A stretch of DNA of 64,000 nt, taken from the NCBI GenBank assembly GCA_015067635.1, contig SVMA01000001.1, forward strand, positions 26,913 to 90,912, read 5' to 3'. The notes beneath the pieces are model-generated. The model did not search any database. It was not told the DNA's origin and worked only from the letters and a program-made list of their open reading frames with translations. This document shows positions 1-64,000 of the stretch, in pieces. The DNA comes from Oscillospiraceae bacterium. Its GTDB lineage: Bacteria; Bacillota; Clostridia; Oscillospirales; Oscillospiraceae. Position 1 is the stretch's first letter, and every line of letters starts with the position of its first letter. Position numbers and translations under genes: made by a program.

Positions 1-92
1 TTCATATTCTCCTCTTTTTCATTTTTCATCTCCTCTTTTATTTGTAGCAAACTCCGCAGGTCGCCTGCGGAGTTTGCGCATTTTCGGAGCTT

Positions 93-935
93 TCAGAAAC
101 GCTGTATGATGGCATCTGCTCCGTGTTTCACAGCCGTTTCCCCGATCAGTCGGGTCAGTAAAGGATATTCCGTATCCGCGCCGTGGGGTACTGCCCAGGC
201 TCCGGCATCCGAACCGGGGGCGATATTGCCGCCCATTGCCGCAAAGCGGCTTACCATTTCCGACGCGTCCTCCCAAATCGCGGCAACCGCTGTTTCCGAA
301 AACCGTCCGGTGCCACGCAAATTGGCTATGGTGGACAGTGTCGGCACCCAAACCGTACCGCTTTCTGCCATTGCCGTCAGGGCATCCGCATCGGCATAAG
401 CACCATGCTCGATGGAGTCCACCCCGGCAGCTGCCGCGGCCTCCATAGTCCTTGCTCCATTGCAGTGGGCCATAACCGGGAATCCCTCTTCATGGGCAAT
501 ATGAATCAGCTCCCGAATCTCCCCTTCCGGCAATCCTTCTTCTGTCAACACGCCATACTGATTGAAATCCATCAATCCGGAAATCATAATTTTTATAAAA
601 TCGCCGCCGGATTGGCGGTTTTTTGCTATCAGCGCGGCATATTCCCGGAAATTCTCATAGGTTTCCCCGATAAAACTGCCGTAGTGCCCTTTCTTGCACA
701 GCGGTGCCAGAGGTGTCCGATAAGTAATTCCGTATTCCGGTGCTAACCGACGGGCCGCCGCACCTACACCCCATCGGTCTCCTCCGTCTCTCAGGTAGAC
801 ATAACATTCCTTCTGATAGCCGGACAGCGCCCGCCTCAGAAAGGAAATATCCGGGCAAAGCCGATGGCGGTCAATGGCGGCTTTCCAATCCACACCGTCC
901 AAAAGCGTATGAATGTGACAATCCGCTTTTTGCAT
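93..935 (-). CDS. Metal-dependent amidohydrolase family protein
   Basis: 280 aa; DCHIH (HxH), FIKIM Lys, MAHCNG, SIEHG and GSDAG motifs of amidohydrolase TIM barrels. Confidence 0.8.
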   Translation of the reverse strand: MQKADCHIHTLLDGVDWKAAIDRHRLCPDISFLRRALSGYQKECYVYLRDGGDRWGVGAAARRLAPEYGITYRTPLAPLCKKGHYGSFIGETYENFREYAALIAKNRQSGGDFIKIMISGLMDFNQYGVLTEEGLPEGEIRELIHIAHEEGFPVMAHCNGARTMEAAAAAGVDSIEHGAYADADALTAMAESGTVWVPTLSTIANLRGTGRFSETAVAAIWEDASEMVSRFAAMGGNIAPGSDAGAWAVPHGADTEYPLLTRLIGETAVKHGADAIIQRF

Positions 936-959
936 TTTGCTCCTCTCTTTCTGCTTTGC

Positions 960-1187
960 TTATATCGGTGTAAAAACGAACTTTTGTGTCAAACCGTCAC
1001 AGGAGGCATAGACCGTCACCGTTCCGTCCGCTTTTTTATCGGTTGTGACGGTCACGTTTTTCCCTTTCAGCTTTTGCCGGACATACTTCTCTGGATCAAT
1101 GGTTTCCACCTCTTGAAAAAACACATCCCGCATTTGATTGTTGGGACAAAGATTTTGAATTTCGTGTACCAATTCGTATTTCTGCAT
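960..1187 (-). CDS. Small hypothetical protein (75 aa)
   Basis: ATG with GGAGGG Shine-Dalgarno; co-oriented 24 bp upstream of the amidohydrolase. Confidence 0.75.
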   Translation of the reverse strand: MQKYELVHEIQNLCPNNQMRDVFFQEVETIDPEKYVRQKLKGKNVTVTTDKKADGTVTVYASCDGLTQKFVFTPI

Positions 1188-1299
1188 AATATCCCTCCGG
1201 ATTTCATCATAATCTCTATATTTGAACAGTATTTAAACACCGTTTACTTTTTTTTGCTTTCATGATACAATAACAGAAATTATTTTGGGAGTTGAGTCC

Positions 1300-2454
1300 A
1301 TGGATTTCGACAATACTTATGTAAAGATCGATTTGGATACCATTGATCAAAATTTTGAAGCTGTGCAGAAAAAAGCCGGTGTGCCGGTGCTGGTGGCCAT
1401 CAAGGCAGATGCCTACGGTCACGGTGCAGTTCCGGTAGCCCGTCTGCTGCAGGGAAAATGTGCCTTTTTCGGTGTTGCCTCCATGCAGGAAGCCATGGAG
1501 CTTCGGCATGCAGGTCTTACGGAACCAATTCTGATTTTGGGAAAGACTTCTGCTGCAGCTTTTCCTACCGCCATTGAGGAAGGAATCCGTCCTGCTATTT
1601 TCTGCCGTGAGGATGCTGTCGCCCTTTCCCAAGCCGCTGTGTCCGTCGGCAAAAACGCACCCTTCCACTTTGCCGTGGATACGGGCATGGGCCGCATCGG
1701 CTTTCAGCCTACTGCTGAGGCAGCAGATATTTGTGCAGAAATTGTCAAGCTTCCCAACCTGATCCCGGAAGGGCTGTTCAGTCACTTGTCCACCGCGGAC
1801 AGTCAGGATTTGACCCACGCCCATGCCCAGACGGCTCTGTTTGATGCCTTTGACGCAATGCTCAAGGACAGGGGTGTTTCCATTCCCATCCGCCATTTGA
1901 ACAATTCTGCCGGCTTAATGAATTTCTCCTCCCATTACGAAATGGTGCGTTCCGGTATCGTCACCTATGGGATGTATCCCAGCAGCGAGGTAGATCCTGC
2001 CTTGCTGCCCATCACGCCGGCATTGCAATGGTTCAGCCGCATTGTCCATCTGAAAACGCTTCCGGCGGGCTGTCCCATCAGCTATGGTGCCACCTATATT
2101 ACCACTGCCGATACCCGCATCGCCACCATCCCAGTTGGCTATGCAGACGGCTATCGCCGCAACCTGAGCGGGAAATTTTACGTGCTGATCCGCGGAAAAA
2201 GAGCCCCAATTCTGGGTCGGATCTGCATGGATCAAATGATGGTGGACGTGACGCACATTCCGGACGTCCGGCTGGACGATACCGTTACCCTGATCGGCAC
2301 CGACGGGGACGAAACCATCACTATGGAGGCTATTTCCGCCGCTGCAGACAGCTTTAATTATGAATTTCCCTGCGGTATCAGCCGCCGCGTTCCCCGCTAC
2401 TATTATCAAAACGGCACGCTGTGCAGTGCTGTTCACTATCTTTTGGATACGTAA
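1300..2454 (+). CDS. alr: Alanine racemase
   Basis: AIKADAYGHG PLP-lysine motif, DTGMGRIG, ISYG, GYADG, GRICMDQ; start moved to ATG 1300 behind GGGAG. Confidence 0.97.
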   Translation: MDFDNTYVKIDLDTIDQNFEAVQKKAGVPVLVAIKADAYGHGAVPVARLLQGKCAFFGVASMQEAMELRHAGLTEPILILGKTSAAAFPTAIEEGIRPAIFCREDAVALSQAAVSVGKNAPFHFAVDTGMGRIGFQPTAEAADICAEIVKLPNLIPEGLFSHLSTADSQDLTHAHAQTALFDAFDAMLKDRGVSIPIRHLNNSAGLMNFSSHYEMVRSGIVTYGMYPSSEVDPALLPITPALQWFSRIVHLKTLPAGCPISYGATYITTADTRIATIPVGYADGYRRNLSGKFYVLIRGKRAPILGRICMDQMMVDVTHIPDVRLDDTVTLIGTDGDETITMEAISAAADSFNYEFPCGISRRVPRYYYQNGTLCSAVHYLLDT

Positions 2455-2466
2455 AGGAGAAAGACC

Positions 2467-3822
2467 ATGTTCCGTTCCATACGCATGACAGTTGGTGTAC
2501 TTGCCATTCTTTTGGGCCTTCTGTTGCTGATTCTGTCGATTGTTTTTTCTATAATCACTCCGGCAGCTCCAGCAGTTCCCTCTTCCCCGAGCACCGTTCC
2601 AACCACTGTTCCCCAGCCCACAGAAAGCACTGCGCCCACCACGCCGCCTGTGATCAAGGAAGCCACCGCTTCCGTCGGTGCCACCGGCGATATTCTGCTG
2701 CATGCCAATGTCATCAAAAGCGGTTATGACGCAGATACTGACACCTATGATTTTAATTATATTTTTCAGTATCTTTCGGAGTATGTGGGGGCCCTTGACT
2801 ATGCAGTGGGTAATATGGAGGGCACTTTGGCAGGCAATACCGACGGCTATGAATACGACGGTTATCCCCAGTTCAACGCGCCGGACGCCATTGTGCAGGC
2901 TCTGAAAAATGCCGGCTTTGACATGCTGCTGACTGCCAATAATCACGCCTACGATACCGGCTCTCACGGCTTTCACCGCACCCAGCAGGTGATTCATAGT
3001 ATGGGCATAGAGCATATCGGTACCCGCCCGGATTCCAATACCAAAAATTACATTCTGAAAAACGTAAACGGCATCAACATTGCCATGAGCTGTTATACCT
3101 ACGACACCCGGGAATCCACCGACGGGATATCCCTCAACGGCATCCCAGTATCTGAAAAGGACTCCCTTTTGGTTAACACCTTCCATCCTGAGTATTTAGA
3201 GGAATTCTACGGAAAACTGGAACAGGAAATTGCCGCAATGAAAGCAGAAGGTGCCGACACGGTAATGCTATTCATCCATTGGGGTGAGGAATATGTGACC
3301 ACCCCCAATCAGACCCAAAAGAAAATCGCCCAAAAACTGTGCGACCTGGGCGTAGATGTGATTGTTGGCGGACACCCCCATGTCATTCAGCCCATGGAGC
3401 TTCTTACAAGCACCACCGATTCGACAAAAACCACCATTTGTCTGTACTCCCTGGGGAATTCTGTTTCCAACATCCGCAAATCCAGCTCCAAGCCCTACGA
3501 GTGTGAGGACGGCATGATGTTCACCCTGACCTTTGCCAAATATTCTGATGGCAGTGTATTGGTGGAAAAGGTGGAGATTGTTCCATATTATGTAAACCGG
3601 TATTCCTATACGGATGCCATCCCCTACCGATACCCGCTGGTGCCGCTGAACCTGCCTCAGGACCGGTGGCAGGAGGAATATGACCTGACGGATGAAATGT
3701 TTGCCGCCTGTCAGTCTTCCCTGAAACGAACGGAGGATATCATCGGTGAAGGTCTGGCAAGTGCCAACGAAACCCTTGCCCAACAGCAAAAAGCCCTGGA
3801 AGCCAAACTGGGAATTGCATAA
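2467..3822 (+). CDS. CapA/PgsA-family metallophosphoesterase-fold membrane-anchored protein
   Basis: N-terminal TM, Pro/Thr linker, GDILLH, GNMEG, ANNHAYD, IHWGEEY, GGHPHV, YSLGN. Confidence 0.9.
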   Translation: MFRSIRMTVGVLAILLGLLLLILSIVFSIITPAAPAVPSSPSTVPTTVPQPTESTAPTTPPVIKEATASVGATGDILLHANVIKSGYDADTDTYDFNYIFQYLSEYVGALDYAVGNMEGTLAGNTDGYEYDGYPQFNAPDAIVQALKNAGFDMLLTANNHAYDTGSHGFHRTQQVIHSMGIEHIGTRPDSNTKNYILKNVNGINIAMSCYTYDTRESTDGISLNGIPVSEKDSLLVNTFHPEYLEEFYGKLEQEIAAMKAEGADTVMLFIHWGEEYVTTPNQTQKKIAQKLCDLGVDVIVGGHPHVIQPMELLTSTTDSTKTTICLYSLGNSVSNIRKSSSKPYECEDGMMFTLTFAKYSDGSVLVEKVEIVPYYVNRYSYTDAIPYRYPLVPLNLPQDRWQEEYDLTDEMFAACQSSLKRTEDIIGEGLASANETLAQQQKALEAKLGIA

Positions 3823-3835
3823 GTGCTAAGAAAGG

Positions 3836-3870
3836 AAACAGAGCCTGTTGCATCGCGACAGGCTCTGTTT
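3836..3870. terminator. Bidirectional intrinsic terminator
   Basis: AAACAGAGCCTGT...ACAGGCTCTGTTT hairpin between convergent capA-like gene and galT. Confidence 0.8.
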
Positions 3871-3877
3871 TGAATTA

Positions 3878-5371
3878 TTACCCATTGACAGCATCAATGA
3901 ACCGAAGGAATGCCTCGCGGCCGTTTTCATCGTGTTTATACACGCCCGCATCCTCCAAAACCGCAGCAAATACCCTGCCGGTCTCCTGAAGGAGGATATC
4001 CAAAGCATTCTCCTTTGTAAAGGCGTTGGTTTTCTTCATTTCCGCTACCCAATCCGCGTGCTTTTCCAGCGCCGCATCCTCTCTGACATCCCGACCCTTG
4101 ACGATCGCATCTGCCAAAGCGGTCAATTCTCCCTTCAGCCGGCTGGGAAGCACCGCCAGACCCATTACCTCAATCAATCCGATATTCTCTTTTTTAATGT
4201 GGTGCTTATCCCCATGGGGATGAAACACGCCAAGGGGATGCTCCTGACTGGTAATATTGCACCGCAGCACCAGATCCAGCTCATAATTTTCTCCCCGTCG
4301 GCGGGCAATGGGTGTAATGGTATTGTGGGGCTCTCCGTCCGAAAATGCACACACACCCACAGCTTCATCGGAATACTGACGCCATTTGTCCAGTATTTTT
4401 TCTGCCAGCGCTGCAAGCTCAGCAGGCTTTTTTCCGCCCAGCCGAATGACGCTCATGGGCCACTTGACGATACCGGCAGAAATTCCCTCATAGCCCTTGA
4501 ATTCCACCTTCTGCTCCACAGGCGCAGTTTCCATGGCGAAGGTATAATGTCCGCCCTGAAAATGCTCATGGCTCAAAATTGAGCCGCCTACAATGGGCAG
4601 ATCTGCATTGGAGCCCACAAAGTAATGGGGAAATGCCCCCACAAAGTCCAGCAGTTTCTCAAAAGCCGAACGGTCGATCTTCATGGGAATATGCTGTTTG
4701 TTGAATACGATGCAATGCTCGTTGTAGTACACATAGGGACTGTATTGCAGACACCATTCCTGCCCCGCCACCGTGATGGGAAGGATCCGGTGATTTTGCC
4801 GGGCGGGATGATTCAGCCGTCCGGCATAACCCTCGTTTTCAGCGCAGAGCTGACACCTGGGATAACTGCTTTGGGGTGCATTTTTTGCCGCCGCAATGGC
4901 CCGGGGATCCTTCTCCGGCTTGGACAGATTGATGGTGATATCCATCTGCCCATATTCGCTGTCATATTTCCAGCGCATGTCCTTCGCTATGCGATACCGG
5001 CGGATATAGTCGGTATCACAGCTGAATTTATAGTACCAATCCGTTGCCGCCACCGGATTTTCGGCATATTTTTCCTGAAAGGTTCGGATAACCTCCCGGG
5101 GCATAGGCGTCAACGCACCCATGATTTTGGTGTCAAACAAATCCCGCGCTGTGATGTTATTTTCACAAATACCCTTTTCACAGGCATAATCCAGCAGTGC
5201 TGTCAGAATCTCTTCCAAATCCTCTGTTTGGGGCTCGTCGGAGGGCACATAGTCATCCTTTTGCAGCAGCTCCAGCAAACGATTGATCAGCACCTGATGG
5301 TCATAGGGCTCTGCCAGACCGGTGTTCATGGCATAGGACACCAGCGAATCCAGATACGTTTCTATTCTCAC
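3878..5371 (-). CDS. galT: Galactose-1-phosphate uridylyltransferase (Firmicute type II)
   Basis: ITINLSKPEKDP, CQLC, YSPYVYYNEH, GGSILSHEHFQGG, HIKKENIGLIEVMG. Confidence 0.96.
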   Translation of the reverse strand: MRIETYLDSLVSYAMNTGLAEPYDHQVLINRLLELLQKDDYVPSDEPQTEDLEEILTALLDYACEKGICENNITARDLFDTKIMGALTPMPREVIRTFQEKYAENPVAATDWYYKFSCDTDYIRRYRIAKDMRWKYDSEYGQMDITINLSKPEKDPRAIAAAKNAPQSSYPRCQLCAENEGYAGRLNHPARQNHRILPITVAGQEWCLQYSPYVYYNEHCIVFNKQHIPMKIDRSAFEKLLDFVGAFPHYFVGSNADLPIVGGSILSHEHFQGGHYTFAMETAPVEQKVEFKGYEGISAGIVKWPMSVIRLGGKKPAELAALAEKILDKWRQYSDEAVGVCAFSDGEPHNTITPIARRRGENYELDLVLRCNITSQEHPLGVFHPHGDKHHIKKENIGLIEVMGLAVLPSRLKGELTALADAIVKGRDVREDAALEKHADWVAEMKKTNAFTKENALDILLQETGRVFAAVLEDAGVYKHDENGREAFLRFIDAVNG

Positions 5372-6585
5372 AGCGCCATCTCCATTTCCACACCGCCCTG
5401 AGGACGGATCGTCAAAACATGGCAGGCACCCTCTCCCAGTGAACCGTCAATGCCTTTTTTGAACTGCTCCAGCATCGGAAGCGGCACAAACGCCTGAACG
5501 GTTCCGGCAAAGCCGCCACCGTGGACACGGTAAGCACCCTTTCCCTGCAGGTAATACTCACACAGGCCCAAGGCAACCGCCATGTCCTGATGCTGAATAT
5601 AACCGGCAGGAATGACGTTTTGCAAGTACATATAGGAAGAATATCCACTTTCCTTAATCAACTGCAGGAAGGTCTCAAAATCACCCTTTTGCAAAGCCGC
5701 AACCTGCTGTGTGACCCGCTTGTTTTCTGCATATTCGTGGATGCCACGCATTACGGCACGGTCTCCGCATTTGGCCCGCAGAGCAGGAATGGCGGCATAG
5801 AAGTTTTCTTCCGGTACTTCTGTCAACACTTCTTTTCCGAAATATTCGCACAGTGCCTTAAATTCCAGAGTCACCGCCGCATATTCGTCCGTCAGGTCCG
5901 CATGGTCAGCACCGCTGTCGATAATGCACAGGGCGTGCCCGCATGCGGCAAAATCAAAATCCACAGGTCGGATGTCCGGCTTGCCTTTTTCCGCAAAATC
6001 TATGGTCACCATGCCGCCCACCGCAGAAGCTGTCTGATCCATCAATCCGCAAGGCTTGCCAAAAAATACATTTTCCGCGAACTGAGAAATCTGTGCAATT
6101 TCCGGCTGACTGAGCTTTCCGTCAAAAAACAGATGATTGATAATCGTTCCCATCAGCACCTCAAAGGCTGCGGAAGAGCTCAAGCCGGAACCGGGCAATA
6201 CCGTGGATTCCACATAGGCGTCAAAGCCCTGCACCGGACAGCCCAGTTCCACAAACCGAGCTGCCACGCCACGAATCAGCGCCGGTGTGCTGTTGATCTC
6301 TCCGGCAACGGGGGTTAATACATCCAACTCCACCTGACTCATGGGGTAGCCCTGGGAGAGAACACGAACGGTGTTGGTTCCGTTACATTTTACAGCGGCA
6401 CGGGTGTCCAAATTGATCGCACCCGCCAAAACACGCCCCCGCTGATGGTCTGTATGGTTGCCACCGATCTCCGTCCGTCCCGGGGCGGAAAAATAACGGG
6501 TGGGCATACTGCCGAAGGCGGTCAAAAAGCCTGTATCCAGCTGCTTCTTCTCCTCTGCAGAGATTGGTAATTTCAAATTTTTCAT
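5368..6585 (-). CDS. galK: Galactokinase
   Basis: APGRTEIGGNHTDH, GSGLSSSAA (GHMP), GLMDQ, HGGGFAG; overlaps galT start; start set at MKNLK. Confidence 0.95.
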   Translation of the reverse strand: MKNLKLPISAEEKKQLDTGFLTAFGSMPTRYFSAPGRTEIGGNHTDHQRGRVLAGAINLDTRAAVKCNGTNTVRVLSQGYPMSQVELDVLTPVAGEINSTPALIRGVAARFVELGCPVQGFDAYVESTVLPGSGLSSSAAFEVLMGTIINHLFFDGKLSQPEIAQISQFAENVFFGKPCGLMDQTASAVGGMVTIDFAEKGKPDIRPVDFDFAACGHALCIIDSGADHADLTDEYAAVTLEFKALCEYFGKEVLTEVPEENFYAAIPALRAKCGDRAVMRGIHEYAENKRVTQQVAALQKGDFETFLQLIKESGYSSYMYLQNVIPAGYIQHQDMAVALGLCEYYLQGKGAYRVHGGGFAGTVQAFVPLPMLEQFKKGIDGSLGEGACHVLTIRPQGGVEMEMAL

Positions 6586-6652
6586 CGCAAGTCCCCCTGT
6601 TGTCACATTCTTCTCTTATTATACATATTTCTCCCGAAAAGGGAAGGAAAAT

Positions 6653-7444
6653 TTATCGTTGCCGGCAGGCATATTCGTAAGCCATTTTATAGTTCTCCAT
6701 AGCGCGGTAGCATTGCTCCAGTCTGGAATAGCAGATGTCCGGATATTCCTGCTCTGCTCCGTGAAAAAACCGAGCCGCACAACGGTAATCCTGCATTGCA
6801 TAGGCCGCTTCCGCCCGCAAAAGCTGCCAGTGGGGAAGCGTCTGATCCTCACACACCTCCAGCAGGGCGATGCACCGTTGGATATCCCGGGCTTTCCATG
6901 CCTGCTCTGCCCGAATCAACAGCGGCAAATCGTCAGGCGGGAGCACCACGGGCTCGGAGGACACTTGTGCCCACAGCAGCAGTCTCCGCTGTTCCAATTC
7001 CGGCAACAGATAGCAGCTTTTTTGCCCTTTGCACTGCTCCAGCAGTTCCCGGGCAAAGGCAGTTCTGCGATCCCGAATGGCCTGCTCTGCCTGCGTTAGC
7101 AGGGACAAAGTCTGCAGCAAACCGTACTCCTGGTCAAAGGCTTCATCCGGGCCTTGATACCCGGACAAGGAAGCCTTCAAAGCTTCATAATCTCCTTGGG
7201 CATAGGCCGCCCGTGACCGCGCCATCACTTCCAAATTGGGGGAAGTGACCGCCTGCTCCTCCAAAAAATAACTGACGGTTTTCCCCAGTTGCCCCGCCAA
7301 ATAGGAAAGGGTGTCCATGGATGGACGGGCAGAACCGTTTTCGATTTGAGAAAGCATATTGCGGGTGATCACATCACCGCACAGCTGCCGCTGGGACAGT
7401 CCGGCTTCCAGCCGTGCCTGTCTCAATTTCTCTCCAAGTTGCAT
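6653..7444 (-). CDS. XRE-type HTH regulator with TPR-like C-terminus (RRNPP-like)
   Basis: GEKLRQAR...LSQRQL...LSQIENGSARPS HTH followed by helical TPR-like repeats. Confidence 0.85.
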   Translation of the reverse strand: MQLGEKLRQARLEAGLSQRQLCGDVITRNMLSQIENGSARPSMDTLSYLAGQLGKTVSYFLEEQAVTSPNLEVMARSRAAYAQGDYEALKASLSGYQGPDEAFDQEYGLLQTLSLLTQAEQAIRDRRTAFARELLEQCKGQKSCYLLPELEQRRLLLWAQVSSEPVVLPPDDLPLLIRAEQAWKARDIQRCIALLEVCEDQTLPHWQLLRAEAAYAMQDYRCAARFFHGAEQEYPDICYSRLEQCYRAMENYKMAYEYACRQR

Positions 7445-7583
7445 AAGCTCCCTCCGAGGGAATTATTATTTACCCCTATCATAGCACACTTTTTTCTCTT
7501 TTTCCAGCAGAAAGAAAATTTCATTTGCTATTTTCCAGTTTTTGGTTTACCATATAGGCAATACCAACGATAGGAGGCACAGC

Positions 7584-8576
7584 ATGCTTCTTGATTATCA
7601 AACGCTTCGGGGGGATGCCGACCGCAGTCTTGCCCGTTGCAGCACCCCCTGGCGTGTGGTTGTTTTTCACACCGCAGTGACCCTTTTGGTCTCTTTGCTG
7701 CTGGTGGTGGCAGACTATTTTCTGGATCGGCAAATCAGCAACACCGGTGGTCTCAGCGGCATCAGCACCCGTTCTATGCTGATGACCGTCCAGGCAATTC
7801 TGCGGCTTACCCAGCTGTTTTTCCTCCCCTTTTGGCAAATTGGATATGTTTACTACGCTGTACAGGTTGCACGGGGCAATGCATCCGGTTTTTCCGATCT
7901 GAGAGAAGGCTTTCGCCGTTTCGGTCCGGTTCTGCGGCTGAATCTTTTGCTGTCTGCATTGGCTGTGATCCTCATGTTCCTCTGTGCCCAGCTCAGCAGC
8001 ATCCTGTTCGTATTCGTAACGCCCTTTGCCGCTTCGCTGATAGAATCCGAGGAGCTTTTGGCAGGCGGCGCCATGGATGAGGCCGCTATGGAAGCAGCCC
8101 TTGCCGCTTTCACTGAGAAAGCCGCACTCCCCCTTGCCATCCTGTTCGTCCTTTGCCTTTTGCCCGGAATCTTCTTCCTGTTTTGCCGGTATCGCTTGGC
8201 AGAACTGTGGCTCATGGACCATCTCGAAGGCGGTGCCTTTGCCGCAATGCGGGGCAGCAGAATGGCTATGCGGGGAAATTGGAAAACCATGCTGAAAATC
8301 GATCTGCGCTTTTGGTGGTTCTATTTGCTGGCGTTTCTGATTTCCATCCTTGGCAACGGGGATTTCATTCTGGAAAGCATCGGCATTGAAATGACCCCGG
8401 ATGCCTTTACGGTATATCTTCTTTTCTTTGCTTTGTATCTGTTTTTGCTTCTGGTTTTGTACGGCTGGCGGCGAAACGAGGTGGCCGTTACCTACGCCCA
8501 CGCCTATTTGAACCTGCTTCCCACGGAAGCTCCGGAAGAAAATTGTGAGCAAGCTGACAGCAGGTCCGTCGTTTGA
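7584..8576 (+). CDS. Multi-pass membrane protein, DUF975-like
   Basis: Several TM segments, Y-R-LA...L-D and AMRGSRMAMRGNWK pattern; AGGAGG SD before ATG 7584. Confidence 0.7.
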   Translation: MLLDYQTLRGDADRSLARCSTPWRVVVFHTAVTLLVSLLLVVADYFLDRQISNTGGLSGISTRSMLMTVQAILRLTQLFFLPFWQIGYVYYAVQVARGNASGFSDLREGFRRFGPVLRLNLLLSALAVILMFLCAQLSSILFVFVTPFAASLIESEELLAGGAMDEAAMEAALAAFTEKAALPLAILFVLCLLPGIFFLFCRYRLAELWLMDHLEGGAFAAMRGSRMAMRGNWKTMLKIDLRFWWFYLLAFLISILGNGDFILESIGIEMTPDAFTVYLLFFALYLFLLLVLYGWRRNEVAVTYAHAYLNLLPTEAPEENCEQADSRSVV

Positions 8577-8711
8577 CGGACCTGTTCCTTCCCAATATGC
8601 TCCCAGACCGTCCTTCATTAAGAAAATCAAAAATTTTACTAAATGTTCATGGAATTGGGATATAATGGAGTTATGATAGTACAAAATCCAGGAAACCGAA
8701 AGGGGTAGACC

Positions 8712-11393
8712 ATGCTTCAAATAAGTGATATTTCCAAAACATATAAAACCGGCAATCTGGTTCAGCAGGCGTTGGATCATGTCAGCCTGAATCTGCGTGA
8801 CAATGAGTTTGTGGCCGTTTTGGGTCCCAGCGGCTCCGGCAAAACCACGCTGCTCAATATCATCGGCGGTCTGGATCGGTACGAAACCGGAAACCTGGTT
8901 ATCAACGGTGTTTCCACCAAGGATTATTCTGACCGGGATTGGGATTCCTACCGGAATCATACCATCGGCTTTGTGTTCCAAAGCTACAACCTGATTCCTC
9001 ACCAGTCCATTCTTGCCAACGTGGAGCTGGCGCTGACCATTTCCGGCTTCAGCCGGAGTGAGCGCAGAAAAAAAGCGAAGCAGGTGCTGGAGGATGTGGG
9101 CTTGGGAGATCAACTCCACAAAAAGCCCAATCAGCTCTCCGGCGGACAAATGCAGCGGGTTGCCATTGCCCGGGCACTGGTAAATGATCCGGATATCCTG
9201 TTGGCAGATGAGCCCACCGGTGCATTGGACACGGAAACCAGTCTGCAGGTAATGGAGCTGCTGAAGCAGGTGGCAAAAGACCGTCTGGTGGTAATGGTTA
9301 CCCACAATCCGGATCTTGCCGAAGCTTATGCCACCCGTATCGTCCGTCTGCGGGACGGCAAAATTACTGACGATTCCGATCCCTATCAGCCGGAAACCTA
9401 CGAAAAACCCCAGCATCGGAATCTGGGGCGCGCCTTCATGTCCTTTGGTACGGCGCTGAATCTGTCTTTTCAAAATTTACGGAGCAAAAAGGCACGTACC
9501 ATACTCACCGCCTTTGCCGGCTCTATCGGTATCATCGGCATTGGTCTGATATTGTCTCTTTCCAACGGTGTCAACAACTATATCACGGACATCCAAAGAG
9601 ACACCATGACCTCCTACCCCATTATTATTGAAGAACAGGCCATGGATTTCAGTTCCCTGATCGGCAACGGCGCGATGGCAGATCTGGAAGAAGCCGACCA
9701 CCCCTTGGACAAGGTGTATATGAACAGTATGGATCTGGAGCTGTTCTCCTCCTTCACCTCCAGTGTTACGGAAAATAATCTGACCGCCTTTAAAGAGTAT
9801 TTAGACGATCCCAACAGCCCCATTCACGCGCATATCGGACGCAACGGCATCGTCTATTCCTATGACGCACAGTTTGGGCTGTATACCTACGACTCCAACG
9901 GGGAATTGGTACGTGGCTACACCAGCCAGATTATGCCTGCCTCGCCCATGGAAAGCATGTCCATGATGAGCAACATGAATGCCTTTCAGGAGCTCCTTCC
10001 CGGCACTGCCGGTCAACTGGTTTCCCCCGCGTTGATGGAAAATTACCAGGTCCTGTTTGGCGACTGGCCGAAAACCCGGGAGGAAATTGTCCTGGTGCTC
10101 AACCAAAACAACGAAATCCCCGCATCCATGCTGTATCAGCTGGGCATCCTGCCGGCGGCGGAATATCGGGAGATTTTGCTGCAGCTGGAAGCAGGCGAAA
10201 AAATCGACCTTCCGGAGCAATCCTGGTCATATAAGGATATTTGCCAGCAGGAGTTTTATTTGCTCCCCTCGGCACTGCGCTATGTGGAGGGTCAGGACGG
10301 TCTGTTCCGGGAAATCGGCACCGATGCAGAACTGGAAAAGCAGCTGAAAAACGCACTGAAACTGACCATTTGCGGTGTCATTCGTCCCTATGAGGACAGC
10401 AATTTTACTCCCATTACCGCAAATCTTGCCTATACGCAGGCATTGACTCTCCATCTCATCGACTGGACAGAAAAAAGCCCCGTCGTGCAGGCGCAGAAGC
10501 AATCCCCGGATACCAACGTTCTCAGCGGTGTTGCCTTCATTCCTAAGGACGATGCCGCAAAAATCCAGGATGCCAAATCCTACATTGCCACTTTGGGCGT
10601 ATCTGACAAGGCAGCTCTGTTTAAGGAAATGCTCAGTCAGATTTATGCCGATAAACCCCAAATTGCAGATCAGCTTCTGGCAATGAGCGAGCCGGAATTA
10701 GCCGCCATGCTGGACAATTACCTGAAAAATCCGGAGGATTCCGTCCTGCTGTCCATTTATGACCGCTATATTTCCCCCGGCAGCTATGAGGATAATATGG
10801 AGCTCTTCGGTCTGATCAGCCTGGATGCACCGTCCGCCATCAATATCTACACCGACAGCTTCGAAGCCAAGGATGCGGTAGCTGAGTGTATTGCGGATTA
10901 CAACGAAGCCCAGAGTGATGAAAACCAAATCAACTACACCGATTATGTGGCGCTGCTCATGTCCTCGGTGACCACCATTGTCAACGTAATTTCTTACGTG
11001 CTGATTGCTTTCGTAAGCGTTTCGCTAGTGGTTTCCTCCATCATGATTGGTATTATCACCTATATTTCTGTGCTGGAACGCACCAAGGAGATCGGTATTC
11101 TGCGTGCCATCGGTGCCTCCAAGGGAAATATCTCGCTGGTATTTGATGCCGAAACCTTCATCATTGGCTTGTGCGCCGGTGGGATCGGTGTGGGCATTAC
11201 GGCACTGTTGCTGCTTCCGTGTAATGCCATCATTCATCTGCTGGTGGGCAATGACGATGTCAACGCCTCCCTGCCTCTCACTGCGGCACTGATTCTGGTG
11301 GTTTTAAGCGTAGTGCTCACCCTGATCGGCGGATGGATCCCTGCCAAAAAAGCAGCCAAAAAAGATCCTGTTACCGCCTTGCGGACAGAATAA
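8712..11393 (+). CDS. MacB/FtsX-type ABC transporter, fused ATPase-permease
   Basis: GPSGSGKT, LSGGQMQR, LADEPTG; large extracellular domain; SVLERTKEIGILRAIGA FtsX motif. Confidence 0.93.
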   Translation: MLQISDISKTYKTGNLVQQALDHVSLNLRDNEFVAVLGPSGSGKTTLLNIIGGLDRYETGNLVINGVSTKDYSDRDWDSYRNHTIGFVFQSYNLIPHQSILANVELALTISGFSRSERRKKAKQVLEDVGLGDQLHKKPNQLSGGQMQRVAIARALVNDPDILLADEPTGALDTETSLQVMELLKQVAKDRLVVMVTHNPDLAEAYATRIVRLRDGKITDDSDPYQPETYEKPQHRNLGRAFMSFGTALNLSFQNLRSKKARTILTAFAGSIGIIGIGLILSLSNGVNNYITDIQRDTMTSYPIIIEEQAMDFSSLIGNGAMADLEEADHPLDKVYMNSMDLELFSSFTSSVTENNLTAFKEYLDDPNSPIHAHIGRNGIVYSYDAQFGLYTYDSNGELVRGYTSQIMPASPMESMSMMSNMNAFQELLPGTAGQLVSPALMENYQVLFGDWPKTREEIVLVLNQNNEIPASMLYQLGILPAAEYREILLQLEAGEKIDLPEQSWSYKDICQQEFYLLPSALRYVEGQDGLFREIGTDAELEKQLKNALKLTICGVIRPYEDSNFTPITANLAYTQALTLHLIDWTEKSPVVQAQKQSPDTNVLSGVAFIPKDDAAKIQDAKSYIATLGVSDKAALFKEMLSQIYADKPQIADQLLAMSEPELAAMLDNYLKNPEDSVLLSIYDRYISPGSYEDNMELFGLISLDAPSAINIYTDSFEAKDAVAECIADYNEAQSDENQINYTDYVALLMSSVTTIVNVISYVLIAFVSVSLVVSSIMIGIITYISVLERTKEIGILRAIGASKGNISLVFDAETFIIGLCAGGIGVGITALLLLPCNAIIHLLVGNDDVNASLPLTAALILVVLSVVLTLIGGWIPAKKAAKKDPVTALRTE

Positions 11394-11475
11394 TCCCTGC
11401 AGTTACCGTTATGGAGCGGCAGAAATGCCGCCCCATAGTTTACGAAAACCGCCGGAATTTAACGAGAAATAACAG

Positions 11476-11504
11476 TTGAAATTCCCGGGAGTCTTTGGTA
11501 TAAT
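11476..11504 (+). promoter_or_regulatory. Sigma-A promoter of tRNA-Gly
   Basis: TTGAAA-17 bp-TATAAT with extended TG. Confidence 0.75.
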
Positions 11505-11517
11505 ACCCTTGTTCTCC

Positions 11518-11591
11518 GCGGGTATAGTTCATCGGTAGAATGCGACCTTCCCAAGGTTGAGAGGTGGGTTCGATTCCCATTACCCGCTCCA
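11518..11591 (+). tRNA. tRNA-Gly (CCC)
   Basis: Acceptor GCGGGTA/TACCCGC, anticodon arm CGACC-TTCCCAA-GGTTG, GGTTCGATTCC T-arm, encoded CCA. Confidence 0.97.
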
Positions 11592-11700
11592 TAAAGAAAA
11601 CCACCCAAAAGGGTGGTTTTCTTTATGGAGCGTGATGCGGAATCAAAAGGGCGGCACCGGCATGAAGGCCGGTGCAAAAAGTGTCCGGTGGACACTTTTT
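11585..11700. repeat. tRNA-overlapping inverted repeat plus two palindromes
   Basis: 22-bp perfect IR 11585-11606/11611-11632, then GCACCGGC/GCCGGTGC and AAAAAGTGTCC-GGT-GGACACTTTTT. Confidence 0.8.
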
Positions 11701-11778
11701 TTATCATAATCTTCTTGTCTTTTTGCCCGGAGAGTGCTATACTTTTTACAGAGAACCCGAACATAGGAGAGACTTGAA

Positions 11779-13395
11779 ATGAAAAAGTTTTTGGCTGTCA
11801 CCTTTGCTGTGCTGATGGCTTTTCAGTTATTTGCCTGTAAGGCAAATCCAGTGGATGCGGACTTGCCTATCTGGGTGCCTTCCGTCCCCATTCACACAAC
11901 CGCACCAACACAGCCGTCCACGCAAGCGACAGCTTCAACGGACGCGGGTACGGTGTCCACTGTTCCGCCCACCGCGGCAACAAAGCCCACAACGGCTCCC
12001 ACTGTACCGCCAACCACCCTTCCGCCTTCCACTGCTCCGGGGACGACAGCTCCACAGCCCACTGAGCCTGAGCCGACTGTACCAGCACCGCCACAGCCGC
12101 AATTTACCACAACAGCTTTCCCCAATTCTCTGAAAAAGGACGGTCCTCTCACAACCAAGGGTCTGCCCTCGGTGGGAAGCCCCAAGCTGTTGGTCATTCC
12201 GGTAAATCTGGACAATTCCAAGAAGACTTCAGCGGCGCTCAATGACATCAAAACCGCCTTTACCGGCACGGAGCAAAGCACCGGCTGGCAGAGTGTGGAA
12301 TCTTATTATTCCACCAGCTCCTACGGAAAATTAAATCTGGATTGCGTCGTTTTGGACGAATGGTTTACTCCCTCCCGTACCGCATCCGAGTACGAAAGTT
12401 ACTACGATGAAGAGAACGACGCAGACGGCAGTATTTTGATCCTGCGGGAAGCTCTGGCATATTACGAAAGCAAGCTGGATTTCAACGACTACGATTACGA
12501 TAAGGATGGATATATTGACTCCGTCTGGCTGGTCTATAACTGCGATGTGGACTATGAAAGCGACGATTCTTTGTATTGGGCCTTCGTTTCCTGGGAATAT
12601 GAGGAAACCACCTATGACGGCTTAAAGGCCTATAATTATGCCTTTGCCGGAACGGATTTCATGCACGAGGATACCGATATGTACCCCACCGAGGATATCC
12701 TTGTGGATTCCCATACCTATGTCCACGAAACCGCCCATTTGATGGGCGTGGATGATTACTACGACTATGACAGTAAGCACGGACCTCAGGGCGGAACTTA
12801 CAGCGCAGACATGATGGACAGCACCCTGGGTGACCACGGCGTGATCACAAAACTGCTGTTGGGCTGGGTCAGTCCTACCGTTGTCACAGGGACCGGCACG
12901 GGAAATTATTCTCTGTCCAGCTTCACTACCACCGGTGATTTCCTGCTGGTATCGGATCATGAAATCACTTCCATATATGATGAGTATTTCTTAATTGAGT
13001 TCTATACCAACGATGGCTTGAACGCCAACGATTCCCCCATTTTGGATGATAAGTACGAGGTGGCCGAGGGAATCCGAATCATGCACGTGGATGCGCGGAT
13101 ATGCTACAATTTCAAAGGAGAGATCGACTGGAATGAGGGAGATTCCTATTCCACCGGCTTCCTGTATGACAATTCGGACACCGGCAAGCTGTTCCAAAAT
13201 AATCTCCGCGCCGATTACAGCACCAAAATGGAAGAATATCTCTATCCGGAAAGTCTGTATCGGGACGGCAGTGTGGTCTTTGGAGAAGATATCTGGCAAA
13301 AGCATCGGTATCACAGCGGCTCTGCTCTGAATTTTACTCTGGAGGTTTTGGATATCCAAAACGATCTGTGCCAATTTGAAATTACACTACATTGA
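11779..13395 (+). CDS. M6-family (immune inhibitor A-like) zinc metalloprotease lipoprotein
   Basis: Lipobox LFAC, Pro/Thr linker, SSYGKLNL, DYDKDGYID, HETAHLMGVDDYYD zinc motif, DMMD Met-turn. Confidence 0.87.
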   Translation: MKKFLAVTFAVLMAFQLFACKANPVDADLPIWVPSVPIHTTAPTQPSTQATASTDAGTVSTVPPTAATKPTTAPTVPPTTLPPSTAPGTTAPQPTEPEPTVPAPPQPQFTTTAFPNSLKKDGPLTTKGLPSVGSPKLLVIPVNLDNSKKTSAALNDIKTAFTGTEQSTGWQSVESYYSTSSYGKLNLDCVVLDEWFTPSRTASEYESYYDEENDADGSILILREALAYYESKLDFNDYDYDKDGYIDSVWLVYNCDVDYESDDSLYWAFVSWEYEETTYDGLKAYNYAFAGTDFMHEDTDMYPTEDILVDSHTYVHETAHLMGVDDYYDYDSKHGPQGGTYSADMMDSTLGDHGVITKLLLGWVSPTVVTGTGTGNYSLSSFTTTGDFLLVSDHEITSIYDEYFLIEFYTNDGLNANDSPILDDKYEVAEGIRIMHVDARICYNFKGEIDWNEGDSYSTGFLYDNSDTGKLFQNNLRADYSTKMEEYLYPESLYRDGSVVFGEDIWQKHRYHSGSALNFTLEVLDIQNDLCQFEITLH

Positions 13396-13397
13396 TA

Positions 13398-13429
13398 AAA
13401 ACCCCTGCGGTTTACACCGCAGGGGTTTT
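13398..13429. terminator. Bidirectional intrinsic terminator
   Basis: AAAACCCCTGCGGT...ACCGCAGGGGTTTT between convergent genes. Confidence 0.85.
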
Positions 13430-13433
13430 CTTT

Positions 13434-14171
13434 TTATTCCTGATCCCAGTTGTGCCAGATGTTCTGCACGTCGTCGTCATCTTCCATAACGTCGATGAGC
13501 TTTTCCATCAACTTGATGTGTTCCTCAGATTCCAGCTTCTGGTAGTTCTGGGGCACCATTTCAATCTGGGCGGACACAAAGGTGTACTTTTTGTCGCCCA
13601 TGGCCTCTGCCACCGCGTTAAAATCATCGGGGGTGGTATAAACCGTGAATACGTCGCCGTCTGCCTCAAAGTCATCGGCACCGCAATCCATGGCATCCAT
13701 CATAACGGTATCCTCGTCATAATCCCCTTCTTCGTTGTCAATGACCAGCACGCCCTTTTTATCGAAGGACCAGCTGACACAGCCGGATGCACCCAGGTTG
13801 CCGCCATACTTATCAAAGTGGTGACGCATGGAGCCGGCAGTACGGTTGCGGTTATCGGTCATGGTTTCTACAATAACCGCCACACCGCCGGGGCCATAAC
13901 CCTCATAGGTGATGGTTTCATAGCTGTCACCGCCACCGGCACCGGCGGCCTTTTCCAGACAGCGCTTGATGTTATCATTGGGCATATTTGCCGCTTTTGC
14001 CTTAGTGATGACGGTAGCCAGACGGGAATTGTTGGCAGGATCTGTGATTCCGCCGCCTTCCTTCACCGCCACGATCAGTTCCTTTGCAATTTTTGTAAAG
14101 GCCGCCGCACGCTTTGCATCCTGTGCGCCTTTGGTTTTTTGAATATTATGCCATTTGGAATGTCCGGACAT
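13434..14171 (-). CDS. yebC: YebC/PmpR family protein
   Basis: MSGHSKWHNI, YEGYGPGG, TDNRNRT, DDDVQNIWHN. Confidence 0.96.
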   Translation of the reverse strand: MSGHSKWHNIQKTKGAQDAKRAAAFTKIAKELIVAVKEGGGITDPANNSRLATVITKAKAANMPNDNIKRCLEKAAGAGGGDSYETITYEGYGPGGVAVIVETMTDNRNRTAGSMRHHFDKYGGNLGASGCVSWSFDKKGVLVIDNEEGDYDEDTVMMDAMDCGADDFEADGDVFTVYTTPDDFNAVAEAMGDKKYTFVSAQIEMVPQNYQKLESEEHIKLMEKLIDVMEDDDDVQNIWHNWDQE

Positions 14172-14235
14172 ACGTATCTTCCTTCCTCTGTCTTCTGAAA
14201 TTTCGGGTATATTTTAGCAGATTTTTCGCAAAAAA

Positions 14236-15024
14236 TCAATAGAATTTCATGCACTCTGCGTGTTTCTTGGACAAAATCACTTCCAATTCCGGAAAAGCGG
14301 CGGAAATTTTGTCTGCCAAGACCTTCATGGCGGGATTTTCCGTATGGAAATGCCCGGCATCGATGACGTTCATGCCCAGTTCGTAAGCGGTACGGAACTG
14401 GTTATACTTAATGTCCGCCGTAACGAAGGTATCGCAGCCGGCATAGTAAGCATCCATCATATCCGAAGCACAGGAGCCTCCTCCCACAGCTACCCGATGC
14501 ACCTGACGATTGCCACTTACATACCGCAATCCGTCACAGCCCAGCGCGGCCTTGACGGTTGCAAGGAAAATATCCAGTTCCTGCTGAGGAACCGTGCCCA
14601 TACGCAGCAGACCGTAAGGACGCCCCTGCAGATCCGTACCCATGGGATTGACTACGGAAATTTCACAAAGTCCCAGGGTTTCTGCCAAAACATCATTAAT
14701 GCCGCCGGGAGCACAGTCCAAATTTGTGTGGGCGTTGATGTGGGCAATGCCGTTTTCCAAAAGGGTCATTACATTTTTGCCCCAAACAGTCTGGTCGTTG
14801 ACAAAACCACCCTCCCAAATCAGAGCATGGTGGGTAATGAGGAGTTGGGCACCCAACGCTTTGGCCTCGTTGACCGCTTCGTCAAAGGGATCCAGGGCAA
14901 GCAAAATTTTCGTTACGGGTGCATCAGAATGACCGCAATTCAGCCCGATATGATCCCATTCGTATTTCATATAGGCCGGGGCAACAGTCTCGATAAAATC
15001 CAGAATATTTTGTACAGTTGTCAT
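14236..15024 (-). CDS. Nif3-like dinuclear metal-centre protein
   Basis: WDHIGL, THH, HTNLD, DAGHFHTE. Confidence 0.93.
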   Translation of the reverse strand: MTTVQNILDFIETVAPAYMKYEWDHIGLNCGHSDAPVTKILLALDPFDEAVNEAKALGAQLLITHHALIWEGGFVNDQTVWGKNVMTLLENGIAHINAHTNLDCAPGGINDVLAETLGLCEISVVNPMGTDLQGRPYGLLRMGTVPQQELDIFLATVKAALGCDGLRYVSGNRQVHRVAVGGGSCASDMMDAYYAGCDTFVTADIKYNQFRTAYELGMNVIDAGHFHTENPAMKVLADKISAAFPELEVILSKKHAECMKFY

Positions 15025-15055
15025 AAGGCTTTTCCTTTCTTGTCCCTCCCGGGGA

Positions 15056-15712
15056 TTATTGTAAGCTTTCCAGCTCTGTTAGCGCCTGTTTCTTTTCCGG
15101 GTCATCCCGGTGGGCAACAGCAAGACGCAGACCGTCGATAATGCGCCGGCAGTATTCTTTCGTCTCCGGACAGGAATTTTCCAACAGCGCGGGGGAAATG
15201 TACCATCCGCCGACGCTCAGCCGGGAACTGCCCGGCGCCCACAACACTTCCATGACCGTATAAAGAAATCTGCCGTCCTTAAGTACGGATTCCTTGGCTA
15301 TGCTCCACCCGTTTTCTGACAAATATCGCCGCAGAAGCGGTGTTTTGCTCTGACATTGCAGGATCAGGCGGTAGCGATCGCTTTTCAGCCAGGGTGCGGC
15401 AGACAAAATGGATATCATCGTATCTGCCCCCATGCCGGCACAGATCAGGGTATCAAAGTCCCGGGGAATCCCGGCCACACCATCAGAAAGATAAAAGGTC
15501 ATCTTATTTGTCACGCCGTACTTTTCTGCATTGCGGCGGGCGCTTTGCAGAGGACCTTCGTTGATATCCGATGCAATTACCCGCTTGGCGATACCCTCAG
15601 TCAGCAGATAGATGCCGAGATACCCGTGGTCACAGCCCACATCCGCTACCACATCATCGGGGCGGATATACGCAGCACAGGCCAGTAGCCGTTTGGAAAC
15701 AGGCAGGTTCAT
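15056..15712 (-). CDS. trmK: tRNA (adenine22-N1)-methyltransferase
   Basis: SKRL, ADVGCDHGYL, DINEGP, SDG, AGMG; usual position next to nif3. Confidence 0.88.
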   Translation of the reverse strand: MNLPVSKRLLACAAYIRPDDVVADVGCDHGYLGIYLLTEGIAKRVIASDINEGPLQSARRNAEKYGVTNKMTFYLSDGVAGIPRDFDTLICAGMGADTMISILSAAPWLKSDRYRLILQCQSKTPLLRRYLSENGWSIAKESVLKDGRFLYTVMEVLWAPGSSRLSVGGWYISPALLENSCPETKEYCRRIIDGLRLAVAHRDDPEKKQALTELESLQ

Positions 15713-15810
15713 AAAGTAACCTCCGAAATTTACGAAATCCCATACGCCCTCCCCCGGGGGAAGGGCTTAAAAAATGCCATCCCGGCAAATTCGGGATGGC
15801 ATAGCCGGTT

Positions 15811-16044
15811 TTACTGGTTCTTCTCTGCCTGGTCAGCCTCATAGGCTTCCAGGAAGTGATTGAGCTGTGCCAGGAAGGGCTCGCACTCAATGCCGTGTAC
15901 CATGCAGGCTTCCTCTACGGTTTCTCCACGGGCAGAGGGACAGCCCAGACAATGCATGCCGATGGCAAAGAACAGCGGAGCTGCCTGAGGCGCAATATCC
16001 AGAACATCACCGATAATGGTGTCTTTTTCAATTTTTACAGCCAT
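15811..16044 (-). CDS. DUF1858-type small redox-disulfide protein
   Basis: GMHCLGCPSARGETVEEACMVHG; start MAVKIE behind GGAGGT. Confidence 0.88.
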   Translation of the reverse strand: MAVKIEKDTIIGDVLDIAPQAAPLFFAIGMHCLGCPSARGETVEEACMVHGIECEPFLAQLNHFLEAYEADQAEKNQ

Positions 16045-16240
16045 AATATGACCTCCTATCACATTTCTTTGCATATTATAACCCCTACTGCTCGAAAAAA
16101 CAAGAGGGCGGCAGAATTTTTCTTTATTGCCAGAAAAACGGATATTTCGCTGAAAAAGATTTTCTTTCGACGGCTTTCCCTCTCTTTCGCGAGGCAGATA
16201 TGCTAGGATGGCAAAAACCGAAAAAAGCGAGGGGATTTCT

Positions 16241-16558
16241 ATGTTAGGCACACGCATTGCATCTTTACGTCTAAGCCATGGCTTGAGCCAGGCAGAGCTG
16301 GCAAAGCGCCTGCACATCAGCACCAGCGCTGTTGGAATGTACGAACAGGGTCGGCGGGAACCGTCTGTCAGCATTTTGGTGGCGCTGTCCAGGGAATTTG
16401 GCGTTTCCCTGGATTATTTGCTGTCCGGCAAGCCGGATTCCGTGCAGGATGTGGCGGCTCTGCACAATATGCTGCAGAACGGCTTGTCGCAACCGGTAAC
16501 GCCGTCCATGGGCAAGGAAGAAATGATTGTGCATCTTCTTTGGGCTTTATTGGAATAG
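16241..16558 (+). CDS. XRE-family HTH regulator
   Basis: LSQAELAKRL...AVGMYEQGRREP...FGVSLDYLL; GAGGGG SD before ATG 16241. Confidence 0.88.
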   Translation: MLGTRIASLRLSHGLSQAELAKRLHISTSAVGMYEQGRREPSVSILVALSREFGVSLDYLLSGKPDSVQDVAALHNMLQNGLSQPVTPSMGKEEMIVHLLWALLE

Positions 16559-16616
16559 CGTAACTGCAAAAGCTTTATTCGAAAGCAGAAAAAAGTAAAA
16601 ATGTCTAAAAAACAGG

Positions 16617-16656
16617 TTGAATTTCTGCGTCATATATGATACGATATACTCGTATC
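16617..16656 (+). promoter_or_regulatory. Probable promoter of metF-acs operon with overlapping inverted repeat
   Basis: TTGAAT-17 bp-TACGAT (TG-extended); GATACGA-N5-TCGTATC at 16638-16656. Confidence 0.5.
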
Positions 16657-16729
16657 GATATGGGCGCAGTGCGCCCTAATTTAACGATAATTTTTGCAAG
16701 CAATATTCTAATCAGGAGGAAAAGAAAGC

Positions 16730-17659
16730 ATGAGCGTAATGGACATTTTGGATGAACGCAGTGCGTTCTCCTTTGAGGTGTTCCCCCCCAAGACCGATGT
16801 GGGCATGGAAAAGCTGTGCGGTGAAGGCGGTGTGTTGGAGCAGCTGTACACGCTGAATCCCGACTACATTTCCTGTACTTACGGCGCCGGTGGCACCAAC
16901 GTGGGCAAAAATCTGGAGGTTCTGGATAAGATCGTCAAGGACGGCAAGACCACCGGTGTGACCCACTTTACCTGTATCGGCAATACCAAGGAAGGTATCC
17001 GCCAGCAGTTGCAGAACTATCTGGACCACGGCATTAACCACATGCTGGCCCTGCGGGGCGATCTGCCCTTTGGCTGGACCGGTACCGGCGGTGACCTGCA
17101 CTATGCCACCGAGTTGGTCAAGTTTGCCCGCAAGGAATTCGGAGATAAGTTCACCATTGCTGTGGCCGGTTCTCCCGAAGGACACATTCAGTGCCGCAGT
17201 CTGGAAGCCGATATTGCTTTCCTGAAGCAGAAGCAGGACAATGGTGCTGACTATATCATGACCCAGTTGTGCTGGGATATGGATCAGTTCCGCTACTGGC
17301 TGGATGCGATCCGTGCCGCCGGTGTTTGGATGCCTGTGGACGTGGGTATCATGCCCATTCTGGACATGAAGGCAACCATCAACATGGCTCTGTCCCGCAA
17401 TGGCTGTGTCATGCCCAGAGCTTTGTGCGAGATCATTTCCAAGAACTGGATCTTCCCCGATCCCTTCTGTGCCGAACCCTTCGATGCAGACGTGGCAGGC
17501 AAGAAGGCCGCCTTCCGGGAAGCCGGTATCGAATATACCATCAAGCAGATTGACGAATACCGCGCCTGCGGCATCAACGGCATCCACCTGTACGCACTGA
17601 ACAAGTTTGATGACGTTGCCCTGATCGCCCGGGAAGCCGGCTTGTTGGATCTGGTGTAA
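16730..17659 (+). CDS. metF: Methylenetetrahydrofolate reductase
   Basis: SFEVFPPK, TYGAGG, HFTC, LALRGD, PEGH, GIHLYALN. Confidence 0.93.
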   Translation: MSVMDILDERSAFSFEVFPPKTDVGMEKLCGEGGVLEQLYTLNPDYISCTYGAGGTNVGKNLEVLDKIVKDGKTTGVTHFTCIGNTKEGIRQQLQNYLDHGINHMLALRGDLPFGWTGTGGDLHYATELVKFARKEFGDKFTIAVAGSPEGHIQCRSLEADIAFLKQKQDNGADYIMTQLCWDMDQFRYWLDAIRAAGVWMPVDVGIMPILDMKATINMALSRNGCVMPRALCEIISKNWIFPDPFCAEPFDADVAGKKAAFREAGIEYTIKQIDEYRACGINGIHLYALNKFDDVALIAREAGLLDLV

Positions 17660-17671
17660 TTTTAATTATAT

Positions 17672-17720
17672 TGTAGGGGCGACCATCGGTCGTCCGCGGA
17701 CGGGCGACGACTCCCCTACA
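17672..17720. repeat. GTAG-type REP-like palindrome
   Basis: TGTAGGGGCGA...CTCCCCTACA ends in metF-cooC spacer. Confidence 0.65.
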
Positions 17721-17746
17721 TTCTTTCATTTAAGGAGCAAATATCT

Positions 17747-18517
17747 ATGGCAATACCACATACCATCGCCGTTGCCGGTAAGGGCGGCGTGGGAAAAACA
17801 ACCACCTGTGGCATGCTGATCGACTACCTGTGCAAAAAGGGCAACGGCCCGGTGCTGGTGGTGGACGCAGATGCCAACTCCAACCTGAACGAGGTTTTAG
17901 GTGTGGAGGTGGAAACCTCTCTCGGTGCCATCCGTGAAGAAATGGCACAGGCGGAGATGAAAGGCTCCATCCCCGCCGGAATGACCAAAGCAGACTATGC
18001 AGATTTCAAATTCAACTCTGCCATCATTGAAGAGGATGACTTTGATATGCTGGTTATGGGCCGCACCCAGGGTAAGGGCTGCTATTGCTATGTCAACGGC
18101 GTGCTGAAAACCCAGGTGGATAAATACGCAAAAAATTACAGCTACATCGTCATGGATAATGAGGCCGGTCTGGAGCATGTGGCCCGGGGAACCCTTCCCC
18201 ATGTGGACACCATGTTGCTGATTTCCGACTGTTCCCGCCGGGGCATTCAGGCAGTCGCCCGCATTGCCGAAATGGTGGAGGAAATGAACCTCCGGCCCGG
18301 TCAGATGGGACTCATTGTCAACCGTGCGCCGGGTGGCATGCTGGACGATGGCGTAAAAGAGGAAATTGAAAAGCACGGACTGAAGCTCTTCGGCGTTCTT
18401 CCCCATGATGACGCGGTTTACCGCTGCGACTGCGACGGCGAACCCTCTTCCAAGCTGCCGGACAATTCCCCCATTAAGCTTGCCCTGAAGGGCATTGCCC
18501 AGTCTATAGGACTGTAA
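17747..18517 (+). CDS. cooC: CooC/AcsF nickel-insertion ATPase
   Basis: AGKGGVGKT, DADANSNL, GCYC, DNEAGLEH. Confidence 0.92.
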   Translation: MAIPHTIAVAGKGGVGKTTTCGMLIDYLCKKGNGPVLVVDADANSNLNEVLGVEVETSLGAIREEMAQAEMKGSIPAGMTKADYADFKFNSAIIEEDDFDMLVMGRTQGKGCYCYVNGVLKTQVDKYAKNYSYIVMDNEAGLEHVARGTLPHVDTMLLISDCSRRGIQAVARIAEMVEEMNLRPGQMGLIVNRAPGGMLDDGVKEEIEKHGLKLFGVLPHDDAVYRCDCDGEPSSKLPDNSPIKLALKGIAQSIGL

Positions 18518-18561
18518 CAACATTATTAAAATATTTATTATTTTTAAGGAGGATATACCCT

Positions 18562-19503
18562 ATGTCTTTCGCACCTAAGACACAGCCCTTTAGCGGCAAG
18601 ATCAATGCCGTTACCCTGGGCACCGGTGACAAAGCCGTGGTGATCGGCGGTCAGAACGTCCTGCCCTTCTACACCTTTGATGCACCCATCGAAAACGCTC
18701 CCAAGATCGGCGTGGAGATCTCTGATGCCGCTACCGCTTGGACTGCTCCCGGTCTGAAGGAATTTTATGCCGGATGCACCACCATGGCTGACTTTGCAAA
18801 GAAGGCAGAGACCATGGAAGGCGCTGATTTCCTGTGCCTGAACTTTGAATCCGCAGACCCCAACGGCGCCAACCGCCCCGTTGCTGACTGTGTAGCAGAC
18901 GCCAAGGCAGTGGCCGAGGCCGTTTCCCTGCCCATCGTCATCATGGGCTGCAAGAACATGGAAAAAGACGGCGAGCTGTTCAGCAAGATCGCTGAGGCTC
19001 TGCAAGGCAAGAACATCCTGGTGATGTCCGCCAAGAACGAGGACTACAAGACCGTCGGTGCTTCCGTCGCTCTGGCTTACGGCCAGAAGGTAGGCGCAGA
19101 AACCGCTGACGATATCAACCTGGCAAAGCAGCTGAACATCATGCTCAAGGGTCTGTCCATTGCACCCGAGGCCATTGTGATGAACATCGGTACTGCAGCT
19201 GTTGGTTACGGCTATGAATATGTGGCCTCCACATTGGACCGCGTCCGTCTGGCCGCTTTGGCTCAGTCCGATGCCGACCTGCAGATGCCCATCATTGCAC
19301 CTGTGTCCACCGACACCTGGGGCGTCAAGGAATCCACCGCATCCGAAGCCGACGAGCCCGCATGGGGCTGCGCTGAAGAGCGTGCCATCGACATGGAAGT
19401 GGCTACCGCCGCTGCCGACCTGACCGGTGGTGCCGATGCAGTGATCATGCGTCATCCCGCTGCAATCGCAACCATCAAAAAGTTCATTTCTGAACTTGTC
19501 TAA
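18562..19503 (+). CDS. acsD: Corrinoid iron-sulfur protein small subunit
   Basis: GGQNVLPFY, DINLAKQLN, GYGYEY, RLAAL, GADAVIMRHP. Confidence 0.95.
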   Translation: MSFAPKTQPFSGKINAVTLGTGDKAVVIGGQNVLPFYTFDAPIENAPKIGVEISDAATAWTAPGLKEFYAGCTTMADFAKKAETMEGADFLCLNFESADPNGANRPVADCVADAKAVAEAVSLPIVIMGCKNMEKDGELFSKIAEALQGKNILVMSAKNEDYKTVGASVALAYGQKVGAETADDINLAKQLNIMLKGLSIAPEAIVMNIGTAAVGYGYEYVASTLDRVRLAALAQSDADLQMPIIAPVSTDTWGVKESTASEADEPAWGCAEERAIDMEVATAAADLTGGADAVIMRHPAAIATIKKFISELV

Positions 19504-19523
19504 TCGAAAGGAGGATACATATT

Positions 19524-21794
19524 ATGGCTTTGAAAGGTCTTGACATTTTTAAGATTTCTCCCAAGAAGAACTGTAAGGAGTGCGGCAGCCCCACTTGTAT
19601 GGCTTTCTGTATGAAGGTTGCACAGGGTGCTGCGGAAATCGACAAGTGCCCCTACTTCTCCGACGAAGCAAAGGCAATGCTCAACGAGCAGACTGCTCCT
19701 CCCATGAAGACCATCTCCGTGGGCGAGCATAAGCTGGGTGGCGAAACCGTTTTGTTCCGTCACGAAAAAACTCTGGTCAGCAAGAACCTGTACGCTGTTA
19801 ATGTCTGCACCTGCATGGACGATGCTGCCGTAGATGCCAAGCTGGCTGACTTGCAGAAGGTGGATTACGAGCGTATCGGTGAAAGAATGTATGTGGAGTT
19901 TGTCTTTGTTGCCAACAAGCAGGACGATCCCGCTGTGTATGCAAATCTGGTTAAGAAGGCTGCCGCTACCGGCCGCAGTCTGGTTTTGGAATGCTGGGAC
20001 GTCGAGTGCGCAAAGGCAGCTCTGGCTGTGTGCGGCAAGGATGTTATTCTGGACGGTGCTACCCCTGCAAACTGGGAAGCTATGAACGCCGTTGCCACCG
20101 AAGCCGGTGTTGCATTGGGCGTTTGGGCAGAGAACATCTCTGACCTGTACGACACCGTGAAGAATCTGGAAGCCAAGGGCAACAAGAACCTGGTTCTGGA
20201 TGCCACCGGCAAGACCGCAAAGGAAACTTTGGCCAATGCTGTTTTGATTCGCCGTACTGCCATTAAGGATGGCGACCGTTCCTTCGGTTATCCCTCCATC
20301 GTAAACGTTGCAAGACTTGCAAAGGGCGACAGCCGTCTGCAGACCGCTTATGCCGCAATGTTCACTGAGAAGTATGCTTCCATCATCGTTATGGATACCA
20401 TGACCTATGCACAGGCTCTGCCTCTGTACGGTCTGCGTCAGAATATCTTCACCGATCCTCAGAAGCCCATGAAGGTGGAAGCCAAGATCTACCCTCTGAA
20501 CGGCGCTGACGAAAACAGCCCCTGCTGTCTGACCGTTGACTTTGCTCTGACTTACTTCCTGGTTTCCGGCGAATTGGAGCGTTCCAATCAGCCCATTAAC
20601 CTGATCATCACCGACGCTTCCGGTATGTCCGTTTTGACTGCCTGGGCTGCCGGCAAGCTGTCCTCCTCCACCATCAAGAAGACCTTCGAGGAGCTGGATG
20701 TGGAGAACAAGATCAAGAACCGCACCCTGATCATCCCCGGCAAGGTTGCCGTCATGAAGGGTGAAATTCAGGAGAAGTTGCCCGGCTGGAACGTGGTCGT
20801 CGGTCCTCTGGAAGCTGTTCAGCTGCCCAAGTACATGAAAGATAAGGAATACGAAGCTGCCGCCAAGGCCGCCGCTGCTGAAAATGCCGCCAAGGCCGCT
20901 ACCACCGTGGAAGTCAAGGAGCTGTCCTTCGACGAGCTGCTGGCTACCAAGGTGCCCAAGATCGAAGTGGTTGACATGGGCGTGCAGTACAAGGGTCACA
21001 ATCCCGAGTCCCAGACCTTTGTCACCATTGGCGAGCGTATTCACTGTATTGCTCCCGCTATCCGCAAGGCAATGGACGAACGGGATCCCGAGCCCATTTT
21101 GAAGCGTGCCGCTGAGCAGATTGCCGCCGGCGCTACCTATCTGGATGTCAACATCGGACCTGCCGAGAAGGACGGTCCCGAGCGTATGATGTGGGCTGTC
21201 AAGCTGCTGCAGGAGAACTTCAACAATGTGCCTCTGGCATTGGATACTGCCAACAAGAAGGCTATCGAAGCCGGTATTAAGGTTTATAACCGTACCAACG
21301 GCAAGCCCATCGTCAACTCTGCTGATGCCGGCTCCCGTATCTCTTACATCGATCTGGCCGCCGCTAACGATGCAATCTGTATCGCTCTGTGTTCTGCCGA
21401 CGGCATTGCAAAGGATAACGAAGAGCGCATGAAGCACTGCCACAACATGCTGGAGCGCGGCATGAGCCTGGGCATGACTTCCGACGATCTGTGGTTCGAC
21501 CCCCTGTTCCTGGTTGTCAAGGGCATGCAGGACAAGCAGATGGAAGTTCTGGAAGCCATCCGTCTGTTCTCTGCCGAGGGTCTGAAGTCCACCGGCGGTC
21601 TCAGCAACAACTCCAACGGTGCACCTAAGGAGGTTCGTCCCATCATGGACTCCGCTTTGGTCGCTATGTGTATGATGCAGGGTCTGACCTCTGCCATCGT
21701 CAACCCCAACGACCGCCGCTTGATGGAGACCATCAAGTCCTGCGATATCTTCAAGAACCACGTGCTGTATTCCGACAGCTATCTGGATCTGTAA
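19524..21794 (+). CDS. acsC: CFeSP large subunit AcsC fused to methyl-THF:corrinoid methyltransferase AcsE
   Basis: N-terminal NCKECGSPTCMAF...CP, GGETVLFRHEK, SVLTAWAAGK; Ala-rich linker; C-terminal IGERI, LDVNIG, LALDT, IVNS, FDPL, GLSN pterin-binding barrel. Confidence 0.93.
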   Translation: MALKGLDIFKISPKKNCKECGSPTCMAFCMKVAQGAAEIDKCPYFSDEAKAMLNEQTAPPMKTISVGEHKLGGETVLFRHEKTLVSKNLYAVNVCTCMDDAAVDAKLADLQKVDYERIGERMYVEFVFVANKQDDPAVYANLVKKAAATGRSLVLECWDVECAKAALAVCGKDVILDGATPANWEAMNAVATEAGVALGVWAENISDLYDTVKNLEAKGNKNLVLDATGKTAKETLANAVLIRRTAIKDGDRSFGYPSIVNVARLAKGDSRLQTAYAAMFTEKYASIIVMDTMTYAQALPLYGLRQNIFTDPQKPMKVEAKIYPLNGADENSPCCLTVDFALTYFLVSGELERSNQPINLIITDASGMSVLTAWAAGKLSSSTIKKTFEELDVENKIKNRTLIIPGKVAVMKGEIQEKLPGWNVVVGPLEAVQLPKYMKDKEYEAAAKAAAAENAAKAATTVEVKELSFDELLATKVPKIEVVDMGVQYKGHNPESQTFVTIGERIHCIAPAIRKAMDERDPEPILKRAAEQIAAGATYLDVNIGPAEKDGPERMMWAVKLLQENFNNVPLALDTANKKAIEAGIKVYNRTNGKPIVNSADAGSRISYIDLAAANDAICIALCSADGIAKDNEERMKHCHNMLERGMSLGMTSDDLWFDPLFLVVKGMQDKQMEVLEAIRLFSAEGLKSTGGLSNNSNGAPKEVRPIMDSALVAMCMMQGLTSAIVNPNDRRLMETIKSCDIFKNHVLYSDSYLDL

Positions 21795-21813
21795 GAAATA
21801 ATCCCGCATTTAT

Positions 21814-21841
21814 GGCTGGGAGGGAACACTCCCTCCCAGCC
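21814..21841 (+). terminator. GC-rich hairpin between acsC::E and acsB
   Basis: GGCTGGGAGGGA-ACAC-TCCCTCCCAGCC; weak U-tract, so terminator or processing stem. Confidence 0.5.
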
Positions 21842-21919
21842 GGTTTGCTTATATTGCCTTCGTATATTCTGCCACACGGCCTTATATACATTTACCATTC
21901 AAATTAGGAGGAGAATATT

Positions 21920-24043
21920 ATGAGTGTATTAACTGATCTGATCTACGGCGGCAGTAATGCCGTTGCCGGTCTTACCGAAGGCGCTGTCAAGGATGCCATT
22001 GCAAAATATGGCGCAGAGAAGGAAATTTCTTTCCCTGATACTGCCTATTATTTCCCCACCATCTACGCCGCAACCGGCGTGAAGGTAAAGACCCTGGGAG
22101 ATCTGACTGCCTGCGTAGGCGTCCTGAAGAGCCTGATCACCAATCAGGAGGATCTGGGTCAGGCCTTGAACGCCGGTTTGGCCACTGCTGTGGGTGCTGA
22201 GATCCTTGAGGGCTTGAAATATCTGGAAGCAGACCCCTACGCCAACGAATCCGGCATCGGCTTTGTTCCCGACCCCATCATTCGTTCTCTGGGCGTGCCG
22301 CTGGTTACCGGCGATATCCCCGGCGTAGCCGTTGTTTTGGGCAAGGCCGACAACGCCGCCGATGTGGTGAATGTGGTAAAGGGCTACCAGTCCAAGGGCA
22401 TTATGACCTTCCTGGTTGGCGATGTCATTGAGCAGTGTGCCGAGGGCGGCGTAAAAATGGGTCTGGAGCTGCGCGTCATTCCCTTGGGTCATGATGTGAC
22501 CTCTGTCATTCACGTTGTTACCGTTGCAGTCCGTGCAGCCTTGATTTTTGGCAACATTCAGCCCGGTGATCTGGCCGGCTTGCTGGACTACACCAAAAAC
22601 CGTGTGCCCGCTTTTGTCAACACCTTCGGTGCCATTGATGCCGTGGTGGTTTCCGCCGGTGCAGGTGCCATCGCTTTGGGCTTCCCCGTTGTGGTGGATA
22701 TCGACCTGGGCGAGAACCAGGTTCCCGGTGCATTGGAGTCCGTTTGCGATCACAGTAACACCGTGAAGAAGTCTCTGGAACTGCGCGACATCAAGATCAA
22801 GACCACCGAACTGCCCATTCCCGTGGCTTTTGCGGCCGCTTTTGAGGGCGAAATCATCCGCAAGGCGGATATGCACAACGAATTCTTCTCCGGCAAGAAT
22901 CCCACCGCGGAGCTGGTTGTCATGCGGGAACTTTCCGAAATTGAGGACCACAAAATTTCTATCATCGGTCCGGACTTGGATCAAGCCTCCGAGTTGGCTC
23001 TGGCTACCTATGTGGAAGTGGCCGGCAAAAAAATGCAGGTGGACTTTGAGTCTGTTATCGAACGGAAATTCCACGCCTGGTTTAACTACATGGAAGGCGT
23101 GATGCACACCGGCCAGCGGAATCAGGTACGTATTCGTGTATCCAATGCGGCCTTTGAAGCCGGTCTGCGGCTGAAGGACTTTGCAGAGGTCCTGTACGTT
23201 ATGATCATGAATGAATTTGCGGCGGTGGTAGACAAGTGCCAAATCACCCTCATCACTGATGCCGCTGAGGCCGCCAAGTTCCGGGATGAAAAGGCAATGC
23301 CCCGTTACAGCCAAAGAGATGACCGTCTGGCATCCATGACGGACGAAGCTGTTGACCGCTACTACACCTGTATTCTCTGCCAGTCCTTTGCGCCTGCCCA
23401 CTGCTGTGTGGTCACTCCCGAACGGCTGGGTCTGTGCGGTGCTGTTTCCTGGCTGGATGCCAAGGCAACCAACGAACTGAATCCCAACGGTCCCTGCCAG
23501 CCCATTTTCAAGGAAGGCTTGCTGGATGAGCGCACCGGCCGGTTTGAGTCTGTCAACAAGATGATTACCGAAGCTACCCACGGTGCTGTAGAAAATGTAA
23601 CCCTGTACTCCATTCTGGAAGATCCCATGACCTCCTGCGGCTGCTTTGAATGTATCTGCGGCATCGAGCCTATGAGCAACGGCTTCATCGTGGTCAACCG
23701 GGAATTCAAGGGCATGACTCCCGCAGGCATGACCTTCGGCGAATTGGCATCCTGCACCGGCGGTGGTGTCCAAACTCCCGGCTATATGGGTCACGGCCGT
23801 CACTTCATCGCATCCAAGAAATTCATCTCCGCTGAGGGCGGCATCGAGCGAATCGTGTGGATGCCCAAGGAGCTGAAGGATGATGTGGCTGAACGGCTGA
23901 ACAAGACAGCCTTTGAGCTGTACGGCATCGAAAACTTCGTGGATCTGGTGGCTGACGAAACCGTCACCACCGACGGTGAAGAATTGCTGAACTGGCTGAC
24001 GGAGAAAAACCATCCCGTTTTGGGCATGGAACCGTTGCTGTAA
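21920..24043 (+). CDS. acsB: Acetyl-CoA synthase
   Basis: FPDTAY, DPIIRSLGVPLVTGDIPG, A-cluster CILCQSFAPAHC...LGLCG and MTSCGCFEC; 707 aa clostridial type. Confidence 0.97.
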   Translation: MSVLTDLIYGGSNAVAGLTEGAVKDAIAKYGAEKEISFPDTAYYFPTIYAATGVKVKTLGDLTACVGVLKSLITNQEDLGQALNAGLATAVGAEILEGLKYLEADPYANESGIGFVPDPIIRSLGVPLVTGDIPGVAVVLGKADNAADVVNVVKGYQSKGIMTFLVGDVIEQCAEGGVKMGLELRVIPLGHDVTSVIHVVTVAVRAALIFGNIQPGDLAGLLDYTKNRVPAFVNTFGAIDAVVVSAGAGAIALGFPVVVDIDLGENQVPGALESVCDHSNTVKKSLELRDIKIKTTELPIPVAFAAAFEGEIIRKADMHNEFFSGKNPTAELVVMRELSEIEDHKISIIGPDLDQASELALATYVEVAGKKMQVDFESVIERKFHAWFNYMEGVMHTGQRNQVRIRVSNAAFEAGLRLKDFAEVLYVMIMNEFAAVVDKCQITLITDAAEAAKFRDEKAMPRYSQRDDRLASMTDEAVDRYYTCILCQSFAPAHCCVVTPERLGLCGAVSWLDAKATNELNPNGPCQPIFKEGLLDERTGRFESVNKMITEATHGAVENVTLYSILEDPMTSCGCFECICGIEPMSNGFIVVNREFKGMTPAGMTFGELASCTGGGVQTPGYMGHGRHFIASKKFISAEGGIERIVWMPKELKDDVAERLNKTAFELYGIENFVDLVADETVTTDGEELLNWLTEKNHPVLGMEPLL

Positions 24044-24064
24044 TAAAGAAAAGGTGTTTCTATC

Positions 24065-24301
24065 ATAGAATTAGTCAAAAAGTTTTTCCCCTTTGCATTC
24101 GGACCTAAGGATGTCGCAGAGCTGGTCATTCGCGTAGTGATTCTGGTCGCCGTTGGTATTATCATCGGCTTTGTCATCGGTCTGTTGACCTTCATTCCCA
24201 TTCTGGGAATTTTGATTGGTCTTATCGGCACGCTGATCGACCTGTACATCCTCACGACCATCGTGTTCACCTTCTTGATTTACTTCAAAGTAATGCAATA
24301 A
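24065..24301 (+). CDS. Small hydrophobic membrane protein (78 aa) with non-canonical ATA start; absent from ORF track
   Basis: Open frame (M)ELVKKFFPFAFGPKDVAELVIRVVILVAVG...IDLYILTTIVFTFLIYFKVMQ; AAGGTG 8 nt upstream; terminator directly after. Confidence 0.65.
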   Translation: MELVKKFFPFAFGPKDVAELVIRVVILVAVGIIIGFVIGLLTFIPILGILIGLIGTLIDLYILTTIVFTFLIYFKVMQ

Positions 24302-24312
24302 TCAAAATTAAA

Positions 24313-24342
24313 AACGGGTCGGTGCTGATGCACCGACCCGTT
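24313..24342. terminator. Terminator closing acs operon
   Basis: AACGGGTCGGTGC-TGAT-GCACCGACCCGTT between convergent genes. Confidence 0.8.
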
Positions 24343-24352
24343 AACGTTATCC

Positions 24353-24907
24353 TTATTCCATTACCGTTCCATCCGGATGGAACAGCGGCAGTTTTTCCAA
24401 ATAAATCAGGTCCTCCCGATCCTGGGCGTCTCCCTCTGCCAAAATGGCCATCCGTCCGCAGACGATTCCGCCGGCCTTTTCCACCAACGCTTCCAATGCG
24501 GAAAGGCTTTCTCCGGTGGATATCACGTCGTCCACGATCAAAATCCGTTTACCCTTCATCATCTCCGCATCATTGCCGTCAAGATACAGATGCTGCTCCT
24601 TAGCCGTGGTGATGGAGTTCACGGAGACCTCAAACAAATCCCGCATATACAGCTTCGCACCCTTACGGGCCAGTACATACTTCTTATCCCCTGCCTGCCG
24701 TGCCATTTCGTGAATCAGCGGAATACCCTTGGCCTCAGCGGTAATGAGGTAGTCATATTCCGGTGCTTTTTTCAAAAGCTCCGCGGCACAGGCCACAGTC
24801 AGCTCCGGATCTCCAAAAATCACAAAGCCGGCAATGTACAGTTCATCCGTCACCTTACATATGGGAAGCTGACGCTCCAACCCGGCAATGGTCATGGTAT
24901 GAAACAT
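24353..24907 (-). CDS. Purine phosphoribosyltransferase (APRT-like)
   Basis: TAEAKGIP, LARK, ILIVDDVISTGES PRPP motif. Confidence 0.88.
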   Translation of the reverse strand: MFHTMTIAGLERQLPICKVTDELYIAGFVIFGDPELTVACAAELLKKAPEYDYLITAEAKGIPLIHEMARQAGDKKYVLARKGAKLYMRDLFEVSVNSITTAKEQHLYLDGNDAEMMKGKRILIVDDVISTGESLSALEALVEKAGGIVCGRMAILAEGDAQDREDLIYLEKLPLFHPDGTVME

Positions 24908-24973
24908 GGAAATCGCTCCTTAATACACAGAATTTCTAATATTATTATACTACAATGGCGAAAAAAGTCAAGT

Positions 24974-26239
24974 TTATACATCGCCCCGGCGGACAGAAGG
25001 CTTGGGCTTGATATCCCCTGCGGCAGTCAATGCCAGCTTGGTCAGCAACGGGCCGACCAGCTCATAAATCAGCACAGAAAACAGCACGATGTTGCGAATG
25101 ATCGCTCCCTCTGCACTAAACTGAGCAGCCGCAGTAACGGACATGCCCAGCGCAACGCCTGCCTGGGGCAGTAGGGTGATTCCCAGATATTTGCTGATGC
25201 TTGGTTCACAGCGCATCAGCCTTGCACTGACACCGGCACCGAAAAGCTTTCCGGCGGACCGGCTGAGAATATAGGCTACCCCAATGCCCACGACAGCCAG
25301 ATCTCCAAACACCGTCAAATCCAGCTCTGCACCGGAAATAACAAAAAACAGAACATAAATCGGTGCAGTCCAACGCTCCGTCTTGTACATGATCTCCTCA
25401 GAGAAATCGCACAGATTGCAGAAAACGGTACTGCACATCATGGTCACCAGCAAGGAAGAGAATCCGATTTCCAAGCCGCCTTCAAAATGAAAACGAAGCT
25501 TGGACAGGGCCGCACAAATAATAACGAAGGCCACTGCCAGACTCAACCGCTTGGAGCCGGAATTGAAGAATTTTTCCACCGTGCTGAACACCCATCCCAG
25601 CAGTGCTCCCAACGTCAAAGAGCCCATGATCTCAATCACGGGGTTGACCAACAGGGAAACCATATTCACAGAGCCGCTGATCAGTGCCCGGGCAATGCCG
25701 GTGGAAACCGCGAACACCACCAGCCCCACTGCGTCATCCAAGGCGACAACCGGGAGCAAAATATCCGTCAGCGGACCCTTTGCCTTATACTGATTGATGA
25801 CCATCAAGGTAGCCGCCGGTGCAGTCGCAGTAGCGATGGCGCCCAAAATCAGGCAGGTGGAAATCGGCAGGCGGTCTCCCAAAACAAGGTGCAGTCCCAC
25901 CAGCACCAAATCCACAAGCAAGGTTGCCGTCAGTGCTTGAAAAATGGCAATTACCGTGGCTTGCCGTCCGGTTTTCCGCAGGGCAGAGATCCGGAACTCG
26001 CTACCGATAGAAAAAGCAATGAAGCCCAATGCCACGTCGCACAAAAGCCCCATTTCCTCCACAAACGCAAAGGAAGCAAAGCCCAGGCCGGGTACTCCCA
26101 ACCGTCCCAGCACCATCGGTCCCACCAGAACGCCTGCCACCAGGTAGCTGGTAACGTCCGGCAAATTGACCTTGGAAGCCAATCGGGACAAAAAAAGGCC
26201 GGCAAACATTGCAATGCCAATGGCCAGCAGTACTTCCAT
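24974..26239 (-). CDS. Cation:proton antiporter (CPA2-like)
   Basis: About 12 TM; IGSEF, ATAPAAT, VALDD, FFVISGA, LLPQAGVALG. Confidence 0.9.
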   Translation of the reverse strand: MEVLLAIGIAMFAGLFLSRLASKVNLPDVTSYLVAGVLVGPMVLGRLGVPGLGFASFAFVEEMGLLCDVALGFIAFSIGSEFRISALRKTGRQATVIAIFQALTATLLVDLVLVGLHLVLGDRLPISTCLILGAIATATAPAATLMVINQYKAKGPLTDILLPVVALDDAVGLVVFAVSTGIARALISGSVNMVSLLVNPVIEIMGSLTLGALLGWVFSTVEKFFNSGSKRLSLAVAFVIICAALSKLRFHFEGGLEIGFSSLLVTMMCSTVFCNLCDFSEEIMYKTERWTAPIYVLFFVISGAELDLTVFGDLAVVGIGVAYILSRSAGKLFGAGVSARLMRCEPSISKYLGITLLPQAGVALGMSVTAAAQFSAEGAIIRNIVLFSVLIYELVGPLLTKLALTAAGDIKPKPSVRRGDV

Positions 26240-26357
26240 AAAAAAGCCTTCTTTCTAAACGCAATTTATCCTTTTCAATTATAGCAACCTTTTTCAAGTT
26301 TTCAAGTGGTTTTTTGTACAACTTTTAACTAATTTACGGAAAAAAGCATAGCATATT

Positions 26358-26486
26358 TACAGGAAAAACCCGCTGTGTAAAACAGCGGGTTTTTCCCATT
26401 AAGGGGTTTGGAAAGAAGAGAGGTAGAAAAAAGCTTTTCTATTGTAAAGAAAAGCGGTTCACGGCATCCGCTTCCCTTTACAACTG
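26358..26486 (-). ncRNA. Candidate small RNA
   Basis: TATGAT -10, 16-bp 5' stem with G-U pairs valid only on minus strand, second stem, CU-rich linker, own terminator. Confidence 0.4.
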
Positions 26487-26555
26487 TATCATAATGGAGC
26501 TTTTTGAACAGCAAATCACAAATTTGAAAACAAATTTCGACTTTTTTGTGAACGA

Positions 26556-26582
26556 AAAGGCCGCACCCGAAGGCGCGGCCTT
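26556..26582 (-). terminator. Terminator of ABC/nuclease operon
   Basis: AAGGCCGCGCC-TTCG-GGTGCGGCCTTTT on minus strand. Confidence 0.8.
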
Positions 26583-26610
26583 GATCCCAAATTCGCTTAT
26601 TGCTTAGAAC

Positions 26611-27960
26611 TTAAGCTGTGTAAACGTCGATCTTCTCGATACGAACCTGATGCAACAGCTCTGCAGACTGGAATACATTGGTTGCGCTTGCAAAGGTGAT
26701 CGTCACTACATCGTTGTCACGAGTAATGGTAGCACCACTCACCTCCATACCGTCAAAGCCGTCCAGATAGTCACCGTTGTTGAAATCGTCCAGTGTAAAT
26801 ACGATCTTTACCATACCGGTGTACTCGATCTTAATGGTAGAGCTCTTGTATGCTCTTGTGGAATAGTTCTTTTGCTGGTCGTAGTTGTTGGTTGTGCTGG
26901 AAGCCTTGTCGTTGGTATAAGTAATGCCGTTTGCTGCATGGACAGTCTGATTGTCGGTGCGACTGACACGGGTTGTGGTTCCAAGCATATCCAAAGATGC
27001 CGCCAATTTGCCCTGAACGCTGGGTGCAGGAGTAGTTGGCTTAGTAGTAGGTGCAGTGGTAGGAGCTGTGGTAGGCTGAGTAGTAGGAGTCGTGGGCTGA
27101 GTGGGCTCAGTTACAGGAGGTGTGGTGCCGGCAGCTTCCAGCTTGCCGTTTGCACCGGTGGTGTCGCTCAGCTCAAAGGTGTAGATATCAGCCTTGTCTG
27201 CATTCATGCCATAGCAGGTCAGGTAGCCGCTGTAAACCTCCAGGTATTGTGCTTTGCCGTTGTAGTTAGCAACAGCGCACTTGATGAAGTACTGATTGTC
27301 ACCGGCTGCGGGCTCCAGAACGAACTTGGTGTTGTCATCTGCAGTTGCAGTGAAGTTTACGTTGGTGCCGTCGCAGAACAGATACTTGCCCTCTGCGATG
27401 AAGGAAACGGTGTTGTCGTCATTTTCCTGAACGGTCAGAGCAACAGCGTCTGCCTTGCTGTCGGACAGGATCAGCTCCATCTTGGTTGTGCCGGAGGAGC
27501 TGGTGTAAGCATATTCCTTGCCGGTGATATACTTCTGGTCAGCGGGGAAATACAGGGTGGCGCCGCCTTCGCTGGTAGTAGCCTTGGCGGGAATGGTGTA
27601 ATTGAAGGAAACAGAAGCAGTCTCGCCGGCTTCGTTGGTCAGGGTTGCGGTCAGAGTGTACTTAATCTCTGTTTCGGTCTCTTCATTGATGTCGATGGTG
27701 GTCATCGTCTCACCGGGGATGATCTTGACATTGTCACCGGCATCAGCAGTCCAGGTAATGGGATATGCAACATCGCCTACCATAACCTTGCTGTACACAG
27801 TAAAGTCAGCAGCAGTCTTGGGGTTGTTGTCCTTGTACAGAGCGAACAGGTAGTCTTTTGCGCTGATGAGGTTGGCGTCTTCTGCAGGTCCGTTTGCACA
27901 GCCGGCAAAAATGGAAACACACATTACCAGCAGCAGAATATAGGAAATAATCTTTTTCAT
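26611..27960 (-). CDS. Multidomain surface lipoprotein of unknown function
   Basis: Lipobox IFAGC; Ig-like beta domain, beta-rich central domain, Pro/Thr linker, C-terminal beta domain. Confidence 0.8.
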   Translation of the reverse strand: MKKIISYILLLVMCVSIFAGCANGPAEDANLISAKDYLFALYKDNNPKTAADFTVYSKVMVGDVAYPITWTADAGDNVKIIPGETMTTIDINEETETEIKYTLTATLTNEAGETASVSFNYTIPAKATTSEGGATLYFPADQKYITGKEYAYTSSSGTTKMELILSDSKADAVALTVQENDDNTVSFIAEGKYLFCDGTNVNFTATADDNTKFVLEPAAGDNQYFIKCAVANYNGKAQYLEVYSGYLTCYGMNADKADIYTFELSDTTGANGKLEAAGTTPPVTEPTQPTTPTTQPTTAPTTAPTTKPTTPAPSVQGKLAASLDMLGTTTRVSRTDNQTVHAANGITYTNDKASSTTNNYDQQKNYSTRAYKSSTIKIEYTGMVKIVFTLDDFNNGDYLDGFDGMEVSGATITRDNDVVTITFASATNVFQSAELLHQVRIEKIDVYTA

Positions 27961-27978
27961 AGCTTTCTCCTTATCACA

Positions 27979-29301
27979 TTAATTATGAATTGTAATATCT
28001 TCTTTTGCCAAAGCCCGGATTTGATAATCTCCGTTATAGGCCTCGAGAATACCATTGATGTCAATAGTCTTTCCGGCATATACGGATTCCTGGAAGATGT
28101 TGCCGTTATCGTCGTAGAATACGCCGGTACGGATAGAAACGGTCTTCCCGTCCACCTCACAGGTCAACGTCATTGCGCCACAGTCATGGCTATCGGGGTT
28201 TGTGGTCGTGTAGACATCGGTAACCTTCAGGTTCTTCATGGAAAGGGTGGTGGAAACCGCCAGCTCCTTGAACTTCTTTGTTACCTCGCTGTCGCCGGAA
28301 GGAACGGTAACATTGCCCGCATATACTTCCGGTGTTGCCTCGGGATAGGTTACTTCGTTGCCCTTGCTGAGCTGTACGGTATTGGTGGGATCCTCGGGCT
28401 TCATGGGGTTATAGTTCAGGCTGGAGATCTGGTAGGTGCCGTAGAACTCCGTCAGAACGCCGACCACACGAACCTTGGAGCCCTGCTCCAGCACGGGAAT
28501 CAGCTGGGAATTGTAGCCGTAGAATACCTGCACGCCGTACCACATTCCGGTTTCACCGTCATAGCTTTGGATGAATGCGGTATAGTCGCTGTTATAGGTA
28601 ACGATACCCTCTACGGATACCTTCTTGCCGTTGTATTCCTCCACATTGAGCCGCAGTTCCCGCAAAGTGATGCTTGCCGCACCGCCGTAGGGATACTCGG
28701 GGTCCTTCTGTCCGGAGAACATGAACAGCTTTTCCTGAGTTGCCTGGTTGATGGCTGCAACTGCTGCCTGACCGTAACGGCCATCGGAAGCCTTGGAGCT
28801 TGCGCCCAAACCATTTTGCAGCAGTTCAATGTTCAGGCAGCGGTACTCAGCATCTGCCGCAGGCTGATACCAAACCCAAACCAGATATCTGCCGTTGCCG
28901 TCATAGTTCCAGCTTTCGCTGTCAGACTCCAGCACGATGGATGCCGCAGAGGACAGCTTTTCCTGGGTGAAGCGGGATGCCGCCTTGCCCCATTCTTCAA
29001 TCTGACCGGTGGATTCAGGTGTATCTACCGCCAGATATCTGGCCTTGATGACACCGGAAGCGTCCACAGACTTGGGCACCTCAAAGTGAGAGGTGTCGCC
29101 GTCAATTTGGCTCCGCTGCCCAAAGGTCACTTCCTGCTTCTTGGTGTTGGAATTCATGTCCAGCTTGGTTTCTGCCACATAATCCACATGGGTTGTGCCG
29201 GCGCTGGGGTTGGTTCCTTCTGTTTCACCGCAGGCGGCAAAAACCGCCGCGGCTATACAGACCACCAAAAGCAGGGAAACTACTTTTGATACATTCTTCA
29301 T
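27979..29301 (-). CDS. Thermonuclease (SNase) lipoprotein with C-terminal OB-fold repeats
   Basis: Lipobox FAAC; DGDT, RYLAVDTPE, DGNGRYLVWVW, NIELLQNGL; OB-like GKKVSVEGIVT, GSKVRVVGVLTEFYGTYQI, GKTIDINGILEAYNGDYQIR. Confidence 0.88.
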   Translation of the reverse strand: MKNVSKVVSLLLVVCIAAAVFAACGETEGTNPSAGTTHVDYVAETKLDMNSNTKKQEVTFGQRSQIDGDTSHFEVPKSVDASGVIKARYLAVDTPESTGQIEEWGKAASRFTQEKLSSAASIVLESDSESWNYDGNGRYLVWVWYQPAADAEYRCLNIELLQNGLGASSKASDGRYGQAAVAAINQATQEKLFMFSGQKDPEYPYGGAASITLRELRLNVEEYNGKKVSVEGIVTYNSDYTAFIQSYDGETGMWYGVQVFYGYNSQLIPVLEQGSKVRVVGVLTEFYGTYQISSLNYNPMKPEDPTNTVQLSKGNEVTYPEATPEVYAGNVTVPSGDSEVTKKFKELAVSTTLSMKNLKVTDVYTTTNPDSHDCGAMTLTCEVDGKTVSIRTGVFYDDNGNIFQESVYAGKTIDINGILEAYNGDYQIRALAKEDITIHN

Positions 29302-29325
29302 ATGAAATTGCTTCCTTATAAGGGA

Positions 29326-30696
29326 TTACATGCCAGCCTGGTACTTGCATTCTGCAACTGCTTCCTTGAAAGCGGCATCGATATCCACAGAAGTGGAAGC
29401 CATACACTTCTGCATCAGAAGACCAACCTGGTCACGGGCAACAGAGGAGCCGTTGAAGGCAGGAGATGCATAGTAAGCATCCTTCTGCTCCAAAGCGACC
29501 TTAACTGCGTAAGCCTGAATATGGGTGGTATCTGCACTCTGCAGGAACTCAGCGTACACAGGATTCTCTGTAACGGACTGGATAACCGGTGCATAACCGT
29601 TGTTCATGGAAACAGAAGCCTGGAACACCACGTCGGTGGTCAGGAACTTTGCAAACAGCCAGGATGCCAGCACTTCCTGAGGATTGCTCTTCTTGAAGAT
29701 GCAGAGGCTGGGACCCTGAGAAATGACTTTGGGCTTGGCTGCGTCTACCTGAGGAATGGTGGTGATACCGACCTCAAACTCAAACACGCCGTTGGTCTGG
29801 TTGGGCTGCTGATAGGTTGCACCGCCGGTGGAGCCGATACACATGTAGCAGCGTGTGCCGGAATCACTTTCGCCTGTGAACAGAGCAGAGGTGTAACCGC
29901 CGGACAGCTCTTCGGTGGTAACCAGCTTTTCATTGTACCAGCCCTGGAACTTCTTGACGAATTCCTTGTTCTTTGCATTGTCGAAGAGGAACTTGTCGCC
30001 GTCAACGCTGGTGTAGGGAGAACCGTACTGCTCACACATGGTGATGAACCAGTTGGCCTCGGAGTCATAGCCCAGAGGGATGCAGGTGGGATCGATTGCC
30101 TTGATCTGGCGGCAAACTGCTTCCATTTCGTCCCAGGTGGTGGGAACGGTCAGCTGATGCTTTTCAAAGAAGCTGCGGTTATAGTACAGAACCTCAGTGG
30201 ACTTGGAAATAGGCAGGGTGTACATCTTGCCATCACCGAAGGTCTTGCCTTCGTTATAGTAAGCAGGAATGAAGTCAGCCTTCTGCTCGGCGGTGTAGCC
30301 GTATTGGCTGTCGTCAATCAGCACGTCCAGAGTCTGCACAGCACCGGCGATGTTGTAAAGAGCAACATGATCGGGGTAGCAGTAAGCCAGGTTCGGCTGG
30401 TTGCCAACAGGAATCTCATTCTTGATTTGATCGCGGACACCGTTGTAATCGCCGTAAGTGGCATGCTCAACGGTAATGTTGGGATAAATCTTGTTGAAGT
30501 CTTCGATGGCAGTGTTCAGAATTGTCTGAAGCTGTGCGCCCATCTGGTGATAGAACTTAATGGTTACCGGAGTTTCGGTATCAAAACCGTTTTCCGGCAT
30601 CACAAAGTCTACCGCAGCGGCTTTTCCTCCGCTACAGCCTGCCATCATGGAGGCCAGCAGCATGACCACTGTCAAAATTGCTACGAGTCTTTTCAT
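29326..30696 (-). CDS. ABC substrate-binding lipoprotein (CUT1/UgpB-like)
   Basis: Lipobox MAGC; IKFYH, PNLAYCYPDH, LPISKSTEVLYYN, PTTWDE. Confidence 0.92.
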   Translation of the reverse strand: MKRLVAILTVVMLLASMMAGCSGGKAAAVDFVMPENGFDTETPVTIKFYHQMGAQLQTILNTAIEDFNKIYPNITVEHATYGDYNGVRDQIKNEIPVGNQPNLAYCYPDHVALYNIAGAVQTLDVLIDDSQYGYTAEQKADFIPAYYNEGKTFGDGKMYTLPISKSTEVLYYNRSFFEKHQLTVPTTWDEMEAVCRQIKAIDPTCIPLGYDSEANWFITMCEQYGSPYTSVDGDKFLFDNAKNKEFVKKFQGWYNEKLVTTEELSGGYTSALFTGESDSGTRCYMCIGSTGGATYQQPNQTNGVFEFEVGITTIPQVDAAKPKVISQGPSLCIFKKSNPQEVLASWLFAKFLTTDVVFQASVSMNNGYAPVIQSVTENPVYAEFLQSADTTHIQAYAVKVALEQKDAYYASPAFNGSSVARDQVGLLMQKCMASTSVDIDAAFKEAVAECKYQAGM

Positions 30697-30783
30697 TGTC
30701 GTTTCTTCCTTTCTGCTTTTCAGTCTTTCATCTTTTCTATTATGGAGAATGTCGCTTTCGCTTCCATTCTTGCTACCGGGAAA

Positions 30784-31677
30784 TCAGCCCTTAATGCCGC
30801 TTCTGGATACGCCCTTCATAATATACTTACGAAGGAAAATGAACACCAAGAACAGCGGGAAGGATACCACCGTAACCGCTGCCATCTGCACCGGGATATT
30901 GGTGACGCCTTCTGCATTGGTAAAGGCTGTACGCAAACCGTTGGTAATCAAGCGGTGTGCATCATCGTTGGCCACCAGACGGGGCCACATATAGGAGTTC
31001 CAGGAGCCCATCATCTTCAGAATGGTGATGGAGATGAGCGTAGGCAGTGCCAGCGGGATCATTACCTTGCGCAGATACTTCAAATCGCCGCAGCCGTCCA
31101 CCTTGGCGGCCAGGTACAGCTCATTGGGGATCTGCAGGAAGTTCTGCCGCAGCAGGTAAATATAGAACACGCTCACCAGGAAGGGTACAATCAAAACCGT
31201 GTAGGAATTCATCCAACCAAAGTAATTGACTGTCTGATAATTGGTAATGGTGAACAGTTCGCCGGGGATCATCATGGTTGCCAACAGACCGGCAAACAGT
31301 GCATTCTTGCCCTTGAATTCCAACCGGGCAAAGGCAAAGGCCGAAAGCACGGTAATAACCAGGGAAAGTGCCGTGGAGACCACGCCGACAAACACGGTGT
31401 TGAAGAACAGCTGTGCCAACTGAAGGTCTTTGCTGGCAAAAACCTCAGCGTAGTTCTGGAAGGCAAACACTCTGGGGAACAGCGTAGGAACGCTGAGCCG
31501 ATATTCGTCCATGGTCTTCAAGGACGAAATAATCATGAAATAGAAGGGGAAAATGACAATAATTGCCATTATGATTAAGAAGGTATAGGTAAAAGCGGTT
31601 CCTATGCCACCTACTACGCGCTGTCTGTCCGAAACCTTTTTCCAGTCGCGCTTATTCATGGTTCTGATATCCGACAT
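30784..31677 (-). CDS. ABC permease (MalG/UgpE-like)
   Basis: AFAFARL, MIPGE, LAAKVDG EAA loop, WNSYMWP. Confidence 0.93.
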   Translation of the reverse strand: MSDIRTMNKRDWKKVSDRQRVVGGIGTAFTYTFLIIMAIIVIFPFYFMIISSLKTMDEYRLSVPTLFPRVFAFQNYAEVFASKDLQLAQLFFNTVFVGVVSTALSLVITVLSAFAFARLEFKGKNALFAGLLATMMIPGELFTITNYQTVNYFGWMNSYTVLIVPFLVSVFYIYLLRQNFLQIPNELYLAAKVDGCGDLKYLRKVMIPLALPTLISITILKMMGSWNSYMWPRLVANDDAHRLITNGLRTAFTNAEGVTNIPVQMAAVTVVSFPLFLVFIFLRKYIMKGVSRSGIKG

Positions 31678-31691
31678 TTCACAGCACCTCC

Positions 31692-32636
31692 TTAATAGTA
31701 GGTCTTTTTCTTGCTGACGTACAGATTGACCATCGTCACCACGAAAATAATACCGAAGAGAATCAAGGCTGCCGCACTGGCATTGCCTTCCTGGGTACTA
31801 AGGGAACGATAAATAAATCCAACCATAGTATCCAGAGAGTAAGGATTGCCTGTGGGGCCCAGCTTATCGCCGAAAATACCTACGATGCTGGAATATTCCT
31901 TAAAACCGCCGATAAAGCCGGTAATGACGACATAGGCCAGCATGGGGGACAAAAGGGGTACGGTAATCTTGGTCAGCACTCTCCAACGGGGAGTTCCGTC
32001 CACCCGAGCCGCTTCGTAGTATTGCTTATTGATGCTCTGCAAGCCGCCCAACAAAATCAAAATCTTAAAGGGAAGAGCATTCCAGACGATGTAAACCACC
32101 ATAACCACAATGTTTGCCCAGTATTCCGATCCTGCATTGGTCCAGTTAATGTATCCAATACCGAAGAATTCCAGCACATTGTTGATGATACCCACCGAGT
32201 CCGGTCTGGTGCTGCCGCCGATGATCATGTTAAACATTGCGGCGAACACCATGCCGATGGCGATGGAGTTGGTCACATAGGGCATAAAGAAGATGGTTTG
32301 CAGCAGCTTTTGCAGCCGCTTAATGGAATTCAGCGCTACCGCAATGAGCAGAGCCAAAATAGTGGAGATCGGAACTGTCAGTATACACAGCAAAACCGTG
32401 TTCTTCAAACAGTTAACAAAATTTCCAATACCGTCATATTGCAGCACGTAGGTGTAGTTATAAAAACCAAACGAAAATCCGGGGTGCAACGGATTGGAAG
32501 CCGCCATCGTATTATAGCCCTCTAACAAGGACATCTTAATGGTGTTATAGATGGGCCATACGGTGAATATAAGAAGCAACACGATGGCAGGCGACAAATA
32601 CAGCCATGCTTTCCATTGATGTTTGCTATCTACCAT
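31692..32636 (-). CDS. ABC permease (MalF/UgpA-like)
   Basis: YLSPA, FFMPYVT, YYEAARVDG, ITVPLLSP. Confidence 0.93.
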   Translation of the reverse strand: MVDSKHQWKAWLYLSPAIVLLLIFTVWPIYNTIKMSLLEGYNTMAASNPLHPGFSFGFYNYTYVLQYDGIGNFVNCLKNTVLLCILTVPISTILALLIAVALNSIKRLQKLLQTIFFMPYVTNSIAIGMVFAAMFNMIIGGSTRPDSVGIINNVLEFFGIGYINWTNAGSEYWANIVVMVVYIVWNALPFKILILLGGLQSINKQYYEAARVDGTPRWRVLTKITVPLLSPMLAYVVITGFIGGFKEYSSIVGIFGDKLGPTGNPYSLDTMVGFIYRSLSTQEGNASAAALILFGIIFVVTMVNLYVSKKKTYY

Positions 32637-32637
32637 A

Positions 32638-33741
32638 TTACTTCACCTCAAACTCGATCCGTTCTTCAGTTTCCTTATTGAAAATGAAAACCTTGTGGGC
32701 CTTGAGTGTGTAGCTGACGGTTTCCTTGGAGGTGTCCACTTTGCTGTCTGCATCTACGATGGAACGAACAACGGGGCTCTGTGCTGCGGGATTCTCGGAC
32801 ACGATGCTCACGTCGCGGCCCATAACCTCCACGCTGTTGAGCTTACAGTGCATGGGACCGTTTTCGTCCACAATAAAGCCCTCGGGACGGATACCAACGG
32901 TAACCTCCTGATCTTCCACACCGGGAACATCCAAAACAGCATCCTCACCGATGTACAGCTTGCCGCCTTCTACCTTGCCGTCAAACACGTTGATGGGAGG
33001 AGTACCCAGGAACTTTGCAACAAACAGGTTCAGAGGATTGTCATAAACCTCCTGAGGAGCACCGATCTGCTGCACCACACCCAGCTTCATAACCACGATC
33101 ATATCGGAAATGGACATAGCCTCTTCCTGGTCGTGGGTAACGAAAATTGTGGTAATGCCGGTTTCCCGCTGAATGCGGCGGATCTCCTCACGGGTCTGCA
33201 GACGCAGACGGGCATCCAGGTTGGAAAGGGGCTCATCCAGCAAAAGAACACGGGGCATCTTAACCAGTGCACGGGCGATGGCCACACGCTGCTGCTGACC
33301 GCCGGACATTTCGCCGGGCTTGCGGTCCATCAGATCCTCGATCTGAACCAGCTTTGCGGCATAGTAGGCACGCTCCAGCATCTCATTCTTGCTCATTTTG
33401 TCAGCGCCCTTCAGGTTCTGCAGGGGGAACAGAATATTCTGCCGAACGGTCATGTGGGGATACAGTGCATAGTTCTGGAACACCAGACCGACACCGCGGT
33501 TTTCCGTGGGCAGCTCGGTAACGTCATCATCGCCGAAGAAAATCTGACCACTGGTGGGCTTCTGCAAGCCACTGATCATGTACAGCGTAGTGGACTTGCC
33601 GCAGCCGGAGGGTCCCAGCAAGCCGATCAGCTTACCATCCGGGATGGTGAATGTGAAGTCGTTAACGGCAACGACCTCCTCGTTAACCTTCTTGTTCCGA
33701 CTGGGGAAAACCTTCGTCAGATTTTGCAAAACAACTTTCAT
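32638..33741 (-). CDS. ABC ATPase (MalK/UgpC-like)
   Basis: GPSGCGKST, VFQNYALYPHM, MSGGQQQR, LLDEPLSNLDA, TOBE-like tail. Confidence 0.95.
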   Translation of the reverse strand: MKVVLQNLTKVFPSRNKKVNEEVVAVNDFTFTIPDGKLIGLLGPSGCGKSTTLYMISGLQKPTSGQIFFGDDDVTELPTENRGVGLVFQNYALYPHMTVRQNILFPLQNLKGADKMSKNEMLERAYYAAKLVQIEDLMDRKPGEMSGGQQQRVAIARALVKMPRVLLLDEPLSNLDARLRLQTREEIRRIQRETGITTIFVTHDQEEAMSISDMIVVMKLGVVQQIGAPQEVYDNPLNLFVAKFLGTPPINVFDGKVEGGKLYIGEDAVLDVPGVEDQEVTVGIRPEGFIVDENGPMHCKLNSVEVMGRDVSIVSENPAAQSPVVRSIVDADSKVDTSKETVSYTLKAHKVFIFNKETEERIEFEVK

Positions 33742-33813
33742 ATAATTCCCTTCCTATATAAAAATTTTCCTACTTTTTATTCTCAAGGAACGCGCTGTTC
33801 CTTAATGACGTAA

Positions 33814-34554
33814 TTAGTTTTCGTTGATCCGTGCTTCGTATGCATCCCGTGCTTCCGGGCAATCAAAAATCATCTGGCTGGAATATTCCACCACAACGGT
33901 GTGAGACATCAGGTCATGGATGGTGGAACGGTTCCGTGTAAAGCCCATTATGCCCAACTGCAAGGTCAGGAACAATGTCAAAAACAGCAGACCGTTAATG
34001 TTTACCAAGCCAAATACACTCATCACCAGAAATGCCACCGGAATCATGGTCTCAACGGTGTACTTACCGAGCACCGTCCGGACGAAAAGCAAAAACGGAG
34101 AGATTTTCACGCTGTCCGTACGCATCACCGCAAGTCCGAGGGCCTTTTTGCCCAAGGTCTGTCCATTTTTGAACAGCAAGGGAACAGCAATTTCCAAAAT
34201 CAGATAAGGAATCAAAAGTCCCAGCGACAAGGTCAGCAAAATCAGATTCAAAACCATCTCGTATGTCTGCTTAGCTTCCATATCCTGCGCCAGCATCGTA
34301 GCGGCGTGATTCATAATCAGCTTTTCCTCTTCGGACATTTTATCCCAGTCCTCTTGGGTCATGTAAAAGCTGATGCCGTATTTTTCCTCATACTCGGCGT
34401 AAATATTGTCCAGCTTTACCGTATGGTCGCCCAAGTGCACCATTTCGCTCAAAAGAGAAATGATGAGTACCGCAAGGGAAATGAACAAAAATGCATCAAG
34501 GAACCAGGCACCGAATCTCTTGCCCATGCCGGCTCTTTGGATATCATATTTCAT
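33814..34554 (-). CDS. RDD family membrane protein
   Basis: KRFGAWFLD, GQTLGK, R-STIHDLMSHTVVV. Confidence 0.87.
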   Translation of the reverse strand: MKYDIQRAGMGKRFGAWFLDAFLFISLAVLIISLLSEMVHLGDHTVKLDNIYAEYEEKYGISFYMTQEDWDKMSEEEKLIMNHAATMLAQDMEAKQTYEMVLNLILLTLSLGLLIPYLILEIAVPLLFKNGQTLGKKALGLAVMRTDSVKISPFLLFVRTVLGKYTVETMIPVAFLVMSVFGLVNINGLLFLTLFLTLQLGIMGFTRNRSTIHDLMSHTVVVEYSSQMIFDCPEARDAYEARINEN

Positions 34555-34665
34555 GTTTTTTGCCTCCGTGGATAGGAAATAAATTCTTATTTATACTTAG
34601 CGCATATATTATAGCACAGTTTCCTGCAAAAATCCACATCAAGTTGCATAAATTTCCAACTTTTT

Positions 34666-35517
34666 TCAACTCTTGTGTAACCGTTTTTCCAGTGCCGTCA
34701 TTAGTCCGCAAGGGATAGCCAAATTCCCCTGTCCGATGCCCATTTGGATGTGCGGTTTGTTCCCTCCGTGGTAATCGCTTCCGCCGCTGGGCAGCAAGCC
34801 AAAGTCCGCTGCCACCTTTTCTGCCAACGCGGTGGTTTTTTCGTCGTAGGTGGAATAGTAAACCTCCATGCCGTCCAGACCGCAGGGAACTGCCTCTTTC
34901 AAAAATTCCCGCAGTGGCGTCTCCTCCAAATTCAAAAACGGATGGGCAAGCACCGCCACCGCACCCAGGGATTTGATGAAGCGAATAATTTCAAAGGGCG
35001 AAAAACGCTCCGGCGGCGTATAGTATCCGCATTTGGGACGAAGCAGTGTCTGGAATGCCTCCTGAATGGATTTGGTATACCCCAGCCTGGTCAATTCTGC
35101 AGCAATCAGCGCCCGATTGACCTGCCCCTGTGGGGTATTGTCCTTGATGCGGTGATAATCCACTTCGTAGCCGGCGGCATTCAGCTTTTCCACCAGGTCC
35201 AGATTGCTTTGCTCTTTCCTGATTCGGAATTCTTCCAGCAGCGCAGTAATGGGTGCGTAATCCTCCGGCTTCAGGAACAGACCCAGAATATGCAGCTCCG
35301 TCCCCTGATAAACCGTGGAAAATTCTGTGCCTGCAATGGCGCGGACCTTCCTTCCCTCGGCAGCCTTCAGAAAATCCGGCAGCCCTGCCACCGTATTGTG
35401 GTCTGTCAGCGCAATGGCACAAAGCCCCTGCTTTTCCGCCAGCTCCAGCAGTTGCTCCGGTGTATCCGTTCCGTCGGAAAAAACGGAATGGTTATGCAAA
35501 TCACAAAAAAGTGCCAT
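34666..35517 (-). CDS. PHP-domain phosphoesterase (TrpH/YciV-like)
   Basis: DLHNHSVFSDG, LTDHNT, ELHILG, LAHP, GGSDYHG. Confidence 0.9.
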   Translation of the reverse strand: MALFCDLHNHSVFSDGTDTPEQLLELAEKQGLCAIALTDHNTVAGLPDFLKAAEGRKVRAIAGTEFSTVYQGTELHILGLFLKPEDYAPITALLEEFRIRKEQSNLDLVEKLNAAGYEVDYHRIKDNTPQGQVNRALIAAELTRLGYTKSIQEAFQTLLRPKCGYYTPPERFSPFEIIRFIKSLGAVAVLAHPFLNLEETPLREFLKEAVPCGLDGMEVYYSTYDEKTTALAEKVAADFGLLPSGGSDYHGGNKPHIQMGIGQGNLAIPCGLMTALEKRLHKS

Positions 35518-35718
35518 TCTTGTTTCTCCTTACACGCATTTTCTTGCCTTCTATTTTAGATGGAATCCCCCGACCTGTCAAGTACGGGAAGTGAGGGAAT
35601 CTGCAGAAGCGGCGGCTTGGCAAAAATTTGTCAGATGCCGTAGAAAAGTCCTTGCTATTTCTGCGTCCTTGGGGTACAATAAACGGGATAGGATTCAAAG
35701 AAAAGAAGGTGTCCACCC

Positions 35719-37182
35719 ATGGAAAATCTCGGCTTTGACAACGGAAAATATCTGCAAACCCAATCTGCCCATATTCGCCGGCGGCTGGATGCTTTCGGTG
35801 GAAAGCTGTATTTGGAATTTGGCGGCAAGCTGTATGACGATAATCATGCCGCACGGGTACTGCCGGGCTTCAAGCCGGACAGCAAACTGCAAATGCTCTT
35901 GCAGCTGAAGGATCAGGTGGAAATCGTCATCGTCATCAATGCCGGTGACATTGAGAAAAATAAGGTGCGCGGAGATTTGGGCATCACCTATGACAGGGAC
36001 GTCCTGCGGCTTTTGAAAATTTTCCGTGATCTGGAGCTGTACGTATCCAGCGTGGTTTTGACCCGCTTCCGGGGTCAGCCCGTAGCAAAAGCTTTTCAGG
36101 CCAGACTGGAAGGGATGGGTCTGAAGGTATACCATCATTTTGATATTGAAGGCTATCCCTCAGATACTGCCCGTGTGGTCAGTGATGAAGGCTTCGGAAA
36201 AAATGACTACATTGAAACCACCCGTTCCCTGGTGGTGGTTACCGCCCCCGGCCCGGGAAGCGGCAAGCTGGCTACCTGCTTGAGTCAGCTGTATCATGAG
36301 CATCAGCGGGGTGCTCAGGCCGGCTATGCCAAATTTGAAACCTTCCCCATCTGGAATCTGCCCCTCAACCATCCGGTGAATCTTGCTTATGAGGCGGCAA
36401 CTGCTGACTTAAATGATGTCAACATGCTCGACCCCTTCCATTTGGAAGCCTATGGGGAGACCACCGTTAATTACAATCGGGATGTGGAAGCATTTCCCGT
36501 ATTGGTTGCCATGTTTGAACAGCTTTTGGGAAATTGTCCCTACAAATCCCCCACAGATATGGGTGTCAACATGGTGGGCAACTGCATCATTGACGATGAA
36601 CAGGTAAAGGAAGCTTCCCGTCAGGAGATTATCCGCCGCTATTACACTGCCCTGTGTGACCATAAAAAAGGCACCGCTTCCGATGAAGTGGTGCGCAAGC
36701 TGGAGCTGTTGGTAAAAAAAGTAGGGGTTGAGCTGTCCGCCCGCAGTGTGGTTGCCGCCGCTTTGGAAAAAGCACAGGTCACCGGTCTGCCCGCCGTTGC
36801 CATTCAACTTCCGGACGGTCAGATCATCACCGGTAAAACCTCCAACCTGCTGGGTGCCTCTGCGGCAGCTCTGCTCAATGCGCTGAAGACTCTGGGCGGC
36901 ATCCGGGACAAGCTGCATCTGATCGCACCGGTGGTCATTGATCCCATTCAAACGCTGAAAACCGGTTATTTGGGAAATCGGAATCCCCGATTGCACACCG
37001 ATGAAATTCTGATCGCACTGTCCATCAGCGCTGCCACGAATCCCACCGCAGAGCTGGCAATGGAACAGCTGAGTAAGCTTCGGGATTGTGAGCTCCATTC
37101 CACCGTCATTTTGTCCGAGGTGGATGAGCTGATGTTCAAGCGTTTGGGTGTCCGCGTCACCTGCGAGCCCGTTTTCGGATAA
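35719..37182 (+). CDS. DUF1846/UPF0371 family protein
   Basis: GFDNGKY, LYLEFGGKL, TAPGPGSGK, YAKFETFP, SPTDMGVN. Confidence 0.88.
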   Translation: MENLGFDNGKYLQTQSAHIRRRLDAFGGKLYLEFGGKLYDDNHAARVLPGFKPDSKLQMLLQLKDQVEIVIVINAGDIEKNKVRGDLGITYDRDVLRLLKIFRDLELYVSSVVLTRFRGQPVAKAFQARLEGMGLKVYHHFDIEGYPSDTARVVSDEGFGKNDYIETTRSLVVVTAPGPGSGKLATCLSQLYHEHQRGAQAGYAKFETFPIWNLPLNHPVNLAYEAATADLNDVNMLDPFHLEAYGETTVNYNRDVEAFPVLVAMFEQLLGNCPYKSPTDMGVNMVGNCIIDDEQVKEASRQEIIRRYYTALCDHKKGTASDEVVRKLELLVKKVGVELSARSVVAAALEKAQVTGLPAVAIQLPDGQIITGKTSNLLGASAAALLNALKTLGGIRDKLHLIAPVVIDPIQTLKTGYLGNRNPRLHTDEILIALSISAATNPTAELAMEQLSKLRDCELHSTVILSEVDELMFKRLGVRVTCEPVFG

Positions 37183-37195
37183 CTGCAAAAATATA

Positions 37196-37228
37196 AGCGG
37201 TCGATTGCATCAGACAATCGACCGCTTT
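37196..37228. terminator. Bidirectional terminator
   Basis: AAGCGGTCGATTG...CAATCGACCGCTTTT. Confidence 0.8.
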
Positions 37229-37235
37229 TCTTTTC

Positions 37236-37814
37236 TCAATATTCCCGAACGACGGCCTTTACCACGCCGATCAGTTCCGCTTCACTGCCGTCAATGGGTT
37301 CGTACTGATCATTTTCCGGCATCAGCCAAATTTCTCCGTTACGGCGGCGAAGCCGCTTAACGGTTGCCTCATCCCCAATCCGGGCGACCACGATCTGCCC
37401 GTCATTCGCTGTTTCCTGGGGACGAACCACCACCTTGTCACCGCCGAGGATTCCCGCATTGATCATGCTGTCGCCCCGCACGCGCAGTGCGAAGCAATGG
37501 GGGTCACCTTCCCAAGCCATCGTCCCCTCCTGATTCTCCACCGCCAAAATCGGCATACCGGCTGTGACCACACCCACAATGGGAATCTGCCCCTGGCGGA
37601 TACCGGTGGACAGAGCACGCTTGCGACCCTTAGCGCCGGGAGCATGGAGCATTCCCTTGTCCTGCAGGGCCTGAATATGATAGCTGACCGATGCCGTAGA
37701 ACGCAGTCCCACCGCCGCACCGATCTCCCGCACAGAGGGGGCGTAGCCATACTCTTGGATAAAGGTGTTCACATACTCTAAAATTTTCTCTGCCTTATCG
37801 CTGGTGCGCGGCAT
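37236..37814 (-). CDS. lexA: SOS repressor LexA
   Basis: GYAPSVREIG wHTH, AG cleavage site (VTAGMP), GDSM Ser, TVKR Lys. Confidence 0.93.
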   Translation of the reverse strand: MPRTSDKAEKILEYVNTFIQEYGYAPSVREIGAAVGLRSTASVSYHIQALQDKGMLHAPGAKGRKRALSTGIRQGQIPIVGVVTAGMPILAVENQEGTMAWEGDPHCFALRVRGDSMINAGILGGDKVVVRPQETANDGQIVVARIGDEATVKRLRRRNGEIWLMPENDQYEPIDGSEAELIGVVKAVVREY

Positions 37815-37961
37815 AAAATCCCCTCCTGACGGTGTTTTTTATGATTATAGCACAAATGAACGAAAAAGAAAAGAGGCAAGTCAAAATATTCTTAATTTTT
37901 TTGGAATATCCCTCCCCCGTCCTGCTATATTGGTATAGAAAGGACAGAGGAGGGGTTATGG

Positions 37962-38399
37962 ATGGATACACCGGAACAAGTCAAAATCTGGAAACGGATA
38001 CGGGGTGACGCACAGCCAATCACGGACGGTTTGCCCGGTCTGACGGCCGGTGCTTTGGCAGAGGCCACACTTTACGGCAATCTGGCACGTCAAATACAGG
38101 GACCGGGACAGAAAATCTTGCTTTCCTTACAGGAGGATGCACTTTCTGCCGCACGCTGTCTCAAAGGAATCTACCAAATCGCAACCGGTATGGCCATGAA
38201 TGTAGCGGCGGTGCCGCCGGCAAACGAAAATACGGATGTTGCCCTGCGGAAAAGCTACGGACGGGCATTAAAGACCCTTACTGCCTACGAAAGCCGTTCC
38301 CATCACGGGGAATACGGCGCTGTTTTTTCCTGTCTTGCCGCAAAAAAGCGGGAGCATTGCTGTAAAATTGCGGAATTGATGGGTCTTTTGGGGGTGTAG
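37962..38399 (+). CDS. Hypothetical helical protein, degenerate ferritin-like, possibly sporulation-related
   Basis: GAGGAGGGG SD; two-fold helical repeat pattern. Confidence 0.6.
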   Translation: MDTPEQVKIWKRIRGDAQPITDGLPGLTAGALAEATLYGNLARQIQGPGQKILLSLQEDALSAARCLKGIYQIATGMAMNVAAVPPANENTDVALRKSYGRALKTLTAYESRSHHGEYGAVFSCLAAKKREHCCKIAELMGLLGV

Positions 38400-38434
38400 A
38401 AAGCCACCGGAAGGGGGATACTGTCCCCGGAGGG

Positions 38435-38830
38435 ATGGCTATGAAATTTCTGAGGACCTGTATCCTTTTTTACATGGGCGGCAGTGCATATATGTTTTTG
38501 GAATTTTTGTGGCGCGGACGCAGTCACGGAAGCATGTTCCTTTTGGGAGGACTGTGCTTCTTGCTGGTGGGCGGTGCAGTAGGGAAACAAAACCGCCTGC
38601 CCCTTGCCCTGCGGCTTGTGTTGGGTGCCGGTATCATAACCGGACTGGAGCTTGTGACGGGACTTCTCGTCAATCGGGATTATCGTGTTTGGGATTACCG
38701 CAACCAGCTCTGGCAATTTGCCGGGCAAATTTGTCTGCCCTTTTCCCTGCTGTGGATTCCTGTCAGCCTTTTGGCCATCGGTCTGTATGCCTTTGCCAGT
38801 TCACGACTGGAAAGACACCTGCAAGGATAA
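38435..38830 (+). CDS. Small membrane protein (CmpB/putative ABC permease-like)
   Basis: LEFLWRGRSH, ELVTGLLVN, WDY, GQICL. Confidence 0.75.
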   Translation: MAMKFLRTCILFYMGGSAYMFLEFLWRGRSHGSMFLLGGLCFLLVGGAVGKQNRLPLALRLVLGAGIITGLELVTGLLVNRDYRVWDYRNQLWQFAGQICLPFSLLWIPVSLLAIGLYAFASSRLERHLQG

Positions 38831-38835
38831 CGGAT

Positions 38836-38864
38836 AACCCCCGCGTGATTTTCACGCGGGGGTT
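38836..38864. terminator. Hairpin between convergent genes, end of pur operon
   Basis: AACCCCCGCGTGA-TTT-TCACGCGGGGGTT. Confidence 0.75.
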
Positions 38865-38869
38865 CGTGC

Positions 38870-41800
38870 TTATTTGAAATACTCCACAGCAGATTGGAAC
38901 AGCTTCATATCATATTCCCCGGGGACATTCCGGTAAAGACCCTGATTCCAGCGTTCACTGTGACCCATCTTGCCCAATACGCGGCCATCTGGAGAAGTAA
39001 TGCCCTCAATGGCAAACAAAGAGCCGTTGGGATTGAAATGAATATCATCGGTGGCATTGCCCTGAAGGTCTACATATTGCGTCGCCACCTGACCGTTGGC
39101 AATCAATGTCCTTGCCAACGCCTCCTCACAGTAGAAACGTCCTTCTCCGTGGGAAATGGGCACATTGTATACCTCTCCTACCTGCGTACCCGTCAGCCAG
39201 GGAGACAGATTGGATGCCACACGGGTGCGAACGATCCGGCTTTGGTGTCGAGCTATGGTGTTAAAGGTCAGGGTGGGACAGGTCTCGTCCGTATCTATGA
39301 TTTTGCCGTAAGGCACCAGACCCAGCTTAATGAGTGCCTGGAAGCCGTTGCAGATACCCAGCATCAAACCGTCCCGGTTCTCCAACAGCTCAGTGACCCG
39401 TTCCTTGACTGCACCGTTGCGGAAAAATGCGGTTATGAACTTGCCGGAGCCATCCGGCTCATCTCCGCCGGAGAAGCCACCGGGAATGAAGATTACCTGA
39501 CTTTCTTTGATCTTTTCCGCAAATTGCTCCACACTGCGGCTGATCGCACCGGCTGTGCGGTTTTGAATTACGAAAATCTCCGGCTCTGCACCGGCAGCTG
39601 CCACCGCCTTGGCAGAATCATACTCACAGTTGGTTCCGGGGAAAACAGGTATCAACACCTTGGGTTTTGCCGTTCGAACGGCAGGAGCCACCGGCAGGGG
39701 TGCCATGTGAGAAACCGTAGGTATGGGGGCATTTTCACCGGTAATGTTGCAGGAATATACGGGTTCCAGCTTACTCTCGTAGGCTGTGAGCACGCTTTCC
39801 ATGGAAAGCTTTTCTTCTCCGAAAACAAATTCGCTTTCCTGTGTGGTAACACCTAGCACCTGTCCCACTTCCCCGTCTGCCATTTCCAGCACAAAGCCGC
39901 CGTAGCAATAGCCAAAGAGGATATCCATGGGCACTGCGGCATCCAATTTGACACCGATGCCGTTGCCGAAGCTCATTTTCATCACCGCTTCTGCCACACC
40001 GCCCATACCCGGGGTGTAGGCTGCAACAGCCTTGCCTTCCCGTAAAAGTGCCGTCACCTGACTGAAAATACTGCGCAGGGAGTCCGTTTCGGGCAGACGG
40101 TTTTTATCATACTGCGGCTTCAGCAGGCAGATTTTATGTCCTGCTCCCTTCCATTCCGGAGATACCACCTCACCCACCTTGCCGGTAGTCACCGCAAAGG
40201 ACACCAGCGTGGGCGGAACATCCAGATTTTCAAAGGTTCCGGACATGGAATCCTTGCCGCCGATGGCGCCGATTCCCAAATCCATTTGGGCCCGGAAAGC
40301 TCCCAACAGAGCCGCTACAGGCTTTCCCCACCGCTTCGGGTCCTTGCCGAGGCGTTCAAAATACTCCTGGAAGGTCAAATAAACATCTTCAAAGGACGCA
40401 CCGGTAGCAATCAGCTTGGAAACAGATTCCACCACCGCCAAATACGCGCCATGATAGGGGCTCTTTTCCGTAATAAAGGGATTGTAGCCGAAGGACATAT
40501 AGGAACAGTCCTCTGTGCTTCCCTTTTCCACGGATATCTTCTGCACCATAGCCTGAATGGGCGTAAGCTGGTATTTGCCGCCAAAGGGCATCAGCACCGT
40601 GCCTGCACCGATGGTAGAGTCAAACCGTTCCGAAAGTCCCCGCTTGGAGCAGGTGTTCAGGTCCGATGCTACGGACAGGAAGTTATCGCAAAAACCGCCG
40701 GAAACCGCCTTTTCATAGCTCTGTGGTTTGGGACAAAGGGCGGTAATATGCTTGTCTGCACCGTTGGAATTTAAGAATTCCCGGCTGATGTCGCAGATTT
40801 TTTTGCCGTTCCAGTTCATCACCAAACGCTTTTCTTCCGTTACCGTCGCCACCACGCAGGCTTGCAGATTTTCCGTTTCCGCCAGCGACAGGAACGTCTG
40901 GGCATCCTTGCTTTCCACTACCACAGCCATTCGTTCCTGCGATTCGGAAATGGCCAGCTCCGTACCGTCCAGACCCTCGTATTTCTTGGGGACCTTGTTC
41001 AAGTCAATAATCAGTCCGTCCGCCAGTTCTCCAATCGCCACCGACACACCGCCGGCGCCGAAGTCATTGCAACGCTTGATCAGTCTGGATGCAATGGGAT
41101 TGCGGAACAATCTCTGCAATTTCCGTTCTTCCGGAGCATTGCCCTTTTGCACTTCCGCACCGCAGGTTTCCAGGGACTGTACGGTGTGGCTTTTGGACGA
41201 GCCGGTAGCACCGCCACAGCCGTCCCGACCGGTGGAGCCACCCAGTAAAATGACCACGTCCCCTGCTTCGGGACGCTCTCTGCGTACGTTTTCTGCCGGT
41301 GCGGCGGCAATGACTGCGCCGATCTCCATCCGCTTGGCCGCATAGCCGGGATGGTATATCTCATCCACAATACCGGTGGCAAGACCGATCTGGTTGCCAT
41401 AGGAAGAATAGCCGGCGGCCGCTGTGGTCACGATTTTCCGTTGGGGCAGCTTGCCCGGAATCGTTTCAGAAACCGGCTTCAGCGGGTCTGCCGCACCGGT
41501 TACACGCATAGCACCGTATACATAGCTCCGACCGGAAAGGGGGTCCCGAATGGCACCACCGATACAGGTTGCCGCACCACCGAAGGGTTCAATTTCCGTG
41601 GGATGATTATGGGTCTCGTTTTTGAACAGCAACAGCCACGGCTGCGTTTCTCCGTCAACCGTAACCTGAATTTTTACCGTACAGGCATTGATCTCCTCGC
41701 TCTCATCCAGCTTGGAAAGCTGCCCGTTCATCCGCAGATGCTTCACTGCAATGGTCGCAAGATCCATCAGGCAGATGCTCTTATGGGTGCGACCCAGTTC

Positions 41801-42559
41801 CTGACGGGTTTTTCTGTACCGGTCCCAGGTTTCCTGCAGCAGGGCATCCTCAAACACCGCCTCATCAATGACGGTTGCAAAGGTGGTATGCCGGCAATGG
41901 TCGGACCAATAGGTGTCGATCATCCGGATTTCCGTAATGGTAGGATCCCGCTGTTCCGTCCGAAAATAGCTCTGGCAGAAGGCAATGTCATCCAGGTCCA
42001 TTGCCAGACCGTATTGCCGGATAAAGGCGGATAAACCTTCCGTATCCAAATCGATAAAGCCATCCAGCGTGGCAACCTGGGTGGGGATATCATACTGCAT
42101 GGCCAATGTATCGGGTTTTTCCAGGGAAGCTTCCCGACATTCCACAGGATTAATAACGTATTTCTTAATTTGGGCAATTTCTGCCGGAGTCAGCTTGCCG
42201 TACAGGGCATATACCTTGGCTGTGCGAATGGCAGGACGCTCGCCGGTGCTGAGAATCTGAATGCACTGTGCCGCAGAATCCGCCCGTTGGTCAAACTGTC
42301 CGGGCAAGGGCTCCACCGCAAACACCGTCGCTCCCTTCAGCTCCGCCTTGGTCGTGGCAATATCCACCTGCGGCTCTGCAAACACCGTTTGCACCGCATA
42401 ATCAAACAGTTCCTGTGTGATATTTTCCGCATCGTAGCGGTTCAGTACCCGCACTTTTTCCAGGCTGTGGATACCCAACAGATTGACAGCGTCATGGAAA
42501 AGGCTCTTCGCCTCGCTGGCCAATGCTTCTTTTTTTTCCACAAAAATACGATAAACCAT
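38870..42559 (-). CDS. purL: Phosphoribosylformylglycinamidine synthase, large fused type
   Basis: WSDHCRH, ETHNHP, NDFGAGG, FPGTNC, GICNGFQ, SHGEG, MGHSER. Confidence 0.97.
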   Translation of the reverse strand: MVYRIFVEKKEALASEAKSLFHDAVNLLGIHSLEKVRVLNRYDAENITQELFDYAVQTVFAEPQVDIATTKAELKGATVFAVEPLPGQFDQRADSAAQCIQILSTGERPAIRTAKVYALYGKLTPAEIAQIKKYVINPVECREASLEKPDTLAMQYDIPTQVATLDGFIDLDTEGLSAFIRQYGLAMDLDDIAFCQSYFRTEQRDPTITEIRMIDTYWSDHCRHTTFATVIDEAVFEDALLQETWDRYRKTRQELGRTHKSICLMDLATIAVKHLRMNGQLSKLDESEEINACTVKIQVTVDGETQPWLLLFKNETHNHPTEIEPFGGAATCIGGAIRDPLSGRSYVYGAMRVTGAADPLKPVSETIPGKLPQRKIVTTAAAGYSSYGNQIGLATGIVDEIYHPGYAAKRMEIGAVIAAAPAENVRRERPEAGDVVILLGGSTGRDGCGGATGSSKSHTVQSLETCGAEVQKGNAPEERKLQRLFRNPIASRLIKRCNDFGAGGVSVAIGELADGLIIDLNKVPKKYEGLDGTELAISESQERMAVVVESKDAQTFLSLAETENLQACVVATVTEEKRLVMNWNGKKICDISREFLNSNGADKHITALCPKPQSYEKAVSGGFCDNFLSVASDLNTCSKRGLSERFDSTIGAGTVLMPFGGKYQLTPIQAMVQKISVEKGSTEDCSYMSFGYNPFITEKSPYHGAYLAVVESVSKLIATGASFEDVYLTFQEYFERLGKDPKRWGKPVAALLGAFRAQMDLGIGAIGGKDSMSGTFENLDVPPTLVSFAVTTGKVGEVVSPEWKGAGHKICLLKPQYDKNRLPETDSLRSIFSQVTALLREGKAVAAYTPGMGGVAEAVMKMSFGNGIGVKLDAAVPMDILFGYCYGGFVLEMADGEVGQVLGVTTQESEFVFGEEKLSMESVLTAYESKLEPVYSCNITGENAPIPTVSHMAPLPVAPAVRTAKPKVLIPVFPGTNCEYDSAKAVAAAGAEPEIFVIQNRTAGAISRSVEQFAEKIKESQVIFIPGGFSGGDEPDGSGKFITAFFRNGAVKERVTELLENRDGLMLGICNGFQALIKLGLVPYGKIIDTDETCPTLTFNTIARHQSRIVRTRVASNLSPWLTGTQVGEVYNVPISHGEGRFYCEEALARTLIANGQVATQYVDLQGNATDDIHFNPNGSLFAIEGITSPDGRVLGKMGHSERWNQGLYRNVPGEYDMKLFQSAVEYFK

Positions 42560-42569
42560 ATTTTTCTCC

Positions 42570-43835
42570 TTATTTTCCTGCAGCCAATGCGCGCTGACCG
42601 ATGTCGCTTCTGCGGCAGGCTTTTTCGAATTTTACCCCATCAGCCAGTCGGTAGGCCTCTGCAACCGCTTCTGCCAGAGAGTCCGCCACTGCCGTAGTGC
42701 CGGTGACCCGTCCGCCGGAGGTGTAAAGCCTTCCGTTTTCCAGCTTTGCGCCGGCAACGAAAGTGTTTTTCTGCGCTTCCTCGGTCATGGTGATGGGAAA
42801 GCCCTTCTGATAGCTTTCCGGATAGCCGCCGGAAGCAGTTACCACACAACAGGCGTGCTTATTGGAAAACTTCACTTCCGTTTCCGAAAGCGTTCCGTTG
42901 GTACAGGCCTGCATCACTGTCAGCAAATCGCTTTCCAGTAAGGGAAGCACCACCTGGGTCTCCGGGTCGCCGAAGCGGCAATTATACTCAATTACCTTGG
43001 GTCCGTCGGCTGTGAGCATCAAGCCGAAATACAGACAGCCCTGAAAGCTCCTGCCCTCCCGATTCATAGCATTGACTGTGGGCAGGAATATTTCTTCCAT
43101 ACACCGCTTTGCCAAAGCTTCTGTGTAATAGGGATTGGGTGCAACTGTGCCCATTCCGCCGGTGTTCAGACCGGTATCTCCATCGCCGATACGCTTATGG
43201 TCCATGGAGGAAACCATGGGTTTCACCGTCTTTCCGTCGGTAAAGGCCAGCACGGATACCTCCGGTCCGGTCAAAAATTCTTCGATCACCACCGTGGAGC
43301 CGGAGGCGCCGAATTTGGCATTTGCCATCATGTCGGTCACAGCCTGCTCCGCTTCTTCCCGGGTCTGGGCGATGATCACACCCTTACCCAGCGCCAGACC
43401 GTCCGCCTTCACCACTGTGGGGACAGGGGCGGTCTTTAAGTATTCCAGCGCCTTGGAAAGCTCCGTAAATATCTCATATTTCGCCGTGGGGATGCCGTAT
43501 TTTTTCATCAATTCCTTGGAAAACGCCTTACTGCCTTCAATCATGGCGGCTTTGGCATTGGGTCCGAAGCAGGGAATCCCCTTTTCTTTCAACCGGTCCA
43601 CACAGCCCAGCACCAACGGATCATCCGGTGCAACCACCGCATAATCGATAGCATGACCGGCCGCAAATTCCACGATTTTGTCAATTTCCGTTGCTCCAAT
43701 GGCCACACAAACTGCATCCGCAGCAATACCGCCGTTGCCCGGCAGGGCATAAACGGTGGAGACAGCCTTGTTTGCCTTCAGTTTTTTGATAATGGCGTGT
43801 TCCCGTCCACCGCCACCGATGACCAATATGTTCAT
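42570..43835 (-). CDS. purD: Phosphoribosylamine-glycine ligase
   Basis: GGGGREHA, KADGLALGKGV, NTGGMG, RFGDPE; start MNILV. Confidence 0.97.
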   Translation of the reverse strand: MNILVIGGGGREHAIIKKLKANKAVSTVYALPGNGGIAADAVCVAIGATEIDKIVEFAAGHAIDYAVVAPDDPLVLGCVDRLKEKGIPCFGPNAKAAMIEGSKAFSKELMKKYGIPTAKYEIFTELSKALEYLKTAPVPTVVKADGLALGKGVIIAQTREEAEQAVTDMMANAKFGASGSTVVIEEFLTGPEVSVLAFTDGKTVKPMVSSMDHKRIGDGDTGLNTGGMGTVAPNPYYTEALAKRCMEEIFLPTVNAMNREGRSFQGCLYFGLMLTADGPKVIEYNCRFGDPETQVVLPLLESDLLTVMQACTNGTLSETEVKFSNKHACCVVTASGGYPESYQKGFPITMTEEAQKNTFVAGAKLENGRLYTSGGRVTGTTAVADSLAEAVAEAYRLADGVKFEKACRRSDIGQRALAAGK

Positions 43836-43901
43836 AGATACCTCCCTTAATCCGTGGGAATCCACTTGGCTCTCCCTCTGGGAGAGCCGGTTTTTTGTGC
43901 C

Positions 43902-45086
43902 TTAATGATGGAAAAGACGCATGCCTGTAAAGGCCATGGCGATGCCCTTCTTGTTGCACTCTTCAATCACCAGATCGTCCCGGATGGAGCCGCCAGGCTG
44001 GGCGATGTACTTGACACCGGAAGCGTATGCCCGCTTTACGTTATCCGCAAAGGGGAAGAATGCATCGCTGCCCAAAGCCACATCCTGTCGGGAAGACAGC
44101 CACGCCCTTTTCTCTTCCTCGGTCAGACGCTCAGGCTGGCAGGTAAAGTAATTCTGCCAAATGCCGTCGGCACACACATCCTCTTCGTTTCCGTTGATGT
44201 AACCGTCAATTACATTATCCCGGTTGGGACGGCCCAGATCCTCACGGAAAGGCAGGCTGAGCGTCTTGGGATGCTGACGCAAAAACCAGGTATCCGCCTT
44301 ACCGCCTGCCAGTCTGGTGCAATGCACCCGGGACTGCTGACCGGCACCCACACCGATGGCCTGTCCGTCATAGGCAAAGCACACGGAGTTGGACTGGGTG
44401 TATTTCAATGTGATCAGCGCCACGATCAGGTCGATTTTGGCACTTTCGGGAAGCTCCTTGTTTTCTGTCACAAGATTGGTCAGCAGGGCTTCATCGATCT
44501 TAAAATTATTGCGTCCCTGCTCAAAGGTGATGCCGAATACCTGCTTGGTTTCCTGGGTTTCCGGCACATAATCCGCATCAATGGCCACCACGTTGTAGCC
44601 GCCCTTGCGCTTGGTCTTCAGAATTGCCAGCGCCTCTTCTGTATAGCCGGGAGCGATTACGCCGTCGGACACTTCCCGGGCGATAAGCTTTGCAGTGAGT
44701 TCGTCGCACACATCGGAAAGCGCGACCCAGTCACCAAAAGAGCACATCCGGTCCGCACCCCGTGCGCGGGCATAGGCACAAGCCAGAGGGCTGTCGTCCA
44801 GACCTTCGATGTCATCCACAAAACAGGCCTTTTTCAGTTCTGCCGGCAGGATTTTCCCTACTGCGGCAGAGGTGGGCGAAACATGCTTAAAAGAGGTAAC
44901 GCAAACCATACCGGTGGCTTCCTTCAATTCCTTGACCAGCTGCCAGGAATTCAGAGCGTCTAAAAAGTTGATATAACCGGGGCGTCCGTTCAAAATGGTG
45001 ATGGGCAGTTCGCTGCCGTCGCGCATATAGATTTTAGACGGCTTCTGGTTGGGATTACAGCCGTACTTCAGTTCAAATTCTTTCAT
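43902..45086 (-). CDS. purJ: Monofunctional AICAR formyltransferase (PurH C-terminal domain only)
   Basis: LKYGCNPNQ, FKHVSP, KYTQSNS, GQQSRVHC, SDAFFPF; no N-terminal MGS/cyclohydrolase domain. Confidence 0.9.
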   Translation of the reverse strand: MKEFELKYGCNPNQKPSKIYMRDGSELPITILNGRPGYINFLDALNSWQLVKELKEATGMVCVTSFKHVSPTSAAVGKILPAELKKACFVDDIEGLDDSPLACAYARARGADRMCSFGDWVALSDVCDELTAKLIAREVSDGVIAPGYTEEALAILKTKRKGGYNVVAIDADYVPETQETKQVFGITFEQGRNNFKIDEALLTNLVTENKELPESAKIDLIVALITLKYTQSNSVCFAYDGQAIGVGAGQQSRVHCTRLAGGKADTWFLRQHPKTLSLPFREDLGRPNRDNVIDGYINGNEEDVCADGIWQNYFTCQPERLTEEEKRAWLSSRQDVALGSDAFFPFADNVKRAYASGVKYIAQPGGSIRDDLVIEECNKKGIAMAFTGMRLFHH

Positions 45087-45117
45087 GTTAATTACCTCCA
45101 ATATTCCGGTTTAGAAT

Positions 45118-45232
45118 CTTGGCCCTCTCCGACGAGGGGGCTGTCAGCCGAGCAGGCTGACCGGGGGAGAGAAACTACCCCTCAGACCAAAATCAGAGAT
45201 TTTGGTCAACTCCCCTGACAAGGGGAGCCAAG
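45118..45232. repeat. Multi-hairpin REP-like element
   Basis: CTTGGC...GCCAAG ends with internal GTCAGC/GCTGAC, GACCAAAATC/GATTTTGGTC and CTCCCC/GGGGAG stems; related remnant at 43865-43888. Confidence 0.7.
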
Positions 45233-45236
45233 GTGC

Positions 45237-45950
45237 TTACTTATGCTTATTGATGATCCTCTGTTCCTTTTCTCCGCTTATCAGATCGGTATAGCGGACA
45301 AACAGAGAGATTTTATTGTCCTCGTTCAGAGTTTCCCACAGCTCCGCGGTAAAGGCATCAATGTCCTGCGGGACAGATACCCGTTCCGGCTCGCCCTGGA
45401 AGGTCGGAATCACCGGATTGCCATCACACACATAGGTGTGCAGGAAATGGCCAAGACCTGCCTTAGCAGGATATTCGTAGAAGAAACGGGCACAGTCCGT
45501 ACCTTCGGGATCGTTGGCTTTCAGAATGGACATTTTATAACTGCCGTCCCCGGCCTGCAAGCCGGAAATACGGGGTGTCCAGTTGGGGCCGTCATCCTCA
45601 AAGCATCGGGTGCGCAGGGCCGCTTCCCAGCTTTCGCCACGGGAAAGGTACTGCCAGACCGTATCCGTCTGGTCGCCGTTGGTGACGATCAAGCCGCATC
45701 CGGCCTCCCGAACAGGATGGTAAATGATCAGATGGGGGTCCTTCATCAGACTGGGATCATAGGCTTCTGTGCGGATGCCGTCCGGCTCCTGCACGAATAC
45801 CCGGTTGCGGGAATTCACACTGCGTCCCATGATAAAATAGGCCGCTACGGCCTTTTTGCCGTCCGGGGTGACTCCCAAAACGATACCCCGACCGGGGTAA
45901 GTATTGCCGGACAGTTTTTCGGTCATCGTGGCCACTTCGTAAACATTCAT
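45237..45950 (-). CDS. purO: IMP cyclohydrolase, PurO-like
   Basis: YPGRGI, YFIMGRSVNSRNR, LIIY, TNGDQTD, TPRISG. Confidence 0.88.
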   Translation of the reverse strand: MNVYEVATMTEKLSGNTYPGRGIVLGVTPDGKKAVAAYFIMGRSVNSRNRVFVQEPDGIRTEAYDPSLMKDPHLIIYHPVREAGCGLIVTNGDQTDTVWQYLSRGESWEAALRTRCFEDDGPNWTPRISGLQAGDGSYKMSILKANDPEGTDCARFFYEYPAKAGLGHFLHTYVCDGNPVIPTFQGEPERVSVPQDIDAFTAELWETLNEDNKISLFVRYTDLISGEKEQRIINKHK

Positions 45951-46561
45951 TTTCCTATCCTCCCGATAAATTTCAGTTCAGAACAAACCTTTTCTGCAGC
46001 TTGGGGCAGGAGAATCCATTCCGCCTGTTCCATAACCCGTCTTTGCAGGGTTTCCGGTGTATCACCGGGAAGCACCTCCACTGCCTTTTGGGCAATAATT
46101 TCCCCGCCGTCGGGAATTTCGTTGACAAAATGCACCGTTGCACCCGTAACCTTCACCCCATAATCCAGCACCGCCTGATGTACACGCAGACCGTAGAAGC
46201 CCGCACCGCAAAAGCTGGGTATCAGGCTGGGATGAACGTTGAGTATCCTCTTGGGATAGTGGGAGGTAAACCGTTCTGTCAAAATCGTCATAAATCCGGC
46301 CAGGATGATGATATCAATTTTATTCTCATCCAGCACCTGCATAAGCTTCTCTTCAAATGCCTGCTGGGAGCCCAGCTCCTTTTTGACCACTGTTTCCGTA
46401 GCGATGCCGGCTTTTTTTGCCCGTTCCAAGGCATACGCACCGGGCACATTGGAAACTACCAACACAATTTCTCCGCTTTTCAGCACCTTTCCCCGGGCAT
46501 CGATCAGTGCCTGCAAATTGGTGCCGCCACCGGAAACCAAAACCGCTATTCTGGTGCTCAT
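45947..46561 (-). CDS. purN: GAR formyltransferase
   Basis: SGGGTNLQA, LAGFM, NVHPSL, TVHFV, DGG. Confidence 0.96.
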   Translation of the reverse strand: MSTRIAVLVSGGGTNLQALIDARGKVLKSGEIVLVVSNVPGAYALERAKKAGIATETVVKKELGSQQAFEEKLMQVLDENKIDIIILAGFMTILTERFTSHYPKRILNVHPSLIPSFCGAGFYGLRVHQAVLDYGVKVTGATVHFVNEIPDGGEIIAQKAVEVLPGDTPETLQRRVMEQAEWILLPQAAEKVCSELKFIGRIGK

Positions 46562-47610
46562 TTTAAGATCACCTGCTCGTCACTTTCAATAATTCTGCCG
46601 ATCACGTATGCCGTTTCTCCGTGGGCAGTCAGGATGGAGATCGCCTTCTCTGTTTCTTCTGCCGGCACCACCACACTCATGCCCACACCCATGTTATAGG
46701 TGTTGAACATATCCCGTTCCGGGATGTTTCCAGTCTTTGCCAGCAGGTCGAAAATCGGCAGAATCCGAATGGATGCCTTGTCGATTTCCGCACACAGTCC
46801 CTTGGGAATGGAACGGGGAATGTTTTCATAGAAGCCGCCGCCAGTGATGTGGGAAATGCCCTTTACATCCACCTGCTCCAGCAGAGCCAGAATAGCTTTG
46901 ACGTAAATCCGCGTAGGTGTGAGCAAGGTCTCGGCAATACTCTTTCCGCCCAGCTCATCCATGGGAACATACAAAGACTTCGGATTGCTGTCAATGCCGA
47001 ACACCTTGCGGCACAGAGAAAAGCCGTTGGAGTGAATGCCTGTGGAAGCAAGTCCGATGACCACATCCCCTGCCTTCATTCGGGTGTTGTCCAAAATTTT
47101 CTTTTTGTCCACCACGCCCACAGCGAAGCCTGCCAAATCATAATCCTCCGCGCTCATCAGGCCGGGATGCTCTGCAGTTTCTCCGCCGATCAGTGCCGCA
47201 CCGGACTGGACACAGCCCTCCGCCACACCGCTTACGATTTCGGCAATTTTTTCGGGAATATTTTTGCCGCAGGCGATATAGTCCAGGAAAAACAAAGGCT
47301 TTGCACCGCAGCAGATAATATCGTTGACGCACATGGCCACTGCATCAATACCGATGGTATCATGCTTATCCATAAGAATGGCCAGCTTTACCTTGGTGCC
47401 GCAGCCGTCCGTACCGGAAACCAAAACAGGCTCCTCCATGCCGGCGATGGGCAGACCGAAGCAGCCGCCAAAACCGCCCACATCATCCAGACAACCGGCG
47501 TTTTTTGTGCGTGCGATGTGCTTTTTCATCAGCTCTACCGCCTTATAGCCGGCGGTAATATCCACACCGGCTGCCGCATAGCTGGCAGATTGGGAATTCT
47601 TATGCTCCAT
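46558..47610 (-). CDS. purM: AIR synthase
   Basis: YAAAGVD, DGCGTK, GGETAEHP, HSNGFS, HITGGG, YNMGVG. Confidence 0.97.
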   Translation of the reverse strand: MEHKNSQSASYAAAGVDITAGYKAVELMKKHIARTKNAGCLDDVGGFGGCFGLPIAGMEEPVLVSGTDGCGTKVKLAILMDKHDTIGIDAVAMCVNDIICCGAKPLFFLDYIACGKNIPEKIAEIVSGVAEGCVQSGAALIGGETAEHPGLMSAEDYDLAGFAVGVVDKKKILDNTRMKAGDVVIGLASTGIHSNGFSLCRKVFGIDSNPKSLYVPMDELGGKSIAETLLTPTRIYVKAILALLEQVDVKGISHITGGGFYENIPRSIPKGLCAEIDKASIRILPIFDLLAKTGNIPERDMFNTYNMGVGMSVVVPAEETEKAISILTAHGETAYVIGRIIESDEQVILK

Positions 47611-47638
47611 AATGGCGCTCCTTTTCACAAACGTTTTC

Positions 47639-47770
47639 TGTCATTCCGGGCCAGTGCGCACACTGGCGTGGGAATTCGTTTTCCTTGCGAGCCTTTGGCT
47701 CGCGCGGTGTAAAGCACCGCAAGGATGCGGATTGCCACGTGGCGTGGCACGCACGCTCCTCGCAATGACA
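47639..47770. repeat. GTCATT...CAATGAC REP-like element
   Basis: TGTCATT start, GATTGCCACG...CTCCTCGCAATGACA end; same family as 52790-52890. Confidence 0.75.
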
Positions 47771-47787
47771 TATAGTGGGGAAAGATT

Positions 47788-49212
47788 TTATTCCTTACCG
47801 TTCCAGCAATATGTGCATAATTTGCACTGATCCATGCCAATGGCATTGATCACGCCGTCCACTGTCTGGAAGCCCAGGGATGCAAACTTGAACTTCTCAC
47901 AGATGGCCTGGCGCATTTTCTTGCCCCGTTCGGTATTTCCGTCGGCATACTCATCCAAATGCCGGAAGCCTTCTTCTCCTTCCAGCGCCATGATTATCCG
48001 GCGGGAGATCAGATCCATATCATTGGTGGAACGAGAAAAATTCAGGTACTTGCACCCATACATAATGGGCGGACATGCAGATCGCATGTGTACGGATTTC
48101 GCCCCGTTTTCGTAGAGGAATTCCACCGTTTCCTGCAGCTGGGTGCCCCGGACAATGGAATCATCCACAAACAGCAGATTTTTGTCCTTGATCAGCTCCT
48201 GTACCGGAATCTGCTTCATTTTTGCCACCTTTTTCCGGTCCGCCTGCTTTGCAGAGGTAAAGGAACGGGACCAGGTGGGGGTATACTTGATAAATGCCCG
48301 GGCAAAGGGCTTTCCGGTATGGTTGGCATAGCCAATGGCATGGGGTGTGCCGGAATCGGGAACACCGCCTACATAATCAAGCTCCATGCTGCGTCCCTGC
48401 TCCATATCCCGCTGGGCGATCGCTGCACCGTTGCGATAGCGCATCGCCTCCACATTGATGCCTTCATAGGTAGAGGTGGGATAACCGTAATAGCTCCACA
48501 AAAAAGCACACATCCGCATTTCTTTGCCGGGCTCTGCCAATTGGGTCATACCGGAAGGTGTCAGCTCCACAATTTCGCCCGGACCAAGCTCACAGACCTT
48601 TTCATAGCCCAGCTTGGTAAAGGCAAACTCCTCAAAGGAAGCGCAGTAACCGTTCTCGTCCCTGCCGATCTGCACGGGAATTCTGCCCAGACGATCCCGG
48701 GCGGTGATCAGCTTTCCCGTGTCCGTCAGAATCAGAATGTTGGCAGTACCTTCAATGGCGGACTGGGCGTATTGGATGCCCTGCACGAAATTTTCCTTTT
48801 GGTTAATCAGTGCCGCCACCAGCTCAGTGGAATTTACCTTACCGCCGGTCATGGCGTCAAAGTAACCGCCGTGATCTGCCATAACCTGCTCGATGAGTGT
48901 ATCCGCATTATTGACGATACCCACCGTGGCAATGGCATAGGTACCCAAATGGGAACGGATGAGCATGGGCTGGGGATCCGAATCGCTGATACAGCCGATG
49001 ACGGAGGTGCCCCGCATCTCCTCAAAAATATGTTCAAACTTGGTGCGGAACGGCGAATTCTCAATACTGTGGATCTTCCGCTGCAGTCCGATTTCCGCAT
49101 CCCATGCGGCCATGCCGCCCCGACGGGTGCCCAAATGGGAATGGTAATCCACGCCGAAGAATACATCCATCATACAATCCTGACGGGATGCAATTCCAAA
49201 AAATCCTCCCAT
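47788..49212 (-). CDS. purF: Amidophosphoribosyltransferase-like protein lacking N-terminal Cys
   Basis: VPDSG, VDDSIVRGT, CTYCW; begins MGGFFG; sits between purC and purM. Confidence 0.9.
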   Translation of the reverse strand: MGGFFGIASRQDCMMDVFFGVDYHSHLGTRRGGMAAWDAEIGLQRKIHSIENSPFRTKFEHIFEEMRGTSVIGCISDSDPQPMLIRSHLGTYAIATVGIVNNADTLIEQVMADHGGYFDAMTGGKVNSTELVAALINQKENFVQGIQYAQSAIEGTANILILTDTGKLITARDRLGRIPVQIGRDENGYCASFEEFAFTKLGYEKVCELGPGEIVELTPSGMTQLAEPGKEMRMCAFLWSYYGYPTSTYEGINVEAMRYRNGAAIAQRDMEQGRSMELDYVGGVPDSGTPHAIGYANHTGKPFARAFIKYTPTWSRSFTSAKQADRKKVAKMKQIPVQELIKDKNLLFVDDSIVRGTQLQETVEFLYENGAKSVHMRSACPPIMYGCKYLNFSRSTNDMDLISRRIIMALEGEEGFRHLDEYADGNTERGKKMRQAICEKFKFASLGFQTVDGVINAIGMDQCKLCTYCWNGKE

Positions 49213-49233
49213 GGATACTCTCCTTTTGAAAAA

Positions 49234-49923
49234 TTAAGCGAAGAACAGACCGTTCAAGGTCATGGGGTCAATGTACTTGCCGTCCTTGTAGACGCGCATG
49301 TTGCCGGAAGCAATTTCATCAATAAGCATCACATTACCGTCCGCGTCATAGCCAAACTCAAACTTGATGTCATACAGCTCCAGGCCCTTGGCCTTCAGAT
49401 CCTCCGCCACGATGCCGGTAATTTTCTGCGTCATTTCCTTCAAATCATCATACTGCTGAGCCGTCATAACGCCCAAATCCACCAGGCCGTCCTTGGTTAC
49501 CAGCGGGTCTCCCTTTTCGTCGTTTTTGAAGGTGGTCTCCACGTAAGCAGGCAGGTCCTGTCCCTCTGTGCAGTAGTCAGAGTAGCGACGGTAGAAAGAG
49601 CCCACCGCCTTATAACGGCAAATCACCTCAAGACCCTTGCCGAATACCTTGGCAGACTTGACCTCCATGGTTGTATTCTCCAGATCTGCAGACACATAAT
49701 GGGTGTTGATGCCGGCGGCATTGATCTTTTCAAAAAAGTAAACAGACATCCGCAAATTCACATCGCCCACGCCCGCAATGGTCAGTCCGACGGTATTTTC
49801 GCCGGGGTCAAATACACCGTCCTTGCCGGTGCAGTCATCCTTGAAAAGGAGCAGGCAGTTTCCGTTGGGCAACGCGTAAACATTCTTGGTCTTGCCGGTG
49901 TAAAGGAGCGTTAAGTCTTTCAT
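49234..49923 (-). CDS. purC: SAICAR synthase
   Basis: YTGKTK, FKDD, LEVICR, DIKFEFG, LIDEI; start MKDLT. Confidence 0.94.
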
Positions 49924-49957
49924 GATAATTACCTCTTTCTGAAATAATTTATTTTGT

Positions 49958-50440
49958 TTATTGCAATGCCGCGTCTTTGCCAAGCACCTTTTCGGCATCG
50001 GCTCTGCGTTTGGCGTCCAGTTTTTCCGCCAGACTTTCATCAGTGATGGCAAGCATCTGGACAGCAAGCAAAGCGGCATTGACAGCCCCATCCACTGCCA
50101 CCGTTGCCACAGGTATGCCGGAGGGCATCTGGACAGTGGACAAAAGGGCATCAATGCCGTTTGTAAAGGTATTTGATTTCATGGGGATACCAATGACCGG
50201 CAAAGTAGTATTTGCCGCCAAAGCCCCTGCCAAATGTGCAGCCATACCCGCCGCGGCGATGATAACGCCGAAGCCGTTATTGCGGGCATTGACAGAAAAA
50301 TCTCTTGCCTGCTCAGGAGTGCGGTGGGCGGAATAGACGTGCATTTCGTAGGGGACGCCGAAAGCCTGCAGGGTATCTGCGGCCTTTTGTACCACCGGCA
50401 AATCGCTGTCGCTTCCCATGATGATTCCAACTTTTTTCAT
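49958..50440 (-). CDS. purE: N5-CAIR mutase / AIR carboxylase
   Basis: [31 protein letters not shown]. Confidence 0.97.
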
Positions 50441-50454
50441 AAAACCCTCCATTT

Positions 50455-50498
50455 AACAAAAGATGGGCACACTTCCCGCCATGCGAGAAAGTGTGCCC
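50455..50498 (-). terminator. Riboswitch-controlled terminator
   Basis: TGGGCACACTTTC...GAAGTGTGCCCA-TCTTTTGTT; 5' arm overlaps aptamer 3' end. Confidence 0.85.
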
Positions 50499-50565
50499 AG
50501 ACGGTCGGCCTTGCCGCAGGAATCTGTACCACGTGGTGCTCCACTGATCCGTCAGGCACAGTCTG
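50494..50565 (-). ncRNA. ZMP/ZTP (pfl) riboswitch
   Basis: CTGTGCCTGACGGA...GTGGAGCACCAC...GTACAG and GCCGACCGTCTGGGCA match pfl consensus including GACGG/CCGTC pseudoknot; upstream of purE. Confidence 0.88.
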
Positions 50566-50582
50566 CGTTTGATTGTAGCTAC

Positions 50583-50612
50583 ATTATACCATAAAGTGAC
50601 ACTGTTCGTCAA
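50583..50612 (-). promoter_or_regulatory. Sigma-A promoter of pur operon
   Basis: TTGACG-18 bp-TATAAT with extended TG. Confidence 0.75.
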
Positions 50613-50741
50613 CTTGTGGAACAACCATTTTCCTGTCTTTTTTTGCCCTTTTCCCTGTGAATTTTGCCAAATTTATTCCCCTCGCAAACAGAATGTCCGC
50701 CGCGAAAAAAATATCCGCGGCGGACAGCCGAAAAACCGTAT

Positions 50742-52703
50742 TCAGCACAGCTTGGCGCCGGCAGGAATGGCGTCATCGATCATAATGAGATTCAGCTTCT
50801 CCTCACCCTTTTCAGTGTGCACCGCACTCAGGAGCATACCGCAGGAATCCCTGCCCATCATCTTTCTGGGCGGGAGATTGGTGATAGCCACCAAAGTCTT
50901 TCCGATCAGCTCCTCAGGCTTATAATACTTGGCGATACCGGAAAGGATCTGCCGGTCAGTGCCGGTACCATCATCCAGAGTAAACTGCAGCAGCTTGTCG
51001 GACTTCTTCACATTCACGCAGTCCTTGACCTTAACTGCCCGGAAATCGCTCTTGCAGAAGGTGTCAAAATCCACCGTTTCCTCAGCGTAGGGCTCGATCT
51101 CCACAGGCGGCAGGGCTGCCTTCTTTTTCTCTGCATTAAATGCGTCGATCTCTGCCATTTTCTGCTGGGCATCCAGTCTTGCAAACAGGATCTCACCGGC
51201 ACCCACCTTACCGCCGGCAGGCAAAACACCGAAGCTTTCCAAGCTCTCCAGACCACCGTTTTCGCAGTTGATCTGCGCAAGGATCCGGCCGGAGGTTTCC
51301 GGCAGGAAGGGCTCCAGTGCCACTGCCGCAAAGCGGATGGACTCCAGTAAATTATACAGCACCGTACCCAGTCTGGGACGGTTGCTTTCTTCCTTAGCCA
51401 ATGCCCAGGGAGCTGTTTCGTCGATATACTTATTGGCACGACGGAGCAGAGCGAAAATTTCATCTATGGCATCCGCCACCTTCAGCTCGTCCATCTTGTT
51501 TTGCACCTTGCCGGGCATGGCCAAAGCCACCGCCTTCAATTCCTCATCCAGCGCGTCAGGTGTATTGGGAGCACAGATCTCGCCGCCAAAATACTTGTTG
51601 CTCATGGCAACGGTACGGTTAACCAGATTTCCCAGAATATTGGCCAGTTCGCTGTTAATACGCTCAATGATCAGCTCATAGGTCATGATGCCGTCCGCAG
51701 CAAAGGGCATCTCGTGGAGCACAAAATAGCGCACCGCATCCACACCGAACATCTCCACCAGATCATCGGCATAAATCACATTACCCAGGCTCTTGGACAT
51801 CTTATCGCCCTTGACCAGCAGCCAGGGATGACCAAAGACCTGCTTGGGCAAGGGCTCTCCCAATGCCATCAGGAAGATCGGCCAGTAAATGGTGTGGAAG
51901 CGGACGATGTCCTTACCGATCAAATGCAGATCTGCAGGCCAGAATTTTCCGTAATGGGGCTCGTGATTACCGTCCGGATCATAGCCGGAGAAGGTGATAT
52001 AGTTGGAAAGGGCGTCCAGCCATACATACACCACGTGCTTGGGATCAAAATCCACCTGCACACCCCAGGTAAAGCTGGTGCGGGAAACGCAAAGATCCTG
52101 CAGACCCGGCTTGAGGAAGTTGTTCACCATCTCATTTTTCCGGCTCTCGGGCTGAATGAACTCGGGATGCGCTTCAATGTATTCCATCAGCCGGTCGGCA
52201 TACTTGCTCATTTTGAAGAAATAGGCCTCTTCCTCGGCATCCACACATTCCCTGCCGCAGTCGGGACATTTTCCGTCCTTCAGCTGGCTTTCCGTCCAAA
52301 AGGACTCACAGGGCGTACAGTATTTGCCGGTGTACTTGCCCTTGTAAATATCCCCCTGCTCATACAGCCGCTTGAATATCTTCTGCACCTTGGTCTTGTG
52401 CTCAGGGTCGGAAGTGCGCACAAAGCGGTCATAGGTGGTGTTCATCAAGTCCCAGATCCGCTTGATCTCACCGGCCACGTTGTCCACGTGTTCCTGAGGG
52501 GTAATCCCAGCATTTTCTGCCTTCTGCTGAATTTTCTGCCCGTGCTCGTCGGTGCCGGTTTGAAAATACACATCATAGCCCACCTGACGCTTATATCGGG
52601 CAATGGCATCTGCCAGCACGATTTCGTAGGTGTTGCCTATATGGGGCTTGGCAGAAGTGTAGGCAATGGCAGTAGAAATATAATAAGGCTTCTTCTCACT
52701 CAT
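50742..52703 (-). CDS. metG: Methionyl-tRNA synthetase
   Basis: HIGN, GTDEHG, KMSKS, C-terminal tRNA-binding OB domain. Confidence 0.98.
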   Translation of the reverse strand: MSEKKPYYISTAIAYTSAKPHIGNTYEIVLADAIARYKRQVGYDVYFQTGTDEHGQKIQQKAENAGITPQEHVDNVAGEIKRIWDLMNTTYDRFVRTSDPEHKTKVQKIFKRLYEQGDIYKGKYTGKYCTPCESFWTESQLKDGKCPDCGRECVDAEEEAYFFKMSKYADRLMEYIEAHPEFIQPESRKNEMVNNFLKPGLQDLCVSRTSFTWGVQVDFDPKHVVYVWLDALSNYITFSGYDPDGNHEPHYGKFWPADLHLIGKDIVRFHTIYWPIFLMALGEPLPKQVFGHPWLLVKGDKMSKSLGNVIYADDLVEMFGVDAVRYFVLHEMPFAADGIMTYELIIERINSELANILGNLVNRTVAMSNKYFGGEICAPNTPDALDEELKAVALAMPGKVQNKMDELKVADAIDEIFALLRRANKYIDETAPWALAKEESNRPRLGTVLYNLLESIRFAAVALEPFLPETSGRILAQINCENGGLESLESFGVLPAGGKVGAGEILFARLDAQQKMAEIDAFNAEKKKAALPPVEIEPYAEETVDFDTFCKSDFRAVKVKDCVNVKKSDKLLQFTLDDGTGTDRQILSGIAKYYKPEELIGKTLVAITNLPPRKMMGRDSCGMLLSAVHTEKGEEKLNLIMIDDAIPAGAKLC

Positions 52704-52715
52704 AATGTTCCTCCT

Positions 52716-53045
52716 TAAAAATAGAACGCCGCCCTTGACGCATCAAGGGCGACGAAAATCGACGCGGTACCACCTTGTTTTGCAAACTTTGTCATTGCGA
52801 GGAGGACGAAGTCCGACGTGGCAATCCCCTAAGGTTTCCGGAATCTCCGGGGGATCGCTACACCAGTCTGCGGACTGGTTCGCGATGACAATTTTTGCCT
52901 CTTTGCTGTAACGGGCGTACCCGGGAGGGCCTACCTATCGACCCTCCGGCTCCCAGACCATGTTCTGCCGCTTTTGCCGTATCCCCTCTCACCCTGCAGG
53001 ACTCGCTGAACGTTTCCGGCAACGTACTCTTCTGTTCTCAGCCTT
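52716..53045 (-). ncRNA. Met T-box riboswitch
   Basis: AGAGTA, CAGCGAG, GGTGAGA stem I motifs; specifier GAAC-ATG at 52959-52961; AAGGTGGTACCGCG T-box at 52763-52776; terminator; TTGACA/TATAAT promoter at 53062-53090. Confidence 0.92.
52790..52890. repeat. REP-like element inside T-box
   Basis: TGTCATTGCGAGG...GTGGCAATCCC...GGGATCGC...TCGCGATGACA. Confidence 0.78.
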
Positions 53046-53103
53046 TTGTATTGTCTGTTGTATTATACCCAGTTTTTGGGACTTTGTCAATCCTTTTCCA
53101 GGG

Positions 53104-54090
53104 TTACTCTTCCTCAGAAATTTCCAGAGCTTCTTCTTCGATTTTCTGCTCCTGCACCGCAATTTCCGCGGCTTCCTCAGCCGCTTCTCTTGCCGCCACC
53201 TGATTGACAAACAGCTTTTCCGGGTCATGGGGCTTTCTTGCCAGCCAGAACAGCATTACGGCTGCCGCAGCGCAGGAAACGAAAGCAAGCAGCTGACTGA
53301 CACGGATGGGTCCCCAATACAGGCTGTCCATACGCAAACCCTCAATGATGGTTCTTCCCAAACCGTACCAAACCGCATAGCCCAGAGCAACCTGTCCGTC
53401 GTAATGACGCTTTTTCGACAGGAAATGGAGCAGCACAAAGCCTGCCGCATTCCACAGGGATTCATAAAGGAACGTGGGATGTACCTGAATAAGACCGTTA
53501 TAGCCGCGGGTCATGGCATTGTATTTCAGCACATCCACCTGATACAAAAATTGCTCCGTAGCATCCGCAGGGATCTTCAAATTGGAAAGAGGGATCCGCA
53601 TGGCCAGGAAATTATCCGTATAGGCTCCGAAGGCCTCCCGATTGAAGAAGTTGCCCCAACGGCCGATGGCCTGTCCGATCAAAAAGCCAATCAGCACCAG
53701 GTCCAGTAATGCCGCCAGCTTGATCTTCTTAATATGGCAATATACCGCCATGCCGATCACGGCACCGATCACACCGCCGTAGATTGCCAGTCCGCCCTCC
53801 CAGATATACAGGATGGAAATGGGATTGGCGGAATAGGTCTTCCACTCGAAAATGCAGTAATACAGACGGGCGCAAATAATCGCAAAGGGAGCGACCCACA
53901 GCACTCCGTCGGTGATGTCATCCTGCCGGATGCCAAATTGCTTGCATCTTCTCCAGCCGTAGAGCACCGCCAGCATCAGACCCAGACCGATGAGCAGACC
54001 GTAAATATGAAAATAAAGCGGTCCGATCTCGATTACTCCCGAAGGGTCTATGTGAATGCCGAGATGGGGAAAAGATATGGGATTGTTCAT
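53104..54090 (-). CDS. lgt: Prolipoprotein diacylglyceryl transferase
   Basis: ARLYY, WEGGLAIYGG, GRWGNFFNREAFG, HPTFLYES. Confidence 0.96.
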   Translation of the reverse strand: MNNPISFPHLGIHIDPSGVIEIGPLYFHIYGLLIGLGLMLAVLYGWRRCKQFGIRQDDITDGVLWVAPFAIICARLYYCIFEWKTYSANPISILYIWEGGLAIYGGVIGAVIGMAVYCHIKKIKLAALLDLVLIGFLIGQAIGRWGNFFNREAFGAYTDNFLAMRIPLSNLKIPADATEQFLYQVDVLKYNAMTRGYNGLIQVHPTFLYESLWNAAGFVLLHFLSKKRHYDGQVALGYAVWYGLGRTIIEGLRMDSLYWGPIRVSQLLAFVSCAAAAVMLFWLARKPHDPEKLFVNQVAAREAAEEAAEIAVQEQKIEEEALEISEEE

Positions 54091-55368
54091 TTATGTTTCC
54101 TCCTTTGGGTCAATAACCGACAGGGCACAGCGCGTTTCTGTCACAACACGGGACAAAAACTCCAGAATTTGTTCCCTCTTTACCTCTGCGTACACCGCAG
54201 GAAATTCAAAATAATCAAAATTACTAAAATGGTAGGCGCAAATACGGAAGCAGGTGGAGTCAAAGCTGTCAAGGTCCCGAATCCGCCGTCCCATGGCACT
54301 GCGTTTCATCCGCAGAAAGCTCTCCTGGGAAACGCCCTGACGGATCAGCTTCTGTGCCTGCTCCAGAATTGCCTGCCGAATGGCCTGCGCATCCTCGGAA
54401 TCACCGCCGCAGGTGAGCATGGCGCATCCGTCCACCGATTCAAAGCCGCCACCGAAAGAAGAATCGATCAATCCCTTTTCGTACAGCTCCAAATACAGCG
54501 CAGAGGACTCTCCAAACAGTGCTTCCGCCGCCAGATCTGCAACAACTTCCGTTTCCATGGCGGCTCTCCCGTGCTCCACGGGCTCCGCCTTAAAGGATAT
54601 CTGGAACATGGGCATAGCCACTTCCATGACGCTTTTGCATTGGGACTGGATTGCGCTCATTTCTTCCTTCCACGGTCGGAGCTTCCTGCCTGCCGGCTTT
54701 GCTTCAGTACCCAATACTGCATCCACCGTCGCCATGACCGCCCGGGTATCCACATCGCCTACAATGCACAAAATCATATTGGCAGGAACATAAAATGCCC
54801 GATGACATGCCGTTAACAGCTCCGGTGTAATTTCCCGCAGGCTTTCCCGACTTCCCAAAATCGGCACGCGGATGGGATGCTCCTTATAGAGAATCTGCAT
54901 CAGATCCTCAAACACCCGGGTATCCGGTGCATCCTCGTTCATGCCGATCTCCTGATCGATAATTCCCATTTCCTGCCGGACACTTTCCTCCGGAAAATAG
55001 GCAGTGGACACAAATTCCAGCAAAAGCTTCAGGCTCTCCATGAAATTTTCCGAGCAGGAAAAATGATAGGCCGTCATATCATAGCTGGTAAAGGCATTGA
55101 CATTGGCACCCAAGGCGGCAAATTCTTCCGTCACGTCCCGTCCCGGCAATTCAAACATTTTGTGCTCCAAAAAATGGGCAATGCCGGCAGGCGCGTGATA
55201 AATCTCGCCATCCAGTTCAAAATCCGTATGCACCGACCCGAAATCCGTGACGAAATAGGCCATTTTCTTCGTAAAGCCGGGGCGTTTTACGATCCGCACC
55301 GCCAAGCCGTTGGCGGCAGTCTGGGCAAAACAGGTCTCCCCCAGTCTGGGGTAATCCACACAACTCAT
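54091..55368 (-). CDS. ymfH: M16 peptidase, active subunit (YmfH-like)
   Basis: GIAHFLEHKMF (HxxEH), NAFTS, EMGIIDQEI. Confidence 0.88.
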   Translation of the reverse strand: MSCVDYPRLGETCFAQTAANGLAVRIVKRPGFTKKMAYFVTDFGSVHTDFELDGEIYHAPAGIAHFLEHKMFELPGRDVTEEFAALGANVNAFTSYDMTAYHFSCSENFMESLKLLLEFVSTAYFPEESVRQEMGIIDQEIGMNEDAPDTRVFEDLMQILYKEHPIRVPILGSRESLREITPELLTACHRAFYVPANMILCIVGDVDTRAVMATVDAVLGTEAKPAGRKLRPWKEEMSAIQSQCKSVMEVAMPMFQISFKAEPVEHGRAAMETEVVADLAAEALFGESSALYLELYEKGLIDSSFGGGFESVDGCAMLTCGGDSEDAQAIRQAILEQAQKLIRQGVSQESFLRMKRSAMGRRIRDLDSFDSTCFRICAYHFSNFDYFEFPAVYAEVKREQILEFLSRVVTETRCALSVIDPKEET

Positions 55369-56630
55369 GCACGCTCTCCTTTCAGGAAGAAGCTGGAGTG
55401 ATACTGCAATGTACGGGCGGCAGAAGAAACCTCCTCCACCGTCACCGCAGATACCGCCTCGGTATACTGCTTCAGGTTCAGGCGGATTCCGCTGAGAGCC
55501 GCCACTGCATAATAGTTTTCAATGGCACCGGGGGAATCGTGAATGGTGGACAAAGAGGAAAGCAGTGCCTCTTTGGCGGCAGTCAATTCCTGCCGGGATA
55601 TACTTCCCTGCCGGCAAGCCTCCAGCTGGGAAAGTATCTCTTCCCGTACCACCGCTTCCTTATCCGCATCGATACCGGCAGACACCGTCATAATTCCCTT
55701 GGAACCATAGTAGCCGGAATATACTGAGTAGCACAGCGACAGCTTTTCCCGCACATTCATAAACAGCTTGCTGGTCATACCCCCGCCAAACACGGTGTTG
55801 AGCACCTGCATGGCGGCAAATTGAGGCGCGGTGTTGGTGATAGGGGTAAGAAAGCCCATGCACAGCTTAGCCTGCGTTACATCCATGGTTTCTGTCACGT
55901 GCGCTCCTGTTCCACCGGAAAATGCAGTTTGGGGATTGCGCTCCCGTATCTGATGGGGAAGCTTTTCCAACAGCTTCTGTAGCAGCTGTGCCACCTGTTC
56001 CGGCTCTGCGCTGCCCACATAGAACAGCTCCACCGGACTTTCCGCCAGAATTTTTCTGTAATGGCTGTACAGGCTTTGGGCGGTAATGGCCTGTACCTCC
56101 TCCGCTTCTCCCAGTCGGGGCAAACCGAAGGAATCCCCCTTACACATGATCTTCAGCAGTTTTCCCGCCGCATACACCCGCTTATCGTTGATTTCCGACG
56201 CGATCGTGGAGATCAGATTCTTCTTTTCACTTTCCACATAATCCGGCAGAAACATTCCCTTTTCCGTCAGGGGATCAAACAGCAATTCTCCTGCAAATTC
56301 CAGCATGGGCCGCAGAATTTCATCTCCGTCCAGAGCAAGCCGGTCTTCCATGAAGCTGCAATACAGTCCGGTGGTTTGATAATCGCCGATGCGGCGCACC
56401 AATGCACTGACAGCCGCACCGTACAGATCGTCCAGCTTCAGCGTAATTGCCTGCAGGTCCGGATACCGGACACTGCCCCGCAGCAGCACCGCCGGAAGCA
56501 GTGCATTACATGCCGCTTCCCCTTTGTCCATGGGTCTTACAAATTGTATACTGAATGCACCCTGCTTGAACCGGCTGTCGCGCACACAGTGCAGCCGAAT
56601 CCCGGGCAGCAAAAATCTTGTTTCGATCAT
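55365..56630 (-). CDS. ymfF: M16 peptidase-like inactive subunit (YmfF-like)
   Basis: SKLFMNVREKLSLCY, no HxxEH, coupled to ymfH. Confidence 0.85.
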   Translation of the reverse strand: MIETRFLLPGIRLHCVRDSRFKQGAFSIQFVRPMDKGEAACNALLPAVLLRGSVRYPDLQAITLKLDDLYGAAVSALVRRIGDYQTTGLYCSFMEDRLALDGDEILRPMLEFAGELLFDPLTEKGMFLPDYVESEKKNLISTIASEINDKRVYAAGKLLKIMCKGDSFGLPRLGEAEEVQAITAQSLYSHYRKILAESPVELFYVGSAEPEQVAQLLQKLLEKLPHQIRERNPQTAFSGGTGAHVTETMDVTQAKLCMGFLTPITNTAPQFAAMQVLNTVFGGGMTSKLFMNVREKLSLCYSVYSGYYGSKGIMTVSAGIDADKEAVVREEILSQLEACRQGSISRQELTAAKEALLSSLSTIHDSPGAIENYYAVAALSGIRLNLKQYTEAVSAVTVEEVSSAARTLQYHSSFFLKGERA

Positions 56631-56780
56631 TGGCAGCTCCTTTTTTCATCGTGTCCCTATTATATACCAGTTTTCTTAAAATAGGAAGCCCCGACGGAAA
56701 ATTTCATATCTTTCCGGTTGCGATTTTTTCCAAAATGGAGTACAATGATAAAAAGCACCGTTTTTCAGGAGGATTTTCCA

Positions 56781-57719
56781 ATGGCATGGTTGGAAATTAC
56801 CGTCCGCACCACGTCGGACTCCATTGAGGAAACTGCCGCAGCTCTGACTGCCGCCGGTTTTCAGGAGCTGGTGCTGGAAGACCAAACACAATTTGAAGAT
56901 TTTTTAGAGCAGAACAAGGCCTGTTGGGACTACATCGATGAAGATTTACAGCAGCAGCTGCAGGGGCTTTCCCACATCAAACTGTATCTGCAGTCTTCTC
57001 AGGAAGCCGAGCTGTCCCGGCTCAAGGCTTTTGCGGAAGAAAGAAATCTCCTTCTCCAGACAGATATCCTGCCGGAAACTGACTGGGAAAACAGCTGGCA
57101 GGAGCATTATCCTGCGGTGGAAGTGGGAGAAAAGCTGATCGTTTTGCCCTATTGGCTGGCCGACTCCGATCATAGCGGACGGTTGCCTGTGATTTTGGAT
57201 CCGGGTCTGACCTTCGGCACCGGAGCCCATCCCTCTACCCAGATGGTCATGGAGGCCATGGAACAGTTGGTGACCCTTGACAGCCGTTGTCTGGATCTGG
57301 GAAGCGGAAGCGGTATTTTGTCCGTTACCGCCCTGCGTCTGGGGGCCAAAAATGCCATCGGCGTGGACATTGACCCAAAGGCGGAATCCATCGCCCGGGA
57401 AAATGCCGCATACAATGGTTTTTCCGCCCCTGCCTTCACCGCCTGCACCGGCGACGTCACCGGAGATAAAGCGCTCATGGAGCGTCTGTCGGATAACTGC
57501 TATGATTTGGTGCTGGTGAACATCGTTGCCGATGTGATCATCCATTTGGCTCCGGTGCTTCCCAAATTGTTGACAAAAGAAAGCACACTTATTTGCTCCG
57601 GTATTTTAGACACACGGTTGGAGGACGTCATCCATGCCCTCACCCGGGCCGGACTGACGGTGCTTCAAACCAAAGCCAAGGAGGATTGGCGCTGTATCAT
57701 CGCCAAAAACGTACTATGA
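56781..57719 (+). CDS. prmA: Ribosomal protein L11 methyltransferase
   Basis: DPGLTFGTGAHPST, LDLGSGSGIL, NIVAD, SGI; AGGAGG SD. Confidence 0.94.
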   Translation: MAWLEITVRTTSDSIEETAAALTAAGFQELVLEDQTQFEDFLEQNKACWDYIDEDLQQQLQGLSHIKLYLQSSQEAELSRLKAFAEERNLLLQTDILPETDWENSWQEHYPAVEVGEKLIVLPYWLADSDHSGRLPVILDPGLTFGTGAHPSTQMVMEAMEQLVTLDSRCLDLGSGSGILSVTALRLGAKNAIGVDIDPKAESIARENAAYNGFSAPAFTACTGDVTGDKALMERLSDNCYDLVLVNIVADVIIHLAPVLPKLLTKESTLICSGILDTRLEDVIHALTRAGLTVLQTKAKEDWRCIIAKNVL

Positions 57720-58768
57720 TAACCGTTCCCTACCGTTACCGCCGCGGATTGCAGCGCTTTTTCATCTCTTTGAGCGTTGTTTTTCTGCTGGGTGTCCTTG
57801 CCATCGGTGCCTGGATGCTTTGGCTGAGCCGCTATGTAATTTACACAGAGGATGGCGCCAAACTTGATTTCAATCTCTCCTTCGACTATTCCCAGGGAGA
57901 GCCGGCGCAAACCCCCACCCAGGGAGCCAGTCTGCCGCTGATCTACGGCAACACCGATGATTTGCTGAACCCTCAATCCTCTGAGCCGATCCAGCTCAAC
58001 GGTGTGGTTGTTACAGAAGAAATGCTCACCAATGATCTGGCGGCGGTGGAATCTGCGCTGACTGCGCTGCCCACCACCACGCCCATTCTCATGGACATGA
58101 AGAGTATCCGCGGTGAATATTTTTACACCTCCGCCATCGGACGGACGGCAGAAACTGTGGACACCTCCTCTGTCACCCGACTGATTCTGGATTTGAAGGC
58201 CGAGGACCGTTATCTGATTGCCCGAATCCCCGCCTTCCGGGAATACTGGTTTTTCATGGAGGATCAAAGCTCCCGCGTGCCCTACGGTCTTCCGAAATCC
58301 TCCGGAAGCGGTGCGCTTTGGGAGGATAAAAGCGTACCGAAACAGCTCCATTACTGGCTGAATCCCGCCTCCACCGGCACGCTGGATCATTTGGTGCAGA
58401 TCATCACCGAATTGCGTAATTTGGGTTTTGATGAGGTGGTGCTGGAGGATTTCCGTTTCCCCTATACTGATGGCATCCGGTTCACCGGCGACAAGGAAGA
58501 GTCTTTGAATGAAGCCGCCAAAACCCTGTCTGTCGCCTGCACCAACGAGCATTTTGTCTTATCCTTTGTTAATCGCAATATCGCACTTCCGGAGGGTCGT
58601 TGCCGGATATATGTAACGGATGTGGTCGCAGCGGATATCCCCGAACTGGTTGCCGGTCTGAGTTTGGAAAAACCCCAAAGCCAACTGGTGTTTTTAACGG
58701 ATCTGATGGATACGCGCTACGATGCTTACAGCGTCCTGCGTCCTCTTGAAATCCCCTCTGTTTCCTGA
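57716..58768 (+). CDS. Membrane-anchored putative glycoside hydrolase (DUF4015-like)
   Basis: N-terminal TM, YLIARI.AF, WLNP, LGFDEV...FRFP; ATGA overlap with prmA. Confidence 0.65.
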   Translation: MITVPYRYRRGLQRFFISLSVVFLLGVLAIGAWMLWLSRYVIYTEDGAKLDFNLSFDYSQGEPAQTPTQGASLPLIYGNTDDLLNPQSSEPIQLNGVVVTEEMLTNDLAAVESALTALPTTTPILMDMKSIRGEYFYTSAIGRTAETVDTSSVTRLILDLKAEDRYLIARIPAFREYWFFMEDQSSRVPYGLPKSSGSGALWEDKSVPKQLHYWLNPASTGTLDHLVQIITELRNLGFDEVVLEDFRFPYTDGIRFTGDKEESLNEAAKTLSVACTNEHFVLSFVNRNIALPEGRCRIYVTDVVAADIPELVAGLSLEKPQSQLVFLTDLMDTRYDAYSVLRPLEIPSVS

Positions 58769-58776
58769 AAAATATG

Positions 58777-58805
58777 TGCAGGGACGGCTGCTTGCCGTCC
58801 CTGCA
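58777..58805. terminator. Hairpin between convergent units
   Basis: TGCAGGGACGGC-TGCTT-GCCGTCCCTGCA. Confidence 0.7.
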
Positions 58806-58814
58806 ATGTTATCC

Positions 58815-58925
58815 TCAATTTTCTCTTCGCTGTTCCAGGTGACCGGATTGGATCACGGGAGGCTTTGGGTCTGTCATCTCCCAGGGAATGGGCTTGGGTT
58901 GTTCCTGTTTTTCTTCCTTTTTCAC
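58815..58925 (-). CDS. Putative 36-aa peptide
   Basis: GAGGTGA SD before GTG; (M)KKEEKQEQPKPIPWEMTDPKPPVIQSGHLEQRREN; stop just before hairpin. Confidence 0.4.
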   Translation of the reverse strand: MKKEEKQEQPKPIPWEMTDPKPPVIQSGHLEQRREN

Positions 58926-59001
58926 AATCTCACCTCGGCAATATTCTTTGCCGCGACATAAAAAATATGTACCCGAAGCTTTCCCTTCGGGTACATTTTC
59001 T

Positions 59002-61065
59002 TTATATGGCAAACAGCAAACGAATCGCCCATTGTATATACCAGGGCTTTTGCTTCACCTGTTCACTCAGCGCCACCAATGCGGTTTCCATTTCCTGCAG
59101 CTCTTCCTTTGTGATGCGGTGCTGACTGAATTTTGCTTTTTCCGCCAATTCCTTCGTTCGCGATGGAATTTCGCAGCCGAGAATTTTACTGCGGCGAACC
59201 AGAGTACGCCACAGGCACAACGCCCGTTCATTGGGCTTTCCTCCGGAAAGATACCGCCGGTACCACTGACGGCGCAGACGGTACTGTCCCCAAATTACGA
59301 CAATTCCCGCAACCAGCCACAGCACCCAGAAAAACGCAGTCAGATCCAACTGCTCCCGGGGTGCGGCCCCAGGACCTTCCCCGGTTGTATTGCTCTGGCT
59401 TTCCTGACTGGGAGATTGACTGGTCCCCTGTGTTGGCGCAGTCGTTTCTGTGGTGGGCTGGGTGGTTTCAATGGGCTGCGTAGGCTCCGGATTCGTTGTT
59501 GTCGGTTCTGTGGTATGGTCCGGAGTGGACACCGTTCCGTAGCCCGGTGTGGGATCTAAAACCGTCCAACCGGTGGCATCATCGAAGTATTCCACCCACG
59601 CATGGGCCTGATTCTCCGGCACAGCGATTTCCAATCTGCTGCTGGCATCCGCCACGTAGCCCGAGACATATCTGGCAGGAATCCCTGCCGCACGCAGAAG
59701 CACCGTGGCTGTACTGGCAAAGTGGGCACAGTAGCCCCGATCCGCTTCCTGCAAAAACCAAAGGGCAAAATCCCCTTCATCCGCAGGCTTTTCCGACGGT
59801 TCCAGACTGTACGATGCCGATCTGCGCACCAGCCGTCCCAAAAATTCTGCCCTTTCCGTCACATTCTCCGGCAGAACATGGTCTTTCAGGAAATCCGCCA
59901 GAGCGTCCCTGGTTCTTTCGGGCAGCTGAGTATAAAGCAAACGCTCATCCTCTGTAAGCTTGCCGCCGCTGGCTTTTTCATACCAGATAAGGGTATAGCT
60001 TTTCCCCCGTCCCTGATTGGGGTACCGTCCATCCTGAAACTGCAGAGCATATTCCTTTCCCGGGGGTGTGGGCACCAAAAAGTAATCCATTGGCTGAGCC
60101 GTACGGATATTTACCTCTCCGTGGCTCAGCTGGGGTATTCCCCATCCGTTATCCGCGCCGATTCCTGCGGATACCTGCCAGGTACGGCCATCATAGCGGT
60201 CATAGCTCTGTCCGCGCAGATACAGCCGTCCGGTGTACTTGGTTTTTAGCCATAAGGCGGTATGGTAGGATTCGCTTTTTGCCCCCAGCTGATCCAGATA
60301 CACCGCGTTTCCGCCTTCGATAAGTTCCCCGTTTCCTTGTCCCCATTGCTCAAAAAAACCCAGATAGGAGTCGGACAGAGGCTGATATTCCTCCTGCGGG
60401 ATAGCGTGAAACAGCAAGCATGTTGCCAGCATTACAGGAAGCAACAGCCATGCGATCAGCCGGTTGCTCTCCTGTTCATCCCGACGACGCAGGGAATTGG
60501 TAAGCATCAATAAGCCCATGGCAAGTATCAGAAGTATCAGCCAGGGCACAGCCGGCACCGTATCCGCCAAAACCGTGCAGACCAGCAAGGGTGTAAAGCC
60601 CATGAAAACAGCAAAAAATGCCGGTTGCCGCTTGGACACCGTCCAAGAGATTGCAAAGGTGATGAAAAAGGAAGCCACGCACAGTGCTGTTTCCGGTCCT
60701 GTATCCGGCAGTGTTTCGCTCCATTGCACAACACCCCAGCCATAGCCTTCATTATAAGCGGTGGAAACCGTATGCAGCAGTACCTCCAGCGAGTTGCGGA
60801 ACTCCAACAAACCCTTGCCGCCCGACAACCAATCCAGACAGACCGCCGCACCTGCCAAAATCCAGCCCAGCATACCACCAATGGAAAATTGAGAGGTAAC
60901 GCTCCAATAAAGACCTGCTCCCAGAGAAAACAGCAGCAGCCATGCCATATTGACCTGTTCAAAGCCAAAGGCGGTAATCACACAGCCCATGCCGGCAAAG
61001 GAGATCGCCGCAGAAAGCAGCCAGGCTGAAATGCCGGTGAAAATGCGGTTTTTATCCATGCCCAT
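59002..61065 (-). CDS. Membrane transglutaminase-like protein
   Basis: N-terminal TMs; GYCAHFAS, HAWVEY, DPTP Cys-His-Asp triad. Confidence 0.9.
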   Translation of the reverse strand: MGMDKNRIFTGISAWLLSAAISFAGMGCVITAFGFEQVNMAWLLLFSLGAGLYWSVTSQFSIGGMLGWILAGAAVCLDWLSGGKGLLEFRNSLEVLLHTVSTAYNEGYGWGVVQWSETLPDTGPETALCVASFFITFAISWTVSKRQPAFFAVFMGFTPLLVCTVLADTVPAVPWLILLILAMGLLMLTNSLRRRDEQESNRLIAWLLLPVMLATCLLFHAIPQEEYQPLSDSYLGFFEQWGQGNGELIEGGNAVYLDQLGAKSESYHTALWLKTKYTGRLYLRGQSYDRYDGRTWQVSAGIGADNGWGIPQLSHGEVNIRTAQPMDYFLVPTPPGKEYALQFQDGRYPNQGRGKSYTLIWYEKASGGKLTEDERLLYTQLPERTRDALADFLKDHVLPENVTERAEFLGRLVRRSASYSLEPSEKPADEGDFALWFLQEADRGYCAHFASTATVLLRAAGIPARYVSGYVADASSRLEIAVPENQAHAWVEYFDDATGWTVLDPTPGYGTVSTPDHTTEPTTTNPEPTQPIETTQPTTETTAPTQGTSQSPSQESQSNTTGEGPGAAPREQLDLTAFFWVLWLVAGIVVIWGQYRLRRQWYRRYLSGGKPNERALCLWRTLVRRSKILGCEIPSRTKELAEKAKFSQHRITKEELQEMETALVALSEQVKQKPWYIQWAIRLLFAI

Positions 61066-61966
61066 CCCCTCCGATCCGGTACGTCCAAACCCCGGACTGG
61101 GGTATGTCCTGCTCCTGCTCTGCGCCGGAACAGCCTAACAGCTTATCCAGTGCCTGCATCAGCTCCTGCTCACCGGCAATGGGCAAAATCTGAATCCCCG
61201 TACCGGTAACTGCCCCGATTTCATGGGACACATTGTTCATCAGCAATTGTCGGCACGCACCCAACAGGCGGCCAAACTTTTCATCCAGCTGTCCGGCTGT
61301 GCCGGTCAAGCACAGAGAAACCATCGGTCTGCGACCTGCCGGAATCATGGGCTCGCGGATGATGGGCTTTCCGGTTTTGGCAGTCAGCTTCCAATGGATC
61401 TGATTCAACTGATCCCCGGGGCGATACAGCCGCAGTTCATGGTTTTCTGCAAATCCGCCGCCGGGCTTTGGCTTCCACACCACCTGCCGCTGCTGCGCAG
61501 AAACATCCATCTGCACGGGAATTTCCTCCGGACGCACAACCATTTTCCTTACCGGCACTTCTCCGACGGAAATGCGGAACAAGCCCAAATAATCGTAAAC
61601 CCAACCTTTTTTCACCTGACAGATCAGCGTGCCGCAATGCTCCGTAGGCAAAAAATCCCCCAACCGCAGGCAATACTGCTCTGCAGTGAGGGTTCTGGTA
61701 ATATGTATCCGGCAACGAAATACCGGCATTGGAAACCAACAGCGACCGGCAACGTTTACCGCAACGGCTTCTCCCATTGGCACCGCCGCAGGACAGACGA
61801 TCCGCAGCTTCAGTGTCAGCATTCCCGGCAGGCTCAGCAGCAGCGACAGCACCGGAAGGCACAGCAACGCCGCCAGCAACAGCCATCCAAGCCATTCCCG
61901 GTACGCCAGATAGAAAATTCCCATACCCGCCAAAGCAGCGAGGTAACAAATCCAATTTTTTGCCAT
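61052..61966 (-). CDS. DUF58 protein
   Basis: DYLGLF, LRLYRPGD, IHWKLTAKTG. Confidence 0.88.
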   Translation of the reverse strand: MAKNWICYLAALAGMGIFYLAYREWLGWLLLAALLCLPVLSLLLSLPGMLTLKLRIVCPAAVPMGEAVAVNVAGRCWFPMPVFRCRIHITRTLTAEQYCLRLGDFLPTEHCGTLICQVKKGWVYDYLGLFRISVGEVPVRKMVVRPEEIPVQMDVSAQQRQVVWKPKPGGGFAENHELRLYRPGDQLNQIHWKLTAKTGKPIIREPMIPAGRRPMVSLCLTGTAGQLDEKFGRLLGACRQLLMNNVSHEIGAVTGTGIQILPIAGEQELMQALDKLLGCSGAEQEQDIPQSGVWTYRIGGDGHG

Positions 61967-61972
61967 GGCTTA

Positions 61973-62917
61973 TTAAATCTGCGGGGCTGTCACACGAGCC
62001 AGAATATCCGAAAGAATCTGCATAGCTGCCCCATTGCCGTTTCCGGTTTGGGCCTTCAGCAAAAGTCTGTGGGCGACCGTCATGGGAAATACGCTTTGCA
62101 CATCCTGAGGAATCACATAATCCCGTCCCTGGAGCTGCGCCCATGCCTTTGCCATCCGCACCACCATCAAGGTGGCCCGGGGACTTGCACCCTGCAAAAT
62201 ACCGGAATGCCTGCGGGTTGCGTGAATCAGCTGTACCACATACTGCACTACCGGCTCTCCGATGAAGGTTTTTTCCACTTCCTCCTGCATTGCAATCAGC
62301 TGTTCCCGTTTCATAAGCGGTTCCAGGGATGCCATGGGATTACCGGCCTGCCGGTGCATTACCATGGACATTTCCTCTCTGGCTCCGGGGTAACCCAGGC
62401 TCAGACGGATGGCAAACCGGTCCATCTGGCTGTCCGGCAGAAGCTGAGTTCCTGCGGCACCTGTGGGGTTTTGGGTCGCAATGACAACAAACGGCTGGGG
62501 AATGGGATGGGATACCGCATCCACCGTGACCTGCCCCTCCTCCATCGCCTCCAAAAGGGCGGACTGGGTACGGGAGGTTGCCCGGTTCAATTCATCCGCC
62601 AAAAACAGATTGCACAGTACCGCGCCGCTTTGATAGCGCATCTTTCCGGTAGCCGTATCCAAAACGGAGAAGCCGGTAACGTCGGAAGGAAGGACATCCG
62701 GCGTAAACTGCACCCGATTGTAGCTCAGGTCCAGCACCTTGGAAAAAGCCACCGCCATGGTGGTTTTTCCCACACCGGGGATATCCTCTATCAGGATATG
62801 TCCCTTTGCCAAAATGGCAGTCAGCGCCCACGTAAGGGTCTCATCCTTGCCCACGATGACTTTACGGACCTGCGCTAAAACCGCCTGTGCGCTTTGCTTG
62901 ACGATTCCCTGCTCCAT
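61973..62917 (-). CDS. MoxR family AAA+ ATPase
   Basis: EDIPGVGKT, RVQFTPDVLPSD, ADELNR, ATQNP, DRF, ASPRA; start MEQGI. Confidence 0.95.
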   Translation of the reverse strand: MEQGIVKQSAQAVLAQVRKVIVGKDETLTWALTAILAKGHILIEDIPGVGKTTMAVAFSKVLDLSYNRVQFTPDVLPSDVTGFSVLDTATGKMRYQSGAVLCNLFLADELNRATSRTQSALLEAMEEGQVTVDAVSHPIPQPFVVIATQNPTGAAGTQLLPDSQMDRFAIRLSLGYPGAREEMSMVMHRQAGNPMASLEPLMKREQLIAMQEEVEKTFIGEPVVQYVVQLIHATRRHSGILQGASPRATLMVVRMAKAWAQLQGRDYVIPQDVQSVFPMTVAHRLLLKAQTGNGNGAAMQILSDILARVTAPQI

Positions 62918-63113
62918 TTTTCTTCCTCCCGCAATGTTTTCTTTTGTAATATTATAGCTGTTCTCCCTATCCAAGTCAAGGGCTTTCAGGCTTTGTCCGC
63001 CGCGGAGCCGTGGCGGCAAACATTTTCCTTTTCCCAGCGAATTTTTGTTGCAAAATGATAGGAAACAGGGTATGATAGTAATGGATAAATATCACAACAA
63101 AGAGGACTGCTTT

Positions 63114-64000
63114 ATGGATCTGCTCCATGCACAAGAGGAATATACCCAGGCTCTGCGTCTGGGGCAAAAAGAATATAAAGCTTTAACCGCCGCAGGAAAG
63201 GATCCTTATCCGCAGGTGCTGGATGCGCTTTTGGAAGGCCGCAGCGGAGATTCTGTCGTGGAATTGGGTGTTATTGAAGTACCCACAGAGCAGATCGTGG
63301 GCACGAAAGAGGCCGGCCGCACCAGCGCCTTCAGCGCAAGCTTTCTGCCTCTGCTGGGTACAGATACGGAATTTGCCGCCAAATGGATCAACCTTTGCAA
63401 GGCCCATCTCACAGAAGGTATCCGCGATCCGATCCTATGCTACGAATTCTTAGGCAAGCTATATGTGCAGGAGGGCAACAAGCGCGTCAGCGTACTCAAA
63501 CACATGGGCGCTCCCCGTATTCCCAGTATCGTCAAGCGTATTTTGCCGGTACAGGACGGAAGCCCCCGGGTGCTTGCCTATTATGAATTTTTGGATTTTT
63601 ACCGCAATACGGGCATTTATGCCATTCAATTCCGTCAGCCGGGAGATTACGCCAAGCTTTTGTCCCATCTGGGAAAGAGCCCGGAGGATGGCTGGACAGA
63701 GCAGGAAAAACGCACCTTCTCCGCCTATTATCAATACTTCCGGGATGCCTTTGATTCCCTGGACTCCACCGGCTTACAGCTTCTGCCGGAGGAAGCCTTA
63801 CTTTTGTGGCTGCAGGTGTATCCTTATCAGGATTTGGGGCGGCTTCCTGCCCGGGAGCTGAAGAAAACCCTTTCCGCCTTATGGGATGACCTTGTTTCCT
63901 TTTCTCAGCCGGAAACGGCAATGGTCAGCACCGAGCCGGAAACCAAAGGGGGACTTCTCAGCTGGATCACTGCGCCATCCCATATCCGTGTAGCCTTTGT
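63114..64000 (+). CDS. ParB/Srx-like N-terminal domain protein, probably fused to a BMP-type binding domain (runs off window; absent from ORF track)
   Basis: Open frame MDLLHAQEEY...IVGTK.AGR..AF...F.P...EFAAKW...GIRDPI...YVQEGNKRVSV...HIRVAF; GAGGA SD. Confidence 0.75.
   Translation, partial: MDLLHAQEEYTQALRLGQKEYKALTAAGKDPYPQVLDALLEGRSGDSVVELGVIEVPTEQIVGTKEAGRTSAFSASFLPLLGTDTEFAAKWINLCKAHLTEGIRDPILCYEFLGKLYVQEGNKRVSVLKHMGAPRIPSIVKRILPVQDGSPRVLAYYEFLDFYRNTGIYAIQFRQPGDYAKLLSHLGKSPEDGWTEQEKRTFSAYYQYFRDAFDSLDSTGLQLLPEEALLLWLQVYPYQDLGRLPARELKKTLSALWDDLVSFSQPETAMVSTEPETKGGLLSWITAPSHIRVAF

Follow-up and report, generated by a model that had tools for sequence, protein, structure and literature searches.

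Why would a sugar-type ABC importer share an operon with a nuclease lipoprotein? We addressed this question in a window of 64,000 nucleotides (the whole stretch of DNA analyzed) from an Oscillospiraceae bacterium, for which the original prediction was surface digestion of nucleic acid coupled to ABC import. Judged from sequence, the answer we favor, with a probability of roughly 0.62, is that a conserved cassette harvests extracellular nucleic acid by importing short phosphodiester fragments, most likely dinucleotides, and not sugars. The linkage of importer and nuclease, the invariant residues of the nuclease and the phosphodiester-type pocket of the binding protein all argue for scavenging with ABC import, and they narrow the likely ligand to dinucleotide-sized fragments. 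The locus contains the following features.

34666..35517, minus strand: PHP phosphoesterase (3′,5′-nucleoside bisphosphate phosphatase/RNase AM-like; E = 5e-39, under the cut-off), a separate upstream unit
34608..34616, minus strand: extended −10 promoter-like site, TG-c-TATAAT (TATAAT at 34608–34613), directly upstream of the RDD gene
33814..34554, minus strand: RDD-family membrane protein, 246 aa, first gene (Pfam RDD, E = 2.6e-11)
32638..33741, minus strand: CUT1/MalK-type ABC ATPase, 367 aa (ABC_tran, OB_MalK)
31692..32636, minus strand: ABC permease 1 (UgpA/MalF-like), 314 aa (BPD_transp_1)
30784..31677, minus strand: ABC permease 2 (UgpE/MalG-like), 297 aa (BPD_transp_1)
29326..30696, minus strand: solute-binding lipoprotein (SBP), 456 aa, with a predicted pocket like that of a Thermus UpG-dinucleotide binder
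27979..29301, minus strand: SNase lipoprotein, 440 aa, with a thermonuclease domain (about residues 60–200; Pfam SNase, E = 1.7e-9) and two OB-type domains
26611..27960, minus strand: modular surface lipoprotein, 449 aa, last gene, with an N-terminal Ig-like domain, a beta-trefoil-like domain, a Pro/Thr linker and an unnamed C-terminal domain
26550..26582, minus strand: intrinsic terminator-like hairpin and U-run, judged by folding energy against shuffles
24353..24907, minus strand: adenine phosphoribosyltransferase (NF005592, 218 bits, over the cut-off of 143), two genes downstream

As predicted, the seven ORFs (RDD, ATPase, two permeases, SBP, SNase/OB/OB lipoprotein and second lipoprotein) run in one direction with gaps of 72, 1, 14, 87, 24 and 18 bp, and domains above the Pfam cut-offs (RDD; ABC_tran plus OB_MalK; BPD_transp_1 twice; SBP_bac_8/1; SNase) confirm the assignment. 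A lipobox cysteine, read from the sequence, ends the signal peptide in all three lipoproteins (C21, C24 and C21). The operon is bounded by the promoter-like site and the hairpin. The TG-n-TATAAT pattern, which precedes the RDD gene in 25 of 58 relatives but occurs in only 3 of 69 control windows within the operon, appears to mark the 5′ boundary. At the other end, the single terminator that had been proposed was found as a GC hairpin (26557–26582) followed by a U-run, with a folding energy of −27.2 kcal/mol (z = −3.3; 2 of 200 shuffles were as good); a consensus terminator scanner run on the sequence did not list it. Since the promoter-like site separates the PHP gene from the operon, we do not favor PHP as an operon member; it adjoins the operon in 10 of 80 related loci. 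The adenine phosphoribosyltransferase gene, found near the operon in 1 of the 80, is probably a local neighbor only.

The nuclease carries the motifs D67-G-D69-T, R88-x4-D93-T-P-E96 and D134-x-x-G-R138, which align with RLLLVDTPE and DKYGRGL of Staphylococcus aureus nuclease. D67, D69, R88, D93, E96 and R138 are the counterparts of the catalytic/Ca2+ residues of staphylococcal nuclease, which are numbered D19, D21, R35, D40, E43 and R87. Among 83 sequences, D67, D69, R88, E96 and R138 are invariant (83/83), while the position of D93 holds D in 44 sequences and N in the other 39. The catalytic residues of the present SNase are intact, as had been claimed. The AlphaFold model (pLDDT 94) matches staphylococcal nuclease in Foldseek (E = 4e-10; TM by target 0.84); both the fold and the catalytic/Ca2+ residues are thus those of the thermonuclease family. 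The OB-fold repeats were borne out as two C-terminal OB-type domains, which match Pfam tRNA_anti-codon weakly (E = 0.003) and also match an OB profile built from the lipoproteins of relatives. Bacillus subtilis YhcR is a cell-surface protein that combines an SNase domain with OB folds. Compared with YhcR as described, the OB domains here are C-terminal, a nucleotidase domain is absent and the gene lies inside an ABC operon. YhcR-like OB domains are named in the supplement of PMC8289736.

Is the nuclease a constant companion of the importer? The SBP gene lies directly 5′ of the SNase gene in 80 of 80 named loci and in all 39 same-genus genomes that have the SNase, and the SNase is present in 39 of the 40 genomes carrying this SBP type; the lone genome without it retains NT5C, PHP, SurE and two NrnA genes. 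Because the 80 loci are best matches, mostly from related herbivore-gut MAGs, these counts are not independent. The adjacency extends to distant full-length SNase-OB-OB loci (13 of 15) but to none of the 64 loci with a short stand-alone SNase, 49 of which have 1.6 kb or more of upstream sequence. The nuclease linkage is therefore conserved; a lack of such conservation had been named as a possible refutation of the original prediction.

The genes that recur beside the cassette belong to nucleotide breakdown (NrnA pair, SurE, nucleotidases, phosphorylases) and not to sugar use. With one representative annotated per cluster, the 80 loci contain SurE (35), an NrnA-like pair (35), an NT5C–guanylate kinase fusion (28), a 5′/3′-nucleotidase-like gene (19), an Ig+RNase-like gene (13, a weak match), DeoC (11), PHP (10), dGTPase (9), Udp (9), Tdk (9), Cdd (7), DeoB (6) and Pdp (3). 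At least one neighbor of the nucleotide-breakdown type occurs in 59 of the 75 loci with flanks, and such genes account, by a heuristic count, for 234 of 529 flank gene calls. A sugar CUT1 operon has a linked glycoside hydrolase and LacI-type regulator; this operon has neither, and the absence of both that had been reported was confirmed for the flanking genes inspected. Of 264 other gene clusters, the nearest 150 included three glycoside-hydrolase-type genes, in two loci, and neither LacI nor glycerophosphodiesterase was detected in them at E 1e-12.

These neighborhoods bear on the proposal that the ABC system imports glycerophosphodiesters, glycerol phosphate (as UgpB does) or a sugar, its link to the nuclease being no more than co-regulation for the general scavenging of phosphate or carbon. 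UgpBAEC belongs to the same CUT1 branch: the NCBIfam UgpB model matches all 72 SBPs (best E = 3e-20), UgpC is the best NCBIfam model of the ATPase (346 bits, under the cut-off of 432), M. tuberculosis UgpB (Z 38.6) ties in VIA-align with the dinucleotide binder (Z 37.8), and glycerophosphodiesterase genes occur elsewhere in the host, on contigs other than that of the window. The SBP of the window, however, scores only 53 bits against UgpB model NF008211 (cut-off 411), and a ugpQ neighbor is absent. In the pocket, the phosphate-binding Tyr/Ser residues are kept, and G328 and R421 match the glycerol-hydroxyl contacts G307 and R397 of UgpB, but the two-Trp clamp and the Glu that hold the glycerol moiety are lost (A214, F217 and P108). 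Given also the strict adjacency of the nuclease, we regard this explanation as improbable. Databases label the family ‘multiple sugar’ or ‘glycerol-3-phosphate’ transporters, the kind of mis-annotation that had been foreseen.

What, then, does the pocket resemble? The best PDB sequence match of the SBP is the 7C0F series (E = 4e-18; profile E = 2.5e-24 vs 2.8e-18 for UgpB), and Foldseek ranks 1–22 are all 7C0/7C1 entries. These structures (7C0F–7C1B) show the dinucleotide (U3G)-binding protein of Thermus thermophilus, presumably the product of locus tag TTHA0379, to which the SBP is only 20–22% identical. The mutants named in the PDB titles (Y56F, F79A, N81A, S127A, Y224A, T240A, Y246A and Q274A) align to Y84, Y107, D109, S166, Y268, S289, Y295 and Q327 of the SBP, where five residues are identical and three similar. 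Going by those titles, we infer that the eight sites contact the ligand. Six of the eight are invariant among 72 sequences, vs 73 of 411 columns overall (p = 5e-4); the exceptions are Y84, replaced by W in 22 of the 72, and Y295, replaced by H in 35 of them. The pocket further includes Y368, and S166, S289 and Y368 are invariant (72/72) and retained by every distant SNase-linked SBP. PMC12718374 describes a set of two Tyr and two Ser residues as common to the UgpB, GPC and U3G binders and absent from glucose binders; this set is present here as Y84, S166, S289 and Y368. A bridging SBP subgroup has QAYANNI/FNKS motifs, near the QAFENNI/FNKS of the Thermus binder. The pocket is thus predicted to be of the phosphodiester/dinucleotide type, and its residues speak against the preference for sugar or glycerol 3-phosphate that was named as a possible refutation.

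A second alternative keeps the scavenging role but has the importer take nucleosides or mononucleotides, with fragments fully hydrolyzed and dephosphorylated outside and the CUT1 system serving as the cell’s nucleoside transporter. An ecto-nucleotidase-like gene lies beside 19 of the 80 loci, and the host encodes such a lipoprotein elsewhere; CUT2 permease, NupC and NCS2 were not found in the host genome (86% complete), and its single Bmp match is a 670-aa protein without ABC genes beside it, so that nucleoside uptake by the ABC system would also fit. PMC12838404 reports import of nucleosides by a UgpE-like, CUT1-type permease of M. bovis, and PMC8289736 reads a homologous ABC system of Izemoplasma as a nucleoside/nucleobase transporter. 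Against this stand the invariant phosphate-coordinating residues S166, S289 and Y368 and the cytoplasmic NrnA-like pairs and SurE, whose rank as the commonest neighbors is difficult to account for if uptake is limited to nucleosides. We consider nucleoside import doubtful.

For the import of short fragments, the host has a complete downstream route on its contigs C25 and C5, with the NrnA pair and SurE on C25, outside the contig of the window. Nucleic acid would be captured by the two OB domains of the SNase and by the variable Ig/OB lipoprotein, and Ca2+-dependent cleavage at the surface would, given family knowledge and the invariant residues, yield short 3′-phosphate products, whose terminal phosphate an ecto-nucleotidase might conceivably remove. 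The SBP would bind the fragments, perhaps receiving them directly from the nuclease, and the ABC transporter would import them. In the cytoplasm, two NrnA-like oligoribonucleases, SurE and PHP could trim them for salvage (APT, Tdk) or pentose catabolism (DeoD/Udp, DeoB, DeoC), all encoded in the genome. Direct handover is suggested by one natural SBP–SNase fusion (P0259), in which the pocket is degenerate, and by complex prediction, which gave 0.57 for SBP plus SNase vs 0.00 for the best control. Of 157 solved pairs, 116 reach the mark for a complex, against 2 of 215 mismatched ones, although only 18 of the 157, plus both mismatches, do so at 0.60 or below; the runs share at least 82% of contacts, with a partner pLDDT of at least 86. 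These models lend weak support to a physical complex. A broader proposal, which we advance tentatively and hold at somewhat less than even odds, is that a widespread CUT1 subfamily imports intact dinucleotides, passed directly from nuclease to SBP and cut only inside by NrnA. MslA, going by a paper’s title, is reportedly a polynucleotide binder.

The system had been likened to those of mollicutes, with mycoplasmas as the example. A homologous layout does exist in Izemoplasmatales, but the closest published system is their ‘DNA-degradation locus’ (PMC8289736, Fig. 6 and Supp. Table 5; also PMC8397711 and PMC10470597), not the mycoplasma operons. Both loci have ABC genes and an SBP gene with an SNase gene immediately behind it, the SNases belonging to one family, and in both a modular lipoprotein comes next. 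The SBP of Ca. Izemoplasma acidinucleici, a taxon labeled by 13C-DNA, lies next to the SNase and an NrnA pair and shows the same pocket motifs when its row in the supplement is inspected by eye. SBPs of low-GC loci that are Izemoplasma-like by layout, not by taxonomy, score 227–283 bits against the gut SBP profile and form a well-supported clade beside the gut SBPs (100/98) in a tree of 31 rows, a careful run without a mixture model in which long outgroup branches were flagged; the phylogeny called for earlier thus agrees with a relationship to this type. The Izemoplasmatales locus differs in having a second nuclease, a phosphate transporter and a linked NrnA pair, none of which is present in the window; in 35 of 80 gut relatives the NrnA pair and SurE lie beside the operon. 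Its large lipoprotein (about 1,000 aa) carries OB, lamin-tail and nuclease domains that are absent from the 449-aa protein of the window, with which it shares only position and an Ig-like start. The present operon has an extra RDD gene in front and a host among the walled gut Clostridia.

According to PMC3585158, the gene for an SNase lipoprotein immediately follows that for an SBP in mycoplasmas as well, and both are co-transcribed with a sugar-type ABC system (M. agalactiae MAG_5030 P80, MAG_5040 and MAG_5050–5070), with the SNases upstream of the ABC genes; here the ABC genes precede the SNase. Related mycoplasma SNases are mhp379, MHO_0730, Mpn133 and MG186, the last described as a Ca2+-dependent surface nuclease. 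The mycoplasma P68 lipoprotein model matches 68 of the 72 SBPs weakly (best E = 7e-14), and at 28 bits vs a cut-off of 200 (NF045826) the SBP of the window is not a member of the P68/P80 family. The OB domains, RDD protein and second lipoprotein are additional. Because genes for de novo synthesis of purines and pyrimidines are present in the host, the operon does not serve obligate salvage as in mycoplasmas, and gene content led us to reject nucleotide auxotrophy of the host.

The de novo genes also invite the reading that DNA is handled for purposes other than feeding, such as defense against incoming DNA, clearance of biofilms or extracellular traps, or sensing, with uptake as a by-product. 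The hypervariable surface lipoprotein and the link of mycoplasma SNases to NET degradation would suit such a role. Yet the catabolic genes deoB, deoC, udp and pdp are co-located, distant loci have a Na/Pi transporter, and Izemoplasmatales isolates grow on DNA/RNA with induction of the homologous locus, leaving this reading highly improbable. We conclude that the operon is a gut variant of the DNA-degradation locus known from marine wall-less bacteria. We found no published description of the gut cassette in the literature searched, which included few subscription papers or bioRxiv supplements. Compared with the known locus, the novelty lies in hosts that are walled gut bacteria and carry de novo purine genes, in the extra RDD gene, in lateral spread, in a sister cassette that lacks the nuclease and in the reading of the ligand as a dinucleotide.

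According to PMC8289736, the usual assumption is that bacteria remove phosphate from the products of nucleic-acid breakdown before taking them up. A phosphodiester-type SBP tied to a nuclease and cytoplasmic oligoribonucleases makes an alternative directly testable with one purified protein. The cassette also points to DNA/RNA recycling in the herbivore hindgut by uncultured gut clostridia, whose cultivation might benefit from added DNA/RNA, and it draws attention to a family hidden under sugar-transporter names. If dinucleotide import is true, the Thermus UpG binder would gain its physiological role, the interpretation of the Izemoplasma locus as a ‘nucleoside transporter’ would be corrected, the class of ligand taken up by the mycoplasma ‘nucleotide transporter’ would be named, and hundreds of herbivore-gut species would have a laterally spreading nucleic-acid utilization locus with nuclease-less scavenger variants. 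SBP relatives were absent from the viral contigs searched, and plasmids held no close one (85 records, all below 60% identity; the 30 listed were at 22–27%).

The second lipoprotein has no Pfam match over the cut-off; residues 132–269 match RicinB-type trefoils (TM 0.73). An N-terminal Ig domain is found in 76 of 76 family members, and OB repeats in 65 of 75 relatives but not in the copy of the window, a short member of a family that spans 231–2544 aa (some ended by contig ends). The RDD protein has a loop of ~60 residues behind its first hydrophobic segment and matches Atlas RDD clusters (score 0.98); its gene occurs in all 65 loci whose upstream DNA is long enough and in none of 15 distant loci with a full-length SNase. 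The idea that RDD and Ig domain form a pair was dropped because distant loci carry Ig-type lipoproteins without RDD. The sister cassette, on host contig C25, has no adjacent ATPase gene, and the ATPase of the present operon may power it as well.

The seven-gene unit encoding an RDD protein, an ABC importer, a solute-binding lipoprotein (SBP), an SNase lipoprotein and a second lipoprotein is predicted to scavenge nucleic acids, a reading to which we assign a probability of about 0.87. ORF calls and domain matches place the genes between two signals:

34608-34616, minus strand: TG-n-TATAAT promoter-like site upstream of RDD, opening the unit
26611-34554, minus strand: RDD, MalK-type ATPase, two permeases, SBP lipoprotein, SNase lipoprotein and second lipoprotein
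26550-26582, minus strand: terminator-like hairpin and U-run (z -3.3), closing the unit

The original observation of a co-oriented, tightly spaced operon was borne out, as all seven genes lie on the minus strand with gaps of 1-87 bp, and the hairpin fits the single terminator noted at its end. Among 58 relatives, 25 had the TG-n-TATAAT pattern 5' of RDD, compared with 3 of 69 control windows.

We scanned one genome per species for linkage between nuclease and transporter, whose conservation had been named as a check on the original reading, and examined the best 80 of at least 594 confirmed stretches. In these 80, the SNase was invariably preceded immediately by the SBP, and RDD came first in all 65 whose contigs were long enough. 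They came from Oscillospiraceae, Acutalibacteraceae, Lachnospiraceae, unclassified Clostridia, two Spirochaetales and one genome labelled Mollicutes, and judged by title were mostly herbivore gut MAGs. The host itself is a MAG of 1.55 Mb, 86% complete, whose genus we infer from its closest named relatives, Faecousia sp. (Oscillospiraceae). The SNase was present in 39 of 151 same-genus genomes, always with the SBP immediately 5' of it, and this SBP type in 40; the lone carrier without SNase (locus L218, G014:C26) has the rest of the cassette, retains NT5C, PHP, SurE and two NrnA genes, and is possibly a nuclease-less scavenger. A metagenome scan reaching distant members gave 15 loci with a full-length SNase-OB-OB gene; the SBP lay upstream in 13 of these, and at none of 64 short stand-alone SNases. 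The linkage is conserved. The cassette is patchy: a sample of 200 genomes from the family held a single carrier, and 400 spread over the phylum gave one full-length match. A quick tree rejected a single clade for the SBPs of Faecousia-labelled genomes (AU p 1.7e-69), a sign of lateral spread; a search of viral contigs turned up no relative of the SBP. One locus (L015, G029:C52:1-12843) has a tandem duplication within the operon, giving SBP-OB lipoprotein-SBP-SNase-large lipoprotein.

The nuclease model (pLDDT 94) matched a thermonuclease domain (Foldseek E 4e-10), followed by two C-terminal beta-rich domains recognised by an OB profile; B. subtilis YhcR likewise combines an SNase domain with OB folds. 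The catalytic residues, said beforehand to be intact, appear so from alignment: D67, D69, R88, E96 and R138 were invariant in 83 relatives of 32-71% identity, and position 93 held Asp in 44 of them and Asn in the other 39. In the S. aureus numbering, the catalytic and Ca2+ residues are D19, D21, R35, D40, E43 and R87. Cleavage by SNases yields short 3'-phosphate products. The family is large, with 5,503 proteins among 7,999 scored candidates and, at E 1e-30, 190 clusters at 50% identity.

The closest PDB sequence match of the SBP was the 7C0F series, entries of a Thermus protein whose locus tag is presumably TTHA0379; it also took the top Foldseek ranks. By title, this is a dinucleotide-binding protein with uridylyl-3'-5'-phospho-guanosine bound. 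Eight mutated positions of the series align to SBP Y84, Y107, D109, S166, Y268, S289, Y295 and Q327 (four substitutions visible in printed alignments, four placed by residue counting); five are identical and three similar, and six do not vary across 72 sequences (p 5e-4 relative to the invariant-column background). The same pocket was found in every distant SNase-linked SBP and was absent from a control SBP at a locus without nuclease (L137). We therefore favour, with some reserve, the prediction that the importer takes dinucleotide-sized phosphodiester fragments. Uptake of glycerophosphate or sugar seems quite improbable. M. tuberculosis UgpB, a glycerol-3-phosphate binder, tied with the 7C0F series in VIA-align, and E. 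coli UgpB G307 and R397 are apparently retained; its E89 is P108 in the SBP. According to PMC12718374, two Tyr and two Ser form a phosphate clamp common to UgpB, GPC and U3G binders and missing in glucose binders, and two Trp are specific to UgpB. The SBP keeps the clamp residues of E. coli UgpB and has A214 and F217 for the two Trp. Import of nucleosides or mononucleotides is less remote, though still unlikely given the pocket. Against the dinucleotide-sized reading stand the low identity of the SBP to the Thermus protein, an ecto-nucleotidase-like lipoprotein gene in the host (contig C30), no other nucleoside transporter found in the 86% complete genome, and the precedent (PMC12838404) of an M. 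bovis UgpE-like permease importing nucleosides.

Complex prediction for SBP and SNase scored 0.57 (best control 0.00), with at least 82% of contacts in common between runs and pLDDT at least 86. The mark was reached by 116 of the 157 solved pairs and by 2 of the 215 mismatched ones; only 18 of the 157 solved pairs, and both mismatched ones, reached it at 0.60 or less, so the model hints faintly at contact. Two natural fusions were seen, SBP-SNase (P0259, 993 aa, degenerate pocket) and SBP-OB-OB without nuclease domain (P0215, 626 aa). The second lipoprotein is hypervariable, with an Ig-like start in all 76 members and OB repeats in 65/75 relatives; that of the window has a trefoil-like domain in their place. 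A sister cassette in the host (G000:C25:82760-86966; L101:6760-10966) combines permeases and a two-OB lipoprotein with an SBP of the same pocket, and has no adjacent ATPase, SNase or RDD. SurE and two NrnA-like genes lie 5 kb off, and cdd-deoB-phosphorylase-deoC-tdk, the phosphorylase acting on nucleosides, 13-17 kb off. Its SBP type occurs in 18/200 family genomes and many same-genus genomes; because this SBP nests among SNase-linked SBPs in a careful tree, the sister cassette looks like a putative scavenger that lost its nuclease.

Neighbouring genes were counted around the same best 80 of at least 594 loci, excluding wrong-frame shadow clusters judged by eye; kinship among the genomes makes the counts overstate independence. 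Annotated families recurring in at least three loci all act on nucleotides except a decarboxylase subunit (3/80) and an unnamed 172-aa protein (9/80), and roles of some other kind appear the least probable of all. SurE and an NrnA-like pair (240 bits, under the cut-off of 350) were each near 35 loci, NT5C-guanylate kinase near 28, an ecto-nucleotidase-like gene near 19 and an Ig+RNase-like gene near 13 (RNase domain E 4e-4, under cut-off), followed by DeoC (11), PHP (10), dGTPase, Udp and Tdk (9 each), Cdd (7), DeoB (6) and Pdp (3). NrnA is of the oligoribonuclease type. At least one nucleotide-type gene neighboured 59/75 loci, and the host has udp on contig C5. Among 150 other nearby genes, no LacI or glycerophosphodiesterase appeared at E 1e-12, in keeping with the lack of a LacI-type regulator noted at the outset; the accompanying claim of no glycoside hydrolase nearly holds across relatives, three such genes occurring in two loci. 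The NT5C 5'-nucleotidase is fused to the guanylate-kinase-like domain (L022:2440-3570 and relatives), adjoins the operon, and in several loci is co-oriented immediately 5' of RDD. The 172-aa protein (L060:15081-15599 and relatives) sits among salvage genes and has no Pfam or NCBIfam match. Since the host has de novo pur genes (its purF-like match below cut-off) and pyrB, imported fragments are probably not essential as bases, suggesting economy, or carbon and phosphorus.

A literature search found no published description of the gut cassette. Four low-GC loci (L145, L147, L153, L163) run ATPase-permease-permease-SBP-SNase-large lipoprotein-second SNase-NrnA-NrnA; the large lipoprotein has Ig repeats, with a lamin-tail domain in L145, L147 and L163. 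L145 and L147 also encode a metallo-beta-lactamase-fold protein, and L147 a Na/Pi transporter as well. Matched by layout, this is the Izemoplasmatales DNA-degradation locus described in PMC8289736, where 13C-DNA labelling of the taxon is shown, the SBP is annotated as G3P-binding and the ABC is read as a nucleoside/nucleobase transporter; its listed SBP has the gut SBP's pocket motifs. Growth of cultured relatives improves on DNA/RNA, and in one of them the locus is induced (PMC8397711, PMC10470597). The gut cassette shares the core of these loci and would work as they do, but it has an extra RDD gene and is missing the large multi-domain protein as well as NrnA and phosphate genes inside the locus, and is therefore a variant, not a plain member. 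Mycoplasma operons follow the same logic (PMC3585158, PMC9740415), and the model of the mycoplasma lipoprotein P68 matched 68/72 SBPs weakly. Gut SBPs cluster with the Izemoplasma-like loci in the careful tree (support 100/98). In one Mollicutes-labelled gut locus (L054:493-5208), the cassette immediately follows dnaX-ybaB-recR, as in the Izemoplasma-like loci, a single hint to the source lineage.

Elsewhere in the window, positions 38870-50154 hold a de novo purine cluster (purL, purD-like, AICAR transformylase, a separate IMP cyclohydrolase PF07826, purN-like and purM-like genes) with a divergent purF under the TIGR01134 cut-off. In this 1.5 Mb MAG, positions 16730-24043 carry a single run of metF, cooC/acsF-like, acsD, acsB and, before acsB, a 756-aa acsC-acsE fusion (CdhD, FeS and pterin-binding domains), an incomplete Wood-Ljungdahl cluster; no CO dehydrogenase gene was seen among the window's ORFs. 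At 63045-64000 (G000:C16:89958-91970) lies a 670-aa protein whose C-terminal domain is Bmp/PnrA-like, with no ABC genes beside it, then a phosphoesterase-like gene. At 35719-37814, upstream of the PHP gene, lie a DUF1846 protein (above the NCBIfam cut-off) and a LexA-like repressor, an arrangement repeated in locus L090.
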